Shown here: piece after piece, positions 1-40,983 of the stretch | How the letters are laid out: each line of letters starts with the position of its first letter | How positions within the stretch are numbered: position 1 is the first letter of the stretch | Virus record (IMG/VR): IMGVR_UViG_3300020046_003171 | Coordinates: 1-40,983 of that record | DNA: 40,983 nucleotides | Strand: one strand, 5' to 3' | Source of the DNA: a virus | Program-made: the position numbers and the translations under genes | The notes under the pieces: model-generated | What the model saw: the letters and a program-made list of their open reading frames with translations, nothing else | Databases searched by the model: none | Told to the model about the DNA's origin: nothing

Positions 1-121
1 ACGGCCTTCTCCCGATTCAATAAGCTCTAAAACCCTGCGGTAACCAGCAAAGTTGACAAGCCAGCCATCAGATAGAAACATGTTATATGTTTTTTCACTC
101 GATACTTTAGGATACCGACCA
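1..121. repeat. Terminal duplication, copy 1 (identical to 40863-40983); circular-assembly overlap
   Basis: Compared base by base: all 121 nt are identical at both window ends, and an open reading frame continues through the junction. Confidence 0.95.
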
Positions 122-183
122 AAGACAGAGCTTCCAGCAATCGTGATTTCAACATTTTCAGAGCCCTGCTTAACATGTCTCAT
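1..183 (-). CDS. 5' end of the tail nozzle/hub gene that wraps the contig junction (ATG at 183, continues at 40862 downward)
   Basis: The frame of ORF 39390..40943 stays open upstream through the junction to ATG 183-181. It adds MRHVKQGSENVEITIAGSSVFGRYPKVSSEKTYN. That ATG overlaps the TGA of the upstream gene (ATGA), the coupling pattern used throughout this genome. Confidence 0.6.
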   Translation of the reverse strand, partial: MRHVKQGSENVEITIAGSSVFGRYPKVSSEKTYNMFLSDGWLVNFAGYRRVLELIESGEGR

Positions 184-896
184 GGACCAGGCACCCAGCC
201 CTTACCAAGATTTACTTGCGCATATGAGATGGTAAACCCTCTATTATCCAGCGTAGAAATCGTGTTAATCGTAAAATCTAACGGACCAGACATCTTATCA
301 ATGTTTGTTTCAAGTCGTTTTAATTCAGCCAGTGCATCAGGTGGCATTGGATATGAGTAGTTGATGCATAATCTCTTACAGAGTGCGAATTTTAAATAAT
401 CTATATAGAACCTGTCATAAACAGTTTCCAAATCAAGCATTAGGTTCGTCACTTGGTCTAACGCAAACTTGCCCCATAGCTGGAACAAATAGTTTTCGTT
501 AGGCTTGAAATACATATAAATGCTTGATGCATTCAATTGCCTTTCAACATGATAGGTATATGGCAATGATTGAATATTTTCAGCACGCGGTGAGCCAAAA
601 TAATTATCCCTGCCGATATCAAACATCTGATACCTGACATTGGACAAGAAGAATACGAGAGTAGATACCTCGGAGAGGTTATTAATAACGTATTGCTCTT
701 GCCCAACAACGCCAGGAAATTCAAATTTCTTAAAGTAAGGAACCAATCCAGTATCAACAGACTTATCGCCCAATATATCATTGAGCGAATCTAGACCGTC
801 ATCAATCTGTTCGCCTTCTGCCGTCTCGAAACCACGAGACACAATGCCAGACATGTTATAAGCATTGGTAATTAGCTTCGTTACGGTATAGGCCAT
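180..896 (-). CDS. Head-to-tail adaptor / tail tubular protein A-like protein (238 aa)
   Basis: Lies downstream of the capsid genes. The N-terminal LITNAYNMSGIV..DDGLDSLNDIL and C-terminal YIDYLKFALCKRLC pattern resembles gp11/gp4-type adaptors. Its stop is coupled to the next gene. Confidence 0.55.
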   Translation of the reverse strand: MAYTVTKLITNAYNMSGIVSRGFETAEGEQIDDGLDSLNDILGDKSVDTGLVPYFKKFEFPGVVGQEQYVINNLSEVSTLVFFLSNVRYQMFDIGRDNYFGSPRAENIQSLPYTYHVERQLNASSIYMYFKPNENYLFQLWGKFALDQVTNLMLDLETVYDRFYIDYLKFALCKRLCINYSYPMPPDALAELKRLETNIDKMSGPLDFTINTISTLDNRGFTISYAQVNLGKGWVPGP

Positions 897-905
897 GGTA
901 ATTCC

Positions 906-1637
906 TTACGCTAATTGGTCTAAGTATGCTTGGGTATTTAGCGTTAATGTGCCAACAACCTTGTAATCAATGCTTGGTGTAGCATCGCAAGGAACTGTTA
1001 ACGGAGCACGCATAACAACGCCAGCTACAGGGCCTGAGAGCACCGCATAACCAGTTGCGCCCGTTGCGCCCGTTGGTTGTAAATGAGCTAAATCCGCAGC
1101 GCCTGTAGGCGTGAGAATTGCATCAAATGTAACCATGGTTGCAGATGCAGGAACAGAGCTTGCAATGTTAACTGCAGCGTAAGCAGCAGAAGCACCAGCG
1201 TTCAATTCTTGAATACCAACGTCATACCACATCCAACGGTTTACGCCTTCGCCAACTTGACGGAATTCAAGAATGGCTGCAGCGCCAGAGGTTAGAACGT
1301 AACCGATACGACGGAACATGTCATAACCAAAAGGTAATAATGGACCGGTTGTTACGTTTGCAGATAACACAACAGAAGGCGTGTTAGCGAAATTAGAATC
1401 GCCAATTGCATAGACTGCATAGAACGTGTTGTTAGCTAATGCGCCCTGGTCTAAACCACCAGCGCCGGTTGTAGCTGCGTTAACAGTTACGGTTGCGGTT
1501 GAGATGATGTCGTTTTCGTTTGTGCTATTGCGCGCGCGACCTGATGCAACGGTGATAACCGTGCCTGAGGTCCAGCCTAGTCTTAAACCCTGAACATATA
1601 AGCTCGGAGCATTCTTTACGGGAGTATTTACGGACAT
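906..1637 (-). CDS. Beta-rich virion protein (243 aa), candidate decoration/head-fibre protein
   Basis: Sits between the capsid and adaptor genes. Ala/Gly/Thr/Val-rich composition with the motif ITVASGRARNSTNENDII. The function is positional only. Confidence 0.45.
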   Translation of the reverse strand: MSVNTPVKNAPSLYVQGLRLGWTSGTVITVASGRARNSTNENDIISTATVTVNAATTGAGGLDQGALANNTFYAVYAIGDSNFANTPSVVLSANVTTGPLLPFGYDMFRRIGYVLTSGAAAILEFRQVGEGVNRWMWYDVGIQELNAGASAAYAAVNIASSVPASATMVTFDAILTPTGAADLAHLQPTGATGATGYAVLSGPVAGVVMRAPLTVPCDATPSIDYKVVGTLTLNTQAYLDQLA

Positions 1638-1663
1638 AGTTTTATCCTCTTAATTAGTGGAGA

Positions 1664-1686
1664 GTCGCCCCGCATATCGAGGCGAC
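1664..1686 (-). terminator. GC-rich hairpin just 3' of the capsid gene (GTCGCC-11 nt-GGCGAC); no U-tract
   Basis: Inverted repeat 1664-1669/1681-1686 read directly. It lacks a T-run, so it may be an attenuator or mRNA stabiliser rather than a canonical terminator. Confidence 0.3.
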
Positions 1687-1696
1687 ACTTAAAACA

Positions 1697-2941
1697 TTAC
1701 AAAGGAAAAATGACGGACATGGTGTACTCGGGAACCGCTGTCACGCCATAAATCGCGTCATGGATCATACCGTAGCTGTTTAAGCCGAATTGAGCACCCA
1801 TGGTCATACGGAATGACGCACCGGAATCTTCATCAGCTTCGTTTGCAGTGGTGTATGGTGATTGGTCAGGCAATCTTGGCATTGCTAAGAACAATGGCTC
1901 ACCGGAACAAATCATACCTGCACGATGTGAAGGCAATACGGACACTTGCATACCAGCAGCGATTTCATTGTTAATGTTTTGGTTTTTGCCGCCACTTGCT
2001 TTTAATGGAGGATAAACGTTAACGGTAACTTGCGAACCTGCAGTTGAGCCGGCATTAGCGGTCGCGCGGAACTGTACTGGGTTGCCAGATACTTTGTGAC
2101 CGATGAAGGTTAAATATCTCATGTTTGGCTGGCCAGCAACGCCGTCATCAAACTGGAATTTGTCGTAAAGTTTTACGCTGTTTGCATCGTTCGCAGCTGA
2201 GGTGCCGGAGAATACAATTTGAATTACCGCATCATCAGCATCTTTTACTACGCTCACAACGGTCAATGTTTGACCGGCTTGGCCTTCGCTACCAGCGGTA
2301 TGAACGGGCAAGAGGTTAGATTCAAACCAGTTACAGTTTGAGAATTCGCCTAATTCCCAGCTCATTGCATCTTTGTTGTTACGGTTAGTAGCGAACTGTT
2401 GTAAGCCGCTGTTCACGATAGCAGGGATAGCGATATCGCTTAAATAACCCTGGGTATTTTGTGGAGCTGCGCCATAGTTACGGAACAATGCTAATGCTGT
2501 AGCTAATTGGCCGTAGCTATTGATTTGGGTAACGCCATCACCGAAGAAGCGGTAAGGAGCTTGAACGCACTGAAGCGCTGCAAAGGACTCAATTTGAGTT
2601 CCCATTTCTTTGGTAGCCGCTTTACCCCAACGGTTCATGTAGCCTTCAATATCATTGAAAACCATTTGTTGTGCGGTAAATTCGTATGAAACGGACAATT
2701 GTTGGTCAACCGTTAAAGATTGAACGCGCTGTTCAGCGGATTGGAATTGCGCAACCAAGCTGGCAGTTGTGGTGAAGCGTGGTGGTAATTCGAATGTTAC
2801 GGTCGAACCCAATTGGTTTTGAATCTCTTGGAAATTCTTAAACTTTTTGTTGGAGTTCTTTAAAAATGCAAAGCTATTTAGCAAAAATGCCAAATTCGCC
2901 ATTTGGTATGTTTGGACCTGTTGTAAAACGTTATTAGGCAT
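1697..2941 (-). CDS. Major capsid protein (414 aa, P22-type module position)
   Basis: Lies immediately downstream of the scaffold gene, with a size and composition typical of HK97-fold coat proteins. An SD-like GAGGGTGA precedes the ATG. Confidence 0.75.
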   Translation of the reverse strand: MPNNVLQQVQTYQMANLAFLLNSFAFLKNSNKKFKNFQEIQNQLGSTVTFELPPRFTTTASLVAQFQSAEQRVQSLTVDQQLSVSYEFTAQQMVFNDIEGYMNRWGKAATKEMGTQIESFAALQCVQAPYRFFGDGVTQINSYGQLATALALFRNYGAAPQNTQGYLSDIAIPAIVNSGLQQFATNRNNKDAMSWELGEFSNCNWFESNLLPVHTAGSEGQAGQTLTVVSVVKDADDAVIQIVFSGTSAANDANSVKLYDKFQFDDGVAGQPNMRYLTFIGHKVSGNPVQFRATANAGSTAGSQVTVNVYPPLKASGGKNQNINNEIAAGMQVSVLPSHRAGMICSGEPLFLAMPRLPDQSPYTTANEADEDSGASFRMTMGAQFGLNSYGMIHDAIYGVTAVPEYTMSVIFPL

Positions 2942-2980
2942 GATTCACCCTCAAAATGATTAATTTGAGGAGTGAGGTTG

Positions 2981-3682
2981 TTAGCCCCTAAGCCAAGGTT
3001 GTTTTCTCAAATCCCTGACTGTCTTGCCGCCACCATCACTCCCTGCGTTCGCTGATGGTCTGACTGCAGTTAATGGTGATGGTGCGTCTACGTTCTGGCT
3101 TTTAGCCGTTTGATTTTGCTTGATTGACTCGGACAGCCTTTGAAGCTGTTGGCGCGCCATGTGAGGGCTACGCTCTGCCAATCCAGCAATAGTCATGAGC
3201 TTTTGTGGATTTTTACTCAATTCGTATATCACGTCTGGAGTATTGTCCAACTGAGAGGCCAAGACGACAACGTGAGGAAAAGCTTGTGGCTCAAATTCCG
3301 ATGTAACCGCCTCGAAGTCTTCGTACAGTTGTTTTCCGTTCGACATCTTCTGAAGGTAAGTATCAGTGAGTTTGTTTACCTCGTTTTCATAAGCTGCTTG
3401 CTGCTCTTGCTGTTGCTTCGCGGCCTGCTCTTGCTGGAAACGTCCGTAAACTTGCTCATAGATTTTGTCGGCATCGACGCTTTGGGTCATCCCACCTACG
3501 GATTTTTGCTGAGCTTGCATCTGAGCAAGTTCCTGTTGGAACTGTGCTTGAGCTTCTTGCTTAGCTTTTTCTGCGGCGGCGGCTTTTTCTCTCTGGACGA
3601 TTCTATTCACCTGCTCAACCGTTAGGTTTTGCGGTGTTGCCTGTGGGGGCGTTTCAATCATCGTTCCAAGTTCATCAGTCAT
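2981..3682 (-). CDS. Scaffolding protein (233 aa)
   Basis: Sits between portal and capsid. Long Gln/Ala/Glu/Lys-rich helical segments (AAAAEKAKQEAQAQFQQELAQMQAQQ) are typical of scaffolds. Confidence 0.65.
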   Translation of the reverse strand: MTDELGTMIETPPQATPQNLTVEQVNRIVQREKAAAAEKAKQEAQAQFQQELAQMQAQQKSVGGMTQSVDADKIYEQVYGRFQQEQAAKQQQEQQAAYENEVNKLTDTYLQKMSNGKQLYEDFEAVTSEFEPQAFPHVVVLASQLDNTPDVIYELSKNPQKLMTIAGLAERSPHMARQQLQRLSESIKQNQTAKSQNVDAPSPLTAVRPSANAGSDGGGKTVRDLRKQPWLRG

Positions 3683-3767
3683 TTGTCAAACCCTTATTGC
3701 TCACTTAACCCCGTGACGGTAATGGCCTCTGCGTTGAGTCTACGGTCATTTGTACCCCATGACTGGG

Positions 3768-3793
3768 TAAAAAACCTTGGTATCGTTCCAAGT
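3768..3793 (-). terminator. Weak intrinsic terminator between portal and scaffold genes
   Basis: The minus strand reads CTTGG-AACGATA-CCAAG followed by G-TTTTTT. It lies inside an unusually long 190-nt intergenic gap. Confidence 0.4.
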
Positions 3794-3872
3794 AACGGAC
3801 GCGACGCGAGACCTGGAGGAAACACGCCGCTTAACTCAAGAGTTGTATATTGCAATTAGCTTAGCAGATAAA

Positions 3873-5972
3873 TCAATCCGTAGACAAGTTTGCTTTTTGT
3901 TGGTCCTTGCCTACTTGCACAGCTAATTTGATAGCTTCTTGCGCCATATCAGAATCCATCTTCTCAACATCGAGCGCATGTTTCATATCAGCACCTTCAA
4001 TCTCTGCTAATAGCTTCAAGAATTCGATGTTGGTTTTCTCTTTTTCATTCGCAACTTGAGCTGCTTTGATAGTGAGTGTGCCCTCTGCTTCTTCTTGGCG
4101 TTGAGCGATGCGCGCTGTTTCAATTTGAACCTCTGCTTGAATGAGTTCTTGTTCAGGCGTTGGCTTGCCCGCTGCTTCTTGTGCTGCTTTTTGCTGTTGG
4201 TCCATGAAGCCGATAGCTTTAAGCTTGAGGTCTTCAATGCCACGAATACTCATGTTATCTAGAATGGTTTCTAACCCAACCGCGTTAATGAATGTTGCGA
4301 ATTGCTCTGAAGCTGCCATCAAGGAAGTGATTTGCTGTAATGCTCTTTGCTTCTCAAGCGTGCCATTTGCACCTACTTCGATTCTGACCTGCAGACTCTT
4401 AGGGTCATACTTCATTGAAATGGATTCTGGGTTATCAGGCTTATTAATAATTTGATAATCACGCAAGCCGTTTGCTTTGCGAATAGGAATTGAACGTGGT
4501 GTCACATAGAACTTTGGTATTAGGTCAATAATAATAACCGCTATTCGATTCAAGCCGTTCACATAACCTACCAAGTATGGCTTAGATGCAGCATTAGAAT
4601 GAATTGCGCCCTGTTCAATTGCTCTGCCTGACGTGTCGCCATCGGTGATACCTAATTGTGCATCGTATGAGCCTAGGATTGCCTGAATAACACGGTCTGA
4701 GCCAACGAAGATGCTCTCAACAATAGGTGGCGTTGGTGTGCGCTGTATTTCCATGGGAGGTGGCAGCGGACGTTCGGGGTTTTTAGGGTCAAAAGCATAA
4801 TAGATAAGAGTTTGAGCGTTCTGCACGTCGGTATAGGTTTCAAGGTATTGTTCCGGGATACCTTCTAATGCAGCTTTAAACTTATGTTGAACCATGCCTG
4901 TGATTTCGGCGCCGATGGTTTGGCCTGCGAAGTTCTTAAGCTTCTGTGTCCCCATGGCCTGATAGACGTATGGCCTTGTCATTTGACGGGACGCATCCCC
5001 TGAATCTTGTGGTAAACAGACGGAATTACCATCAATAAACACAAGCGGTAGATATTTATAAGGTGTCTTTTCGTATCTTAATACTTTATTTTCGCAGAAA
5101 ATATAACGGTCAATCGTTTCGATATTAGTCCAACGCTCTGAAACGACTTCAGGTAATACTTCGAAAACGCCTGATTCAATCCAAGCTTGCGCTAACTGTT
5201 CATAATGTTTTTTGAGGATGATTTTGCCGTTAGTAAGCTTAACAATTTTCTCGCGCTTTTTAACTTTCTTGTAGAAGTCACAGATAAGCGCAATCTTTTG
5301 CTTTGCGTTCTGGTATGACCAGCTGAATCCCTCAATGGCACGCGTGAATGACATCTCTTTAACGGTTTCTTCGCCAAACTCATGAACCATCTCTTCGTAG
5401 GTTTTAGGGATGAGTTCGAAGCAGTATTCCCCGTCGCCTTTGTGTGAATCACGAGCAAGTGGATCGAACCCTGTCATAGTGGGGTCGAAGACGCGCTCAA
5501 CGACAATACGTTGCTCAAAGGATAATTCGTTTAGGTAGTCGGTAAAGACTTTGGCAACACTGTAACCGCCAGCTAAGCAGTCGGTATACAGTTTGTATTC
5601 TAAGCCGTCATTTGCCGCCCCCGCGAAGATATCTCGAATGTGGGCTTCAACCACCTCAATCGTTCGCACAAGCTCTTCCGATATCTCCGCATCCAGTAAC
5701 CCCTCAGCGGCACCAATCATCATATCTGGCTCGTGCTCAGCGAACTCACCGCGCAAGCGAGAGATAAATGCCTCTAGGACGTTAAATTCGATTGTAGGCT
5801 TACTGAGAGCGTTTAACTTACCAATGTCGGAGGTGCTTAGGGATGTATTGAACACGAAGTTCATAAATTGGTTAAACCGGTCCGAGTTTGGTTTCCAATA
5901 CTCTCGTGAGCCTTCGACGCATTTCTTGAGGTAATCTAACTTGCTGAGATGTTCATTCGAGATGTTAGCCAT
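3873..5972 (-). CDS. Portal protein (699 aa) with long C-terminal helical extension
   Basis: Follows TerL with an 8-nt overlap. The size, acidic core and ~130-aa Gln/Glu/Ala/Lys-rich helical C-terminus resemble a P22-type portal barrel. Confidence 0.8.
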   Translation of the reverse strand: MANISNEHLSKLDYLKKCVEGSREYWKPNSDRFNQFMNFVFNTSLSTSDIGKLNALSKPTIEFNVLEAFISRLRGEFAEHEPDMMIGAAEGLLDAEISEELVRTIEVVEAHIRDIFAGAANDGLEYKLYTDCLAGGYSVAKVFTDYLNELSFEQRIVVERVFDPTMTGFDPLARDSHKGDGEYCFELIPKTYEEMVHEFGEETVKEMSFTRAIEGFSWSYQNAKQKIALICDFYKKVKKREKIVKLTNGKIILKKHYEQLAQAWIESGVFEVLPEVVSERWTNIETIDRYIFCENKVLRYEKTPYKYLPLVFIDGNSVCLPQDSGDASRQMTRPYVYQAMGTQKLKNFAGQTIGAEITGMVQHKFKAALEGIPEQYLETYTDVQNAQTLIYYAFDPKNPERPLPPPMEIQRTPTPPIVESIFVGSDRVIQAILGSYDAQLGITDGDTSGRAIEQGAIHSNAASKPYLVGYVNGLNRIAVIIIDLIPKFYVTPRSIPIRKANGLRDYQIINKPDNPESISMKYDPKSLQVRIEVGANGTLEKQRALQQITSLMAASEQFATFINAVGLETILDNMSIRGIEDLKLKAIGFMDQQQKAAQEAAGKPTPEQELIQAEVQIETARIAQRQEEAEGTLTIKAAQVANEKEKTNIEFLKLLAEIEGADMKHALDVEKMDSDMAQEAIKLAVQVGKDQQKANLSTD

Positions 5973-7518
5973 TGAAGCGGTTCCCTGAGCTGAGTGCAGA
6001 TTGGCGAGCTAAGAAGCTCTGATTCATTCGTTGCAATATCGTATCATGAGTTTGCTGAGTGTCTGGAATGTAGAGTGTTTTGTCTATCATGGCGATTTTA
6101 ATGGCGTCATAGGCGGTATCGCATATGTCGTCATTTTTATGGGTATTATTCGCCGTGATTTTCTTCATATGCTTGATGCACATTGGGGCATGCTTCGCAT
6201 CTTCAGTAAAGGTCACGAGCTTGGCGGCTAAAATGGGCTGCATCTCTAGGAACCTGGCAGTTTTGCTGCCTGAGGCTTTGGTTCGTTTCACTTCTCGAAT
6301 TTGCAATCCTCGCATGTCACTCAAGACGCTACAGAGGGTAACGCCGCTGGATTTCTTTTCAATTGCCGCAACCAGTGGTTTGACAGGATGAAGCATGCAA
6401 TCCCCATAGAAAGACATGAAAGCTCCATGCAAATCCTTTGGCTCTATTCTCATTTCTTGGCAGTCTAGCCAGTGGAGCGCATAGCGTCCTGTTTTTTGGC
6501 CCATCTCTTCGATTTCATAGATACCCCAAAAACTAAATACAGTGGCATCGTTGTAGGATTTATCGGTTTCCGCAGTATCCGCAGTAATGAATGTGCAAAG
6601 TATGTTTGGCTCTCTCGGTAAGAATAGAAAGTCTTTTTCCTTAAAGAGCGCACCACCTGCAGGGATTGGGTCTTGCTGAAACTGTGACGCAAACGCATAT
6701 TCGTTCTTGTCCTGTTTCTCCCTTAGCATTTCCAATGGATTCACTTCAGGGTAAAGCGCGTTACCTGCATCATCGATGGACTTAAGAATGACCTGCTTAT
6801 ACTTTCTTTCGTCTCTGCCGCTGATTAGATAGGCTGCAAGGTCATCTTCATGAAGTCGCTGACCAATGAACAGAATGGGCACTGATGGTCCCCTGGGTCG
6901 CTGGACGATGGTTTCTCGGTAATTGGTAATGACCGATTCCCTAATCGTGTCTGAGTGAACCTCGTCCGGTTTGTGGGCATCGTCGATGATGACTGCGCCG
7001 GTAAAACGGTTTTGGTTTGGCAAACCAGCATCTTGCCCCGTAATAGCGCCAGACGCGCCGAACGCCTTAATAGAGCCACCCTGCACTGTCTGAAAGAAAT
7101 CCTTTGCTCTCGAATCATCGCGTATCCTCACCTCAAATAAATCGCCATACAATTTGTTTTGAATGATTCTTCTTATGAATTCAGTGTGCTTTGCAGCGAG
7201 GGATTTTGAATAGCTGATGTAAAGGTAATTGCTATCAGGCCAACGAGATAACGTCCAAGCAACCCACATCGAACACATGACGCTTTTGCCATAACCAGGC
7301 GGGACATTGATGATAACGTCGCGCTCTTCGAGTCTGAATACTTTAGTGAGTTCGCGGGAAATGGTGATGAAATGCGACTCTCTACCAATAGGCTGAGAGA
7401 TAACGAAGTCGCGTCCAGTGACTAAGGGGAAGAAAGTTTGAACGAATAAAAGAAAAGAACCCCAAAGCTGAGCTTTTATTTCTTCGGGGTCAACATCAAG
7501 TTCAATAGGGTTTCTCAT
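5965..7518 (-). CDS. terL: Terminase large subunit (517 aa)
   Basis: Carries a Walker A-like VPPGYGKS and a Walker B-like AVIIDDAHK, with an Asp-rich nuclease half at the C-terminus. It sits between TerS and portal. Confidence 0.85.
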   Translation of the reverse strand: MRNPIELDVDPEEIKAQLWGSFLLFVQTFFPLVTGRDFVISQPIGRESHFITISRELTKVFRLEERDVIINVPPGYGKSVMCSMWVAWTLSRWPDSNYLYISYSKSLAAKHTEFIRRIIQNKLYGDLFEVRIRDDSRAKDFFQTVQGGSIKAFGASGAITGQDAGLPNQNRFTGAVIIDDAHKPDEVHSDTIRESVITNYRETIVQRPRGPSVPILFIGQRLHEDDLAAYLISGRDERKYKQVILKSIDDAGNALYPEVNPLEMLREKQDKNEYAFASQFQQDPIPAGGALFKEKDFLFLPREPNILCTFITADTAETDKSYNDATVFSFWGIYEIEEMGQKTGRYALHWLDCQEMRIEPKDLHGAFMSFYGDCMLHPVKPLVAAIEKKSSGVTLCSVLSDMRGLQIREVKRTKASGSKTARFLEMQPILAAKLVTFTEDAKHAPMCIKHMKKITANNTHKNDDICDTAYDAIKIAMIDKTLYIPDTQQTHDTILQRMNQSFLARQSALSSGNRFNG

Positions 7519-8002
7519 TCTCTTTCAGCTTTTCCATCCGTTCCTTGATAGTAGTAGCTGCTTCTTTAGGAGGCTTTGTTGTTTCAACTTGCATTCTTTC
7601 GCCATAAATACGCGGAACAAGTTTGACGCCAATCCATTTACGCATATCAATTCGCAATCTAGAACGAGCAACAAATTCGCCGTTCATAATGGGATTTCCA
7701 TTGCTGTCGATTACAACATCTTCTGAAGAATCATCGGAAATTGGCAGGCATTGCTCAACAAACAATTCTGCTTGACAACGCTTAGCTTCTGCCCACATCT
7801 CTCTAAACTCTTGAATTTTATAACGCCATTTGCGAATAGCTTGCTCATGAGGAAAGTGTGGATGCGCTTCGAGGATTTTTTTCATAGAGAGAGTGGATGT
7901 TGCCACGGCCTCACATATTTCAGCGGCTAACTCAGGATCGTAAACATTTTCGATTGGGCGTCCCATTTTTGCAGGTTCGGGCTTGTCTTTTGCCTTGGCC
8001 AT
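7502..8002 (-). CDS. terS: Terminase small subunit (166 aa)
   Basis: The N-terminal GRPIENVYDPELAAEICEAVATSTLSMKKIL..IRKWRYK..EFREMWAEAKR matches the common HTH-type TerS pattern. It overlaps the terL start. Confidence 0.65.
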   Translation of the reverse strand: MAKAKDKPEPAKMGRPIENVYDPELAAEICEAVATSTLSMKKILEAHPHFPHEQAIRKWRYKIQEFREMWAEAKRCQAELFVEQCLPISDDSSEDVVIDSNGNPIMNGEFVARSRLRIDMRKWIGVKLVPRIYGERMQVETTKPPKEAATTIKERMEKLKENEKPY

Positions 8003-8005
8003 TTG

Positions 8006-8173
8006 TTATCCCTTTTTTGATTTTCCTTTGACGTCGATTGATTCGACGGGCTCTATTTTCGCTTCTTCTTTCTTGATGACCCCGGCGCCTTGGCATTCAT
8101 TGCAATCGCCTTCGATAGCACCGAGCTTAATCATTTTCTTTGCGCCTTTGCATTTTGGGCACTTAACTAGCAT
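8006..8173 (-). CDS. Small DnaJ-type zinc-finger protein (55 aa, below ORF-track cutoff)
   Basis: Hand-translated as MLVKCPKCKGAKKMIKLGAIEGDCNECQGAGVIKKEEAKIEPVESIDVKGKSKKG. It has two CxxCxGxG motifs, and an SD GAGGG lies 7 nt upstream. Confidence 0.65.
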   Translation of the reverse strand: MLVKCPKCKGAKKMIKLGAIEGDCNECQGAGVIKKEEAKIEPVESIDVKGKSKKG

Positions 8174-8200
8174 GCATTATCCCTCGATGTCATATTTAAG

Positions 8201-8422
8201 CTAGTCTACAATCTCTTGTGTATCAGGGCAATGCGGGTATTCAAAGAACAACCGGTTTAGCAGCTTACAGAGAGGCAATAGCCGCTCTATCATTTCCGAG
8301 TTAGACATCTTATCCCACTCCCAACTATGGAAATAATCGAATCCTCCACAATCGCTACACTGAAATTCATGCATTTGATCTCGAATCTCGCCCAACAGGA
8401 ACGAGACATCACTTTCATTCAT
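8201..8422 (-). CDS. Hypothetical protein (73 aa), first gene of the late block
   Basis: ORF with Cys/His residues (QCSDCGG..HCPD). No recognisable family. Confidence 0.5.
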   Translation of the reverse strand: MNESDVSFLLGEIRDQMHEFQCSDCGGFDYFHSWEWDKMSNSEMIERLLPLCKLLNRLFFEYPHCPDTQEIVD

Positions 8423-8431
8423 TTCAACCCC

Positions 8432-8460
8432 TTGACGACGACGAGTCGCTGTCGTATATT
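8432..8460 (+). promoter_or_regulatory. Near-consensus sigma70 promoter TTGACG-17 nt-TATATT
   Basis: The -35 element is at 8432-8437 and the -10 element at 8455-8460, with an exactly 17-nt spacer. It lies ~50 nt upstream of the first plus-strand early gene. Confidence 0.6.
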
Positions 8461-8479
8461 ACCACCATAGCGAGTCGTC
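8440..8479. promoter_or_regulatory. Operator-like 11-bp inverted repeat bracketing the -10 element
   Basis: GACGAGTCGCT (8440-8450) and AGCGAGTCGTC (8469-8479) are reverse complements except at the central base. The 18-nt spacer contains the -10 hexamer. Confidence 0.45.
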
Positions 8480-8508
8480 ATCGTAACAGAAAAGAAAGGA
8501 CAAATGAA

Positions 8509-8694
8509 ATGGCATATGCACTACCAAAAAATCATGTCCCACAAAAGCAAAAAATGTACGTAAACATTGACGATGGTCAAATAAAAACAGAACGCCAGTT
8601 AGGAATTGATTATCACGAATATCTTTTAAATTACGACAAAATTTGTTTTGAAGAGTATTTAGATATGTCTGGACATGTGGAGATTAATAAATAA
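8509..8694 (+). CDS. Hypothetical early protein (61 aa)
   Basis: First ORF after the promoter. Its stop overlaps the next start (TAATG). Confidence 0.5.
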   Translation: MAYALPKNHVPQKQKMYVNIDDGQIKTERQLGIDYHEYLLNYDKICFEEYLDMSGHVEINK

Positions 8695-8876
8695 TGAAAA
8701 GATTTAATGTATACGTAATAACAGAAAACTACGAACATTGCGGCGAAACAGAAACAGAAGAACGACTTATAGCAATGATAAAGGGTATCCACGAAAATTT
8801 CTGTGATGCAAAAAACTTAGTCGTAACCGATAAAAAAGTCCCCGGTTACGAATATCCAGCAACGACGTGGTTATAG
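8694..8876 (+). CDS. Hypothetical early protein (60 aa)
   Basis: Translationally coupled ORF in the operon. Confidence 0.5.
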   Translation: MKRFNVYVITENYEHCGETETEERLIAMIKGIHENFCDAKNLVVTDKKVPGYEYPATTWL

Positions 8877-8884
8877 GAATTAAA

Positions 8885-9052
8885 ATGAAAGCATCTGAAC
8901 TTATAAAGCAACTTGAAGAATTAATAAAAATTAATGGCGACCTGCCGATTCTTGTTGGTGACACAATAGGGTTAGGCTATGAAGAAGCAGCATTTGTAGA
9001 AATCGAAAAATCACGGGTAGAAAATATAAAACAAGGGATTTTAATAAAATGA
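8885..9052 (+). CDS. Small early protein (55 aa), member of a 4-copy small-protein family
   Basis: The start was moved to ATG 8885 because an AGGA lies 6 nt upstream. The protein begins MKASELIKQLEELIKINGDLPILV. Confidence 0.55.
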   Translation: MKASELIKQLEELIKINGDLPILVGDTIGLGYEEAAFVEIEKSRVENIKQGILIK

Positions 9053-9282
9053 CAGAAATCTTCAACGCAGACAGCGCAAGAGCACTTATGAAAGACGTCG
9101 ATAACAATTCTTACTACATTGACGCAATAAGAAGAATAAAATGCGCAGCTCAAGAAGCATACAACGAGGTAACAATTAACTTAGTTCGTCCAGAAGTTGA
9201 AAACAAACTCAAAACACTAGGATTTAAAGTTAGCAGTTATACTGCAAAATCTGGCTCTAGCTATACGAAAATAGAATGGTGA
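9049..9282 (+). CDS. Hypothetical early protein (77 aa)
   Basis: Coupled to the upstream gene by an ATGA overlap. Confidence 0.5.
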   Translation: MTEIFNADSARALMKDVDNNSYYIDAIRRIKCAAQEAYNEVTINLVRPEVENKLKTLGFKVSSYTAKSGSSYTKIEW

Positions 9283-9287
9283 ACATA

Positions 9288-9395
9288 ATGGATGATTACA
9301 ACGAAACCTACGAACTCCCTCCCCGCGAAGGCGATAAAAAAACCGACGAGGAAGGCGACTGGTATTTTGAAGACGGACAATGGTGGTCAGAATGA
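9288..9395 (+). CDS. Acidic micro-protein (35 aa, below ORF-track cutoff)
   Basis: Hand-translated as MDDYNETYELPPREGDKKTDEEGDWYFEDGQWWSE. It fills a gap, and its TGA overlaps the next ATG. Confidence 0.45.
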   Translation: MDDYNETYELPPREGDKKTDEEGDWYFEDGQWWSE

Positions 9396-9604
9396 AATTA
9401 GAAGACATTATAGACGATGTTAATGAACTAATTAACGACATACAGCAAATTAGTGTGATTACAATGGATGAAAACAAAATTGATAAGTATGGAATTTTAG
9501 TAGCTCTTGAAAAAATTAAAACAAAGCTACAATACGCAGAATCCGATATCCGCTTAATTAAAGAATCCATCGATGAAAAATTCAAATTGATAGGGATTTG
9601 GTGA
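9392..9604 (+). CDS. Hypothetical early protein (70 aa)
   Basis: Start set at ATG 9392 (ATGA overlap with the preceding micro-ORF). Predicted coiled-coil-like sequence. Confidence 0.5.
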   Translation: MKLEDIIDDVNELINDIQQISVITMDENKIDKYGILVALEKIKTKLQYAESDIRLIKESIDEKFKLIGIW

Positions 9605-9789
9605 TGGTAACTGTTGAGCGCCTTATTAAAATTTTAGGTTTCTATAATCCAGAGTTATTAGTTTTGATTCAAATGGAAGGCTTTGAGGATATTAAGTTAT
9701 CAAGAATAGGAACCCTTGATTTTAAAGTCGAAATAGTTGAAGAGGAACTAAGTGGGTACGTAGCATTAAGGGGTATTCCAGAAGAATGA
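9604..9789 (+). CDS. Small early protein (61 aa), member of the 4-copy family
   Basis: Start at ATG 9604 (TGATG overlap). The protein begins MVTVERLIKILGFYNPELLVLI. Confidence 0.5.
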   Translation: MVTVERLIKILGFYNPELLVLIQMEGFEDIKLSRIGTLDFKVEIVEEELSGYVALRGIPEE

Positions 9790-9995
9790 GACACGTCTAC
9801 TTTATATCCTCAGACGGCGGCACCTGGTACGACATCGATATTCACAGAGTCATCCCCTTTCGTAAAATTTACCAGCTTGCGAAAGGCCTTGAAGAACATA
9901 CAGGAAAATTCATGAAACTGATTTTAGTCGAGAAAGACGGCTCAGAATCAGACATAACAGAATGGGTGTACAAAAAAGCCGAGGGGCTTAGATGA
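9786..9995 (+). CDS. Hypothetical early protein (69 aa)
   Basis: ATGA-coupled ORF. Confidence 0.5.
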   Translation: MRHVYFISSDGGTWYDIDIHRVIPFRKIYQLAKGLEEHTGKFMKLILVEKDGSESDITEWVYKKAEGLR

Positions 9996-10174
9996 AGCAT
10001 GAATTAGTTGGCTCCATGATTGGGAGGATTATGTGGGAATTTACTTTTATCCTGATGTTTCTATCAAAGATATTTGATTATGGAAAATTCTCATGGTGGT
10101 GGCTTCTAGTTCCTTACATCTTTTCATGCTCATGCCAATATACTTTAAATGAGAGAACCAATAATGAACATTAA
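9992..10174 (+). CDS. Small membrane protein (60 aa)
   Basis: Two hydrophobic stretches (WEFTFILMFLSKIF and WWWLLVPYIF). ATGA-coupled. Confidence 0.5.
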   Translation: MKHELVGSMIGRIMWEFTFILMFLSKIFDYGKFSWWWLLVPYIFSCSCQYTLNERTNNEH

Positions 10175-10460
10175 ACTTTACAGCGAAAAAGAAAACATCT
10201 TAAAACCCATACGACTTAAGCTCACCACCATAAAGACCCATGAATCTGGAAAAGAATCTGATTTAAATCACCCCGCGCTTATCTGTGTCGACGAGGTGGG
10301 AAAGAAAATAACCACCTTGCTGTATTTTCACATGGGCAGAGGTGGCATGATTCCATGCGATGGCACAAAAGAAGAATTAATTGCCAGGGGTTATGATATA
10401 TCTGGCTTGCATTTTGACAAACAAGGCGCAATTCGATTTAAAGAGATTGGAGAAATTTAA
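10164..10460 (+). CDS. Hypothetical early protein (98 aa; alternative start 10149)
   Basis: ATG 10164 has a GAGAG upstream and an 11-nt overlap with the preceding gene. The longest-ORF start at 10149 lacks an SD. Confidence 0.5.
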   Translation: MNIKLYSEKENILKPIRLKLTTIKTHESGKESDLNHPALICVDEVGKKITTLLYFHMGRGGMIPCDGTKEELIARGYDISGLHFDKQGAIRFKEIGEI

Positions 10461-10688
10461 ATGTTAATTAAATTCATCTACCGCAAACAATTTGGCCGTG
10501 AAATGCTCTATCCTGACAATGAAGCAGCCGAACACGCATGCGCTATTGCAGAACGAAAAGTATTTAAAATGGTTCGAATTAAAGACTTACTGGCTTTGGG
10601 ACATGAGGTTCAAGTGACTAACGACTCTAACGAACCCATAGATTTAAATTCTAGCTTAGCCTTGAATGATGTAAAAATTAAAGTATGA
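10461..10688 (+). CDS. Hypothetical early protein (75 aa)
   Basis: The ATG directly follows the upstream TAA. Confidence 0.5.
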   Translation: MLIKFIYRKQFGREMLYPDNEAAEHACAIAERKVFKMVRIKDLLALGHEVQVTNDSNEPIDLNSSLALNDVKIKV

Positions 10689-10819
10689 TGACCTCAAGCC
10701 AGTCTCTCGTTAATGACAAGTCAAAACCTCATGAGAGGCTGCGCTTACCGAATTGCCGCTAGTTTATTGTAAAACGCATGTGCTGCGATGTTACAGCTAA
10801 CCAACCTGGTGCATGAGAT

Positions 10820-10846
10820 GTAGGGAGCCCCTACGCGGCTTTTTAT
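10820..10846 (+). terminator. Possible intrinsic terminator after the plus early operon
   Basis: GTAGGG-AGC-CCCTAC hairpin, then GCGGC and TTTTT (10840-10844). The stem is not adjacent to the T-run, so this is uncertain. Confidence 0.35.
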
Positions 10847-10849
10847 TAC

Positions 10850-10966
10850 GGGAATCGTGGTGGAATTGGTAAACACTGTATAAATGAAATAGGTGTATTA
10901 GCCTACGCCGAAAACCGAGAAGATTTCATTTTGACACATTACAGGTTCAAGTCCTGTCGATTCCCA
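10850..10966 (+). tRNA. tRNA-like gene with canonical acceptor, D and T arms but no canonical anticodon loop (~117 nt)
   Basis: The acceptor stem GGAATCG/CGATTCC has an extra G(-1) opposite C73. Position 8 is U, and the D arm is GTG-AATTGGTAA-CAC. The T arm is ACAGG-TTCAAGT-CCTGT. The anticodon arm is replaced by an extended helix (AAATGAAAT/ATTTCATTT) capped by the hairpin GGTGTA-TTAGCC-TACGCC. Confidence 0.5.
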
Positions 10967-11053
10967 ATCTATATAGAAAATGTCGTTTCCGTGTACATGT
11001 TTTTCGGATATGTATATAAAACGTCAAAAAATCGACACATAAGGAAATTCAGA

Positions 11054-11281
11054 ATGACTGAATTTAACGCCGCGGAACTTAAAGAGCTTTGTAAGTTTGG
11101 CCGAAAAGACTTAACACCAAAGCAAATCTCTGGCATGGAAAGTATTAATAAAGCGTGTCAGGCCTTTATGGAGACCATCTATCTTTCATCCCCGCGCTCT
11201 GCAGACCAGTCCGCCGCGATTCGCTCAGCTCGGTTAGCCGCTATGCAGGCAAATGCCGCGATTGTTTGGGATTCTGAATAA
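11054..11281 (+). CDS. Hypothetical protein (75 aa)
   Basis: Start moved to ATG 11054 because an AAGGA lies 8 nt upstream. The longer ORF from 10931 would overlap the tRNA-like element. Confidence 0.55.
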   Translation: MTEFNAAELKELCKFGRKDLTPKQISGMESINKACQAFMETIYLSSPRSADQSAAIRSARLAAMQANAAIVWDSE

Positions 11282-11284
11282 ACA

Positions 11285-11581
11285 TCATCCCTTTCTACCA
11301 AAACACCAACTAAAGCAACCTGAGCGCTTCTCTTTCTGCTCAGTGATTTTTTTATCGTCAGTCGCTAATTTATCCCAAGCGGACGTATCGTCGATTTCAA
11401 CCGAATGCGAATCGGTTTTGGTAATTTTATAATGATGAGTTATATCTCTGGATTTATGAGAAATCATATTCTCAATATCCGACTTTGTTTTTTCAGAATG
11501 AGACTCAACTTTGGCGCTTGCTTCAAGCTCGCCCTTGAGCTCCGATAATGCGGCACCGACCGCGCTTCCTGCGATAGCCAT
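11285..11581 (-). CDS. Hypothetical protein (98 aa)
   Basis: An SD GAGGTG lies upstream of the ATG. It converges on the plus-strand gene with only 3 nt between the stops. Confidence 0.55.
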   Translation of the reverse strand: MAIAGSAVGAALSELKGELEASAKVESHSEKTKSDIENMISHKSRDITHHYKITKTDSHSVEIDDTSAWDKLATDDKKITEQKEKRSGCFSWCFGRKG

Positions 11582-11607
11582 GATTCACCTCTCGCTTTAA
11601 TCGTAGC

Positions 11608-11820
11608 TCAGTAACTCCGATATGAGTAGTGAGGCATTTTATCAGTATATACTAACTTATGTTTTGCACCTTGCTTAATTAACTTCTCGTTAATGCGCAT
11701 TACTGCATTTCGAATCTCGGTATATCCTGGCTTTAAGTCATCGGCCAATCCTGGCCAGTCCCCAACCATAGGGTCAGCAGTTGCCGCTTTGTAGGGTGCG
11801 CTCATAGTTGCTTGCCTCAT
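11608..11820 (-). CDS. Hypothetical protein (70 aa; start uncertain)
   Basis: ORF without a clear SD. An internal ATG at 11805 is also possible. Confidence 0.4.
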   Translation of the reverse strand: MRQATMSAPYKAATADPMVGDWPGLADDLKPGYTEIRNAVMRINEKLIKQGAKHKLVYTDKMPHYSYRSY

Positions 11821-11921
11821 TTTAATGAAGTGCGATACGTTGGAATTGCCAACTATCTAAAACTTCATTGAGTTCTCCGCTCACACCCTACGTGCCTAAG
11901 CTCTGTTACTAACGATAAACT

Positions 11922-11948
11922 AGCCCGGTTGTCCTTCCGGGCTTTTTT
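11922..11948 (+). terminator. Canonical intrinsic terminator on the plus strand
   Basis: AGCCCGG-TTGTCCTT-CCGGGCT followed by TTTTTT (11943-11948). It lies inside a 330-nt non-coding gap of the minus-strand block. Confidence 0.7.
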
Positions 11949-12149
11949 ATATCCAACATTTAACAGAGCTTATTAGAGGAATTAACAAGCACCCCCAGCG
12001 AAGCCCCGTAGATACTGGGTTCTTATCTTTTAACATCTTGCTACTAATTTCAAAAAATCGGTAACACCGTTGCAAGCCAAACAACCAACCCAGAAAAAAA
12101 CACCGCACACAGACCAACCCCTAACATTTTAAGACCAGTAACAACTAAG

Positions 12150-12395
12150 TTAATCTTCTCGCACATTCTTGCATTCCTTTCTCATCAAGCTGTAACGAAA
12201 GTTAATCAGAAGCTCTACAGTCAATTCCGACGTATCAGGCGATAAATCGATAAGGTCTTTACGCAAAGTCTTACGGTGGGCTTCGCATGAAGAACAATGG
12301 CACAAAGTGGATAAAGCCTCTTCCTTCTCTGCCTTGGCAAAATCCAAGGCCGCTCTAGATTGGGCTTTCATGAAAAGGTTGAATTTATCTGTCAT
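12150..12395 (-). CDS. Hypothetical protein (81 aa)
   Basis: ORF with a CHCSSCEAH motif, coupled to the upstream gene. Confidence 0.5.
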   Translation of the reverse strand: MTDKFNLFMKAQSRAALDFAKAEKEEALSTLCHCSSCEAHRKTLRKDLIDLSPDTSELTVELLINFRYSLMRKECKNVRED

Positions 12396-12592
12396 AGCGC
12401 CTCCCCGAACAATTCCACATAACCCATTCTGGGAGAGCTGACACCAAAAGCTTCGGCGCCAATAATAGAACCTTCATTTTGGTATTTCCCATCATCATCC
12501 TTTGTCGTGAAAAGAACGGGGATATTATCGGGTATTCCCTCTAGGAATTTCTTAAGTGAACCAACTGTCATTGTTCTATCGGTCATACGCAC
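12392..12592 (-). CDS. Small protein (66 aa; GTG start, ATG alternatives), member of the 4-copy family
   Basis: Contains MTVGSLKKFLEGIPDNIPVLF. Confidence 0.5.
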   Translation of the reverse strand: MRMTDRTMTVGSLKKFLEGIPDNIPVLFTTKDDDGKYQNEGSIIGAEAFGVSSPRMGYVELFGEAL

Positions 12593-12842
12593 TACTCGCC
12601 CAATCTCCCTTAGGTTTCAAGTTATTTGGGATTTCCGAAACAGTCACAGAAGGCTTTGCAAGAATAGAAACAATCTCTCCAGCTAACAAAGCATCATACC
12701 GCTTTATTTCTTCGTACATTTCAGCCGTTAAGATTTTGACACCCTCGCGTGGATCGCGCGTGCCTCTCGCGTGAAGGCGTGACATCGCCTTATCTTCTGC
12801 TTTTCTGAATTCTTGCGTTCTTTTTTCCCAATCAGATTGCAT
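12576..12842 (-). CDS. Hypothetical protein (88 aa)
   Basis: Coupled ORF with charged, helical composition. Confidence 0.5.
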   Translation of the reverse strand: MQSDWEKRTQEFRKAEDKAMSRLHARGTRDPREGVKILTAEMYEEIKRYDALLAGEIVSILAKPSVTVSEIPNNLKPKGDWASSAYDR

Positions 12843-13551
12843 ATTGGTTCACCTTCATTCCCTTAGACCAAAAAATCTTCTTCAATTGCCACACGGTTCG
12901 TTGCTCATTTTCAATTGCCTTCGTTAAGTACCCTAGAATGTTCCAGATTGGTTTCTTTTTCGATAGGCGCATAAACCTTCGTAATATGCCGTTGAGCCGA
13001 TTATGGCCAATGGAGGTGCGCTTAATGGTCTGTTTAAGCCTTTCTCGATGACCTTCTGCCACTGGTAAGGTGTCGATAAAGGTTTCTGGGTCAATTTCTT
13101 CTTCAAGTTGTCCACAGTTTTCCTCGTTTATATTATCTAAGAGATTATTCTCTTCTCTCTTAAGAGGATCATAATAAGGAATAGGAGAATTCAGACTTGC
13201 GGTTAGACTTGCGCTTTGGTTTTCTAACCAAGAAAAACCACACAGGGTTATGCACCGCTTAGCAAACTGTTGCCCCATCTTTTTGACCTGAGAGAAGCCG
13301 CGCTTAACGAGATTGGCTAAAGCTCGGCAAATGGTCCATTCGGTTCGTTTAAAGCGCCTGGCGAGTTCCTTAAGGCTTCGTTCGGTGGAGACTCCGGCCA
13401 AATGGTCCTCATAAAGGATTTTTAACAAACAGAATTCTAGCCAAGGTAATCTAGTTGTTTGAGTTGTGTTAGCAGAATGTTCGCTAACATCAGATGAACG
13501 GCTTTGGAAGTTGTTGCTTTTTAAAAGATGTTCGTCGATAATCTCTGACAT
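12832..13551 (-). CDS. Winged-helix DNA-binding protein (239 aa), candidate replication initiator/organiser or regulator
   Basis: The segment LKELARRFKRTEWTICRALANLVKRGF looks like a wHTH recognition unit. It is the largest early protein apart from the recombination genes. The function is inferred. Confidence 0.4.
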   Translation of the reverse strand: MSEIIDEHLLKSNNFQSRSSDVSEHSANTTQTTRLPWLEFCLLKILYEDHLAGVSTERSLKELARRFKRTEWTICRALANLVKRGFSQVKKMGQQFAKRCITLCGFSWLENQSASLTASLNSPIPYYDPLKREENNLLDNINEENCGQLEEEIDPETFIDTLPVAEGHRERLKQTIKRTSIGHNRLNGILRRFMRLSKKKPIWNILGYLTKAIENEQRTVWQLKKIFWSKGMKVNQYAI

Positions 13552-13692
13552 TACTTGTTTCCTTGTGTTTTTCTAGGCACAAGGGGTAGTGATTGATTTT
13601 TCATTAGCAGGACGCTCCTATGAAGAGCGCGGTTTTAGAAAACAACTTTGGTCGGTAGGTTTCTAAAGCGCGCGTTAAGTTAAAGATGCTTC

Positions 13693-13721
13693 ACTCTATC
13701 CGTGTAGCTGATCGGATTCAA
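13693..13721 (-). promoter_or_regulatory. Possible sigma70-type promoter TTGAAT-17 nt-TAGAGT (minus strand)
   Basis: The hexamers read on the minus strand at 13721-13716 and 13698-13693, within a 183-nt non-coding gap upstream of the 239-aa gene. Confidence 0.3.
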
Positions 13722-13734
13722 GTCTGTTTACCGA

Positions 13735-14064
13735 TTAGTCCTTATCCAACCCAAATAATTTCCATTCACCATTCAATGGCTGCTTGCTATCGTTAAAAGC
13801 TCCCAAAGGGTCTTTTCCTAGATAATAAGCCTTGTTGTTGCTTATCTCGATTACAGCACCTTTGTTAATACAGCCATATCCAACCGTCTGCAAATCGCTC
13901 CAGTCGTACTTTCCGGTTTCTATGTCTATCCCTTTCACAAAAATACCCAAGGCCTTGTGAAGCCCTACATACGATTTGAGCCATCCATGCTTATGTACTG
14001 CGGTTCGTAGCTTCTTGCGATTAACGATTTTGTATTTAGTCTTGCGGGGAATTTTCATTTTCAA
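13735..14064 (-). CDS. Hypothetical protein (109 aa)
   Basis: ORF with a basic N-terminus. No recognisable family. Confidence 0.5.
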   Translation of the reverse strand: MKMKIPRKTKYKIVNRKKLRTAVHKHGWLKSYVGLHKALGIFVKGIDIETGKYDWSDLQTVGYGCINKGAVIEISNNKAYYLGKDPLGAFNDSKQPLNGEWKLFGLDKD

Positions 14065-14314
14065 TTCCTAAAAATATTTTCATTTCTTCCGTTCTCTCGC
14101 CGTTTTCGTCAGTGACATCGACTACGGAATACTCGGTATCTCCGCATGGGAACTTATGTATAAAACTTCCGGTAAAATAACCGTGTCTATTACAATCACA
14201 CTCATCATTTCCCTCTGACCAGAGAAATTCAGAAAACTCATGCTGTGGTTCAGCAAAAGTGATTTTACGGACCTCTCCGGTTTTATTGTGTTTTATATGA
14301 ACGATGTAGGTCAT
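14036..14314 (-). CDS. Hypothetical Cys-rich protein (92 aa)
   Basis: Start set at ATG 14314 (ATGA overlap with the upstream stop). Contains CDCNRH..FPCGD. Confidence 0.5.
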   Translation of the reverse strand: MTYIVHIKHNKTGEVRKITFAEPQHEFSEFLWSEGNDECDCNRHGYFTGSFIHKFPCGDTEYSVVDVTDENGERTEEMKIFLGIENENSPQD

Positions 14315-14577
14315 TTCATACCCCAAAACACAATTCCAGCAATAATAAATGAAAGCATAATAGCAAGTAGTGACTTGACTACAGCCGCCTCTAGCTTATC
14401 TATCTTTTTTTCTAACCTAAAAATATCTAAATCTAATTTGTCTCTCAAAAAAATATAAACATCGTTATTGTTGCCAACAACGGTTTTTTTTGTTCCGTCT
14501 GCATTGTGCAAGGTGTATGTAAAAGACTCATCTCTCATATTTAACATCTTCCAGCTTCCCCGTTTTGCCGCAACCAT
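14311..14577 (-). CDS. Membrane-anchored coiled-coil protein (up to 88 aa; start uncertain, ATG 14547 or 14538 likely)
   Basis: Has a C-terminal hydrophobic helix, SLLAIMLSFIIAGIVFWGM. Confidence 0.45.
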   Translation of the reverse strand: MVAAKRGSWKMLNMRDESFTYTLHNADGTKKTVVGNNNDVYIFLRDKLDLDIFRLEKKIDKLEAAVVKSLLAIMLSFIIAGIVFWGMK

Positions 14578-14731
14578 AGCAAACGTAGGTGCCCTGTGAC
14601 GGACACAAAACCATGCTCGGTGTGGTTTCTTGGTGGAAATAACAGCGCATTACCCAAGAGTTTCCCAAGGGGCTTAATTTAACGGCTTCGATAAAGTTTA
14701 ATTTATCGGCGAGTGTTTCAGATGCTTTCAT
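14528..14731 (-). CDS. Stand-alone DnaG/primase-type CHC2 zinc-finger protein (67 aa)
   Basis: CYFHQETTPSMVL......YVCYGCGKTG matches the CxxH-E-x-TPS...CxGCGxxG signature of zf-CHC2. No primase catalytic domain follows. Confidence 0.65.
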   Translation of the reverse strand: MKASETLADKLNFIEAVKLSPLGNSWVMRCYFHQETTPSMVLCPSQGTYVCYGCGKTGKLEDVKYER

Positions 14732-14955
14732 TCTTCAGGCTCCCACGAAATACTGTCGGCATATCTGCCTTCACTCAATTTTACAATATAACCCATGCTT
14801 TCAAGCCTTCTAAGAACTCCGTCAGAAATGCCGCGCTCTACAATTTTACCGAAACCTTGTCGTGCGCTTCCTCTTATTTTGCTCAAAACCTGGTTAAGCT
14901 CAAACTCATTACAGCGGTTTTGCAATGTAAGAGCTAATGCTTCAGATGCTTTCAT
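14728..14955 (-). CDS. Hypothetical protein (75 aa)
   Basis: Coupled ORF that begins with the same 15 nt (ATGAAAGCATCTGAA) as two other genes. Confidence 0.5.
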   Translation of the reverse strand: MKASEALALTLQNRCNEFELNQVLSKIRGSARQGFGKIVERGISDGVLRRLESMGYIVKLSEGRYADSISWEPEE

Positions 14956-15153
14956 TTAAACCTCAATGCATAAAGCAGCAAAATAGAACTGAGTAATACC
15001 CTCTCTATCGTTTCCTGGATATACCAAGGTCTTTACTTCTTGAATTGGGAAAAGAGCTCTAGAAAGTCTGGATCCTCTGAAGACCATTATAGGAACATCG
15101 CCATGTTCTTGCTTTATCGCCTCAAGCTGGGCTTGTAGTTCGGTTATGTTCAT
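14956..15153 (-). CDS. Small protein (65 aa), member of the 4-copy family
   Basis: Begins MNITELQAQLEAIKQEHGDVPIMVF. Confidence 0.5.
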   Translation of the reverse strand: MNITELQAQLEAIKQEHGDVPIMVFRGSRLSRALFPIQEVKTLVYPGNDREGITQFYFAALCIEV

Positions 15154-15344
15154 TCGCTTACGTTGTCCTCAATTTTAAACTTCTTTTTCAATGAGTTTCT
15201 TATGACCATGTATTCGATAGCATCGGCAGGATTAAAAGCTAACTTAAGAATACTTTCCTGAGTGTGAAAATATTGCACTAACGCTTCCTTAATATATAAA
15301 ATCTCAAGTTCGGTTAGCTCAATCTTCACTTGCCGCTTCCTCAA
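15150..15344 (-). CDS. Hypothetical protein (up to 64 aa; TTG at 15344 or GTG at 15329)
   Basis: ORF lacking an ATG start. The GTG at 15329 overlaps the upstream gene end by 11 nt. Confidence 0.4.
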   Translation of the reverse strand: MRKRQVKIELTELEILYIKEALVQYFHTQESILKLAFNPADAIEYMVIRNSLKKKFKIEDNVSE

Positions 15345-15498
15345 TTAAGCGTGTTAATTGTAAATATTCGGTTTCTAGCGCTCTCCATTCTTCGTATGCT
15401 ATCTGAACCCTGCTATACAATCTTCGGTGAATGGCTTTCATAATATCTTCTTTTGTAGTAGCGCCAAGTATGTCAAGTTCAGGGACATATACTGTCAT
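15319..15498 (-). CDS. Hypothetical protein (59 aa, below ORF-track cutoff)
   Basis: Hand-translated as MTVYVPELDILGATTKEDIMKAIHRRLYSRVQIAYEEWRALETEYLQLTRLIEEAASED. It fills a 150-nt gap, and its ATG overlaps the upstream TGA. Confidence 0.55.
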   Translation of the reverse strand: MTVYVPELDILGATTKEDIMKAIHRRLYSRVQIAYEEWRALETEYLQLTRLIEEAASED

Positions 15499-15767
15499 CT
15501 CACATCCCTCAGCGCCTTTCTTCTTAACTCTGCCATTTTTCCAGGATTCGGCTTTGGTATCTCTCGATTAGGATTCTTTCTTACGGCTTCAAACGCATGG
15601 ATGTAACCATTCTTAGTGTCCAGGTCTTTGTAGTATTGCGCCGTAGCTAGAATCGCATCCATCTCGGTATGGGGCTTAACTACGGGCTTAGGTCTGTGCG
15701 TGCACCAGTAAATTAAAGCGCCAACGCAGTAAGCAATCGCAAGGGATAGGCCATAATATTCAATCAT
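15495..15767 (-). CDS. Membrane-anchored protein (90 aa)
   Basis: Has an N-terminal hydrophobic helix, LSLAIAYCVGALIYW. Confidence 0.5.
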   Translation of the reverse strand: MIEYYGLSLAIAYCVGALIYWCTHRPKPVVKPHTEMDAILATAQYYKDLDTKNGYIHAFEAVRKNPNREIPKPNPGKMAELRRKALRDVR

Positions 15768-15770
15768 GAG

Positions 15771-15953
15771 TCAAACATCGCTATCAAAATAAAGGTCAAG
15801 ATAGTCACGGTTATACCGCCCCATGGACCAAGCCACATCCAAGAGCAACCTAAAATTATAGCCAATAATACAAGCATTATTTAACGATTCCTCCGCAGTT
15901 AACTTGACCGGGCTCCCATGGGCCGCTATCAGATTTGCATGGATTTGTTGCAT
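15771..15953 (-). CDS. Hypothetical protein (60 aa from ATG 15953) or 3' frame of a frameshifted gene
   Basis: The 81-aa ORF-track call starts at TTG. The first ATG is at 15953, and the ORF overlaps the 3' end of ORF 15877..16149 in another frame. Confidence 0.35.
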   Translation of the reverse strand: MQQIHANLIAAHGSPVKLTAEESLNNACIIGYNFRLLLDVAWSMGRYNRDYLDLYFDSDV

Positions 15954-16149
15954 AAAAATTGGTAATAGGCGCTGGGATAATTGAACCTTCGTCTTCCACC
16001 ATGTAATCCATGACAATCTCGCAATGATTTACGAGGACCTTGTGAATTGATTCGGCTAAATCCGGCTCTAGGGCTCTAATGACGCCAGAGATAATGCCAA
16101 ATGATAACAGTGCTTCGTTTTTGCTAGACATTGAAATATCCGCCATCAA
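15877..16149 (-). CDS. Hypothetical protein (90 aa; alternative ATG 16131)
   Basis: ORF with a plausible helical N-terminal two-thirds. Its tail overlaps the next ORF. Confidence 0.45.
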   Translation of the reverse strand: MMADISMSSKNEALLSFGIISGVIRALEPDLAESIHKVLVNHCEIVMDYMVEDEGSIIPAPITNFYATNPCKSDSGPWEPGQVNCGGIVK

Positions 16150-16426
16150 TTAAAGCTTGCCTTTTAATTTCATCTTCTCGTTTTTGATGGTCCCCAATAG
16201 ACTCCTCGGGAAATCTGGATACATCGTCTAAACCAATGCTACTAATTGGGTTTTCCTCAAACATATCTATGAAACAACCCCCCTCCCAAACTCTTAATTT
16301 GTCGTTTATTTCAATTTTTACAGCGGGAGAGTCACAACATCCGCAGCCGTCTGTTTTTATTTTAATTCCGTTTGTTTTAAAATAGTTCAGCACATAAACT
16401 AAATCTTTTAATTCTTCTTGTTTCAT
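16124..16426 (-). CDS. Hypothetical Cys-rich protein (100 aa)
   Basis: Start set at ATG 16426 (ATGA overlap). Contains a DGCGCCDSP motif. Confidence 0.5.
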   Translation of the reverse strand: MKQEELKDLVYVLNYFKTNGIKIKTDGCGCCDSPAVKIEINDKLRVWEGGCFIDMFEENPISSIGLDDVSRFPEESIGDHQKREDEIKRQALIDGGYFNV

Positions 16427-16590
16427 TCCGCACCCCAACTAAAACCCTCTGCACACGCATCACTGCAGAAATAATAATCATCGTCTTCTTCGTGTAGCGT
16501 TAGACAATCTGTTCCGCCGCCAATTTCAGCGCCACACCAGGTGCATTCGCGTCTCTTGGCTGAGAAAGTCATTTCAAGTTCAGGTTTCAT
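16423..16590 (-). CDS. TRASH/YHS-like zinc-binding protein (55 aa)
   Basis: C-x2-C-x22-C-x3-C (CTWC...FCSDAC) fits the TRASH spacing. Start set at ATG 16590 because an SD GAGAGGA lies 5 nt upstream. Confidence 0.5.
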   Translation of the reverse strand: MKPELEMTFSAKRRECTWCGAEIGGGTDCLTLHEEDDDYYFCSDACAEGFSWGAE

Positions 16591-16981
16591 CTTCCATCCT
16601 CTCAATCATTTCTTCTAACTCCATAATCAGTGCGTCAACCTTGGTTTCGATGTTGTAAGAAAGCTTTTCAAGCAACAGTGATTTTGCGCTCATGCTGTCT
16701 GCCGTTTCATTTACGTGCTTTCTGTTTACGCAAATACAATTCTTTATGCCCTCGATGCGATTCATAATGATGTCAATTTCGCCATGAGTCATTTTTGGAA
16801 AGTCTATCTTTTCAATTTGGTAAATCTGTTCCTTAATTTCTCTCGCGATTTCTTGGTCTGTTTTTCCGTAAGTCTTTGGGGTATCAACTTCAAATTGCTT
16901 ATAAAGAACACCAACATGATTGTCAGGAAAATCTTTTAGATTAGTCCATATTAAATTATTAATAATGTCATCGTGCGTCAT
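16580..16981 (-). CDS. Hypothetical protein (133 aa)
   Basis: Coupled ORF with no recognisable family. Confidence 0.55.
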   Translation of the reverse strand: MTHDDIINNLIWTNLKDFPDNHVGVLYKQFEVDTPKTYGKTDQEIAREIKEQIYQIEKIDFPKMTHGEIDIIMNRIEGIKNCICVNRKHVNETADSMSAKSLLLEKLSYNIETKVDALIMELEEMIERMEDET

Positions 16982-17084
16982 CTTCTTCGCCTTTAATGTT
17001 TCTTACTATATCCGCGCACCCCATTAAGAATGCGACTGCCCATATAGCAAAAGGTATTATAAATACAAGAGCCCAAATTTTCAT
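16968..17084 (-). CDS. Small membrane peptide (38 aa, below ORF-track cutoff)
   Basis: Hand-translated as MKIWALVFIIPFAIWAVAFLMGCADIVRNIKGEEDDAR. An SD AGGGGG lies upstream, and its end overlaps the next ATG. Confidence 0.45.
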   Translation of the reverse strand: MKIWALVFIIPFAIWAVAFLMGCADIVRNIKGEEDDAR

Positions 17085-17092
17085 TTCACCCC

Positions 17093-17371
17093 CTAAGAAC
17101 CAAATGAATCTCTGTGACTTTCTAGCAACTTAATCATCATTTCAACTTTGTCTTTCGAGTTAAAAGAAGCGCTACACAGCACTTTATGTGGTTCGTTTTC
17201 GTCTGCTATTGCAATCGTAACAACGGGTTTATGCCATTGATGTAATTTGTATTCTTTCATAACATGCACCACCTGACCTTCGCCAGTGTGAACTAAAACA
17301 TTGTTCATTCTGTCTCCACTTAAATCCCTAAGAAAACTTTGTACCTTGTTTGCTATCTTGACTTCCATCAT
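17093..17371 (-). CDS. Hypothetical protein (92 aa)
   Basis: ORF with an SD-like GGGGAAAG upstream. Confidence 0.55.
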   Translation of the reverse strand: MMEVKIANKVQSFLRDLSGDRMNNVLVHTGEGQVVHVMKEYKLHQWHKPVVTIAIADENEPHKVLCSASFNSKDKVEMMIKLLESHRDSFGS

Positions 17372-17474
17372 CGCTTCTTTCCCCTATTTTAATTATCAAC
17401 TTACACATTAGAAATGTTCCGAGACTGATTATTAGGGCAAAAACTACTATCCCTAGTGCAGATAAAAGATACAT
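17328..17474 (-). CDS. Possible small membrane peptide (48 aa)
   Basis: Hand-translated as MYLLSALGIVVFALIISLGTFLMCKLIIKIGERSDDGSQDSKQGTKFS. It overlaps the start of the next gene by 44 nt, so it is uncertain. Confidence 0.3.
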   Translation of the reverse strand: MYLLSALGIVVFALIISLGTFLMCKLIIKIGERSDDGSQDSKQGTKFS

Positions 17475-17492
17475 GATTATCCCATCTATTTA

Positions 17493-17672
17493 TCAAATTC
17501 TTTCAAATACGCAATATTTACAAAATTCGCTTTTGCTTATCCCTCTTTCTTCTGCAGCTTTCGATATAATAGCGTGCTCCGAAGGGTCAACCCTAAATCC
17601 TATAAACGCTGTCTTTACAGTGGCTCGCTCCTTGACGGGCGGCCTACCTACTTTCTTTTTCTTTGCTTTCAT
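17493..17672 (-). CDS. Ribbon-helix-helix (CopG/Arc/MobC-like) DNA-binding regulator (59 aa, below ORF-track cutoff)
   Basis: Hand-translated as MKAKKKKVGRPPVKERATVKTAFIGFRVDPSEHAIISKAAEERGISKSEFCKYCVFERI. The layout is a basic tail, then a beta strand, then two helices. It is the first gene of the minus early block and faces the divergent control region. Confidence 0.6.
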   Translation of the reverse strand: MKAKKKKVGRPPVKERATVKTAFIGFRVDPSEHAIISKAAEERGISKSEFCKYCVFERI

Positions 17673-17695
17673 GTTTCAAACTCTACCAAACTTTT

Positions 17696-17738
17696 TGTTA
17701 AACGGAAAGGCTTGTAATCAATTTATTTTGTGTTAAAC
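17696..17738. promoter_or_regulatory. Direct repeat TGTTAAAC x2 in the divergent early control region (candidate operator)
   Basis: Identical 8-mers at 17696-17703 and 17731-17738, between the RHH gene and the erf operon. A possible TTGTAA-16-TAAACT promoter overlaps them. Confidence 0.35.
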
Positions 17739-17774
17739 TTAAACCCATAATAACAACTAACAGAGGAAAGATAA

Positions 17775-18419
17775 ATGGACAAATCACCAGAAATAGACAA
17801 ATTGGCATCTGCGCTGGTCAAATTCCAGTCAGAGGTCAGGGATGCCCAAAGAACAAAGTCTTCATATAACGGAAAGTATGCGGATTTAGAGGGTATATAT
17901 TCTATTATTAGACCTCTGTTAAGTAAGCATGGCATATGCTTTAAACAAGACCTTATATCGCAAATCGCAGGAGAGGTTAAAGTCAAAACATGGCTTATTC
18001 ATACATCTGGTCAATACATGGCGAGCGAACTCACAGTATCTGTCCCAGCTGGCCAGGGAAAAACAAATTCTTTGCAACAAGTTGGGGTGGCAGCATCGTA
18101 CGCACGTCGCTACGCTATAATGGGAGCCGTTGGCATTACTCAACGTGACGAAGATGATGACGCTGACTCTCTTACAGAACAAGCGCCAAAATTTAAACAA
18201 GCAGAACAAAAGCCCAAAGAAGAAGCGCCAAAGCCCGTATTAATTAATCATGACCAAGCTTTAGTGCTTCTTGAGGTAATCGGAAAGGCTGGATATACAG
18301 AGCAAAAAATACTCCTGCATTACGGAAAAGAAAGGCTTTTAGATTTCAACCTGGCAGAATTTGAAAACTGTAAAATGATTATGGCTAAAAAAATCGCAGA
18401 AAAGGAAGAAGCTAAATGA
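17775..18419 (+). CDS. erf: ERF-family single-strand annealing protein (214 aa)
   Basis: The pattern KFQSEV..YNGKYADLEGIYSIIRPLLSKHGI..LIHTSGQ..GVAASYARRYAIMGAVGI..DEDDDA is characteristic of Erf. A strong SD GAGGAAAG lies upstream. Confidence 0.75.
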   Translation: MDKSPEIDKLASALVKFQSEVRDAQRTKSSYNGKYADLEGIYSIIRPLLSKHGICFKQDLISQIAGEVKVKTWLIHTSGQYMASELTVSVPAGQGKTNSLQQVGVAASYARRYAIMGAVGITQRDEDDDADSLTEQAPKFKQAEQKPKEEAPKPVLINHDQALVLLEVIGKAGYTEQKILLHYGKERLLDFNLAEFENCKMIMAKKIAEKEEAK

Positions 18420-19081
18420 TAATTCATAACGTAGGGCAAAGAAGTTCTGAATGGTTCAAACTGCGTTTAGGTAAGATAACAGGTAGCAATGCGCACAAGC
18501 TAACAACTAAAGCTAAATTTGAGTCATATTTCTGTGAACTATTAGCGGAAACTATTACTCGCAATATTACTGAGGGGCATATAACGGACGCTATGCAATG
18601 GGGTATCGATAACGAACCTTTCGCCGCAGAATGGTACGCCGAATATACAGGTTGGGACATAGAGGTATGCGGCTTCATTGAAGACGAAAACAATATATTT
18701 GGATGCTCTCCTGACTTGTTAGTCGGTGATGATGGAATGGCGCAAATAAAGTGCCCCAGCTCAAAGAATCATCTTGATTACATGATGAATGGGCCAGACA
18801 AAGAAATCATTTATCAAATGCAATGGGAAATGTTTGTGGCTAATCGACAACGCAACGACTTCATAAGCTACGACCCCAGATTTAAAGGTGACTTAATAGG
18901 GCACGTTCAAACCATAGAAAGAGATGAAAAAATAATTTCTATGCTGCTTGGCGCAGCTCACGAAATGCAAGGCAGAATACATATGTATTTATTCGACCAT
19001 GACATACCCGTTACTAGGTACGTTCCACCCATTCCACCACCAATTAGTGAAATGGATTTATCAAACTATTTGAGGGCTTAA
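18416..19081 (+). CDS. YqaJ/lambda-exonuclease-like PD-(D/E)xK recombination exonuclease (221 aa)
   Basis: Contains RSSEWFKLRLGKITGS, GCSPDLLV and QIKCP motifs. It is ATGA-coupled to erf. Confidence 0.8.
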   Translation: MIIHNVGQRSSEWFKLRLGKITGSNAHKLTTKAKFESYFCELLAETITRNITEGHITDAMQWGIDNEPFAAEWYAEYTGWDIEVCGFIEDENNIFGCSPDLLVGDDGMAQIKCPSSKNHLDYMMNGPDKEIIYQMQWEMFVANRQRNDFISYDPRFKGDLIGHVQTIERDEKIISMLLGAAHEMQGRIHMYLFDHDIPVTRYVPPIPPPISEMDLSNYLRA

Positions 19082-19272
19082 TGATGCATGAATTAACATT
19101 TAATGAAACCAAAACCGTTGGCGCAGGTTTTCTTCCTCTTCTTGCAGCTCTTGTTGCGGTCGTGGTTGCACCAAAGATTATTAACGACCATAGAAAAGAG
19201 TACAATCAATGGGGGCGCGATATAAGCCAAACCCTATATGACCATAATCACCCTTACGACCCTAACAAATAG
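19081..19272 (+). CDS. Small membrane protein (63 aa)
   Basis: Has a TM helix, GAGFLPLLAALVAVVVAPKIINDH. TAATG-coupled. Confidence 0.5.
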   Translation: MMHELTFNETKTVGAGFLPLLAALVAVVVAPKIINDHRKEYNQWGRDISQTLYDHNHPYDPNK

Positions 19273-19280
19273 GAGGCGTT

Positions 19281-19403
19281 ATGTTGGAGAAAGTCAGGAA
19301 AGTTATTGGCATGCCAATGTTATGTTTGATTGTTTTTGTGGGTGCTTTTATGGCACCCAAAGTAATTCATGATACATATATAACAATATTCACAGTTCAA
19401 TAA
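19281..19403 (+). CDS. Small membrane peptide (40 aa, below ORF-track cutoff), paralog-like to the preceding gene
   Basis: Hand-translated as MLEKVRKVIGMPMLCLIVFVGAFMAPKVIHDTYITIFTVQ. A perfect SD AGGAGG lies 4 nt upstream. Confidence 0.6.
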   Translation: MLEKVRKVIGMPMLCLIVFVGAFMAPKVIHDTYITIFTVQ

Positions 19404-19415
19404 GGAATTGCATTT

Positions 19416-19706
19416 GTGGAAAATCCAACAGAGCAAGAAAAAGAAGAAGCATTCAAGGTCGCCCAAGCATCTGCTGAAAAAATATGCGAAACCATAATGA
19501 ATATGATTTACCATTTTCAAGCGGATTATAAGTTGGGTGGGTATATAGCTGGGCAATATATGTCGGAAATAGCGGGTTATGTTCTTGCATCAATGCTTTC
19601 GAATGCTGAGGGCACAAAGAGAAACGGCTATCTCATTGGAGTGCTAGAAACCGCTTTTGAAAAGGAATCTAAAATCAGAGAATATTACACTAAGGGGGCA
19701 AACTAA
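19416..19706 (+). CDS. Hypothetical protein (96 aa, GTG start)
   Basis: ORF with an AAGGA upstream. Confidence 0.5.
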   Translation: MENPTEQEKEEAFKVAQASAEKICETIMNMIYHFQADYKLGGYIAGQYMSEIAGYVLASMLSNAEGTKRNGYLIGVLETAFEKESKIREYYTKGAN

Positions 19707-19885
19707 TGAAACATGACGATGAGGAATGCTCGGTAAGGCATCCATGCAAAACAATAGCGATATTCCTTGGTGGGATGTTACTGGGCGCATTGGTTGGGTT
19801 TGCGCTGCTATGGACCTTGATAATGATTTCTCCAGAGCCGCCGAGCATGGAGATTAACCATAATAATTACGCGGAGAGGAAATAA
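19706..19885 (+). CDS. Small membrane protein (59 aa, below ORF-track cutoff)
   Basis: Hand-translated as MKHDDEECSVRHPCKTIAIFLGGMLLGALVGFALLWTLIMISPEPPSMEINHNNYAERK. It has TAATG overlaps at both ends. Confidence 0.55.
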   Translation: MKHDDEECSVRHPCKTIAIFLGGMLLGALVGFALLWTLIMISPEPPSMEINHNNYAERK

Positions 19886-20070
19886 TGCCACACATGAATG
19901 AAGTTTTTGAGTTATTAGAAAGCGCAAAGAACCATCTAATAAGCCAGGATGCCCTTATAGCCCTCAAGGTTGGAAGCTCTGACATCATGGTATTAGAGCT
20001 GGTAGAAAAAATAGACCAAATCCTACACGAATGGGAAATGTTGAAAACGGGTAATTTAGCGAGGACGTGA
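19885..20070 (+). CDS. Hypothetical protein (61 aa)
   Basis: Coupled ORF. Confidence 0.5.
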   Translation: MPHMNEVFELLESAKNHLISQDALIALKVGSSDIMVLELVEKIDQILHEWEMLKTGNLART

Positions 20071-20309
20071 TGGCAAAAATTAAAAAGGCGGCTCCTGCCA
20101 GGAGAACCAGAGGCGAAGCCTGGGATACAATCCATGAGAATCTAAAAATGCTTGCAAGAAGGGTTGTAACCGCAGAAGGAAACCTTGAAGACATTCAGGC
20201 TGTTTATAACGCCATGAGAGTGGCCAAACATTATGAAGAGCTTGCGTCGACTGGGTACATTGCACAGAAGCTGCTTGATAAAGATGCGAAAAAGAAGGAA
20301 GAGGAATGA
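20067..20309 (+). CDS. Hypothetical basic/helical protein (80 aa)
   Basis: ATGA-coupled ORF. Confidence 0.5.
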   Translation: MMAKIKKAAPARRTRGEAWDTIHENLKMLARRVVTAEGNLEDIQAVYNAMRVAKHYEELASTGYIAQKLLDKDAKKKEEE

Positions 20310-20491
20310 CGCCATACGTATTGATTTGGGTTTTAAGCGCTCACTTGACTGGGCCTAACACAATGTATAGTGGAAGCGCTGAATTTAATAGCAAAGAAAC
20401 ATGCGTTGCGGCTGGAAAATTCATGCTTGAAAGAACTACTAAACTAGGCATGTTATATAATTACGAAATGTTAGAGTGTGTTAAGAAATAA
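20306..20491 (+). CDS. Small secreted/membrane protein (61 aa)
   Basis: Has an N-terminal hydrophobic segment, MTPYVLIWVLSAHL. It is the last gene of the plus block. Confidence 0.5.
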   Translation: MTPYVLIWVLSAHLTGPNTMYSGSAEFNSKETCVAAGKFMLERTTKLGMLYNYEMLECVKK

Positions 20492-20603
20492 GGAAATAAT
20501 ATGACATCACTTATCTATTTCATGGCAAATTAAATGTAAGTCAGCATCGGCAACTTGCTCACATTCGTAAGTTGCCATATTCTGAAAATTATCATCATTA
20601 CAT

Positions 20604-21368
20604 TTATGGCTTTGTTGCACCGTGATTACAATTAGAGCCATCATTATGAATTCCATTATTCCCAGACCTTCTAAAAATTAAATAACATTCCCATGAGCAA
20701 TATTTTCTAGGGATGCTCTTTGTGGATTTTACATCATTTTCACAAATTAAACATTTTGTAATTATGCCCATCTTCCTGCACGTATAACTGCAGTGCTTCG
20801 TATAAGATAACCCCTGCTGGGAAATAAAAAATGTTTTTCCACATTTAATGCAAGCCAACGTAGATTTTGCATTAGATTTGATGCTTCTATTCAATATTTG
20901 CTCAAGCTTAGTTGCCCATCGGCAATTTTCAGGATAATAGTTGTCGTCATTATTTATGCGATCTATAGACAGTGTTCTATCTTTCTTGAATCCCATATCT
21001 GCTATAAAATTCTCGAACTTATGCCATCGCTCGCAAACTTTTATTCCTCTGCCTCCGTAGGAATCATACCAAGCATTTTTTGGGTTATTGCATCTTTGGA
21101 GCATATCTCTCCATGCGCCATATTCTGAGGTTTTTGAAAGATCGTGCCTTTTTACGATCTCAAGATGGAGGCAACCGCATGATTTGCTTTTGCCGGACTT
21201 TAAATCTCCCCATGTTATGGTATTTTTATTTCCACATATACATATGCACAGGACGGTGTTTTTAAACTTTTTCCCATTTTTTCTATATCCTGGGAAATAA
21301 TCCAAAACTGTCCATCTGTTAAACTGCTTGCCTATAAATAGATTTTTGTCTAAGGTGGGATTAGTCAT
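20604..21368 (-). CDS. HNH-family/homing-endonuclease-like DNA-binding protein with C-terminal Zn-finger repeats (254 aa)
   Basis: Contains the motifs W.VL..C.C.CG..LKSGKSKSCGC, YGAWRDMLQRC, YGGRGIKVCERW and SIDRINNDDNYYPENCRWAT. These are typical of a widespread phage endonuclease-like family. The C-terminus carries two CxxC...CSxxC units. Confidence 0.55.
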   Translation of the reverse strand: MTNPTLDKNLFIGKQFNRWTVLDYFPGYRKNGKKFKNTVLCICICGNKNTITWGDLKSGKSKSCGCLHLEIVKRHDLSKTSEYGAWRDMLQRCNNPKNAWYDSYGGRGIKVCERWHKFENFIADMGFKKDRTLSIDRINNDDNYYPENCRWATKLEQILNRSIKSNAKSTLACIKCGKTFFISQQGLSYTKHCSYTCRKMGIITKCLICENDVKSTKSIPRKYCSWECYLIFRRSGNNGIHNDGSNCNHGATKP

Positions 21369-21432
21369 GAGCTATGTCTCCTTACAGACTTAGTTTATGA
21401 GGGTATCGAGGATTCAGCCCCTCGGTGCCCAT

Positions 21433-21612
21433 TTATTTTGACTCTGGTGTGAAGTCTATATCCAAAGAATTTTCTGGTAAATTAAGTTGGTATTCAATAA
21501 CTTCTTCAACGAACTCTTCGCTAATCTGCTCTATCCGATTGTCATGGCCAAGAAAATAAGACGAGCCTATACCAATCCCGCAGACTGCAATAAACGCAAT
21601 TACTAGCATCAT
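21433..21612 (-). CDS. Small membrane/lipoprotein-like protein (59 aa), candidate holin or spanin
   Basis: Start set at ATG 21612, directly after the lysin stop. The N-terminus MMLVIAFIAVCGIGIG is followed by an acidic tail. The upstream part of the 104-aa ORF overlaps the lysin gene. Confidence 0.4.
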   Translation of the reverse strand: MMLVIAFIAVCGIGIGSSYFLGHDNRIEQISEEFVEEVIEYQLNLPENSLDIDFTPESK

Positions 21613-21613
21613 C

Positions 21614-22120
21614 CTAACTTTGTCCTTCGAACCTATGTTTTCGCTCGCTAATAATTCTTTCAAATATTTTAACAGATTCTTTAACATCGGTTTTCCCGCC
21701 TCTGCTGTTATACCAGAGCTTGTGATATTCCGAATGAGCTTTAGCATCGTCCCATTGTGGCAACGGCTGCTTAATAGGGAGATATTTTAAACGCGTCGTT
21801 ATTACCGCCCATCTTAGATTATGCATCACCGAAGAGCGCGGAGGGAAGGCAGTATAAAAACAGGCGGCCAAGCACTTATCTTTTAGGCTGGCTTTGTCAA
21901 ATCTATTTAAATATCTCAGGATGTCATTGTAAGTTATCTCCTCACATTGACCGAACCCCATTGCATCCCCTGGACCTTTTTGTTCAACAAACTTTAGGCC
22001 AGATTCAACCAAGAACGTTCCAAGAACAAGAATATGCGCTGCAGGTGAGTAGAGGTTAACCACCTGCAGCGACGGAACTAAAATGAACTCTTCAAATTGA
22101 AGTTCGTCCAATTTTAGCAA
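21614..22120 (-). CDS. SLT-like lytic transglycosylase / endolysin candidate (168 aa, non-ATG start)
   Basis: FLVESGLKFVEQKGPGDAMGFGQCEEITYNDILRYL resembles the E-S...G-[LF]-x-Q...Y-L core of SLT domains. It lies next to a small membrane protein at the end of the late block. Confidence 0.45.
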   Translation of the reverse strand: MLKLDELQFEEFILVPSLQVVNLYSPAAHILVLGTFLVESGLKFVEQKGPGDAMGFGQCEEITYNDILRYLNRFDKASLKDKCLAACFYTAFPPRSSVMHNLRWAVITTRLKYLPIKQPLPQWDDAKAHSEYHKLWYNSRGGKTDVKESVKIFERIISERKHRFEGQS

Positions 22121-22190
22121 CCTTTCTTATCTTTCTTCTTTTTAGCTTTCTTAATCTTTTTTTCGCTAATCACTGGTACGGGTTTTTTCA

Positions 22191-22835
22191 TTATGCCACC
22201 GCTCTTAAAATTTGATAATAAACAATACAATCATTACCAGGATTGCCACTAAAAGTTAAAGTCAAAGTATTGTTGGTAACTGCGGTTTGTAACAATGTAA
22301 CGTTAGCTGTCCCGTTGTCTTTAATAACGCATGACGCAATGTCAGTTGCTAAAGCGCCGTTAACGACAATGGCTTCAGCCGCAGCACCACCAACTGTTGT
22401 ATATTGAGCACCGTATTTAACAATATGTGAAGGCGTAATACCAGCAGCAAGTTTTGCTAATGTTACGTTCGCATCTGCAATCTTTGCAGTAGTAACGGCA
22501 CTAGCTTGAATCGCAGCAGTATCAACAGAGTTTGCACCAACTTCAACAGCCGTTGTAATAACGCCGCTAACTACCGCCGTAACTGTTAATTGAATAACAC
22601 CATTAGAGCAAACGCAGTTAATAATGTCACCAACACCAAGCTGATTAGTAAATCCTGAAATAAAGAAATCAGAAAACGGTGTGAAATAACCTGCGGTAGA
22701 AACAGTTGCAATTGTATCTGTTGTAGTACCGTATCCCCAAATCAATGGAACTCGCGTCTGTGGAATACCATTAACATAGTATGCCAATGGCGGATTTAAT
22801 GATTGCTGAAACAAATTACTTGGAATAAAAGCCAT
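22191..22835 (-). CDS. Short tail fibre/receptor-binding protein (214 aa) sharing its N-terminal domain with the 842-aa fibre
   Basis: MAFIPSN.., GY.TT.DT.ATV.T.GYF, INC.CS.G, and NSV.TAAIQ..AVT align by eye with residues 1-105 of ORF 25486..28014. Confidence 0.6.
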   Translation of the reverse strand: MAFIPSNLFQQSLNPPLAYYVNGIPQTRVPLIWGYGTTTDTIATVSTAGYFTPFSDFFISGFTNQLGVGDIINCVCSNGVIQLTVTAVVSGVITTAVEVGANSVDTAAIQASAVTTAKIADANVTLAKLAAGITPSHIVKYGAQYTTVGGAAAEAIVVNGALATDIASCVIKDNGTANVTLLQTAVTNNTLTLTFSGNPGNDCIVYYQILRAVA

Positions 22836-22855
22836 GATAGTCTCCTTGGTTTAAG

Positions 22856-22990
22856 TTATTTACGTTTTTTAACTTTTTTATCTCGGTCCATCAGTTTCTC
22901 TGCGTTCTTCTCAATCTTTTCCGCAGCATTATAAATGGCTTTCGATTCTTTCTTATCTTTCTTTAAATGAGCTTTACTTACTTTTGGCAT
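22856..22990 (-). CDS. Lys-rich micro-protein (44 aa, below ORF-track cutoff)
   Basis: Hand-translated as [44 protein letters not shown]. Confidence 0.4.
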
Positions 22991-23123
22991 TTTTCTTACC
23001 TTTTGATTTTCCGGCTTTACTATAAGCAATAGCCGCAGCTTGTTTAACAGGCTTTCCGGCCCTTACTTCAGTAGCAATGTTCTCATTAATTACTTTTTTA
23101 GATTTGCCTTTTTTCAATGGCAT
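22974..23123 (-). CDS. Basic micro-protein (49 aa, below ORF-track cutoff)
   Basis: Hand-translated as [49 protein letters not shown]. An SD AAGGAAA lies 5 nt upstream. The [12 protein letters not shown] core resembles a widespread small basic protein family. Confidence 0.45.
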
Positions 23124-23132
23124 GGCATTTCC

Positions 23133-24083
23133 TTAAATACAAACAATAATTACTGCGCCTGGTCCGCCATCACCGCCAGCGCCGCCGATAGAGCCGACGC
23201 CATTAGTACCACCACCGCCACCACCGCCACATCCTATTCCGCCGTTTCCACCGGCGCCACCGGTTCCAACGGATGTATTTCCGCCGCCACCACTGCCACC
23301 GGATGCGATCATGGGTAAATCCATATCGCCAAATTGACCCCAAAAGTCATAACCAGTAATCCCAGCGCCGCCGCCGGCAGCACCGCCGTCTATTTGGGGG
23401 TAAAATGTGCTTGTTAAAATATTGCCACCAGCAAATGTGGTTGTTCCGGCGTTGACGCCGCCGCCTCCCGCGCCCCCACATGTGCAGGCTGCGCCAGTTA
23501 ACGGGGTTGCATTAGCGCCTACGGCAGCAGAGCCCCCGGTAACGCCTACATTTCCAGCCAAAAAGGAGTAGGACCCCAGAGAGGCGAGATGCACGGCAGA
23601 TATGAGCGCAGCGGCGGCATTTGCTGCGGGAGCCCCGGCAGTAGCTCCGTTGCCACCCAGCCCACCGCCACCACCGCCAGCATTTAAAATAAGATTGTTT
23701 GCGCCAGAATTAGGAGCTGTAGAAACCGTGCAGGCCGCCCCCGCAATTCCATTATTTGCGCCGCCACCCTGAGTTTGCCCTGCTGGCCCTTTTCTGCTGT
23801 TGCCTGGAGTAATATATATTTCTTTTGGTAATAATAAGGTTGAGACAAATATGGAAGAAACCGCTCCACCGCCCCCGCCGGCACCACCACCACCAGCGGT
23901 TGCCGCAGTTGATGCTCCGCCGCCGCCACCAGCGCCACCCGGCGCGATTGCCGTGATAAAAAGAAATTTTGCAGTTGTTGGCACAGAAAAAGAGAAAAAT
24001 GTAGCACTAGCAGTTGCCGGAGCTACCATGCCAACCCACATATGAGTCTGTCTGTTTTCGGAATAGTAATATTGTTGGTACAT
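23133..24083 (-). CDS. Glycine-rich protein, paralog B (316 aa), candidate polyglycine-type adhesin
   Basis: Gly runs (GGAGGGGG, GGGGAGGGGG, GGGGGGG) alternate with short hydrophobic strands. The C-terminus DMDLPMIASGGSGGGGNTSVGTGGAGGNGG..GGPGAVIIVCI is homologous to the upstream gene. Confidence 0.6.
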   Translation of the reverse strand: MYQQYYYSENRQTHMWVGMVAPATASATFFSFSVPTTAKFLFITAIAPGGAGGGGGASTAATAGGGGAGGGGGAVSSIFVSTLLLPKEIYITPGNSRKGPAGQTQGGGANNGIAGAACTVSTAPNSGANNLILNAGGGGGGLGGNGATAGAPAANAAAALISAVHLASLGSYSFLAGNVGVTGGSAAVGANATPLTGAACTCGGAGGGGVNAGTTTFAGGNILTSTFYPQIDGGAAGGGAGITGYDFWGQFGDMDLPMIASGGSGGGGNTSVGTGGAGGNGGIGCGGGGGGGTNGVGSIGGAGGDGGPGAVIIVCI

Positions 24084-24084
24084 G

Positions 24085-25050
24085 CTAAAACCAACTTATG
24101 ACAACGAAGCCTGGGCCGCCGCGGCCACCAGCGCCGCCCACTGAGGCAGCTCCATTCGTGCCACCACCACCGCCGCCACCTGAACCAGGACCACCATCAC
24201 CTCCTGCGCCGCCTGTGCCGACTAAAGTATTAGAACCTCCACCCGTTCCACCTGTAGAAACAAAAGGAAGATCCATGTCACCCCGATTCAATGTAAAATC
24301 AAAACCATCCAAACCCCTGCCACCGCCTGCTGCACCACCTGACTTTGTGGGCATAAAGCCACCTCCGGTCATCGCCCCGCCTGCGGCTGTTGTGGTACCT
24401 GCGTTTACAGCGCCACCACCTGAGCCTGCACCTGTTATGTTTCCCGCAGTCGCCCATGTTACTGCGGTACCAGCGCCCGTTGTTCCACCTGCGCCAGATG
24501 TTTGACCTGTGACAGAGAAAGTAACAATACCAAGCGAAGAAAGTGCCGCACCTGCTGCTGTGGTTATTGCAGTGGTTCCAGATGCAGCGCCCTGCGTAGC
24601 GCCAGAGGCGAGCTTTCCAGTACTTGTATTAGCACCCGATGAAAGACATATATAATTTGAGGCATTTGCGGATGGTCGTATTGACACAATGGAAGCGCGG
24701 CCAGCGTTCCCATTAGTAGCTGCTGCACCCCCTTGTACTTGACCTGTTCCTCCCGTACCGCCGGAACCAACAACTATAAATAGCACTGAAGGTATTAGGA
24801 TTGCTGGAACTATGACACTCATGTAAGGTGAGCCGCCACCGCCGGAGCCGCCCGCCCCTGCTACCCCAGCCGCGCTAGCTCCGCCACCACCTCCACCAGA
24901 TCCGCCAGATACACATAAGATTTGTATATATCTAGCGGTAGTTGGCTTATACCAGGTAAGCCAATTTGTAGTGACGGCACCTGGCATATCACCTATAAAA
25001 ACCTGTTGATTTTCAGATATCGAATAGGTTCGGTTATAGTTTTGGTACAT
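24085..25050 (-). CDS. Glycine-rich protein, paralog A (321 aa), candidate polyglycine-type adhesin
   Basis: Start set at ATG 25050 (TAATG overlap). This gives MYQNYNRTY, parallel to the MYQQYYY of paralog B. The C-terminus is DMDLPFVSTGGTGGGSNTLVGTGGAGGDGG..GGPGFVVISWF. Confidence 0.6.
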   Translation of the reverse strand: MYQNYNRTYSISENQQVFIGDMPGAVTTNWLTWYKPTTARYIQILCVSGGSGGGGGGASAAGVAGAGGSGGGGSPYMSVIVPAILIPSVLFIVVGSGGTGGTGQVQGGAAATNGNAGRASIVSIRPSANASNYICLSSGANTSTGKLASGATQGAASGTTAITTAAGAALSSLGIVTFSVTGQTSGAGGTTGAGTAVTWATAGNITGAGSGGGAVNAGTTTAAGGAMTGGGFMPTKSGGAAGGGRGLDGFDFTLNRGDMDLPFVSTGGTGGGSNTLVGTGGAGGDGGPGSGGGGGGGTNGAASVGGAGGRGGPGFVVISWF

Positions 25051-25484
25051 TAGTAATTTCCACCAATCGCACAAACTTGCCATGCAGTATTTGCAGCAAA
25101 AGCAGTGACACCAACAATAATTGTGTAAGATGCTGGTACTTGAAAATTAAGCGGAACCTCATACCCAAACGCAGCAGTTGTAGCCGTTACGTTAACTGCT
25201 GTGGCTGCAAGTGTAATTTCTTTTATTAGCGTATTGTTTGCGGCAGTTCCTGCGGAAGAGCCGTTATTCATGTAAATTCGACCCGCTGCCGCCGATGTCG
25301 TTGTCGAGCCAGATGTACTAATAGGCTGGAATATTAAGCGCTGTATAAACGCACCATTGGAACCCGCCGTAAAAACAAGCAGAACGTCGGCATCAGTACC
25401 TAACTGATTGGCGTCAGCAGCTGTAATAGAGGCCCAGCTAATGACAGGCGTAAGGGTATAAATCGGGTTTGTATTTGCTGGCAT
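25050..25484 (-). CDS. Small beta-rich fibre-associated protein (144 aa)
   Basis: Thr/Ala/Gly/Asn-rich ORF between the fibre and Gly-rich genes, coupled at both ends. Confidence 0.45.
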   Translation of the reverse strand: MPANTNPIYTLTPVISWASITAADANQLGTDADVLLVFTAGSNGAFIQRLIFQPISTSGSTTTSAAAGRIYMNNGSSAGTAANNTLIKEITLAATAVNVTATTAAFGYEVPLNFQVPASYTIIVGVTAFAANTAWQVCAIGGNY

Positions 25485-25485
25485 A

Positions 25486-28014
25486 TTAGTTACTAAAGCC
25501 TCCGAAGGTGATGGGGTACATTTTTCCGATAGTTACTCCGGCATTTCCTGGACTTGCAGCAACTGCCGCGTCGACATAAGCAGTCGTTGCCATTGTTGTA
25601 TTGTTGGTTAATGGCGCTTGAGTTGACCCTGTTACCGAGCTAGCTAATACGCAGGTTGGTGTTGCGGCATCTGCAGTTAATGTAATAAAAGCTGTATCAC
25701 TAGAGCCGCCAGTGTTTCGTGCGGACAATACTAAAGTGTTACCGCTTGTTGTTCCGGTAGATATTTTAGCTCCAAACAATTGCCTCCAACGGAAAGTTCC
25801 GCTACCAAGGTCAATTGCATTGTCAGAGCTTGCTAATAATGAAGTATTGATTGCGACGCTTGCTAAATTTCCAAGTGCTTTATTTGCTGCATTTGTTGAG
25901 ACCTGAGTATCTGCATAAGCGGTCGTCGCAATTTTTGTTGAGTTGTCATTTACCGACTGAGTGACTCCAGTCACGGCAGTCCCGATAGTTCCTGTTGTAA
26001 AAGTAAATGATGTGGCTGAGGCGCTGGCATATGAGCCGCCTGTTATTGTTTTTCCGGTAAACGTTAAAGCGCTAGGCAAAGATAATGTCCATGTTCTATT
26101 TGCGGACAAATCTTGAGCGCCGGCAGAGCTAGTAATTTCCGCCGCAGTTCCTGCAATAGTGATTGTCGTAGCGGGGCCTACGTAATCAGTCCCAGATACT
26201 CCTATGCTAACAACGCCAGTGCCTGTGGTTGATTTAAGAAGGCCGGTTGCTAGCGCGCTTAATGCTTGCTCATTAGTAAGGCTGCCATTAGGGGTTTGAG
26301 TAATATAAGTTGCCCCAATAGGAGCAGCTGCAGACGCTACAGCATCCGCATAGGCAGTCGTGGCGATTTTGGTGCTATTGTCATTAGCTGATTGCGTGGT
26401 AGCTGTCACAGAGCTTGCAAGAACCGCTGTAGGCGTATTGGCAGCGGTAATTGTAAAAAATGGTACTGAAACTGCGCCATCAACGTCCCAGCCGCTCAGA
26501 GTTAATGTATTTGCGTTTGTTTGGCCTGTAGAAATGTTTGTGGCGTAAACGTTTTTCCACCTTGTGGCGGGAATGCCCAGGTCGTCTGTATTGTCTGTAT
26601 CTGATACCAATGTAGTATTGATGGCTACGCCAGATAAATTGCTCAATGCCACATTAGCACCGCTGGCGGCGGCGGCTGCTGCATCAGCATAAGCAGTCGT
26701 AGCAAGCTTGGTGCTATTGTCTGATGCTGCCTGAGTAGTTGCTGTCACAGAAGATGCCAATACCGCAGTTGGTGTATTGTTTGCGGTGATGGTGAAAAAT
26801 GGGACGGCTGTAGCGCCATCAACATCCCAGCCGCTTAATGTAAGCGTGTCTGCAGCGGTGTCGCCAGTTTGTATACTTTTGGTATAAATATTATTCCAGC
26901 GAATTGCTTGGGTACCCAAGTCGTCGGTTACGTCAGTATCAGAGACTAACGTCGTATTAATCGCCACAGCCGCTAAATTGCTTAATGCTTGATTAGCTCC
27001 ACCAGCTGCTGCTGCAACCGCTGCATCTGTATAAGCTGTGGTGGCCAATTTAGTGGAATTGTCCAAAGGAGCTTGAGTTGTTGCGGTTATAGCGCTTCCT
27101 AAAACCCCGGTAGGCGTATTATTTGCCGTTAGCGTTAAGAACGGGGTCAAAGAACCGCCGTCGACGTCCCAGGCTCCGATAACGGTCGTATGACCTGCGG
27201 TATGGTCGGTCGTTATATTCGCTGCATATAAGTTATTCCAGCGCTTTGTAATAGAGCCTAAATCATCTGTCACATCCGTGTCAGATACGAGCGACGTGTT
27301 GATAGTTACGTTACCAGCATCAAGATTGCTCAGTTGTTCGTTAGCTCCACCGCCTCCGGCTGCAGCTACTGCATCGTCAACATATTCAGTCGTTGCAATG
27401 GTGGTATCGCTTGTTAATGGAGCTTGGGTCGTTGCTGTAACTGTGCTTCCCAATACGCCGGTTGGTGTATTGCTTGACGTAATAGTGAAGAAATCGACTT
27501 TAGCAGCGCCATCAACATCCCAGCCGCTTATCTTTAGCGTGTTTCCATTAGTGTGGCCCGCTTGAATAGAGGTTGCATATAACTCATTCCAGCGCAAACC
27601 ATCTATACCTAAATCATGGGTATCATCTGTATCTGGTATTAAAGGCGCATTGATTGCTGTAGCGGCAAGATTACTTAAATCATCATAGGCCAAGCCTGTG
27701 GTTTTAATCGGAGTTACTGCGCCATCTTGGATAGCTGCAGTATTAACCGAGTTTGGGCCAATAGAAATAAAGCTAGCCTGGGTTGTAACTGGGTCTATAT
27801 CAATGACTTTTAAAACAAGGATGCCATCGCTACAGGAGCAGTTTATTTGGTCATTAACGCTAAATTGGATTGACGAAGCATCTGGCCCATCTATGCCAAA
27901 ATATCCCGTAACCACAACTGTTGCTGTGGAATCTGTGGTTTCATAGCCGTATAAAGTTGGCCCTGGAAGATTCCATGGTGACCAACGTTGCATGTTACTT
28001 GGGATAAATGCCAT
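25486..28014 (-). CDS. Long tail fibre protein (842 aa) with five ~113-aa tandem modules
   Basis: Has an N-terminal MAFIPSN anchor domain. It then carries repeated units LSNL..AINT.LVSDTD.TDDLG...RW.N.Y...I.TG.T...TLTLSGWDVDGA...PFFTITA.NTPT.VL.S.VTATTQA..DNSTK[LI]ATTAY. Confidence 0.75.
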   Translation of the reverse strand: MAFIPSNMQRWSPWNLPGPTLYGYETTDSTATVVVTGYFGIDGPDASSIQFSVNDQINCSCSDGILVLKVIDIDPVTTQASFISIGPNSVNTAAIQDGAVTPIKTTGLAYDDLSNLAATAINAPLIPDTDDTHDLGIDGLRWNELYATSIQAGHTNGNTLKISGWDVDGAAKVDFFTITSSNTPTGVLGSTVTATTQAPLTSDTTIATTEYVDDAVAAAGGGGANEQLSNLDAGNVTINTSLVSDTDVTDDLGSITKRWNNLYAANITTDHTAGHTTVIGAWDVDGGSLTPFLTLTANNTPTGVLGSAITATTQAPLDNSTKLATTAYTDAAVAAAAGGANQALSNLAAVAINTTLVSDTDVTDDLGTQAIRWNNIYTKSIQTGDTAADTLTLSGWDVDGATAVPFFTITANNTPTAVLASSVTATTQAASDNSTKLATTAYADAAAAAASGANVALSNLSGVAINTTLVSDTDNTDDLGIPATRWKNVYATNISTGQTNANTLTLSGWDVDGAVSVPFFTITAANTPTAVLASSVTATTQSANDNSTKIATTAYADAVASAAAPIGATYITQTPNGSLTNEQALSALATGLLKSTTGTGVVSIGVSGTDYVGPATTITIAGTAAEITSSAGAQDLSANRTWTLSLPSALTFTGKTITGGSYASASATSFTFTTGTIGTAVTGVTQSVNDNSTKIATTAYADTQVSTNAANKALGNLASVAINTSLLASSDNAIDLGSGTFRWRQLFGAKISTGTTSGNTLVLSARNTGGSSDTAFITLTADAATPTCVLASSVTGSTQAPLTNNTTMATTAYVDAAVAASPGNAGVTIGKMYPITFGGFSN
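25549..27678. repeat. In-frame tandem repeat region: five ~340-bp (about 113-116 aa) modules, the fourth followed by a ~150-aa insert
   Basis: Module starts were counted at residues 113, 228, 344, 457 and 714 of the 842-aa protein. The DNA copies are visibly similar but diverged. Confidence 0.8.
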
Positions 28015-28024
28015 GTTCTGGACC

Positions 28025-28348
28025 TTATTTATCTAAAGATATGTGATAAGCTTGAAATTTTGATTCTCTTCCCGCTTTTAATTGATCGTATTCTGCTTGC
28101 CACTGTTGCATTCTAGATGCCACTTCAGAAGCATTGTTTTCAATAAATTCTGCGCCTTTCTTTGTGTCGGATAAGGCTTCAATCTTTTCTTTGTCGGTCA
28201 TTTCTAATGGTTTTGCTCGCTTATGCTCCCCGCAAGCCCAATCCGCAAGAATTGCCGCTTCTTCTAAGGGGTCCATTTCAATGTCTTGCTGTTCCGACCA
28301 TGTTCCATCTGGTTTTCTAACAGATGCAATTGTTTTAATAAGCGCCAT
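28025..28348 (-). CDS. Hypothetical protein between fibre genes (107 aa), possible fibre assembly factor
   Basis: Acidic, helical ORF between two fibre genes. The function is positional only. Confidence 0.35.
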   Translation of the reverse strand: MALIKTIASVRKPDGTWSEQQDIEMDPLEEAAILADWACGEHKRAKPLEMTDKEKIEALSDTKKGAEFIENNASEVASRMQQWQAEYDQLKAGRESKFQAYHISLDK

Positions 28349-28357
28349 AATTTTCCC

Positions 28358-30406
28358 TTAGTTCTTTATGCCGTATAAATCAAATCTACCGCTAGTAATA
28401 TTGCCGGAGTCCATCATGAATCTAATTCCATCAACTGCTGTGGTTACCCCAATTAATACGCCACCCATACTTAAATTGTATCCAATCGTTGCGCCAGTTG
28501 CTGAGAATGACCCATTACCATATACCAATTTATGATTTGTTGTATTTGATGGATTTGATAAATAGAACAAACCGCTTAAACCTTTTGTGGATGTATTGGA
28601 AAGATATCCGGAAAGAGTTGCTTCTATTTCAGAATCTCCATTGCTAGAGCCATTCCCACCTAAGCTTACAGTCGCCCATCCATAATCAGATGCCGAGTTT
28701 CTAAAGACGCCGCCAGACCTTAAGCGCATCCAGAGAGTGGTTGCGTTAGTTGCAGGCAATAAATAATTAACCTTAACTACATATGTGTCGTAAGTGGCAT
28801 CAATTGCTGCGGTAAAATCAATAGTGGCACTCGCAGCTGCGGTGGCGGTTGCAAGATGTATCCATGAACCAGTTCCGGCAGCAGCAATAGCGTCCGCATA
28901 AGCTGTTGTTGCAATTTTGGTGCTGTTGTCATTTGGAGCTTGGGTAGTAGCCGTAACATTGGAAGCCAATACGCAACTTGGTGTGTTGTTCGCAGTCAAA
29001 GTAATGAATGGAGTAAATACTGCGCCATCAACATCCCATGCGCCAATATTTAATACATCAGCAGCTGTATCGCCGGTTTGTAGCGTATTTGCATAAATAT
29101 TACGCCAGCGAATGGCTTGTGTACCAAGGTCATCTGTTATGTCGGTATCGGAAGCCAATGTTGTATTAATCGCCACGGCAGATAAGTTATTTAAACTGCG
29201 CGTTGCTGCATCATCTGCAATTTGAGATACCACAAAAGCGGTTGTGGCTAGTCTTGTGTCGTTGGTATTAACGGCTTGTGTGGTACCCGTCATAAATGAC
29301 GCCAATGTCGCCGTTGGCGGGTTACCAGCAGTCATACCGAGAACAGGCGTATAAGCGGCACCACCGGTGTCATAAGCTGCTAAAAAGGTTGCATCCCCAC
29401 CGGTTTCACCAGTAAGAATTTGGCCCGTGAACAGTTCGCTATATCTTAATGACTCAGAACCAATATTTACCACGTCATCTAGACCTGGCAATAAATTAGT
29501 ATTAATCGCAGTTGCTGCCAAGTTGCTTAAAGCGGTATTGGCATAGCTGCCAGGGGAAAAAGTAAATTGAGCAAACGCAATTGGGTCTGTGTCAACCGTA
29601 ACAACGACATTGGTTTCTACCCAAGAAGTAACAGCATTCACGGTGCCGTTAGTAATCATGAATAAAGTGCCAGGTTGAATTTCGGCGGCCTGGTCATAAT
29701 CTGTGGCCCTGGTTAATACCCAGTTAACAGCGCCCGAGCCGACAGTGGTTAATGTATAGCAGCCGTTATGTTGGCTGAGGGTCTGGTTTTTCACTAATAT
29801 TCGAGAATTCAGAGGCGGAGAAACCCCATCAACCGAGAAAGCCGCCATAGCGCCAGCATTCGTTAGCGTCGCACCAACACCCGCACCAGCTTGTGTGGCA
29901 TTTAAATTCGCTGTCGTAGCAGCATAGCAAAGTGGTTGAACTGCAATGCCTGAGCCTGCCGCGTCAACATATTGCTTAGTTGCTGCACCCAAGGCAACTG
30001 TAGGGTCACCCGATAAAATTAAAGGCCCCGTCATTGTTCCGCCAATCAAAGGAACGCTGTTTAGATTCACGCCGCCGGTCAATGTATTGGTGCCATCACA
30101 GAAAATCATTAAAACCAAACCGGGCTCTAAGGTAACCGTTGGGCCACCATTGATATTTCCTGATTGCGTCTCAACCGTTAAATCAAGCGCTGAATCATTC
30201 CTGATAAAGCAGAAGAATTGCGTGCTAACGATAGCGACGGTCATTATCTGGGCAGTCCAGGGACCTGCACCAGAGAATCTAAACATCTTGCCTCTATCAG
30301 CAAGCACGATGTCATAATCTGCGGTTTTTTCAACCGTTTCTGCGGTTACCTGAAGAACGGTTCTAGCAGAATTTTGTGAGCCTAAAGTCGTTACTAAAGT
30401 TGCCAT
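28358..30406 (-). CDS. Tail fibre protein (682 aa) carrying two copies of the same ~113-aa module
   Basis: Contains the fibre motifs LIGGTMTGPLILSGDP..AATKQYVD and RILVKNQT..HNGCYT. Residues 293-511 repeat the LSNL..AINT..DDLG..RW..DNSTKIATTAYAD module. A C-terminal jelly-roll-like domain follows. Confidence 0.7.
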   Translation of the reverse strand: MATLVTTLGSQNSARTVLQVTAETVEKTADYDIVLADRGKMFRFSGAGPWTAQIMTVAIVSTQFFCFIRNDSALDLTVETQSGNINGGPTVTLEPGLVLMIFCDGTNTLTGGVNLNSVPLIGGTMTGPLILSGDPTVALGAATKQYVDAAGSGIAVQPLCYAATTANLNATQAGAGVGATLTNAGAMAAFSVDGVSPPLNSRILVKNQTLSQHNGCYTLTTVGSGAVNWVLTRATDYDQAAEIQPGTLFMITNGTVNAVTSWVETNVVVTVDTDPIAFAQFTFSPGSYANTALSNLAATAINTNLLPGLDDVVNIGSESLRYSELFTGQILTGETGGDATFLAAYDTGGAAYTPVLGMTAGNPPTATLASFMTGTTQAVNTNDTRLATTAFVVSQIADDAATRSLNNLSAVAINTTLASDTDITDDLGTQAIRWRNIYANTLQTGDTAADVLNIGAWDVDGAVFTPFITLTANNTPSCVLASNVTATTQAPNDNSTKIATTAYADAIAAAGTGSWIHLATATAAASATIDFTAAIDATYDTYVVKVNYLLPATNATTLWMRLRSGGVFRNSASDYGWATVSLGGNGSSNGDSEIEATLSGYLSNTSTKGLSGLFYLSNPSNTTNHKLVYGNGSFSATGATIGYNLSMGGVLIGVTTAVDGIRFMMDSGNITSGRFDLYGIKN
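28874..29530. repeat. Two copies of the fibre module shared with gene 25486..28014
   Basis: DTDITDDLGTQAIRWRNIY here compares with DTDVTDDLGTQAIRWNNIY in the 842-aa protein. The DNA is also recognisably similar. Confidence 0.75.
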
Positions 30407-30415
30407 GTTTTTTCC

Positions 30416-31171
30416 TTAGGTCACAATCCAGTTACCGCTTTGAACCATGCGCCAGTTTCCAGCGCCCTGATAAGTGAGTCTTCCCCACCCTGATAAAATT
30501 CCACCTGTAGTAGATAGCGTGACATTCCCAGTTGTAAATGTTGAAACCTGCTCGACTAAAGTGATTGATTGGCCAACGCCATAATCAATCACAACGCCAT
30601 TGGTGGTTAAGGTGCTTACCTCGACGACATCCCCAAGAGATGCCACCAGTGGAAGCGTTATGGTTACCGGTATGCCTGCCGCAACAATATAGCCACTATT
30701 AACGGTGGCAGCTTGGTTGGCAACAATAGCAGACCATGTGAGAGCGCCACCACCGCCGCCACCAGCCACCGCGGCGCCATAGTTCCCTAAAAAGAATCCA
30801 GTCGTTGGTGTGATTGCAAAATAAACTGGAACAATCGAGTCTGGTCCAACAGGAATGGTTGCTGTTAATTTTCCAGCATTCGTTGGTGAAAGATAATATA
30901 AAGTTCCTGCGACATAAGCGCCGCCAGGATTTACAGGCGCAGAGGTTAAGCCGTAAACGTACCCAGCTTGAGTGATATAGAATTCGGAACCAGCAGTTTT
31001 AATTGCTGAAACCATCCCGATTACAAGGGCATTGGATGCCGTGTTCGCTTGTGAGCCTACATAGTTAACGCCATCAAATCGAACAACATCACCTCGGACA
31101 AAAGTGTTTGCGGGTTGATTGACATATTGATACAGCGCATTCGTTGCTAATATTTTTGCTGACTGTGCCAT
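30416..31171 (-). CDS. Fibre-like protein (251 aa) with one copy of the ~120-aa HG-F...YYLS domain
   Basis: VNQPANTFVRGDVVRF...GTLYYLSPTNAGKLT...PV parallels the three domains of the upstream gene. A poly-Gly linker GGGGGG is present. Confidence 0.55.
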   Translation of the reverse strand: MAQSAKILATNALYQYVNQPANTFVRGDVVRFDGVNYVGSQANTASNALVIGMVSAIKTAGSEFYITQAGYVYGLTSAPVNPGGAYVAGTLYYLSPTNAGKLTATIPVGPDSIVPVYFAITPTTGFFLGNYGAAVAGGGGGGALTWSAIVANQAATVNSGYIVAAGIPVTITLPLVASLGDVVEVSTLTTNGVVIDYGVGQSITLVEQVSTFTTGNVTLSTTGGILSGWGRLTYQGAGNWRMVQSGNWIVT

Positions 31172-32967
31172 TATTCTATCTCCTCTACCGTCCAGGATGA
31201 GGTCATAGGAGCGCCTACGCCAAGAACCTGGGTGTTGTTAAATGTGGCTGTAACTACCCCTACTGCGGTTGCGCACAAAATCCTTAAATCTATATTTTGA
31301 ATGGCTGTGGTTCCAGGGCTGTACACGTACATATAGGTAATAGTTCTCGTGCCCCCAAGACCTACGCCCATATTTGCACTTCCGTGATAAACAAGAGAAT
31401 CAGTGATTTCAACACCATTTATCCATAATGTGTAATAAGAGCCATACTGCTGATTTCCGTTGAGAGAAATAAGAATTCTAATTTTGTTTGCAGCATTTGT
31501 TAGCGTTATTGCAGTTTGTAAAAATGGAATAGAGACATACGCAGCATTTGAATAAACAATATTGTGTAGATTCGAATCTTGGAATGCTAAGCATTGAACA
31601 ATCGCGCCACCACCGCCACCCCCGCCAACCAGCGTTGGTTTCATTGGAAATATCCAGCCAGCGTTTGTTTGATCTGCCTCGAACATGGGTTTGGAGTAGA
31701 ATGGATTTGCAGGCTCGACGGTTGTGATTTGCCCCGCATTTGTCGCGCTCAAGTAATATGGCACACCATTGGTTAATGGGAATGCCGGATTCACAACCCC
31801 GCCAGGAACAGGAGGAACAGTGTCCATTTTGTTGAAGTATCCGACTTCTTGCACCGTGAAATTATCAATATCGATAATTTCAATCATGCCGACACCAAAT
31901 GAGCCTGTTAAATTTGAAGCATTTGCTGGCTCATATTTACCAACGTTCCCGCCACCCGTTTGAGCCTTAACAACAAGACCGTTATACAAGAATCCATGAG
32001 CAGGCTGGTTTACAGACAATATAATAGGATTAGTTGTTGCTGCTGTGATTTCTAAAGGCAGTTGCGGAAGCACCCAGCCAGCTGTCGTATTAGTTGCCTG
32101 GAGCATTGGTTTTTTCCAATGACCAATCGTGGTTGGTTCAATGGTTTGCAATGCGCCAGGCGTTGTTGTGCTTAGCCAGTATTGATTTCCCGGAATAAAT
32201 GGAGAAACTGGCGCAATAAAGCCTGCCATGAATCCTGATTGCTGCAGATAAAATGTATTTAAAGTTGGAGGTGGAACGGCAGCAACGAAGCCTACTGCTT
32301 TTTCTCTTCCTGGCGTAACGCCGTCTGCGAGAGCTAGCGCATAGTGATTTGCGGAGTCATTATAAAGAGCTTGACCAATCGAGAAGCCGTGTCCGTTTTG
32401 CGTAATTAATTCAATAACAGGCTGGCCGTCTCCACCATCTGGCAAATCAGAGAATACTTGTTGCTGACCATTATTTATTATTCCGTCAAACTGCCTGATA
32501 AAACCAGTCTTATCTGTATATGCTACAAATAATGGCAATCTAACTTGGCCGTTTTCTAAATTTTCAACCAGCGTCATTTGACCTGGGTTGTTGGCGCTTA
32601 AGAAGTAAGCGGGACCAACCGTCAAACCAGTAAAGACACCTTCATCAACAAACCCTTCGGTTTGTAATACAAATTTATTGACTGGGTCAGTCGCATCTAA
32701 TCGAATGACAACACCTTCAACCTCTGCCTTCACATCAGTTGTAGAGTCTGCTTTCTGAAACAAACCTGCGGTGTCAATATAAACCCAATCTTGTGGAGAT
32801 AGGCCATGATTTGGCTGCGTAATGGTTACGATGCTACCGCTGCCATTCCCGCCCGTTGGTGCGTTGAACTGGTAATTTTGTCCATTGCGAAGACCGACAA
32901 CAATATCGCCTGCCTGCGTATCGCCGCCGACAACGAATTGACTAAATTTACGCGTTCTAATCGACAT
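31171..32967 (-). CDS. Fibre-like protein (598 aa) with three tandem ~120-aa domains
   Basis: Three repeats are visible: ITQPNHGLSPQDWVY..AYFLSANNPGQMT, ITQNGHGFSIGQALY..QYWLSTTTPGALQT and VNQPAHGFLYNGLVV..PYYLSATNAGQITT. A GGGGGGG linker and a C-terminal beta domain follow. Confidence 0.6.
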   Translation of the reverse strand: MSIRTRKFSQFVVGGDTQAGDIVVGLRNGQNYQFNAPTGGNGSGSIVTITQPNHGLSPQDWVYIDTAGLFQKADSTTDVKAEVEGVVIRLDATDPVNKFVLQTEGFVDEGVFTGLTVGPAYFLSANNPGQMTLVENLENGQVRLPLFVAYTDKTGFIRQFDGIINNGQQQVFSDLPDGGDGQPVIELITQNGHGFSIGQALYNDSANHYALALADGVTPGREKAVGFVAAVPPPTLNTFYLQQSGFMAGFIAPVSPFIPGNQYWLSTTTPGALQTIEPTTIGHWKKPMLQATNTTAGWVLPQLPLEITAATTNPIILSVNQPAHGFLYNGLVVKAQTGGGNVGKYEPANASNLTGSFGVGMIEIIDIDNFTVQEVGYFNKMDTVPPVPGGVVNPAFPLTNGVPYYLSATNAGQITTVEPANPFYSKPMFEADQTNAGWIFPMKPTLVGGGGGGGAIVQCLAFQDSNLHNIVYSNAAYVSIPFLQTAITLTNAANKIRILISLNGNQQYGSYYTLWINGVEITDSLVYHGSANMGVGLGGTRTITYMYVYSPGTTAIQNIDLRILCATAVGVVTATFNNTQVLGVGAPMTSSWTVEEIE

Positions 32968-32971
32968 CGTT

Positions 32972-33346
32972 TTAGGTTCCTATTTGGTAGAACGCAACTG
33001 AAACATCGGCAGCTGCAGCACAGATGAAGTGCAAAACATCTCCAGCATGCACGAGTTTTGCTGGGGGTAGCAACTCAGAAGTAGACGCGGCAAACGCTGC
33101 GCCTGCAGGAACTGCAGCAACTGCACCCACTGCAACATAAACTTTCTTTGCAGCTTCATAGCTGAATACTGCTAATATCTTTGCTTCCGAAGTTGATGGG
33201 AATGTTCCCATCGCGCTAATTGATGGAACGGTTAAAGTCGTATCAGTAGCCACCGCAAGCGTTGCTGTGTATGTGTCATTACAGAATGGCGCGCCGAATC
33301 CGTTTACACCGCAGGCGAAAGAATTAGAATTATATTGAGTTAGCAT
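32972..33346 (-). CDS. Small beta-rich fibre-associated protein (124 aa)
   Basis: Ala/Thr/Val-rich ORF between two fibre genes. Confidence 0.4.
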   Translation of the reverse strand: MLTQYNSNSFACGVNGFGAPFCNDTYTATLAVATDTTLTVPSISAMGTFPSTSEAKILAVFSYEAAKKVYVAVGAVAAVPAGAAFAASTSELLPPAKLVHAGDVLHFICAAAADVSVAFYQIGT

Positions 33347-33358
33347 TTTAAATCCTTA

Positions 33359-35527
33359 TTAGTTAACAACGCCTAAACGGGCATCGGCCGTGTAATGAAG
33401 TCTGATGGAGAATACAACAGGTGTCGTAATATTCGTGTATGGACGCGCGGTTCCCAAAATATCGACCGTGGTGTCGAAGTGGTATATTTTATTACCAGAC
33501 ACACCAGTCCAGTTTGCAGCCGCAACATCCTCGTTTGCAGTGCCTGCACCTTTAGAGAAAACATTAACTGTTCCGCCGCCCGTTATATTTACGGGGCTAT
33601 ACAATTTTAGAGTCGGATTATTTACGCGTTTTGCTGTATTAAACGCAATTGAAAATCCATTGGGCTGCAAACTTGTGTTGCCGGCAGATGGCAATGTTGA
33701 ATTCTGGGCGAAAGATAAGGCATTTACAGAGGTTGCTGTATCTACCGCAGCCGCAGTTTCATAGCTCATTTCATAATAACGCTGGCATTCTCTTAGCACT
33801 TGGTCAGGCGTTTGTGGCGCAGGACGTGTAGCAATATCACCTGCATTCAATGAAACCCAGTCTAAGTTCACCCAGCCTGCCGCAGTGACAGAGTCAAACC
33901 CGATCACGATAGCAAAGAAGGTTGCGGTTCCCACCAAAGGTGCGGAAACGTTATCGGTCCAGCCGGATAAGAATGTTTCGCTGTCTGCAGCGGATAAGTT
34001 AATTTTAGCGGGGCCAGAGAGTCTGCTTAGCTCAGTCCATGTGCCATTTCGCGTAGCAACGGAGCCGTCAGCATTCAATGTGGCGACAATAGAGTTATAA
34101 GTCGCAGGCGCAACGCTTGGTAGGTTTGCGTCCGTTGTTGCCCATAGCGAGATAGTGCCACTGTGCGCGACGTTTGAAGAGCCTTTAATTCCCACTGAGA
34201 CGCGCCCAGAGAGGATGTCGTTAGCTTGTTCTGCACCTAGATACTGAATGACCGCCAATTGCGTGGTGGCGTTTGCAGTCAACCTTAAACCGCCCGCAGC
34301 ATCCACCGAAGCGATTACGCCGTTGGTTGCGCTTTGAAACACAATGGTTTGGTCCCATGCATAGAATGACTTGTTAGCACCCGTAGCGATTGGCCCTACG
34401 GTGTTACCAAATTGCCTTGGGTTCAATCTAAAATCCCAGCCTGTCAAATAGGATGGAATAGGTTTGCGCTGTAGCAATGGATTGTAATAGTGGAACAAAT
34501 GGTCTTGTTGACGATTTACCGTTTCTTGCTCAAAAGCTACGTTTTCTTCTGCGTTGTCCAAGCCAACAACTTGTACGCTGGTTAGCCTTGTCGTTCCTGC
34601 TAATGGCAGTTCGATGACGATATCAACATACCCGTCAGTGGCTGGGCTATCTGGGTTATCACCAATCAATAATTGCGTTGTATCTCTGAATTCTTTATAG
34701 GCACCGCTGTTATTGGTAGCATCTAGAATTGTTTGGCGCGTTCCCGTATTAGAGGGAGCGTAATACATTTTAGCCGATGTCGTGTTGGCTAAGGTAATGG
34801 ATGCTGCGATGTAACCAATATTATTAGCCGAAGTAGATGACCAGATATCAGGATTTCTTGGCAGCCTTTGATAAAGCTCAAAGCTCGTAAGATTAGAGCC
34901 TGCCGTAATCGACAATACATAAGGTGGATTGGTTTGGATATTTTGCGTGCCGGTGATGTCTAGGCGATTAACTGTAATGGAGCCAGCGCCGGCATGGGTT
35001 GCCTTTAAAAACCAACCTGGGGCAATCTCTTGGGTAGTAGTGCTATTCCCAGAATAAGTAATTGTTAGGCCTGTTGTTGTATCAAACAGAACATCTACAA
35101 ACTGAGGGTTGCTTAATTGATTGCTAAAACCGCCATTTCCGCCGCCGTTTGCTGGGTCTAATGAACCCACAACATTCGGCCATGCTTCCCGCACAAATTG
35201 CGGAACGACCATGTCATCTGCGCTGAAGACTTCAACATAGTAAAGCTCAACATTACCATCGGCGTCATAAGGATAGTAATAAACCGCAATGTTATCCTGC
35301 CCTGCATTCTGAAACGTGCCAACCGCACTTAAGTGAATAGGGTTCGGTAACGCCGTGTAGGTGTAGTTAGGGGGCGCGCCAGACAACTGATATACAGGTT
35401 TTGGCGTATTTCTTTGGTCGTCCTCCCAGAAATATACCAACCCGTTAGCGAGCGGAAGACCAGTGAGCTTATCAACAAATAGAGGCTCAAGCGTAGTGTC
35501 GGTGATATATCGTTCATCTAATGCCAT
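33359..35527 (-). CDS. Tail fibre/tailspike protein (722 aa)
   Basis: The N-terminal LEPLFVDKLTGLPLANGLVYFWEDDQRNTPKPVYQ...NPIHLSAVG matches the common fibre/tailspike N-terminal motif. It is the first gene after the ejection proteins. Confidence 0.65.
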   Translation of the reverse strand: MALDERYITDTTLEPLFVDKLTGLPLANGLVYFWEDDQRNTPKPVYQLSGAPPNYTYTALPNPIHLSAVGTFQNAGQDNIAVYYYPYDADGNVELYYVEVFSADDMVVPQFVREAWPNVVGSLDPANGGGNGGFSNQLSNPQFVDVLFDTTTGLTITYSGNSTTTQEIAPGWFLKATHAGAGSITVNRLDITGTQNIQTNPPYVLSITAGSNLTSFELYQRLPRNPDIWSSTSANNIGYIAASITLANTTSAKMYYAPSNTGTRQTILDATNNSGAYKEFRDTTQLLIGDNPDSPATDGYVDIVIELPLAGTTRLTSVQVVGLDNAEENVAFEQETVNRQQDHLFHYYNPLLQRKPIPSYLTGWDFRLNPRQFGNTVGPIATGANKSFYAWDQTIVFQSATNGVIASVDAAGGLRLTANATTQLAVIQYLGAEQANDILSGRVSVGIKGSSNVAHSGTISLWATTDANLPSVAPATYNSIVATLNADGSVATRNGTWTELSRLSGPAKINLSAADSETFLSGWTDNVSAPLVGTATFFAIVIGFDSVTAAGWVNLDWVSLNAGDIATRPAPQTPDQVLRECQRYYEMSYETAAAVDTATSVNALSFAQNSTLPSAGNTSLQPNGFSIAFNTAKRVNNPTLKLYSPVNITGGGTVNVFSKGAGTANEDVAAANWTGVSGNKIYHFDTTVDILGTARPYTNITTPVVFSIRLHYTADARLGVVN

Positions 35528-35528
35528 T

Positions 35529-37427
35529 TTATCTGCCCTCTGTTGCTGTTGCGCTTGCTGTTAGCCCGGCTCGATTGGCTTCATCGAGGAACTTTAATAT
35601 TTCCAGTGCGCTGGATTTTTTATCTTTTCTTGCGGCAGCTTCCCGGAAGGCTTTATCCCATTTACCGCTTGTTATTAACTCAATCGCTGCTTTGTCGTAT
35701 TTCCCGCCAGCAAGATTAGCTAGCTTATTTTTAATTGCCTGGGTTGAGCTTCTTTCTACATCTAATGATGATTTTGCTTGTCCCCCAGCGGTCTTAACGG
35801 TATATGAATTTAGCAAATCTTTAAAAGCACCTTTCATATCGCGCAATTTCATCTGTGATGCTTTGTCGCCCTTTAGAGCGTCATAAAACTGCTTGTACTG
35901 CCTGTCGTTAGCCAGGACATTGTCATAGAAATTACTACCATGATTCCCGGTTTTACCAAGATTCTTTGTGGAAATCTTTCTTTGCATTTCATCTTTGATG
36001 ATGCCTTTCCACGCATCTGGATTTTCTTTCATGAATTCATCGCGAATTTTACCTAGCACCTTGATATCAGTTTCGCTTGGGTCGAATATAATTTTCCCAG
36101 CATTCTTTAATTGGGTGTCTTTGAGATTGGCAATTTTACCGATTTCACCTTCTTTGATGGCTTTAACGGCTGGCATTTCTTCAGAATAAATACTGCGTGC
36201 TTTGTTATATTCAGGGCTTAAGTCGTCAAGCTTGGTGACAAGCTTATCTCTAGATTTTCCAATTACTCTTGCTCTATCGTTCTGCCCCATTCGAGTAGCT
36301 GTGCCAATTTTGTCGTCTAAGCTGCGCTTAACTAAATCCAGAACTTTTACGCTATTTGGCGCATAGCCTTTTAGTTCAGACTTATACTCCGAGCTATTGG
36401 TCACTTTCTCTAATGCTTTTTGGATGTTTCCATCTTTAGTAAGGTTATTGAAGATATTTGGTTTTATCGTTTGGTTTTCAGCTGCCTCATAGAATGGTCT
36501 GGCCTTTTCTTGGAGGGCGCCTGTTTTTTGTTTGATAATATTTTTAGCGCTTTCTCGAAGCTTGTTTGCGCTTAAGTCTTTCCCGGGAGATATTTTGCTT
36601 AGCAGTGAATTAACCGCTTCTCCTTGTCGCTCTTTTTGTCCGCTTTTAAAATCCACCAAAGTTCTTTCATTTTCGGGATTGATACCAAGTCTGCCTTCAT
36701 ATTTTGCGGCGATTGGGCTGCCCGATGCTTCGGCAGGCGTAAGATTGACACCTAGGCGCTTCCCAGATTGAGCATTCTTTAAAGCCTGAGCAAGCTCGTC
36801 ACGGCTAAGGTTTTCAAGCATATCTTCAGCTACTTTGGATTTACTGCCAAAAGCTGAGCGTAAGCCCTGGTATCCCTTGCTGAACGCTTTGCTTATGGCT
36901 GGGGTAGCCGCCCCTAATGTGCTTCCAAAAAATGCGCCAGTAGCCGCATTGGCAAGCCTAGATTCGTTTGGATTAACATCCTGAAGGCCACCAATAGCCG
37001 CGCCACTTGCGCCCTCTCCAAGGATTCCAGCTAGGTAAGGTGATAAAGATGGAAATTTAGATGCAACTGCAGCTGTTCCGGCTCCGGCAAATGGAAGAGC
37101 TATGCCAGCTTGCCCCGTAAACTCACCAAGCTTGGCGGCAAATGGATGGGCTTTTCTAGCTTCATTGTAATCTTCTTCGCGACCCCTCGTTACATCCTGG
37201 AATGCTTTAGAGCCACCAAGGAAGGGTCGAAGCGCCCCTTGAGTTAAACGTTCGACGCCCGTATTAAAGCCCGTTATGCCGGCCATGAAAGGATTCATTG
37301 ATGGTTCTTGTTGGGGCTCCATTGCTTCACGTGGAACATTCTGTGGAACATTCAGTCCCATTTTTTGAGCTTCTTCGCCTGATACTTCGCGAATCTCACC
37401 AGTGCGTTTATTGCGAATTTGAACCAT
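35529..37427 (-). CDS. Internal virion/ejection protein (632 aa, gp16-position)
   Basis: Start set at ATG 37427 (TAATG overlap). Gly/Ala-rich N-terminal third and a helical Lys-rich remainder. The call is positional, by analogy with P22 gp16. Confidence 0.45.
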   Translation of the reverse strand: MVQIRNKRTGEIREVSGEEAQKMGLNVPQNVPREAMEPQQEPSMNPFMAGITGFNTGVERLTQGALRPFLGGSKAFQDVTRGREEDYNEARKAHPFAAKLGEFTGQAGIALPFAGAGTAAVASKFPSLSPYLAGILGEGASGAAIGGLQDVNPNESRLANAATGAFFGSTLGAATPAISKAFSKGYQGLRSAFGSKSKVAEDMLENLSRDELAQALKNAQSGKRLGVNLTPAEASGSPIAAKYEGRLGINPENERTLVDFKSGQKERQGEAVNSLLSKISPGKDLSANKLRESAKNIIKQKTGALQEKARPFYEAAENQTIKPNIFNNLTKDGNIQKALEKVTNSSEYKSELKGYAPNSVKVLDLVKRSLDDKIGTATRMGQNDRARVIGKSRDKLVTKLDDLSPEYNKARSIYSEEMPAVKAIKEGEIGKIANLKDTQLKNAGKIIFDPSETDIKVLGKIRDEFMKENPDAWKGIIKDEMQRKISTKNLGKTGNHGSNFYDNVLANDRQYKQFYDALKGDKASQMKLRDMKGAFKDLLNSYTVKTAGGQAKSSLDVERSSTQAIKNKLANLAGGKYDKAAIELITSGKWDKAFREAAARKDKKSSALEILKFLDEANRAGLTASATATEGR

Positions 37428-38488
37428 TAGCCTACAACCTCCCACTCATCTTCTTGTTCTTCGGGGGTTTCATATTTGCTTAAATCAAATTCTACGGCCT
37501 TTCTTTCTTTGAGGCCCCTTTTGATGTCTTGGGCATAAGCTTCCCATGGCTCAAGCTGCTTTATCATATTATTAATAACAAATAAGTTAGCTTCTTGAGA
37601 GTTTCCGACGTTAGCTTTTGACATCTCTATTATCTTAGCTTTAGCGTCAGTGAAATTTTTTGCACCCAGGCCTTCTCCGCCATACAAAATAAAGTCGTTG
37701 CCTAATTTTATATATTTCTCAACAGCGGCTCGATCTTTCTTATCAAGGAAAGTTTTTGCAATTTTTGAAGTTATGTTCGCGTCTTTCTTTGGATCGATAA
37801 TGATGTTTGCAAAAGTATCCGATAATCCAGGATTATCTTCGGTAAGCTTTTTCATTTCCATCAAGGTATTTTTTGCTTTCTTTACGCTGTAAGCGGCCTT
37901 TAAATCATTTCGCATGCGCTTGGTTACATCTAATTGCTCATTCTTGGGCAAGCTAGATAATGGCACTTCATCTGATACTTGAGTGACATCGGGTATGCTT
38001 CTAATTTGCTGATAAGCTTTATTAAATTCTGGCGAACCTTCGCCATAAATCTTTGCTAAATCATTATAAATCTGCGAATTTTTTCCAGTACTAGCTTCTA
38101 GTCTTCTTGCTTTATCTGCTCGAGCATTAAGAAGATCAATGTTTGCTCTGTGTGTTTCTGGCAAGAATTGAGCTTTTAAGGACAGTAACGATTGTCTTAA
38201 ATCAGATTCTTTTTGTTTTCTTGCGAATTCTTCCGGCATTTGCTGTAGTTGCATTTCAGCAGTTTTAATACCCAAATCACCCTGCTTCAGCTTTTGGTCC
38301 TGAATCTGAGGATAGTATTCATTTTGCATCCCCAATAGTTTATTGCGCAACTCTTCTTGCTGTTGCTGGCGATTCATTATCCCAGGCATTCTTTGGGCCT
38401 TGAAACCTTGAATGGCTTTGCCAATAAGGTCACCCAGTCCATTGTCGACTGTGGGAAGGCGTGAAAAATCGGTAAAGTTAATTGGCAT
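37427..38488 (-). CDS. Internal virion/ejection protein (353 aa, gp20-position)
   Basis: Coiled-coil-rich ORF in the ejection-protein position. Confidence 0.4.
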   Translation of the reverse strand: MPINFTDFSRLPTVDNGLGDLIGKAIQGFKAQRMPGIMNRQQQQEELRNKLLGMQNEYYPQIQDQKLKQGDLGIKTAEMQLQQMPEEFARKQKESDLRQSLLSLKAQFLPETHRANIDLLNARADKARRLEASTGKNSQIYNDLAKIYGEGSPEFNKAYQQIRSIPDVTQVSDEVPLSSLPKNEQLDVTKRMRNDLKAAYSVKKAKNTLMEMKKLTEDNPGLSDTFANIIIDPKKDANITSKIAKTFLDKKDRAAVEKYIKLGNDFILYGGEGLGAKNFTDAKAKIIEMSKANVGNSQEANLFVINNMIKQLEPWEAYAQDIKRGLKERKAVEFDLSKYETPEEQEDEWEVVG

Positions 38489-38497
38489 ATTATTTCC

Positions 38498-39106
38498 TTA
38501 CCACAAAGTCTTACCAAAAGCGCTGGCAGATGGCTGCGTCGCAAATCCTGCGCCACCACCTAGAAGACCGGCGAGCAGGTTGCGCCTTCCCGTTCTATCT
38601 TGGTTACGTTGTTGCTGGCCTTGGAATGCAATCCCAGCTTGTTGGTTTAAAGAGCCGCCTAGTATGTCGCCATAGCCTGTGCTGGCGTTATAACCCTGGT
38701 CTGCTTGATGTTGTTGGCCTGCAAGCCCTGTGCCTTGAATGCCCAAGACGTTCTGTAGCCATTGCTGCATGCTTTCATCCATTAACGCGTTCTGGATGCT
38801 CATTTGTTGTTCTTGGTCATAAGGAAGGCCAGCGAAGCCCCCAGCTGCTGCAGCATTGGAGGCGGTATTCAATAATCGGTTTTCTTTATGCTTGTAACCG
38901 TCGCTCATGCTATATCCATTCATGAGCTCTTGCAGATACTGCATTGGGTCATTAGCCATGCGACCATACATGGCGCCGGATTCCTGGCCTGCTTGTCGAC
39001 CTGCGTCAATATAAGGTTGATAGTACGGCTGCACAGCGCCTGGAATTTGCTGCGCAATCGGCATCGCTCTATCTGCTGGATTCTTCCCGCTGCTAAATAA
39101 TCCCAT
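38498..39106 (-). CDS. Internal virion/ejection protein (202 aa, gp7-position)
   Basis: Gln/Gly/Ala-rich, low-complexity protein typical of podovirus internal proteins. Confidence 0.4.
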   Translation of the reverse strand: MGLFSSGKNPADRAMPIAQQIPGAVQPYYQPYIDAGRQAGQESGAMYGRMANDPMQYLQELMNGYSMSDGYKHKENRLLNTASNAAAAGGFAGLPYDQEQQMSIQNALMDESMQQWLQNVLGIQGTGLAGQQHQADQGYNASTGYGDILGGSLNQQAGIAFQGQQQRNQDRTGRRNLLAGLLGGGAGFATQPSASAFGKTLW

Positions 39107-39114
39107 ATGTTCCT

Positions 39115-39393
39115 CTATGCACTCGTAATGGTTTCAATCGTGGCATTTGTTGTTGTTAGTGGGTTAGCAGCTACGGTAATGAACTGCATTTTCCCAACAG
39201 TGGTGTTCATCCACTGCGTGCCTACCGGCATAATTCTTTCAAACGTGTAGCTTGTAATAAGGGTAACCTGCGCATTCGTGAGATTGGGCAAAGTCCAGCC
39301 GTTATTACTTAAGCTTTCCAATAAGACCTGATTCAGTTGGCGCTGATAATCTTCCTCGTAGGGACCTTTTAGGATGGTTGGAATATCACTCAT
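39115..39393 (-). CDS. Small virion-module protein (92 aa)
   Basis: ATGA-coupled to the nozzle gene. No recognisable family. Confidence 0.4.
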   Translation of the reverse strand: MSDIPTILKGPYEEDYQRQLNQVLLESLSNNGWTLPNLTNAQVTLITSYTFERIMPVGTQWMNTTVGKMQFITVAANPLTTTNATIETITSA

Positions 39394-40983
39394 GCTGTGT
39401 ACTCCAGAACGCCGCTAGTGGCCACTATGCGGCCCATAGACCAGAAGCGTACCTTGGGGGTCCATTCGTTACAGTAACCCATTCTCTGCCATCGTAGGAT
39501 GTTTTGACGGTATCCAAGTGGGCGCATTCTGATGCCTACTGTATTGCTGTAGGTCATGCCGCCATTCTTGGAGAAGCTTAAATCAATACGGCCTCGATGT
39601 AGTTCTCTGATGCAGTCATCAGGGTTGCCGTCTTCTGGAATCACCTGGACATAATCTGACGCATCTTCTGTATATATTCTGTCTTCATCTTCGGTAATCA
39701 TCAGAATCAAGCAATCATCTCGCCCTAAGAAATCATCGTTACCTTGTTCAATTGTGAAGGTAAATGAATTCACGGTGAATGGCGTGCTCTTGGGTGAGCG
39801 AAATGTGGCGCAGATGCGAATACGCTGCATATCGAAGATGTAGCGTGGGTCTTCATCGTCTGCTTGGTCTGGCAGATTCTCATTGATAGTTGTTAAATCT
39901 GTGCTCAGGCGATATAGGGAGCCATTGCGCAATGAGATGAAGTAATTCTCTTGTTCGAAGTAAACAACCTGGCGCATAGGGTGATAGTTTAAATGTTGGT
40001 CGCTTAAGTTAAAGAACTTCTGGACGGTAAAATCGTACATGATCGTCAAATTGTGGCGATTTTGCTCAACTCTGTCAGTGTCAATTAGCACCGGGTCTTC
40101 TTCACCATAGAAGGTTAAGATGTAGAATACGTGACCATCCTGCCTAAAGAATGTAGCTGTCGATTTCTCTGGATTTCTCAAGGAACCCAATAAATAGTCG
40201 ATACCATCCGTTGAGATACGCTGCGCGCCTTGGGCGGTATACACCATAATGGCCGGAGAGTTAGACTCATTAACCCCAAGCCATGCAACATATTCATCAG
40301 ACGAAGCGATGGTATCGACCGATAAACAGCCATAATCCACGTTAACCGAGGAGTTTCTACGATAAGGCAACTCTGCAGGAACGCTGGTGTGAATTTCACT
40401 CACTGTTCGACCAATCACCAATACGTTATTTGCTTGCCCTGGAATGCGTTTAATCGCCAATGCAAAGTCAGGCTTTGTTTCTAATGCCATTGTTGCACGG
40501 TAGGTAATCGTGGTGGCCGTGCCAGGAACATAAGCAAACCATTTGGCACCATTGTTTGTTCTGTCGCGATTACCAAACAAGAAAAACGTATTATGATACG
40601 TTACGTAATTCGGTATTAAATCTGTTCCAAAGTGACCATCCGCCTGAATCGTCAGGTTGGGAGCCATAGAGTGGTTATAAATATAAGCATGCAAGCCATC
40701 AACAATACAAATTTGACTGTTGAGATTCTCATCGATAAATACTTCGCCTGAAGACGTCTCAAGGTTTCCCACCAGAATAAATCCGAGAGTATTAGAGATA
40801 CGGTAAACGGCACTGCTAATAACAGCAAGAATAAAACCGCCCCGGGTACTGGTAAAAGCGCCACGGCCTTCTCCCGATTCAATAAGCTCTAAAACCCTGC
40901 GGTAACCAGCAAAGTTGACAAGCCAGCCATCAGATAGAAACATGTTATATGTTTTTTCACTCGATACTTTAGGATACCGACCA
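39390..40983 (-). CDS. Tail nozzle/hub protein (tail tubular B / gp10-like), window-truncated; full gene is complement(join(39390..40862,1..183)), 551 aa
   Basis: Large beta-rich protein immediately after the adaptor gene. The frame stays open to the window edge and resumes at 121..183 in the duplicated start. Confidence 0.5.
   Translation of the reverse strand, partial: GRYPKVSSEKTYNMFLSDGWLVNFAGYRRVLELIESGEGRGAFTSTRGGFILAVISSAVYRISNTLGFILVGNLETSSGEVFIDENLNSQICIVDGLHAYIYNHSMAPNLTIQADGHFGTDLIPNYVTYHNTFFLFGNRDRTNNGAKWFAYVPGTATTITYRATMALETKPDFALAIKRIPGQANNVLVIGRTVSEIHTSVPAELPYRRNSSVNVDYGCLSVDTIASSDEYVAWLGVNESNSPAIMVYTAQGAQRISTDGIDYLLGSLRNPEKSTATFFRQDGHVFYILTFYGEEDPVLIDTDRVEQNRHNLTIMYDFTVQKFFNLSDQHLNYHPMRQVVYFEQENYFISLRNGSLYRLSTDLTTINENLPDQADDEDPRYIFDMQRIRICATFRSPKSTPFTVNSFTFTIEQGNDDFLGRDDCLILMITEDEDRIYTEDASDYVQVIPEDGNPDDCIRELHRGRIDLSFSKNGGMTYSNTVGIRMRPLGYRQNILRWQRMGYCNEWTPKVRFWSMGRIVATSGVLEYTA
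40863..40983. repeat. Terminal duplication, copy 2 (identical to 1-121)
   Basis: Base-by-base identity with the window start. Confidence 0.95.

Follow-up and report, generated by a model that had tools for sequence, protein, structure and literature searches.

What might a phage gain from a tRNA-like gene that has no anticodon arm? The question is raised by a short locus in the window analyzed here, the whole 40,983-nt stretch of the IMG/VR virus record IMGVR_UViG_3300020046_003171. A first-pass annotation, made from the sequence alone, had described a tRNA-like RNA whose anticodon arm is replaced by a long capped helix, and had offered several readings of it, among them a tRNA mimic, a YrlA-style RNA and a decayed tRNA.

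Architecture of the element

Positions 10850-10966 (+ strand) constitute a non-decoding tRNA-like RNA gene in which the elbow and acceptor end of leucine tRNA are retained and a rod-shaped helix stands in place of the anticodon arm (Table 1). The structural features proposed in the first-pass annotation (acceptor stem, U8, D arm, helix, cap and T arm) are all present at the positions it gave. GGAATCG (10851-10857) pairs with CGATTCC (10958-10964), and G10850 pairs with C10965; the T arm directly abuts the acceptor 3' strand, producing 8 + 5 contiguous pairs. The D arm is of the tRNA-Leu type (class II), with A14, A15 and G18G19, a stem of 3-4 bp and a loop of 9-11 nt. The replacement for the anticodon arm, ~57-58 nt long, consists of a helix, a hairpin and a 13-nt single-stranded stretch (10910-10922), with no anticodon loop. 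In its interrupted helix, GTATAAATGAAAT (10878-10890) pairs with ATTTCATTTTGAC (10923-10935) through 11 pairs plus a 2x2 internal loop. The element as a whole folds more stably than its shuffles (z = -2.7).

One detail has to be reassigned. G10850 had been read as an extra G-1 opposite C73, a histidine-like feature; because the stem of the wider family described below is a covarying 8 bp, followed by a discriminator and then CC or CCA, G10850-C10965 instead closes the acceptor stem as its eighth pair, which makes A10966 N73.

Table 1. Coordinates of the tRNA-like element, its upstream region and its downstream neighbor in the window.
Feature	Position	Strand	Description
Promoter-like site	10662-10689	+	TTGAAT-16 nt-TATGAT; 9/12 matches in a consensus scan
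Conserved non-coding leader	10690-10849	+	Aligned with the syntenic phage L195; same leader in L362-L365
Leader hairpin	10820-10834	+	GTAGGGAGCCCCTAC, invariant, followed by a T-rich run; single occurrence in the window
Acceptor stem, 5' strand	10850-10857	+	GGGAATCG; 8-bp stem, partner 10958-10965
Linker and D arm	10858-10876	+	U8 G9 (10858-10859); GTGG-AATTGGTAA-ACAC (10860-10876)
Domain replacing the anticodon arm	10878-10935	+	Interrupted helix around a cap hairpin, plus a single-stranded stretch
Cap hairpin	10892-10909	+	GGTGTA-TTAGCC-TACGCC
Invariant single-stranded motif	10911-10919	+	AAAACCGAG
Variable loop and T arm	10936-10957	+	5-nt ACATT (U48); ACAGG-TTCAAGT-CCTGT (T arm 10941-10957)
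Acceptor stem, 3' strand, and discriminator	10958-10966	+	CGATTCCC, then A73 (10966); CCA not encoded
Acb2/Tad1-hairpin-family gene	11054-11281	+	75 aa; 87 nt downstream of the element; not part of the RNA

tRNA finders and database searches

ARAGORN reported no tRNA and no tmRNA in the whole window, either without introns or with introns of 0-120 nt, and Rfam with default filters and gathering thresholds left the element unreported. With relaxed filters, the element matches the tRNA model RF00005 at 37.4 bits over model positions 1-71 (gathering score 29; E 1.8e-6 over a 401-nt stretch). In this alignment a 56-nt local end takes the place of the anticodon arm, and only that arm is skipped. 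The earlier statement that no anticodon loop can be drawn thus stands: the tRNA model bypasses the arm, and the insert contains no such hairpin. The intron-aware ARAGORN search and the Rfam comparison yielded no bona fide anticodon and no known intron type. A group I intron, already doubted in the first-pass annotation, is ruled out by the shortness of the insert, the negative ARAGORN search with introns and the lack of an Rfam intron match. In an Rfam scan by E-value of ten loci of the wider family, tRNA was the sole family matched.

INPHARED phages contained no match to the window element, to 20 kb of the window or to a typical family member, and a blastn search of E. coli genomes returned no match. 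A search of IMG/VR for the exact 18-mer of the cap hairpin gave no match, and comparison of the element with 103 related loci (blastn and nhmmer) recovered nothing but identical copies.

A leucine tRNA-like core

The core of the window element closely resembles tRNA-Leu(GAG), encoded by leuU in E. coli. The two D arms differ at one loop base (UGGUGGAAUUGGUA(G/A)ACAC), and the T loops are the same within T arms of the form AC(G/A)GG-UUCAAGU-CC(C/U)GU. A D-arm 20-mer of the window is also present in phage tRNA genes. Bases that make tertiary contacts follow tRNA-Leu: U8, A14, A15:U48, G18G19, U54 U55 C56 and A58. Along with the D arm and T loop, the element and tRNA-Leu(GAG) have A73 and U48 in common. 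They differ in that tRNA-Leu(GAG) has a 7-bp acceptor stem and a long variable arm, whereas the window element has 8 bp and a 5-nt variable region, no anticodon stem-loop and no encoded CCA, and is rejected by ARAGORN.

Identity elements of bacterial leucyl-tRNA synthetase (LeuRS) comprise A73 and the tertiary core, and deletion of the anticodon arm costs just a 2.5-fold loss of affinity (PMC2377443). The identity set is complete in the window element (A73, U8-A14, A15-U48, G18-U55 and G19-C56). Since the anticodon arm is not required, LeuRS is, judged from these identity bases, a plausible partner of the leucine-type core. The 8-bp acceptor stem may make the RNA a poor LeuRS substrate.

A phage family of anticodon-less tRNA-like RNAs

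At least 75 distinct elements from related uncultured podophages make up the family to which the element belongs; no description of this family was found in Rfam 15, in INPHARED-annotated phages or in searches of an open literature library. Family relatives were found with a model, R1. A search for the 3'-end pattern recovered 46 IMG/VR loci with 42 distinct elements of 98-214 nt, a descriptor scan produced 32 matches against 0 in shuffles, and 23 further members have unrelated acceptor sequences. A 15-base T-arm pattern gave 23 true members among 114 IMG/VR matches, the rest being mostly chance, and no abundance estimate is drawn from it.

Members are built on a common chassis: the acceptor stem has 8 bp and stacks directly on a T stem of 5 bp, a 2-nt linker precedes the D arm, and a single discriminator base follows the acceptor. 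Pairing reaches 95% in these three stems (acceptor, D and T), and 10/18 pairs show double changes; 0/500 shuffles attain the covariation score found. All eight acceptor positions covary family-wide. The test of covariation in homologous phages suggested by the first-pass annotation comes out in favor of a structured RNA core. The discriminator is A in 50/53 members, followed by CC in 14/53 (p = 1e-13) and by CCA in 5, and U occupies position -1 in 42/53. The chassis is completed by C8 and by D and T loops that hardly vary (GACAGYGA and UGCAAUU, respectively). Base combinations at 18:55, which link the D and T loops, occur in a 35/6/4/3 distribution that is suggestive of covariation and not clean.

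In the position of the anticodon arm, family members carry a hypervariable, structured insert of ~15-150 nt. Within one subfamily (L106, L109, L112 and L137), 13 pairs of the insert covary, some of them in a hairpin capped by GAAA. One to three copies of the element occur in 14/80 TerL-related loci, and canonical tRNAs adjoin it in the same orientation at several loci. Among the neighbors of family elements, no protein partner proved to be conserved; none is universal. A scan of 185,579 GTDB reference genomes gave 38 pattern matches, of which two are true members; both lie on phage-sized contigs, and a host gene or att relic is rejected on that ground.

The window element as a divergent member

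A second model, R2, was trained without the window, the syntenic phage L195 or L115, using the chimeric-core alignment A9 for model building. It recovers the window element at 26.9 bits (E 7.5e-5 over 191 kb and 4e-4 over 1.07 Mb) with bounds exactly at 10850-10966. Clear members score 40-72 bits and the divergent L191 scores 34.1, while canonical tRNAs, including E. coli leuU, T4 tRNAs and jumbo-phage tRNA arrays, gave no R2 match at E 0.1 or better. The window acceptor, GGGAATCG/CGATTCCC-A, agrees with the commonest family acceptor, GGCAATCG/CGATTGCC-A, in 7/8 pairs. The near-invariant family loops and C8 are replaced by AAUUGGUAA, UUCAAGU and U8, which are of the tRNA-Leu type. Because these loops are missing and the R2 score is low, the window element represents a divergent branch or a hybrid, and intermediates in loop type exist (L139, one L065 copy, L193, L130 and L034). 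It is accordingly classed in a divergent subgroup of the family together with L195, L356-L361 and L115.

Conservation among close relatives

Comparison with L195, which shares ~71-82% nucleotide identity with the window across aligned blocks, separates the core from the insert: 1/55 core positions differ versus 20/62 in the insert, and the stems remain paired. The core is also more tightly constrained than the genes that flank it. Conservation with L195 ends immediately after A10966. The stronger constraint on the core, the large covarying family and the conservation of inserts within subfamilies speak against the decayed tRNA considered in the first-pass annotation. An acceptor pair changes from C7:G through U:G to U:A among close relatives, and A:U to G:U changes in the T arm preserve pairing. 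The RNA is read from the + strand, since G:U pairs arise solely in that reading.

Five distinct close variants allow the insert to be compared in detail. The rod helix is 78% paired among them; one pair shows a double compensatory change from G:C to A:U, and transition intermediates (A.C or C.A) also occur. Shuffle tests of covariation within the window rod are not significant for these five variants, some of which have A.C or C.A mismatches at the helix centre. The cap hairpin is 100% paired in the five, 4/6 of its pairs varying on one side with pairing kept, and its loop sequence is free (TTAGCC versus GCAACA). The motif AAAACCGAG is unchanged in 5/5 variants while its flanking bases vary, and the matching position reads AACUGAGAUG in L057 and CACUGAGGU in L063. 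The motif may be a relic of the tRNA-Leu GAG anticodon loop or a contact site. A window-like fold for the L057 insert is ambiguous, its free energy lying within ~1 kcal/mol of the minimum.

Genomic setting

Both promoter-like hexamers upstream of the element are invariant in L195, and the spacer between them differs. This site probably starts a transcript that comprises the leader and the tRNA-like RNA, as inferred from its match to the consensus and its position. The leader hairpin and its T-run, called terminator-like, sit between the putative promoter and the RNA. The base preceding the element is C in the window and U in most relatives. The element itself behaves as a ~135-nt accessory cassette, present or absent among near-identical phages.

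Downstream lies the gene for a 75-aa protein that matches PF24729 at 24.9 bits (cut-off 27). The same profile is matched by 11/12 aligned sequences, made up of the window protein and 11 homologues, with a best E of 7.9e-14. From this similarity, the protein is likely a sponge for immune signaling nucleotides; sequence searches of the PDB with it found no match. The Acb2-like neighbor is confined to the window lineage and missing in L195. Elsewhere in the family, a Tad2-like gene lies downstream of the element in 6/42 loci and upstream in a seventh. The other neighbors of the window element are small proteins without an assigned role.

Comparison with known RNAs

Measured against a canonical tRNA, the element has the acceptor/D/T cloverleaf order, above the gathering score of RF00005, but lacks the 5-bp anticodon stem and 7-nt loop with its U33, three anticodon bases and R37. 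Its 8 + 5 branch also departs from the canonical 7-bp acceptor and 5-bp T stem (12 bp). A tRNA interrupted by an intron, whether group I or bulge-helix-bulge, was considered and rejected: the window insert fits no known intron type, and the family shows no consistent loop remnant.

T4 species 1 RNA (rnaC) is a stable RNA from the T4 tRNA cluster whose function is unexplained. Like the element, it is phage-encoded on the same strand among tRNA genes, has an acceptor-like terminal stem beside a canonical T arm, and carries a long structured insert for the rest of the tRNA, with no anticodon. Unlike the element, it has a 7-bp acceptor with two U.U mismatches and no clear D arm, and it comes from a different type of phage and host. 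The rnaC locus gave no R2 match and a partial R1 match of 21.9 bits, which amounts to no sequence or profile relationship; on these comparisons, the resemblance is in kind only.

YrlA is likewise a modular non-coding RNA, combining a tRNA-like D/T/acceptor module with another, different one. Its ends form the Ro-binding stem, its 'acceptor' is a closed stem-loop, and its gene adjoins Ro60/rsr (PMC4201824). It is found in some phages and is recognized by tRNA enzymes (PMC4201824). YrlA is permuted relative to the element, whose ends form the acceptor stem and whose closed end is the rod on the anticodon side. The Y-RNA or YrlA-style identity floated in the first-pass annotation is not borne out, given this reverse topology, the lack of a TROVE/Ro60 domain match among the 29 window proteins scanned (most small ORFs lay outside that set) and the lack of any Rfam match besides tRNA. 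As an analogy, YrlA may still be the best guide to a possible adaptor mode.

Other RNAs with extended acceptor branches or large inserts differ further. Bacterial tRNA-Sec also has an 8/5 branch (13 bp) with an acceptor longer than 7 bp, but its UCA anticodon arm, decoding function, 6-bp D stem with 4-nt loop, long variable arm and G73 are all missing from the element, which has no tRNA-Sec match in Rfam. Phage tRNAs with an unusual 8/4 branch exist (PMC5389517). Allo-tRNAs have anticodon arms, decode, and total 12 bp (8/4 or 9/3) rather than 8/5. In tmRNA, too, both RNA ends build the acceptor/T domain around a large insert, but the tag reading frame, pseudoknots, alanine identity pair G3:U70 and ~350-nt length have no counterpart in the element, which is ~117 nt long, reads A:U or G:C at 3:70 and does not match RF00023.

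Proposed role

The element is best explained, in our view and with modest confidence, as a stable non-decoding RNA that acts off the ribosome as a tRNA mimic or adaptor, most likely in host takeover or counter-defence. Of the options in the first-pass annotation, the tRNA mimic is accordingly the one that reads best. The RNA would be transcribed with its conserved leader from the promoter-like site at 10662-10689, cut by RNase P at 10849/10850, trimmed at its 3' end to A10966 and given a CCA. Its L-shaped core would engage factors that read tRNA by the elbow and acceptor end, and the 13-bp acceptor-T helix and missing anticodon would exclude it from the ribosome. Such an RNA would be a two-part molecule, the conserved core serving as a common handle and the variable rod as a lineage-specific module.

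A broader and more speculative proposal, which we regard as doubtful, is that the whole family consists of modular 'anticodon-less tRNAs'. In this proposal, host enzymes would mature and perhaps aminoacylate the 8/5 chassis, interchangeable RNA modules would act as counter-defence or host-takeover effectors, and the ~135-nt cassettes would be traded beside Acb2/Tad1 and Tad2 genes. Such effectors could, for instance, serve as decoys or sponges, aimed either at immune enzymes that act on tRNA or at small immune signals. A decoy would face competition with the entire cellular tRNA pool.

Alternative explanations

The alternative that we take most seriously, as a possible if tentative account, treats the core as a chassis for processing and stability (RNase P, CCA addition and protection from exonucleases) and the insert as the active part, which would work either as a small regulatory RNA or by binding a molecule of the host or of a defence system in the manner of an aptamer. 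Several features of the inserts suit such a cargo: they are wholly different between subfamilies and yet conserved and covarying inside them, some phages have 2-3 copies bearing different inserts, AAAACCGAG is invariant in the window subfamily, and the L145 insert is a complete nested tRNA-like unit. However, the near-invariant D and T loops and the 8/5 geometry exceed the needs of processing alone, and constraint falls more heavily on the core than on the insert. Certain members have very short inserts (85-99 nt total), and the window insert has no antisense target of at least 11 nt in the phage genome, its five 10-mer matches being at chance level.

It is improbable that the fold is mere processing punctuation, directing RNase P or RNase Z cleavage that would separate or stabilize the leader RNA and the downstream mRNA. 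The location, with a conserved leader on one side and a gene of the same orientation on the other, the U or C at -1 with tRNA-type ends, and the presence of tRNAs in the same slot in relatives would fit that role, but L195 and L356-L361 retain the element without the downstream gene, L362-L364 retain the leader without the element, and invariant loops, an encoded CCA and conserved structured inserts would all be superfluous.

Still harder to credit is an intron-bearing tRNA from which ~41 nt (10883-10923) would be removed to leave a decoding tRNA with a stop-codon anticodon. The seven nucleotides 5' of the 3' strand of the stem, visible directly in the sequence, spell UU-UCA-UU for the window and UU-UUA-UU for L195, the rod has its base at tRNA positions 27-31/39-43, and jumbo-phage tRNA arrays contain insert-bearing tRNA-Leu-like genes that ARAGORN does not call. 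Against this, ARAGORN with introns was negative, the position (31/32) and size are unlike any known bacterial intron type, position 37 would be U, the 'anticodon' change is the compensatory partner of a change in the 5' strand, the geometry is 8/5, and no splicing ligase or endonuclease gene was found among the window proteins scanned. Across the family, anticodon stem-loops occur in 4/53 inserts versus 3.6 expected by chance, and a uniform closing stem and 5'- or 3'-intron loop remnants are absent.

Least credible is the view that the locus has no RNA function and is either a tRNA-Leu pseudogene in decay or a site acting at the DNA level (att site or origin): the core is clearly tRNA-Leu-derived, some close relatives do without the element and a sequence resembling its 3' end repeats just downstream, but the core changes at 1/55 positions against the lower identity of the aligned genome blocks, substitutions keep pairing via G:U in a way that is sensible for + strand RNA alone, the stems covary and CCA is encoded in what is a large family, and the phage-sized contigs of the two GTDB members indicate no integration-site relic.

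Significance

Few cases of tRNA mimicry outside translation are known, namely tmRNA, YrlA, viral 3' tRNA-like structures, mascRNA and T4 species 1 RNA. To these is added a large, clearly covarying family of defined architecture: its acceptor branch is 8/5, its elbow loops are invariant, and the site of the anticodon arm holds a domain that can be exchanged. The family could explain why standard finders count too few 'tRNA genes' in the accessory regions of phages, and it yields testable hypotheses on maturation by RNase P and CCA addition, charging of the window type with leucine, binding partners and defence-linked phenotypes. A phage RNA family of this size, undescribed in the sources searched, therefore hints that tRNA look-alikes have a task beyond protein synthesis. 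If the inserts are effector modules, the engineered 'tRNA scaffold' would have a counterpart in nature, and phage counter-defence might include a layer made of RNA.

Structure and tRNA-Leu-like core of the element

Direct reading of the plus strand at 10850-10966 bears out the first-pass annotation, which described a tRNA-like RNA with intact acceptor, D and T arms and a long capped helix in place of the anticodon arm. In all, 58 nt separate position 26 from the 5-nt variable loop. The proposed comparison with Rfam is likewise affirmative under relaxed filters: positions 1-71 of the tRNA model align at 37.4 bits (gathering score 29), with the anticodon arm alone skipped, as a 56-nt local end. 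The default Rfam run returns nothing for the element, nor does ARAGORN, whether or not intron models are used. Relative to shuffled sequence, the fold has extra stability (z = -2.7), and energy evaluation of the cloverleaf-plus-rod structure gives -31 kcal/mol.

Features of the tRNA-like element, its leader and selected genes of the window
Feature	Window position	Strand	Detail
Acceptor stem	10851-57 : 10958-64	+	GGAATCG : CGATTCC, plus G10850:C10965; pairing
U8 G9, then D arm	after acceptor 5' strand	+	GTGG-AATTGGTAA-ACAC
Interrupted helix	10878-90 : 10923-35	+	encloses hairpin and 13-nt single strand
Hairpin	10892-10909	+	6 bp, 6-nt loop; inside interrupted helix
T arm	directly abutting acceptor 3' strand	+	ACAGG-TTCAAGT-CCTGT
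Promoter-like sequence	10662-89		TTGAAT-16-TATGAT; hexamers conserved relative to L195, spacer variable
Non-coding leader	10690-10849		160 nt; block-conserved relative to L195, nearly identical in L362-L365
Invariant leader hairpin	10820-34		GTAGGGAGCCCCTAC
Acb2/Tad1-hairpin-family gene	11054-11281	+	75 aa; 87 nt downstream of element
ERF and YqaJ-like recombination pair	17775-19081	+	
HNH endonuclease gene	20604-21368	-	

The core possesses U8, A14, A15:U48, G18G19, U54 U55 C56 and A58. Its D arm differs from that of E. coli leuU (tRNA-Leu GAG) at one base, the T loops are identical, and A73 and U48 are common to both. Bacterial LeuRS identity is defined by A73 and the tertiary core, and removing the entire anticodon stem-loop lowered LeuRS affinity for tRNA only 2.5-fold (PMC2377443). 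A GAG anticodon loop may survive as a relic in the invariant AAAACCGAG; the matching place reads CUGAGAU in the related locus L057 and CUGAGGU in L063.

Selection on the element among close relatives

The window is a ~41-kb podophage-like genome from metagenomes, encoding a P22-type portal, an Sf6-type small terminase and a large terminase (TerL). No cultured phage in INPHARED resembles it, and the intergenic region is identical in two Logan contigs. A syntenic phage, L195, whose aligned blocks are ~71-82% nucleotide-identical to the window, carries the element at the corresponding place. The two copies differ at 21 of 117 positions, 20 of them in the insert and variable loop and one in the 55-position core, and conservation stops directly after A10966. 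Contigs found via the upstream gene supply three more distinct variants. Across the resulting five, acceptor, D, T and cap-hairpin pairs are 100% retained, with changes that preserve pairing on the plus strand only (C:G to U:G to U:A; A:U to G:U). In the long helix pairing stands at 78%, and A.C and C.A intermediates occur beside one double compensatory change. The five variants are not diverse enough for covariation in this helix to reach significance, so the rod is backed by thermodynamics and conservative substitution rather than by strong covariation.

A phage family of anticodon-less tRNA-like RNAs

A covariance model with the window sequence as sole input (R1) matches over its full length in three contigs whose terminases are related; each match has the same 8-bp terminal stem, a following A and a long insert. 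A shared-3'-end pattern matched 46 IMG/VR loci, which hold 42 distinct elements between 98 and 214 nt long. With a descriptor independent of sequence (T arm, then eight contiguous pairs), 32 matches appeared in 1.18 Mb vs none in shuffles, including more long-insert copies with different acceptor sequences as well as canonical tRNAs with a chance eighth pair. A T-arm pattern added 23 members with 8-bp stems of unrelated sequence, such as GAAGGCAG/CTGCCTTC and TTGACGTG/CACGTCGA. The covariation check suggested at first pass supports the shared core: when 41 cores are aligned without regard to structure, pairing holds in 95% of cells and double changes occur at 10 of 18 pairs, a level of covariation reached by none of 500 shuffles.

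The family consensus runs from an 8-bp acceptor through a CG linker, a 5-bp D stem and the D loop GACAGYGA to the insert; beyond it come A48, a T stem of 5 bp, the T loop (UGCAAUU) and the discriminator. Because part of the sampling relied on sequence patterns, its apparent 3'-end conservation is inflated. An A directly follows the stem in 50 of 53 members and a U directly precedes it in 42; CC follows the discriminator position in 14 (expected 1.6%, p = 1e-13) and CCA in five. Such ends are the marks of a tRNA-type gene whose transcript RNase P would mature and the CCA enzyme complete. These statistics fix the stem at 8 bp with A as N73, and consequently the His-like G-1:C73 pair proposed at first pass is unsupported.

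A second model (R2), trained on 45 main-family sequences excluding the window, L195 and the related locus L115, locates exactly 10850-10966 at 26.9 bits, with rough E-values, as for all models built here, of 7.5e-5 (191 kb) and 4e-4 (1.07 Mb). No canonical tRNA reached E 0.1 or better among dozens tested, with controls including E. coli leuU, T4 tRNAs, rnaC/rnaD and jumbo-phage tRNA arrays. The window element shares with the commonest family type the 8/5 chassis (8-bp acceptor, 5-bp T stem), A73 and seven of eight acceptor pairs; it lacks the invariant D and T loops and C8. Intermediates between the two types occur at L139, L193, L130, L034 and in one L065 copy, and one to three family copies are present in 14 of 80 TerL-related loci from the same phage lineage. 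The window element is thus filed as a divergent subgroup of the family.

Inserts in place of the anticodon arm

Canonical anticodon hairpins (5-bp/7-nt, U33, R37) are not enriched in the inserts (4 of 53 vs 3.6 in shuffles), and the family shows neither a uniform closing stem nor any loop remnant compatible with an intron on either side of the loop. The family inserts are not junk. Conserved blocks occur in the ~95-nt insert of the L106/L109/L112/L137 subfamily, and 13 pairs covary in the element, including a GAAA-capped hairpin. Several phages (L008, L034, L065/L069, L135, L286) carry two or three copies with differing inserts, sometimes on opposite strands or flanking a canonical tRNA-Asn. 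Within the insert of one member (L145 3056-3250) lies a further, nested tRNA-like unit, whose D and T arms are canonical and which has its own ~54-nt insert at the anticodon position.

Jumbo-phage tRNA arrays also contain genes that ARAGORN does not call (L228 4831-4946; L234 4134-4263, 5528-5648 and 9479-9621; L238 1850-1973 and 2339-2481). Three of these (L228, L234 4134-4263 and L238 1850-1973) have tRNA-Leu-type D arms, 7-bp acceptors and ~57-75-nt inserts at the anticodon position, and a class II tRNA with UCA loop plus 5' insert is a possible reading of L234 4134-4263. As a lead distinct from the family, insert-bearing or anticodon-less tRNAs may be more widespread.

Cassette behavior and genomic neighborhood

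Three near-identical relatives (L362 at 1711-1900, L363 and L364; compare window 10845-10985) have the leader and downstream flank but lack TTAC, the element and the following 14 nt ATCTATATAGAAAA, ~135 nt together, which makes the tRNA-like gene an accessory unit, present in some phages and absent from others. In the same slot, the close relative L365 (1080-1271) carries two other tRNA-like genes in tandem: one of ~98 nt with a 7-bp acceptor (GAAACAG/CTGTTTC), and one of 89 nt, GGGAATGA...TCATTCCC-A, which ARAGORN reports as 'tRNA-???' with a 4-base anticodon. The downstream flank at window 10980-10992, ATGTCG(T/A)TTCCG, resembles the element's 3' end CTGTCGATTCCC and is retained in the element-less relatives; it may be what remains of an older cassette, or a site of recombination. 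The leader could be a further small RNA or have a regulatory function. In L057 (3290-3325), a promoter close to the sigma-70 consensus, TTGACA-17-TATATT, has its end 7 nt ahead of the element's first base, a position that suggests an independently transcribed small RNA gene.

The Acb2/Tad1-like protein scores 24.9 bits, just under the Pfam cut-off of 27; when it is aligned with 11 homologues, 11 of the 12 sequences match the hairpin family, with a best E of 7.9e-14. It is likely a sponge for CBASS or Thoeris signaling nucleotides, and homologues in other phages (L092, L094, L096) lie within tRNA clusters. A gene with a Tad2-like domain (PF11195, 40.6 bits), sharing the family RNA's strand, lies 0.2-1.3 kb downstream in six of 42 family loci (L120, L149, L126, L113, L130, L111) and 2.4 kb upstream in a seventh, L114. 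At other loci, the element sits between replication genes (AAA_24, DUF669) and terminase genes, a slot that holds tRNAs in relatives. No universal protein partner emerged across family neighborhoods, and the proteins scanned include no Ro60, reverse transcriptase or RNA ligase.

Comparison with known RNAs and proposed role

tRNA-like non-coding RNAs are a known kind, to which the element belongs. Nothing on the family was found in Rfam 15, INPHARED or searches of the open literature; the 10,006 unnamed candidate RNAs of PMC10690425 may include it. Among known RNAs, T4 species 1 RNA (rnaC) is the nearest in kind. It combines an acceptor and T arm with a long insert, has no known function and shows no profile similarity to the element. 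The YrlA-style option raised at first pass provides the best analogy, a modular tRNA-like adaptor, though YrlA topology is permuted and Ro60-linked (PMC4201824). With tRNA-Sec, the 8/5 branch is the sole common feature; allo-tRNAs decode and retain 12 bp (PMC5389517).

The sequence evidence shows a plus-strand RNA gene that is under selection, has a tRNA core and lacks an anticodon, belongs to a phage family and is distributed like a cassette. RNase P and CCA maturation would leave an 8-bp ACCA end, and the L-shaped core would be presented to tRNA-recognizing factors, while the 13-bp branch and the absent anticodon would bar the RNA from decoding. The main rival holds that the tRNA-like core is a mere chassis and the insert the effector. 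Readings as punctuation, as an intron-bearing tRNA or as a pseudogene (the decayed tRNA considered at first pass) are each contradicted by specific results. We infer that the element would work away from the ribosome, as a mimic or adaptor in two parts; host takeover or counter-defense is the most plausible setting.

What the first reader, a model, noticed from the sequence alone, without database searches (positions are those of the whole stretch)
22191..35527. About one third of the genome is a continuous run of fibre/adhesin-like genes
Every gene from 35527 down to 22191 fits the same profile. The products are 722, 124, 598, 251, 682, 107, 842, 144, 321 and 316 aa, then two micro-ORFs, then 214 aa. 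Each is either Thr/Ala/Gly/Asn/Val-rich beta-type protein with classical fibre motifs (GGTMTGPL..KQYVD, DNSTK[IL]ATTAY, PLANGLVYFW..TPKPVYQ) or a small accessory ORF. P22/T7-like podoviruses normally carry one or two receptor-binding genes. This density suggests a branched, multivalent or modularly exchangeable receptor-binding apparatus.
Basis: partly seen in the sequence, partly recalled or inferred. Interest (0 to 1): 0.7.

Follow-up and report, generated by a model that had tools for sequence, protein, structure and literature searches.

The report
Expanded swappable tail-fibre gene block
An uncultured P22-type short-tailed phage spends a third of its 41-kb genome on one operon of tail-fibre proteins, docking pieces and glycine-rich tip proteins, and its near-identical relatives swap the outer half as a cassette, which makes it an unusually large but recognisable kind of host-recognition apparatus.

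Summary
Thirteen co-directional, tightly packed minus-strand genes fill 22191-35527, which is 13,337 nt or 32.5% of the window. All quoted sizes and motifs are present.

Independent evidence places the large products in phage fibres:
- The 682-aa protein shares a domain with the cryo-EM-verified Legionella phage LME-1 tail fibre.
- The 722-aa model is an N-domain plus three CBM-like beta-sandwiches, and it matches annotated tail fibres.
- The 321- and 316-aa glycine-rich paralogues model like Bxb1 gp33 ("tail wing brush").
- The 598- and 251-aa proteins are built from an unannotated 125-aa domain that elsewhere sits in collagen-like tail fibres.
- The 842-aa protein shares 113-aa repeats with 682 and its N-domain with 214.

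Relatives keep hub-722-124 and a ~30-aa N-terminal peptide on the next gene. Everything downstream varies, and the block runs from 5.5 to 13.3 kb, with the window the largest seen. Two relatives are ~100% identical up to the 682-type gene and then diverge or become non-homologous, so cassette exchange is shown. A "long fibre, 144-aa protein, 2-3 Gly-rich genes" cassette recurs in unrelated phages.

Branched or multivalent geometry and virion incorporation are inferred, not shown. I rate this a new variant of a known kind, of moderate interest.

The parts
33359..35527 (-). The 722-aa conserved primary (hub-proximal) fibre. It has an N-domain (aa 1-115), a disordered linker (aa 118-132) and three CBM-like beta-sandwich domains.
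   Evidence: The AF2 model has pLDDT 85.6. Foldseek against PDB finds tandem CBM22, CBM61, Cry/Vip3 C-terminal domains and SGBP-B. Foldseek against BFVD finds many annotated tail fibres. It is 45-50% identical across the whole family and co-conserved with the hub gene. It sits where the LME-1 tail-fibre gene sits, after the internal-protein genes.
32972..33346 (-). The 124-aa small Ala/Thr/Val-rich protein, the obligate partner of 722. Its fold is unassigned.
   Evidence: It is present directly after the 722 homologue in every relative examined and is 97% identical in L038/L039. It has no Pfam, PHROG or PDB match.
31171..32967 (-). The 598-aa secondary fibre. It has an N-terminal docking peptide, three copies of a 125-aa domain, a Gly7 hinge (aa 448-454) and a C-terminal domain.
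   Evidence: The family is restricted to this phage clade, and one homologue carries a Peptidase_G2 intramolecular-chaperone domain.
32857..32967 (-). The conserved ~30-37-aa N-terminal peptide KFSQF..GD.VVGLRNG.N..F, a putative docking peptide.
   Evidence: It is the only part of this gene conserved (49-69% identity) with the otherwise unrelated 147-983-aa third genes of distant relatives.
31624..32832 (-). Three tandem copies of the unannotated ~125-aa domain in 598.
   Evidence: See alignment A6. A profile finds 6,085 cluster representatives with 2-7 copies per protein. The domain co-occurs with collagen repeats, tail-fibre PHROGs and Gly_rich_2.
30416..31171 (-). The 251-aa fibre segment. 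It has one 125-aa domain (30752-31144), a Gly6 hinge and a C-terminal domain.
   Evidence: The C-terminal domain recurs at the end of the L038 443-aa fibre and in the 147-aa 'peptide + domain' genes of L005, L003 and L008.
28358..30406 (-). The 682-aa tail fibre. It has an N-domain, an LME-1-like domain, two 113-aa repeats (28862-29530) and a C-terminal domain.
   Evidence: It matches PHROG tail-fibre families 8745 and 11518. tblastn finds annotated tail fibres of Roseobacter, Pelagibacter, Methylophilales and Synechococcus phages.
29453..30004 (-). The domain of 682 (aa 135-318) that is homologous to the Legionella phage LME-1 tail fibre.
   Evidence: phmmer against PDB finds 9EFK orf22 residues 238-422 at E 1.9e-24. 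orf22 has 18 chains, and the paper describes six trimers of the tail fibre protein (PMC12407071).
28025..28348 (-). The 107-aa acidic, helical-looking protein, a putative fibre assembly chaperone assigned by position only.
   Evidence: Its D+E+K+R fraction is 0.34. It has no family match. A non-homologous 151-152-aa gene fills the same slot in L038, L039 and L041.
25486..28014 (-). The 842-aa fibre. It has a shared N-terminal domain, five ~113-aa repeats (25540-27678, interrupted by an insert at aa 569-713) and a C-terminal ...YPITFGGFSN.
   Evidence: The first 323 aa are 78-91% identical to the 352-450-aa homologues of L038, L039 and L041, so the window copy is repeat-expanded.
27685..28014 (-). 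The N-terminal ~110-aa domain of 842, shared with the 214-aa protein.
   Evidence: It is 41% identical over ~120 aa at E 8e-13. It is also found in the L012 302-aa protein.
25050..25484 (-). The 144-aa conserved partner of the Gly-rich proteins, part of the tip cassette.
   Evidence: Homologues lie between a long fibre gene and Gly_rich_2 genes in L039, L041, L050, L051, L052 and L053. It is 42% identical to the L052 139-aa protein at E 2e-28.
24085..25050 (-). The 321-aa glycine-rich protein (Pfam Gly_rich_2), with a predicted beta-sandwich plus polyglycine-II/PPII helix bundle.
   Evidence: It matches PF21722 at 25.2 bits against a cut-off of 24.3. The AF2 model has pLDDT 89 and pTM 0.87. 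Foldseek finds Bxb1 9D93 chain Q at E 7e-11, the ALK glycine-rich domain and the cyanophage Pam3 fibre. A profile against PDB finds 'Tail wing brush, gp33' at E 7e-4.
23133..24083 (-). The 316-aa glycine-rich paralogue.
   Evidence: It is 44% identical to the 321-aa protein and matches PHROG 754, minor tail protein. Tandem paralogues recur in L050, L052 and L053.
22974..23123 (-). The 49-aa basic micro-ORF, of unknown function.
   Evidence: It is conserved in L038, L042, L018 and L050.
22856..22990 (-). The 44-aa basic micro-ORF, of unknown function.
   Evidence: A near-identical copy lies in L038.
22191..22835 (-). The 214-aa short fibre-like protein. Its N-domain (22482-22835) is shared with 842 and its C-terminal half is variable. 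It is the last gene before the lysis-side genes.
   Evidence: It has weak PHROG tail-fibre matches. Its C-terminal domain is 55% identical to the L014 279-aa protein, and equivalents sit in the same position in L005, L003, L046 and L047.

Best explanation
The block is the late-operon host-recognition module of an uncultured podovirus lineage with a P22-type head, portal and hub.

Shown:
- The large products are built from phage-fibre domains.
- 722 and 124 are invariant core parts that co-vary with the hub.
- The genes after them are a mosaic of interchangeable N-terminal docking elements, shaft repeats, poly-Gly hinges and C-terminal domains.
- The distal half is exchanged between near-identical phages.
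- 144 and the Gly-rich paralogues travel as a cassette behind a long fibre gene in several phage lineages.

Inferred mechanism:
- Trimers of 722 attach to the adaptor/hub ring through the N-domain and display lectin-like beta-sandwich domains.
- The 598-type fibre docks on the 722/124 platform through its conserved ~30-aa peptide, like the conserved peptide of RBP2 in KP32-type branched systems.
- 251, 682 and 842 extend or branch the structure through their own N-terminal modules.
- 842 and 214 use the same docking site, or two equivalent sites, because they share an N-domain.
- The tip of 842 (C-terminal G.FSN) is capped by 144 plus a pair of polyglycine-II bundle proteins that contact the cell surface.
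- 107 aa acts as an assembly chaperone.

The result would be a particle that presents several different binding domains and can re-tool the outer ones by recombination.
For: Head and hub type:
- The window has P22_portal (E 2e-64), P22_CoatProtein and Sf6_terminase.
- The 517-aa protein matches PHROG 'head closure Hc3', and its orthologues carry Phage_stabilise/gp10.

Fibre identity:
- 682 matches the LME-1 tail fibre (PMC12407071) and tail-fibre PHROGs.
- The 722 model matches tail fibres in BFVD and CBM-like folds in PDB.
- The Gly-rich model matches Bxb1 gp33, the Pam3 fibre and the ALK glycine-rich domain. PMC13243192 describes these as PPII-helix bundles akin to the S16 tail protein (6F45).
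- The 125-aa domain occurs in collagen-like and tail-fibre proteins and is fused to Gly_rich_2 in P0415.
- A Peptidase_G2 chaperone domain is present in a 598 homologue.

Tip cassette:
- It recurs in other lineages.

Operon structure:
- Gene gaps are short, there is no excess of promoter- or terminator-like sites, and there are no inverted repeats.
Against: - There are no virion proteomics or images, so incorporation and geometry are unproven.
- 124, 107, 144 and the micro-ORFs have no fold or family assignment.
- 722 has no detectable P22 Head_binding or T7 fibre N-domain by sequence, and no T4 gp10-like branching domain appeared among the top Foldseek hits.
- The docking-peptide role is an analogy.
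- The C-terminal G.FSN motif is absent from the L052 and L053 fibres, which nonetheless carry the cassette.
- The 251-type C-terminal domain may be a connector rather than a receptor-binding tip.
- Bxb1 gp33 is dispensable and its ligand is unknown (PMC12646305).
Confidence: 0.65

Rival explanations
1. One long jointed fibre rather than many receptor binders. On this reading 598, 251, 682, 842 and the tip proteins join end to end, as T4 gp34-35-36-37(-38) do, so the phage has only one or two specificities despite the gene count.
For: - Neighbouring genes share modules in a chain-like way: 598 with 251, 682 with 842, and the 251 C-terminal domain with the ends of other fibres.
- L005-type relatives replace 598 and 251 by a 147-aa 'peptide + 251C' connector followed by one 1,301-1,507-aa fibre.
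- A separately encoded tip cassette follows the last long fibre.
Against: - 842 and 214 share an N-domain, which implies two proteins for one kind of site.
- Each large protein ends in its own distinct globular C-terminal domain.
- 722 already carries three lectin-like domains.
- The number of fibre genes varies freely among relatives, which is easier to accommodate with parallel attachments.
Confidence: 0.2
2. Part of the block decorates the capsid. Some products, for example the 214-type protein, 842 or the Gly-rich proteins, would be head fibres or decoration proteins rather than tail parts.
For: - The LME-1-like domain of 682 also hits a PHROG labelled 'head decoration' (phrog_2647).
- The 214 C-terminal motif also occurs in proteins encoded between the coat and hub genes in L048, and just after the hub gene in L018.
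- A fibre-like 243-aa gene sits beside the coat gene.
- The 214-type gene is set apart from the others by micro-ORFs.
Against: - The solved homologues are tail-tip or tail-fibre parts: LME-1 orf22, Bxb1 gp33 and the Pam3 fibre.
- The block lies after the hub and internal-protein genes, where tail fibres are encoded in LME-1. By my own knowledge of T7-type genomes, not tested here, the same holds for T7.
Confidence: 0.1
3. The products are not virion proteins. They would be secreted or cell-surface adhesins, or lysogenic-conversion genes carried as cargo, or the large block would be an assembly chimera of several strains.
For: - Composition alone cannot separate phage fibres from bacterial adhesins.
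- At least one relative is an integrated prophage (L046).
Against: - The genes lie in the same strand and operon as the structural genes, and the block ends at the lysis-side genes.
- The homologues are phage fibre parts.
- The same gene order is found on independent contigs from several samples and assemblers: P0001 on 6 contigs, P0002 on 24+ contigs.
Confidence: 0.04

Closest known systems
Branched dual-RBP systems of Klebsiella podophages KP32, K11 and KP34 (anchor domain + branching domain on RBP1; 29-aa conserved docking peptide on RBP2; PMC13352976)
   Same: - It is a podovirus with a conserved primary fibre followed by a second gene.
- Only the first ~30 residues of that second gene are conserved, while the rest is free to vary.
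- The specificity parts are swappable.
   Different: - The head and hub are P22-type, not T7-type.
- No sequence similarity to the KP32 anchor or peptide was seen. The Pfam, PHROG and PDB sequence searches of the 722 and 598 proteins returned no such match, and no direct comparison with KP32 proteins was run.
- No T4 gp10-like branching domain was detected.
- There are six or more fibre-type genes rather than two.
- The domains are lectin-like and repeat shafts rather than beta-helix depolymerases.
Legionella phage LME-1 tail fibre orf22 (PDB 9EFK; PMC12407071)
   Same: - Residues 135-318 of the 682-aa protein are homologous to orf22 residues 238-422 (E 2e-24).
- The gene order coat, decoration-like gene, adaptor-like gene, hub/nozzle, internal proteins, fibre is alike.
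   Different: - LME-1 has a single fibre gene and T7-like tail proteins.
- Here the homologous domain lies in the fifth gene of the block, not in the hub-proximal 722-aa protein.
- The rest of the proteins are unrelated.
Mycobacteriophage Bxb1 gp33 'tail wing brush' (PDB 9D93), with related PPII/polyglycine-II bundles in the cyanophage Pam3 fibre and the tail protein of Salmonella phage S16 (PDB 6F45, which I identify from my own knowledge as the gp38 adhesin) (PMC13243192, PMC12646305)
   Same: - The 321-aa model matches gp33 by fold (E 7e-11, TM 0.61 on the target) and by profile (E 7e-4).
- It is glycine-rich, small (~300 aa), separately encoded, and expected at the outer end of a tail appendage.
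   Different: - Bxb1 is a siphovirus, and gp33 sits on gp30/gp31 wings.
- Here the partner is a conserved 144-aa protein behind a long fibre, the genes come as tandem paralogues, and the phage is a podovirus.
- S16 6F45 was not among the listed Foldseek hits.
T4 long tail fibre gene set (gp34-gp38, gp57), from textbook knowledge and not tested here
   Same: - Several consecutive genes encode fibre segments.
- It includes a tip adhesin and a chaperone.
   Different: - T4 is a 169-kb myovirus, and its fibre genes are about 5% of the genome.
- No sequence relation was seen.
P22 / Sf6 tailspike arrangement
   Same: - The portal, coat, small terminase and gp10-type hub are shared.
   Different: - No beta-helix tailspike was found, and no Head_binding domain was detected in 722.
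- By textbook knowledge P22 has one tailspike gene of about 2 kb, against 13.3 kb of fibre genes here.

Membership tests
P22-like virion module (portal, coat, gp10 hub, Sf6-type small terminase) | P22-type portal protein | tested here: met
   PF16510 matches window 3873-5972 at E 1.7e-64 and 218.8 bits, against a cut-off of 26.1.
P22-like virion module (portal, coat, gp10 hub, Sf6-type small terminase) | P22 gp5-type coat protein and Sf6-type small terminase | tested here: met
   PF11651 scores 39.2 bits against a cut-off of 24. PF20901 scores 88.9 bits against a cut-off of 27.
P22-like virion module (portal, coat, gp10 hub, Sf6-type small terminase) | gp10-type hub (Phage_stabilise) | tested here: inconclusive
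   The window 517-aa protein has no Pfam hit at E<=0.01. It does match PHROG 578 'head closure Hc3' at E 5e-29. Its 50-80% identical orthologues carry precomputed PF11134.
P22-like virion module (portal, coat, gp10 hub, Sf6-type small terminase) | Tailspike with an N-terminal head-binding domain and a beta-helix | tested here: not met
   The 722 N-terminus has no Pfam hit even at E<=5. No PDB sequence hit was found. The model is made of beta-sandwiches, not a beta-helix.
Pfam PF21722 Gly_rich_2 | Score above the gathering threshold | tested here: met
   The 332/321-aa protein scores 25.2 bits against a cut-off of 24.3, and most of its homologues carry the domain. The 316-aa paralogue has no direct Pfam hit but is 44% identical to the 321-aa protein.
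Bxb1 gp33-type PPII/polyglycine-II bundle tail-tip proteins | Fold similarity to the solved gp33 | tested here: met
   Foldseek gives E 6.8e-11, probability 1.00 and TM 0.61 normalised to the target. A profile hmmsearch gives E 6.8e-4. The model has 222 of 321 residues at pLDDT >= 90, with little regular helix or strand, as expected for PPII bundles.
Bxb1 gp33-type PPII/polyglycine-II bundle tail-tip proteins | Location at the distal tail in the particle | not testable with these tools
   This needs virion proteomics or cryo-EM.
KP32-type branched RBP system | A short conserved N-terminal docking peptide on the secondary RBP | tested here: met
   A ~30-aa peptide is the only segment conserved between 598 and the third genes of distant relatives. 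This is a pattern match only; there is no sequence homology to the KP32 peptide.
KP32-type branched RBP system | A T7 gp17-type anchor and a T4 gp10-like branching domain on the primary RBP | tested here: not met
   No Pfam or PHROG hit was found for the 722 N-terminus. No gp10-like structure is among the top 50 PDB Foldseek hits.
KP32-type branched RBP system | Physical binding of RBP2 to RBP1 | not testable with these tools
   No multimer prediction or experiment was available.
LME-1 orf22 tail-fibre family | Homology over the capsid-proximal (adaptor/nozzle-binding) domain | tested here: not met
   Only the middle domain of orf22 (residues 238-422) aligns, and it aligns to the 682-aa protein. 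722, 598 and 842 have no PDB sequence hits.

The most novel reading that the evidence does not exclude
A P22-type podovirus lineage has built a layered, multi-receptor fibre tree from its own set of docking elements. These are a ~30-aa peptide, a shared ~110-aa N-domain and a C-terminal G.FSN tail, none of which is homologous to the known anchor or branching domains. It also uses a widely mobile three-gene 'tip cassette' (a 144-aa adaptor plus two polyglycine-II bundle proteins) that can be plugged onto long fibres of unrelated phages, as a general and so far undescribed adhesin system.
Probability: 0.3. Interest if true: 0.65.

Novelty: new variant of a known kind. Interest (0 to 1): 0.45.

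Why it matters
Host range is set by these proteins.

The lineage is abundant in peat, soil and freshwater metagenomes. It has no cultured member and no nucleotide match among 50,697 deposited phage genomes.

If the inferred rules hold, they give simple handles for predicting and engineering specificity in uncultured podoviruses. The rules are a fixed 722/124 platform, a short docking peptide, poly-Gly hinges as joints, and a sharp recombination boundary at the 682-type gene.

Two building blocks also deserve family descriptions. One is the 125-aa domain, with more than 6,000 cluster representatives and no Pfam model. The other is the cassette of the 144-aa protein plus the Gly_rich_2 proteins, which recurs in unrelated phages.

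Tried and rejected
- Megablast of 22000-40983 against deposited phage genomes found no match.
- tblastn of 598 and 214 against the same collection found no match.
- PDB sequence searches of 722, 842, 598 and the 124 family found nothing credible.
- Pfam on isolated sub-domains at E<=5 gave nothing above noise. The sub-domains were the 722 N-terminus, the 842 N-terminus, the 598 peptide, the 113-aa repeat and the four C-terminal domains, plus the full-length 124- and 144-aa proteins. I therefore dropped the idea that the 722 N-terminus is a P22 head-binding domain.
- I tested whether the 124- and 144-aa proteins are paralogues. hhalign gave a probability of 0.2%, so they are not.
- Tandem Repeats Finder found no arrays. 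The 339-342-nt repeats are old, at 60-77% identity, and not a recent expansion.
- I looked for an invertible or phase-variable fibre switch. There are no inverted repeats in 21000-36000.
- I considered a diversity-generating retroelement. No ORF outside the structural genes exceeds 254 aa, so there is no room for a reverse transcriptase, and the 'Mtd second domain' hit is below threshold.
- Host assignment from genome bins was rejected as unreliable. The ~30-41 kb contigs are binned into unrelated phyla, and only L046 is clearly integrated.
- The antisense ORFs 24098-24505 and 23684-24007 are shadows of the Gly-rich genes.

Full report
**1. What is in the sequence**

The window is a circularly permuted ~41-kb phage genome. 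On the minus strand it encodes these genes in order:
- small terminase (7502-8002)
- large terminase (5965-7518)
- portal (3873-5972)
- scaffold (2981-3682)
- coat (1697-2941)
- two ~240-aa genes

The order then wraps to a gp10-like hub (39390-40943), and 92-, 202-, 353- and 638-aa genes that I take, from their position between hub and fibre genes, to encode internal proteins. Pfam gives P22_portal (E 2e-64), P22_CoatProtein and Sf6_terminase. The hub matches PHROG 'head closure Hc3', and its orthologues carry Phage_stabilise. The chassis is therefore P22-type, although the portal is only ~21% identical to any cultured phage. The structural half has no nucleotide match in 50,697 deposited phage genomes.

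Directly downstream lies the block of the finding. It holds 13 co-directional genes from 35527 to 22191 with short or overlapping junctions. It spans 13,337 nt, which is 32.5% of the window. The 321-aa size is correct if the ATG at 25050 is used, which overlaps the stop of the 144-aa gene. All three quoted motifs are present.

The composition claim is quantitatively true. The module proteins have T+A+G+N+V+S of 0.50-0.72 and charged residues of 0.04-0.14. Elsewhere the values are 0.27-0.47 and 0.12-0.34. The exceptions are the acidic 107-aa protein and the very basic micro-ORFs. Promoter-like and terminator-like sites are not enriched, and there are no inverted repeats. This is consistent with one late operon and no invertible switch.

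**2. Evidence that the products are fibre parts**

*682 aa.* Residues 135-318 match residues 238-422 of orf22 of Legionella phage LME-1 (PDB 9EFK, E 1.9e-24). orf22 has 18 chains in the entry. The paper describes the tail fibre as six trimers that contact the adaptor and nozzle (PMC12407071). The 682-aa protein also matches PHROG tail-fibre families and annotated fibres of marine and freshwater phages.

*722 aa.* An AlphaFold2 model built from 47 homologues has pLDDT 85.6. It shows an N-domain, a disordered linker and three beta-sandwich domains. Foldseek against PDB finds tandem CBM22, CBM61, the Cry and Vip3 C-terminal domains and a Bacteroides surface glycan-binding protein. Foldseek against BFVD finds many proteins named tail fibre, and CenC-like carbohydrate-binding proteins. 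It is not a beta-helix tailspike. No P22 head-binding domain is detectable.

*321 and 316 aa.* These are paralogues, 44% identical. The first passes the Pfam Gly_rich_2 threshold. Its model has pLDDT 89 and pTM 0.87, and it is mostly non-helix, non-strand at high confidence. The best fold match is chain Q of the Bxb1 tail tip (E 7e-11), followed by the ALK glycine-rich domain and the cyanophage Pam3 fibre. A profile search names the Bxb1 chain 'Tail wing brush, gp33'. PMC13243192 describes gp33, the Pam3 fibre and the S16 tail protein (6F45) as PPII-helix bundles. PMC12646305 places gp33 at the outer end of the Bxb1 wing and reports that a related phage, Hami1, lacks the homologues of genes 30-35, so the region is thought to be non-essential.

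*598 and 251 aa.* Neither has a library match. Both are built from a ~125-aa domain, three copies in 598 and one in 251. A profile of the four copies finds 6,085 cluster representatives at E<=1e-3, with 2-7 copies per protein. Seven long hits were sampled. Two of them also carry collagen repeats. Most carry tail-fibre PHROG regions. One (P0415) carries a C-terminal Gly_rich_2 domain in the same chain. A 598 homologue carries the Peptidase_G2 intramolecular chaperone domain, which by my own knowledge is typical of fibres and spikes.

*842 aa.* It has five ~113-aa repeats, 50-55% identical to the two repeats in 682. Its first ~110 residues are 41% identical to the N-terminus of the 214-aa protein.

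*124, 107, 144 aa and the micro-ORFs.* These have no fold assignment.

**3. What relatives show**

Homologues of 722 number more than 500, mostly on 34-42 kb contigs. In every relative examined the order hub, internal proteins, 722, 124 is kept, at 40-50% identity in distant members.

The next gene always starts with a ~30-aa peptide, KFSQF..GD.VVGLRNG.N..F. The rest of that gene ranges from 147 to 983 aa and is unrelated between clades.

The length of the block, measured from the 722 start to the last fibre-like gene, varies as follows:

| Block length | Loci |
|---|---|
| 5.5-6 kb | L014, L046, L047 |
| 7-9 kb | L042, L044, L005, L003 |
| 11-13 kb | L045, L048, L038 |
| 13.3 kb | the window |

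The window is therefore the upper end of a continuum rather than an isolated oddity.

Two close relatives share an identical 722 protein. L038 and L039 are ~100% identical in DNA from the hub gene to the end of the 253-aa gene. They drop to 63-78% from the start of the 682-type gene. After the 842-type gene they become non-homologous: L038 has 257/260/272/125-aa genes and L039 has the 144-aa and Gly-rich genes.

The window is 76% identical to L039 over 722, 124 and 598. It is 93.7% identical over the first 1.55 kb of the 682 gene and 87% identical over the start of 842. These are recombination footprints.

The window's 842-aa protein equals the 352-450-aa homologues over the first 323 residues (78-91% identity) and then carries extra repeats.

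The window also encodes an ERF and YqaJ recombination pair.

**4. A portable tip cassette**

The order 'long fibre, 144-like gene, two or three Gly_rich_2 genes' is found in several loci:

| Locus | Gene sizes in order (aa) | Note |
|---|---|---|
| L039, L041 | | close relatives; both loci end at the contig end, so L041 shows only a 60-aa fragment after its 144-aa gene |
| L050 | 435, 145, 301, 311, 304 | |
| L051 | 1024, a truncated call, 324 | a different podovirus with a Mu-like capsid |
| L052 | 973, 139, 57, 306, 314 | unrelated larger phage contig |
| L053 | 1214, 139, 57, 306, 314 | unrelated larger phage contig |

The window 144-aa protein is 42% identical to the L052 139-aa protein (E 2e-28). 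The fibres upstream of the cassette end in G.FSN in the window, L039, L041, L050 and L051, but not in L052 or L053.

**5. Mechanism**

Shown:
- The large products have fibre domain content.
- There is a conserved core and a variable periphery.
- Docking-type elements are shared between paralogues.
- The distal half is exchanged by recombination.
- The tip cassette is portable.

Inferred:
- 722 trimers bind the hub.
- The 598-type protein docks through its peptide. This is analogous to the 29-aa conserved peptide of RBP2 that binds the branching domain of RBP1 in KP32-type phages (PMC13352976).
- The other fibres add on in parallel or in series.
- 842 and 214 use the same kind of site.
- 144 and the Gly-rich pair cap 842.
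- The 107-aa protein is a chaperone.

Whether the assembly is branched, serial or partly on the capsid cannot be decided from sequence.

**6. Comparison and novelty**

Multi-RBP and branched systems are well known in Ackermannviridae, G7C, SP6/K1-5, KP32 and T5-like DT57C. This block differs in four ways:
- The chassis is P22-type.
- The docking elements are not homologous to the known ones.
- The scale is six or more fibre-type genes and one third of a 41-kb genome.
- It uses a polyglycine-II tip cassette.

I rate it a new variant of a known kind, of moderate interest.

Noticed in passing
window 906-1637 (-): A 243-aa gene lies between the coat gene and the 238-aa gene. It has the same fibre-like composition as the block (T+A+G+N+V+S 0.59, charged residues 0.10). 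It also has a sub-threshold Pfam 'Mtd second domain' hit (E 0.0036). [quoted passage not shown]
   Followed up: partly
window 22974-23123, 22856-22990 and 22114-22230 (-): There are three very basic micro-ORFs of 49, 44 and ~25-38 aa, Lys-rich. The first two are conserved in relatives and always sit between the last fibre or Gly-rich gene and the 214-type gene. A 28-nt direct repeat links 22122-22149 and 22948-22975. Their function is unknown.
   Followed up: partly
window 24098-24505 (+) and 23684-24007 (-): A 135-aa Pro-rich ORF and a 107-aa ORF are shadows of the Gly-rich genes (GGN codons read on the other strand or in another frame) and are not genes. The same codons raise GC to 0.54 at 23-25 kb, against ~0.44 elsewhere.
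   Followed up: yes
window 17775-19081 (+): An ERF single-strand annealing protein (E 4e-23) and a YqaJ-type exonuclease (E 5e-17) are encoded side by side. A phage-borne recombination system like this could drive the mosaicism seen in the fibre block.
   Followed up: no
L046 (contig CAWBOF010000004.1, 1.87 Mb, Candidatus Acidoferrales MAG): A family member with 722, 124 and a peptide-bearing third gene lies inside a 1.87-Mb bacterial contig. At least some members are therefore temperate, and Acidobacteriota may be hosts. Other 'genome' hits are phage-sized contigs binned into unrelated phyla.
   Followed up: partly
L038 19009-21387: Three tandem paralogous ~260-aa genes (257, 260 and 272 aa) replace the 144-aa and Gly-rich cassette in a phage that is otherwise identical to L039 up to the 253-aa gene. 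They look like an alternative, uncharacterised tip set.
   Followed up: no
P0415 (1270 aa, metagenomic protein): One polypeptide joins tail-fibre PHROG regions, two copies of the 125-aa domain of 598/251 and a C-terminal Gly_rich_2 domain. This fusion links parts that are encoded by separate genes in the window.
   Followed up: partly
window 21614-22120 (-) and 21433-21747 (-): The 168-aa protein after the block is conserved in relatives at the same position but has no Pfam match. The overlapping 104-aa ORF has a hydrophobic stretch. They are probably lysis genes of an undescribed type.
   Followed up: no
window 39390-40943 (-) and the window ends: The hub ORF is 517 aa here, while orthologues are 531-565 aa and start about 34 residues earlier. 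The gene starts 40 nt from the window end, and the longest contig carrying the identical 722 protein is 41,141 nt against 40,983 nt here. The window may therefore lack ~160 nt at the junction.
   Followed up: no

Follow-up and report, generated by a model that had tools for sequence, protein, structure and literature searches.

Tandem polyglycine-rich "brush" proteins, probable host-surface binding modules, in the tail-fibre region of a P22-like phage

The tail-fibre region in the complete 41 kb genome of a P22-like phage, which was analysed here over its whole stretch of 40,983 nucleotides (the window), contains two adjacent glycine-rich genes. Their products, proteins A and B, belong to a phage family known as the polyglycine-rich domain (PGD, or "brush") proteins, Gly_rich_2 in Pfam, and are free-standing. 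The reading that we favour is that A and B are polyglycine brush proteins of the P22-like tail-fibre module, which probably contact the host surface as binding modules. That is to say, they would be made late and co-transcribed with the tail-fibre module, would be present in the virion, and would touch LPS or another glycan or lipid of the host envelope as primary or accessory binding modules, and the two paralogs may differ in specificity. Both the fold and the family are known, and the locus brings no new fold and no new principle; what is added here is the recurrent cassette in which such genes lie and the fixed length of their glycine tracts. The genes of the region are as follows.

24085–25050, minus strand: glycine-rich protein A, 321 aa from MYQNY; a free-standing predicted beta-sandwich with polyglycine-rich domain, Pfam Gly_rich_2
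23133–24083, minus strand: glycine-rich protein B, paralog of A, 316 aa, starting MYQQY
25050–25484, minus strand: 144-aa jelly-roll protein directly upstream of A, a candidate for the adaptor or platform that carries the glycine-rich proteins
25486–28014, minus strand: 842-aa long fibre with internal repeats of about 110 aa, upstream of the cassette; weak tail-fibre PHROG match
28358–30406, minus strand: 682-aa fibre-like protein with tail-fibre and decoration PHROG matches
22974–23123, minus strand: lysine-rich small ORF of 49 aa, behind B and ahead of the next fibre-like gene; no Pfam match
22856–22990, minus strand: lysine-rich small ORF, 44 aa from its ATG; no Pfam match
22191–22835, minus strand: 214-aa protein, the last gene of the fibre module; weak tail-fibre PHROG matches

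An earlier note on this DNA had described A and B as two adjacent paralogs of about 320 aa within a fibre locus, and this description is borne out: the genes lie on the minus strand among the fibre-like genes of the tail-fibre module and are tightly packed, the ATG of A having one base in common with the TAA of the upstream gene (TAATG), and the TAG of A being separated from the ATG of B by a single base. A longer ORF of gene A could begin at 25083; since translation from there would run 34 nt into the upstream gene, and MYQNY is where the close homologue P0001 begins, the start of A was placed at MYQNY, so that both proteins begin with MYQ(N/Q)Y, as had been noticed before. BLASTP with composition adjustment aligned A and B at 43% identity over 302 residues (E = 1e-9), the identity ranging from 43% to 46% across comparisons, and the non-glycine motifs KPTTA(K/R), VNAGTTT.AGG, GDMDLP and GGPG..V(V/I)I are aligned in both, so the similarity is not one of composition alone. 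Glycine makes up 27.7% of A and 28.8% of B. The longest run is of seven glycines in both (residues 291–297 of A and 286–292 of B), the maximum given earlier, and the other runs are of 4–6; the C-terminal motif from DMDLP to GGPG..V(V/I)I was found in A, in B and in their relatives. The GC content reaches 54% over the gene pair against about 40–47% in the surroundings, which is expected from the GGN codons.

The family assignment is based on profile searches. Protein A matched PF21722 (Gly_rich_2) with 25.2 bits against a gathering score of 24.3 (E = 2e-5, profile positions 4–225 of 226), and the same profile matches 74 of 96 homologues; B alone gave no reportable match in Pfam, and matched the "minor tail protein" group phrog_754 with E = 8.8e-5. 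The Pfam entry carries the name "glycine-rich domain" only, without a function. At E ≤ 1e-30 the family comprises 1,513 clusters (50% identity), its best matches are nearly all free-standing proteins of about 300 aa, and its metagenomic clusters, like its full-length homologues, number in the thousands; the profile search gave 8,217 hits. Among predicted viral structures the fold was matched 196 times, and in BFVD it is also found inside longer proteins named tail-fibre, collagen-repeat or lectin-like. With a Pfam entry, matches among viral models and many metagenomic clusters, this is no new fold for phages; descriptions of it exist, and metagenomes contain the family in abundance. To the earlier note it had not been a standard component of P22/T7-like podovirus tails; the literature search found no paper on a podovirus example. 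Other searches returned nothing: megablast with the fibre region and tblastn with protein A gave no match in 50,697 phage records (the tblastn miss may reflect the low-complexity filter of BLAST), NCBIfam gave none for A, B, the 144-aa protein or the fibres, and an exact-sequence cluster look-up found both A and B absent from the collection.

The structure of A was predicted with AF2 at high confidence (pLDDT 91.4, pTM 0.89). The model has about nine short strands; its glycine-rich segments have pLDDT above 90 without a DSSP helix or strand state, as PGII segments might, the first helix does not appear before residue 169, and residues 1–10 are of low confidence. In the Foldseek search of the PDB, A matched chains Qa and Qb of the Bxb1 tail tip (9D93; E = 2.8e-11 and 8.6e-11, probability 1.0), the Pam3 fibre gp24 (7YPX/7YFW; E = 2e-3 to 5e-3, probability 0.99) and, weakly, the glycine-rich domain of ALK (E = 5e-3 to 0.2, probability 0.1–0.6, TM-score about 0.2), the ALK entries being 7NX3 (E = 5e-3, probability 0.5–0.6) and 7LS0 (E = 0.07). 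The TM-scores with solved structures are modest (0.37–0.54) and the RMSD is 9–10 Å, which counts against the strength of the fold match. At the sequence level, the family profile matched the Bxb1 "Tail wing brush, gp33" among PDB sequences (E = 1.8e-6); the alignment takes in the first strand-hairpin-strand unit, while the GDG.V.I motif at the C-terminus falls in a segment below threshold, where it is also lined up; phmmer with A against the same sequences gave low-complexity noise only. S16 gp38 (6F45) was not among the 39 PDB matches of A in Foldseek at E ≤ 10, nor was it matched in sequence or profile searches of PDB sequences.

A and B are accordingly predicted, from the model of A, to fold as a TNF-like beta-sandwich with long glycine-rich hairpins as inter-strand loops, and by homology with the solved relatives these hairpins may be packed as a lattice of polyglycine-II (PGII) helices. 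Both gp33 and Pam3 gp24 contain PPII/PGII bundles (PMC13243192; PMC9608196). The polyglycine-II reading proposed earlier is thus supported at the level of the predicted fold, with matches to Bxb1 gp33 and Pam3 gp24, weak ones to ALK and none to S16 gp38; the likeness to gp38 that had been suggested is not seen, the arrangement of A in Foldseek being of the TNF-like/ALK type.

The PGDs characterised so far are those of S16, Pam3 and Bxb1 and a few predicted cases, and one recent paper calls their distribution an open problem. Bxb1 gp33 is the nearest to A and B: it is free-standing (267 aa), has the same predicted fold and detectable sequence homology, and is encoded among tail genes. Bxb1, however, is a siphovirus, and its host has mycolic acids; gp33 is a virion protein held by gp30 and gp31 (PMC12646305), both without a counterpart in this phage, where the conserved neighbour is the 144-aa jelly-roll protein and the genes form a diverged tandem pair. 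Pam3 gp24 and TFP_Y of Klebsiella phage SCNJ1-Y, of about 29 kDa, share the TNF-like beta-sandwich with loops forming a glycine-rich lattice, but each makes up the entire fibre of a minimal myovirus, with an N-terminal helical domain for trimerisation and docking and a downstream chaperone, whereas A and B lie downstream of separate long fibres and the model of A has no N-terminal helix. It has been reported that TFP_Y (29 kDa, Pam3-gp24-like) binds LPS and gates DNA ejection, and that its host-range mutations map to the glycine-rich domain (PMC12671077). The glycine-rich domain of ALK/LTK (PF12810) also combines a TNF-like module with a PGII helix lattice, a resemblance that the Pam3 authors note for their own fibre (PMC9608196); it is part of the cytokine-binding ectodomain of a receptor kinase of animals, and phmmer and profile searches of PDB sequences showed no sequence similarity between it and A. 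S16 gp38 embodies the same concept, a fibre capped by a small adhesin made as a protein of its own, with glycine-rich motifs in a PGII sandwich at the fibre tip, but according to the Pam3 paper (PMC9608196) its middle domain is a beta-helix instead of a TNF-like one and its lattice has three layers and 10 motifs. Since homologues of the Bxb1 mounting proteins were not found for this phage and A lacks the helical domain by which Pam3 gp24 docks with its N-terminus, the attachment mode of A and B is a matter of conjecture.

The neighbourhood of the pair is conserved. The 144-aa protein was modelled with a pLDDT of 89.7, and its Foldseek matches are trimeric jelly rolls (the KHP40 cement protein, ExsFA/BxpB, RANKL/TRAIL and adiponectin); a kinship of this protein to the PGD beta-sandwich, as its "uninserted" paralog, was rejected (hhalign probability 0.6%). 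In seven of eight loci, on several different backbones, the order is long fibre, 144-aa jelly-roll protein and 1–3 PGD paralogs, that is, tandem arrays of glycine-rich paralogs recur among the relatives, and in the eighth (L013) a LamG-like protein takes the place of the PGD. The C-terminal peptide of the 842-aa fibre resembles that of the upstream proteins in other loci, and the fibres in the equivalent position in L005 and L007 carry PF19264 (DUF5907). The 842-aa and 682-aa proteins have repeats in common (50–55% identical), and about 105 N-terminal residues of the 214-aa protein are 41% identical to the N-terminus of the 842-aa fibre (residues 1–104/118); the 214-aa protein keeps its position in L001 and L007, and L001 also has small ORFs in the position of the 49-aa ORF. 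Further scans for related loci gave 600 pattern matches in genome contigs, of which none was confirmed, and three weak loci only in viral contigs. In a comparison of this phage with L001, identity is 95% for the 144-aa protein, 72% for A and 58% for B, as one would expect if the mount is conserved and the distal modules diversify. B is mosaic and is 58–65% identical to the second gene of the L001 pair, and the most variable segments, about residues 120–200 and 250–260, lie outside the glycine tracts and partly in predicted strands.

The 144-aa gene with its 1–3 PGD paralogs could, as a tentative proposal, be a mobile modular host-recognition cassette that passes between unrelated backbones, those seen being P22-like, SU10-like, a 63-kb Phage-tail_3 type and a 156-kb genome. 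The jelly-roll protein would dock on the short conserved C-terminal peptide of the upstream fibre and display interchangeable distal binders, PGD or, in L013, LamG-like, and different paralogs would co-assemble on one mount, giving combinatorial specificity. If this were true, podoviruses would have a type of receptor-binding architecture that has so far gone undescribed in them, and the adaptor with its binders would be a compact, swappable unit for host-range prediction and engineering. Free-standing brush proteins are common, diversifying and often tandemly duplicated in the fibre modules of uncultured podovirus-like phages of about 40 kb, where they travel with the conserved small jelly-roll partner.

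Other explanations of A and B have to be weighed. It is rather doubtful that they are virion brush decorations, giving weak, reversible and non-specific adhesion as dispensable accessories while the fibres carry the specificity. At least three fibre-like proteins are already encoded in the locus, the PGDs of mycobacteriophages have been proposed to contact lipids through exposed hydrophobic residues, and four independent assemblies of one relative, from different samples, are identical over the 2,367 nt of the pair; but the divergence of A and B far outpaces that of the 144-aa protein and B is mosaic, both as for host-range determinants, and the interaction of TFP_Y with LPS is specific and mutable (PMC12671077). 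The Bxb1 report adds that the wing thought to hold gp33 is dispensable for laboratory plaque formation, its loss bringing a modest fitness cost, and that the receptor role of gp33 is putative (PMC12646305); this observation favours decoration and speaks against an adhesin role. A function as fibre-assembly chaperones in the manner of T4 gp38, absent from mature virions, is unlikely: small genes behind fibre genes are often chaperones, such as Pam3 gp25 (PMC9608196), and B has a weak match to phrog_863 "tail fiber assembly" (E = 0.007), but gp25 has a different fold (PMC9608196), 1–3 diverged paralogs are unusual for chaperones, and the relatives Bxb1 gp33 and Pam3 gp24 are themselves virion components.

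The idea that both ORFs are artefacts of low complexity or repeats of collagen type and not folded domain proteins, invited by their high Gly/Ala/Ser/Thr content and by BFVD relatives automatically named "collagen" or "PE-PGRS", is effectively refuted by the thousands of full-length homologues and the high-confidence globular model of A; the conserved non-glycine motifs speak against it too, G-X-Y periodicity is absent from A and B, and TRF found no period-9 arrays beyond 2–3 copies. It is also very improbable that the glycine tracts are a contingency locus, in which in-frame slippage of GGN-rich DNA, as the earlier note had supposed, gives length variants in the population. Short 9-nt repeats of up to 2.6 copies do exist, but perfect ones reach at most 2.4 copies of a 9-nt unit, and the glycine codons are mixed inside every tract. 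Over 96 homologues the tracts have almost no indels (gap fraction 0.00 at residues 281–300), insertions falling in non-glycine loops, and the four identical assemblies point the same way; the one extra member of the P0001 cluster differs in length by 9 residues, probably through a different start codon and not through an indel in a tract. The tracts are thus fixed in length and slippage is not supported; this fixed length is understood as a requirement of the packed PGII lattice.

As for the backbone, a search for tRNA genes found none, and a promoter/terminator scan gave fewer sites than shuffled sequence. PHROG searches gave no matches to tail tube, sheath or tape measure, and gave matches to portal (156), coat (283) and Hc3 (578). 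Bocovirus X14 is among the best cultured matches of the portal, and its annotation lists a portal, a coat and a tail accessory factor of P22-like kind; the identities are all low (about 21%). With a portal and coat of P22 type, a gp10-like hub and a gene order that fits the P22-like virion module, the phage is assigned as a P22-like podovirus.

An exact copy of the first 121 bases of the window stands at 40863-40983; the record therefore represents a complete phage genome of 40,862 unique bp, either circularly closed or overlapped by the assembler. The genes of interest are located as follows:

8002 down to 1697: small and large terminase, portal, scaffold and coat (PHROG matches)
20604-21368, minus strand: HNH endonuclease, beside putative lysis genes (phrog_374, E 3e-54)
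22191-22835, minus strand: 214-aa protein with an N-terminus like that of the 842-aa fibre
22856-23123, minus strand: two very lysine-rich small ORFs (49 and 44 aa), between B and the 214-aa gene
23133-24083, minus strand: glycine-rich protein B, 316 aa, ORF starting MYQQY
24085-25050, minus strand: glycine-rich protein A, 321 aa from MYQNY, by ORF and choice of start
25050-25484, minus strand: 144-aa jelly-roll protein (AF2 model), directly upstream of A
25486-28014, minus strand: 842-aa long fibre with several ~110-aa repeats
28358-30406: 682-aa protein having repeats in common with the 842-aa fibre
39390-40943, after the wrap: gp10-like hub, 'head closure Hc3' (PHROG match)

In the PHROG search of the window, no tail tube, sheath or tape-measure protein was matched. 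The best cultured matches of the portal (~21% identity) belong to ~37-kb phages such as Shewanella phage X14, whose annotation includes a P22-like portal, coat and tail accessory factor. From this gene set and these portal matches, it is reasonable to infer that the phage is a P22-like podovirus, though a distant one; none of 50,697 phage records matched it at the nucleotide level. The HNH endonuclease gene sits where the structural and early modules meet.

The start of A was set at MYQNY because an earlier start, at the ORF's first ATG (25083), would give a 34-nt overlap with the upstream gene, and because P0001, the closest homologue of A (72% identical), likewise starts MYQNY. With this start, the ATG of A and the upstream TAA overlap by one base (TAATG), and one base separates the TAG of A from the ATG of B. 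A and B are 43% identical over 302 residues (BLASTP with composition-based statistics, E=1e-9; 46% in the paralog comparison), and have the non-glycine motifs KPTTA(K/R), VNAGTTT.AGG, GDMDLP and GGPG..V(V/I)I in common. Their glycine content is 27.7% and 28.8%, respectively, and the longest glycine run is seven in both. The earlier note's description of the pair was right in all details.

As for the fold, A scores above the gathering threshold of Pfam Gly_rich_2 (PF21722; 25.2 vs 24.3 bits), the family of the phage polyglycine-rich domain (PGD), and the same model matches 74 of 96 homologues; B matches phrog_754 'minor tail protein', and on its own matches no Pfam model. The structure of A predicted by AlphaFold2 from the 96-sequence alignment is confident (pLDDT 91.4, pTM 0.89), with about nine short beta-strands and long glycine-rich stretches at pLDDT >90 to which DSSP gives neither helix nor strand state. 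In a Foldseek search of the PDB, this model matched chains Qa/Qb of the Bxb1 tail tip (E 2.8e-11 and 8.6e-11, prob 1.0), the cyanophage Pam3 fibre (E 2e-3 to 5e-3, prob 0.99) and the ALK glycine-rich domain (E 5e-3 to 0.2). Moreover, the family profile matches the Bxb1 chain, deposited as 'Tail wing brush, gp33', by sequence (E 1.8e-6), aligning the first strand/glycine-hairpin/strand unit, while the C-terminal GDG.V.I motif lines up in a sub-threshold segment. It has been reported that Pam3 gp24 is a TNF-like sandwich with six loops forming a four-layer glycine-rich lattice, which resembles ALK and, locally, S16 gp38 (PMC9608196), and a further report describes PPII-helix bundles in both Pam3 gp24 and Bxb1 gp33 (PMC13243192). 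The structural matches, the gp33 profile match and these published bundles together support a predicted fold of polyglycine-II type for A and, by paralogy, for B. The earlier note had proposed such a fold together with a candidate adhesin role, by analogy with S16 gp38 and the ALK glycine-rich domain, and had taken it as no standard part of P22/T7-like podovirus tails. The fold holds by homology and modelling and the role is plausible; the likeness to S16 gp38 was not borne out, since 6F45 is absent from the 39 PDB matches of the A model.

The implied novelty also falls away, since PF21722, BFVD (predicted viral structures) and thousands of cluster representatives already show the family. Among 1.84 billion representatives of 50% clusters, the profile found 8,217 at E<=1e-3, of which 1,513 reach E<=1e-30, and the best 150 of the 8,217 are nearly all full-length matches of 280-350 aa. 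BFVD gave 196 structural matches at E<=1e-3, many of them named 'glycine-rich domain-containing protein' or mycobacteriophage 'minor tail protein', and some being longer proteins named tail fibre, collagen repeat or lectin-like. That is to say, the fold and family are known and widespread, and almost entirely unannotated. A recent paper terms PGD distribution an open question (PMC13243795), and no account of PGD in a podovirus was found in the literature surveyed.

The present locus adds something of modest value: it ties the glycine-rich genes to a conserved partner with a jelly roll, and it gives evidence of a cassette that behaves as a module on different phage backbones. In L001-L004, four assemblies of one close relative, the 144-aa gene is followed by a pair of 322 and 320 aa, as in the window. 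The other loci found from PGD homologues carry one copy (L005) or three (L007 and L008), and in all of these loci a 144-aa family member lies directly upstream, with a shortened form of 55 aa in L005 and an extended one of 257 aa in L008. Among three loci found from distant 144-aa homologues, two (L014, L015) have a PGD gene immediately downstream, and L013, the third, encodes a LamG-like protein of 510 aa there; the linkage therefore holds in seven of eight distinct loci (window, L001, L005, L007, L008, L013, L014 and L015). The backbones are P22-like in the window, of Phage_capsid_4/SU10_adaptor/Phage_stabilise types in L005 and L014, with a Phage-tail_3 protein in L013, and a 156-kb contig in L008. 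The 144-aa protein, which has no Pfam, PHROG or NCBIfam match, is predicted to be a TNF/C1q-like jelly roll (pLDDT 89.7), and the structural neighbours of the model are trimeric (phage KHP40 cement protein, ExsFA/BxpB, RANKL/TRAIL/CD40L and adiponectin). A profile similarity between it and the PGD family was sought and rejected (hhalign probability 0.6%). The versions of the 144-aa protein in the window and L001 share 95% identity, against 72-73% for A and 58-65% for B. In addition, in all eight loci the C-terminus of the fibre encoded before the 144-aa gene is a short peptide of similar sequence (...LGLxYxIxxGxFSN-like); it spans ~14 residues in otherwise unrelated fibres, e.g. GKMYPITFGGFSN, LGLTTVIAQGIFSN and LGLTYCISTGQFSS, and may be a docking peptide. 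Linkage, backbones, conservation of the 144-aa protein and fibre C-termini together suggest that a conserved mount bears distal modules that can be exchanged and evolve faster.

A and B are probably virion-borne distal host-binding modules, a reading that draws on the place of their genes among the fibre genes, on homology to a 'brush' protein found in virions, on the occurrence of the fold inside longer BFVD proteins with tail-fibre, collagen-repeat or lectin-like names, and on LPS data for a protein of another phage. For a 29-kDa Pam3-gp24-like protein of a Klebsiella myovirus, LPS binding and gating of DNA ejection have been shown experimentally, and the mutations that change its host range lie in the glycine-rich domain (PMC12671077). 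A strong form of the claim is weakened by the Bxb1 system, for which one report (PMC12646305) states that the wing base gp30, thought to be needed for virion assembly of gp33, can be deleted at modest fitness cost, that a natural relative of Bxb1 is without homologues of gp30, gp31 and gp33, and that the role of gp33 is unproven. It is weakened further by the variable regions of A and B, which lie outside the glycine tracts and partly in predicted strands. The main rival, an accessory and non-specific brush, is rather unlikely in our estimate, and a chaperone-only role is more doubtful still.

A is 73% and B 65% identical to the gene in the same place in L001, but the two are only 46% identical to each other, so the duplication is older than the split of the two phages. 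The three copies of L008 are 53-56% identical to one another and at most 38% to all others, which indicates an independent origin, and those of L007 are 29-34% alike. By these sequence comparisons, recurrent tandem duplication followed by divergence is a family trait. B is moreover mosaic relative to its L001 ortholog (8971-9933), with 85-100% identity at residues 200-316 (the C-terminal 117) and 20-45% at residues 100-180, suggesting recombination or localised diversification.

The idea that glycine tracts vary by in-frame slippage, as a contingency locus, is not supported by the assembled sequences. All tracts mix GGT/GGC/GGA/GGG codons, and Tandem Repeats Finder reported 9-nt units in 2-2.6 copies only, the longest perfect repeat having 2.4. 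In nine close homologues, neither the GGGGGGGTNG tract nor the N-terminal tracts vary in length; across the 96 sequences, the gap fraction is 0.00 at residues 281-300, and insertions cluster after residues 128, 193, 232, 242 and 276, outside the tract cores. No base differs over the 2,367 nt covering the 144-aa gene and the pair among the L001 phage's four assemblies, which come from different samples. A packed helix lattice would call for tracts of fixed length.

Variation in this population sits in the neighbouring fibre genes, since L003 and L001, identical over the 144-aa gene and pair, have different versions of the two genes that precede the fibre gene (L003 4147-6494, 665 and 116 aa; L001 4111-6486, 680 and 107 aa). 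The L001 ortholog of the 842-aa fibre (6497-7564) has only 355 aa; close relatives thus differ in fibre length through their number of repeats. Both the 842-aa fibre and the 214-aa protein begin MAFIPSN, and they are 41% identical over the first ~105 residues, which suggests that they use the same attachment site; the arrangement is kept in L001 and L007. The small lysine-rich ORFs have no family match, and ORFs of 65 and 44 aa occupy their position in L001. In L013 (5001-6946), the gene after the 144-aa family gene encodes, in place of a glycine-rich protein, the 510-aa protein with its weak Laminin_G_3 match, which looks like a module swap behind the same partner.
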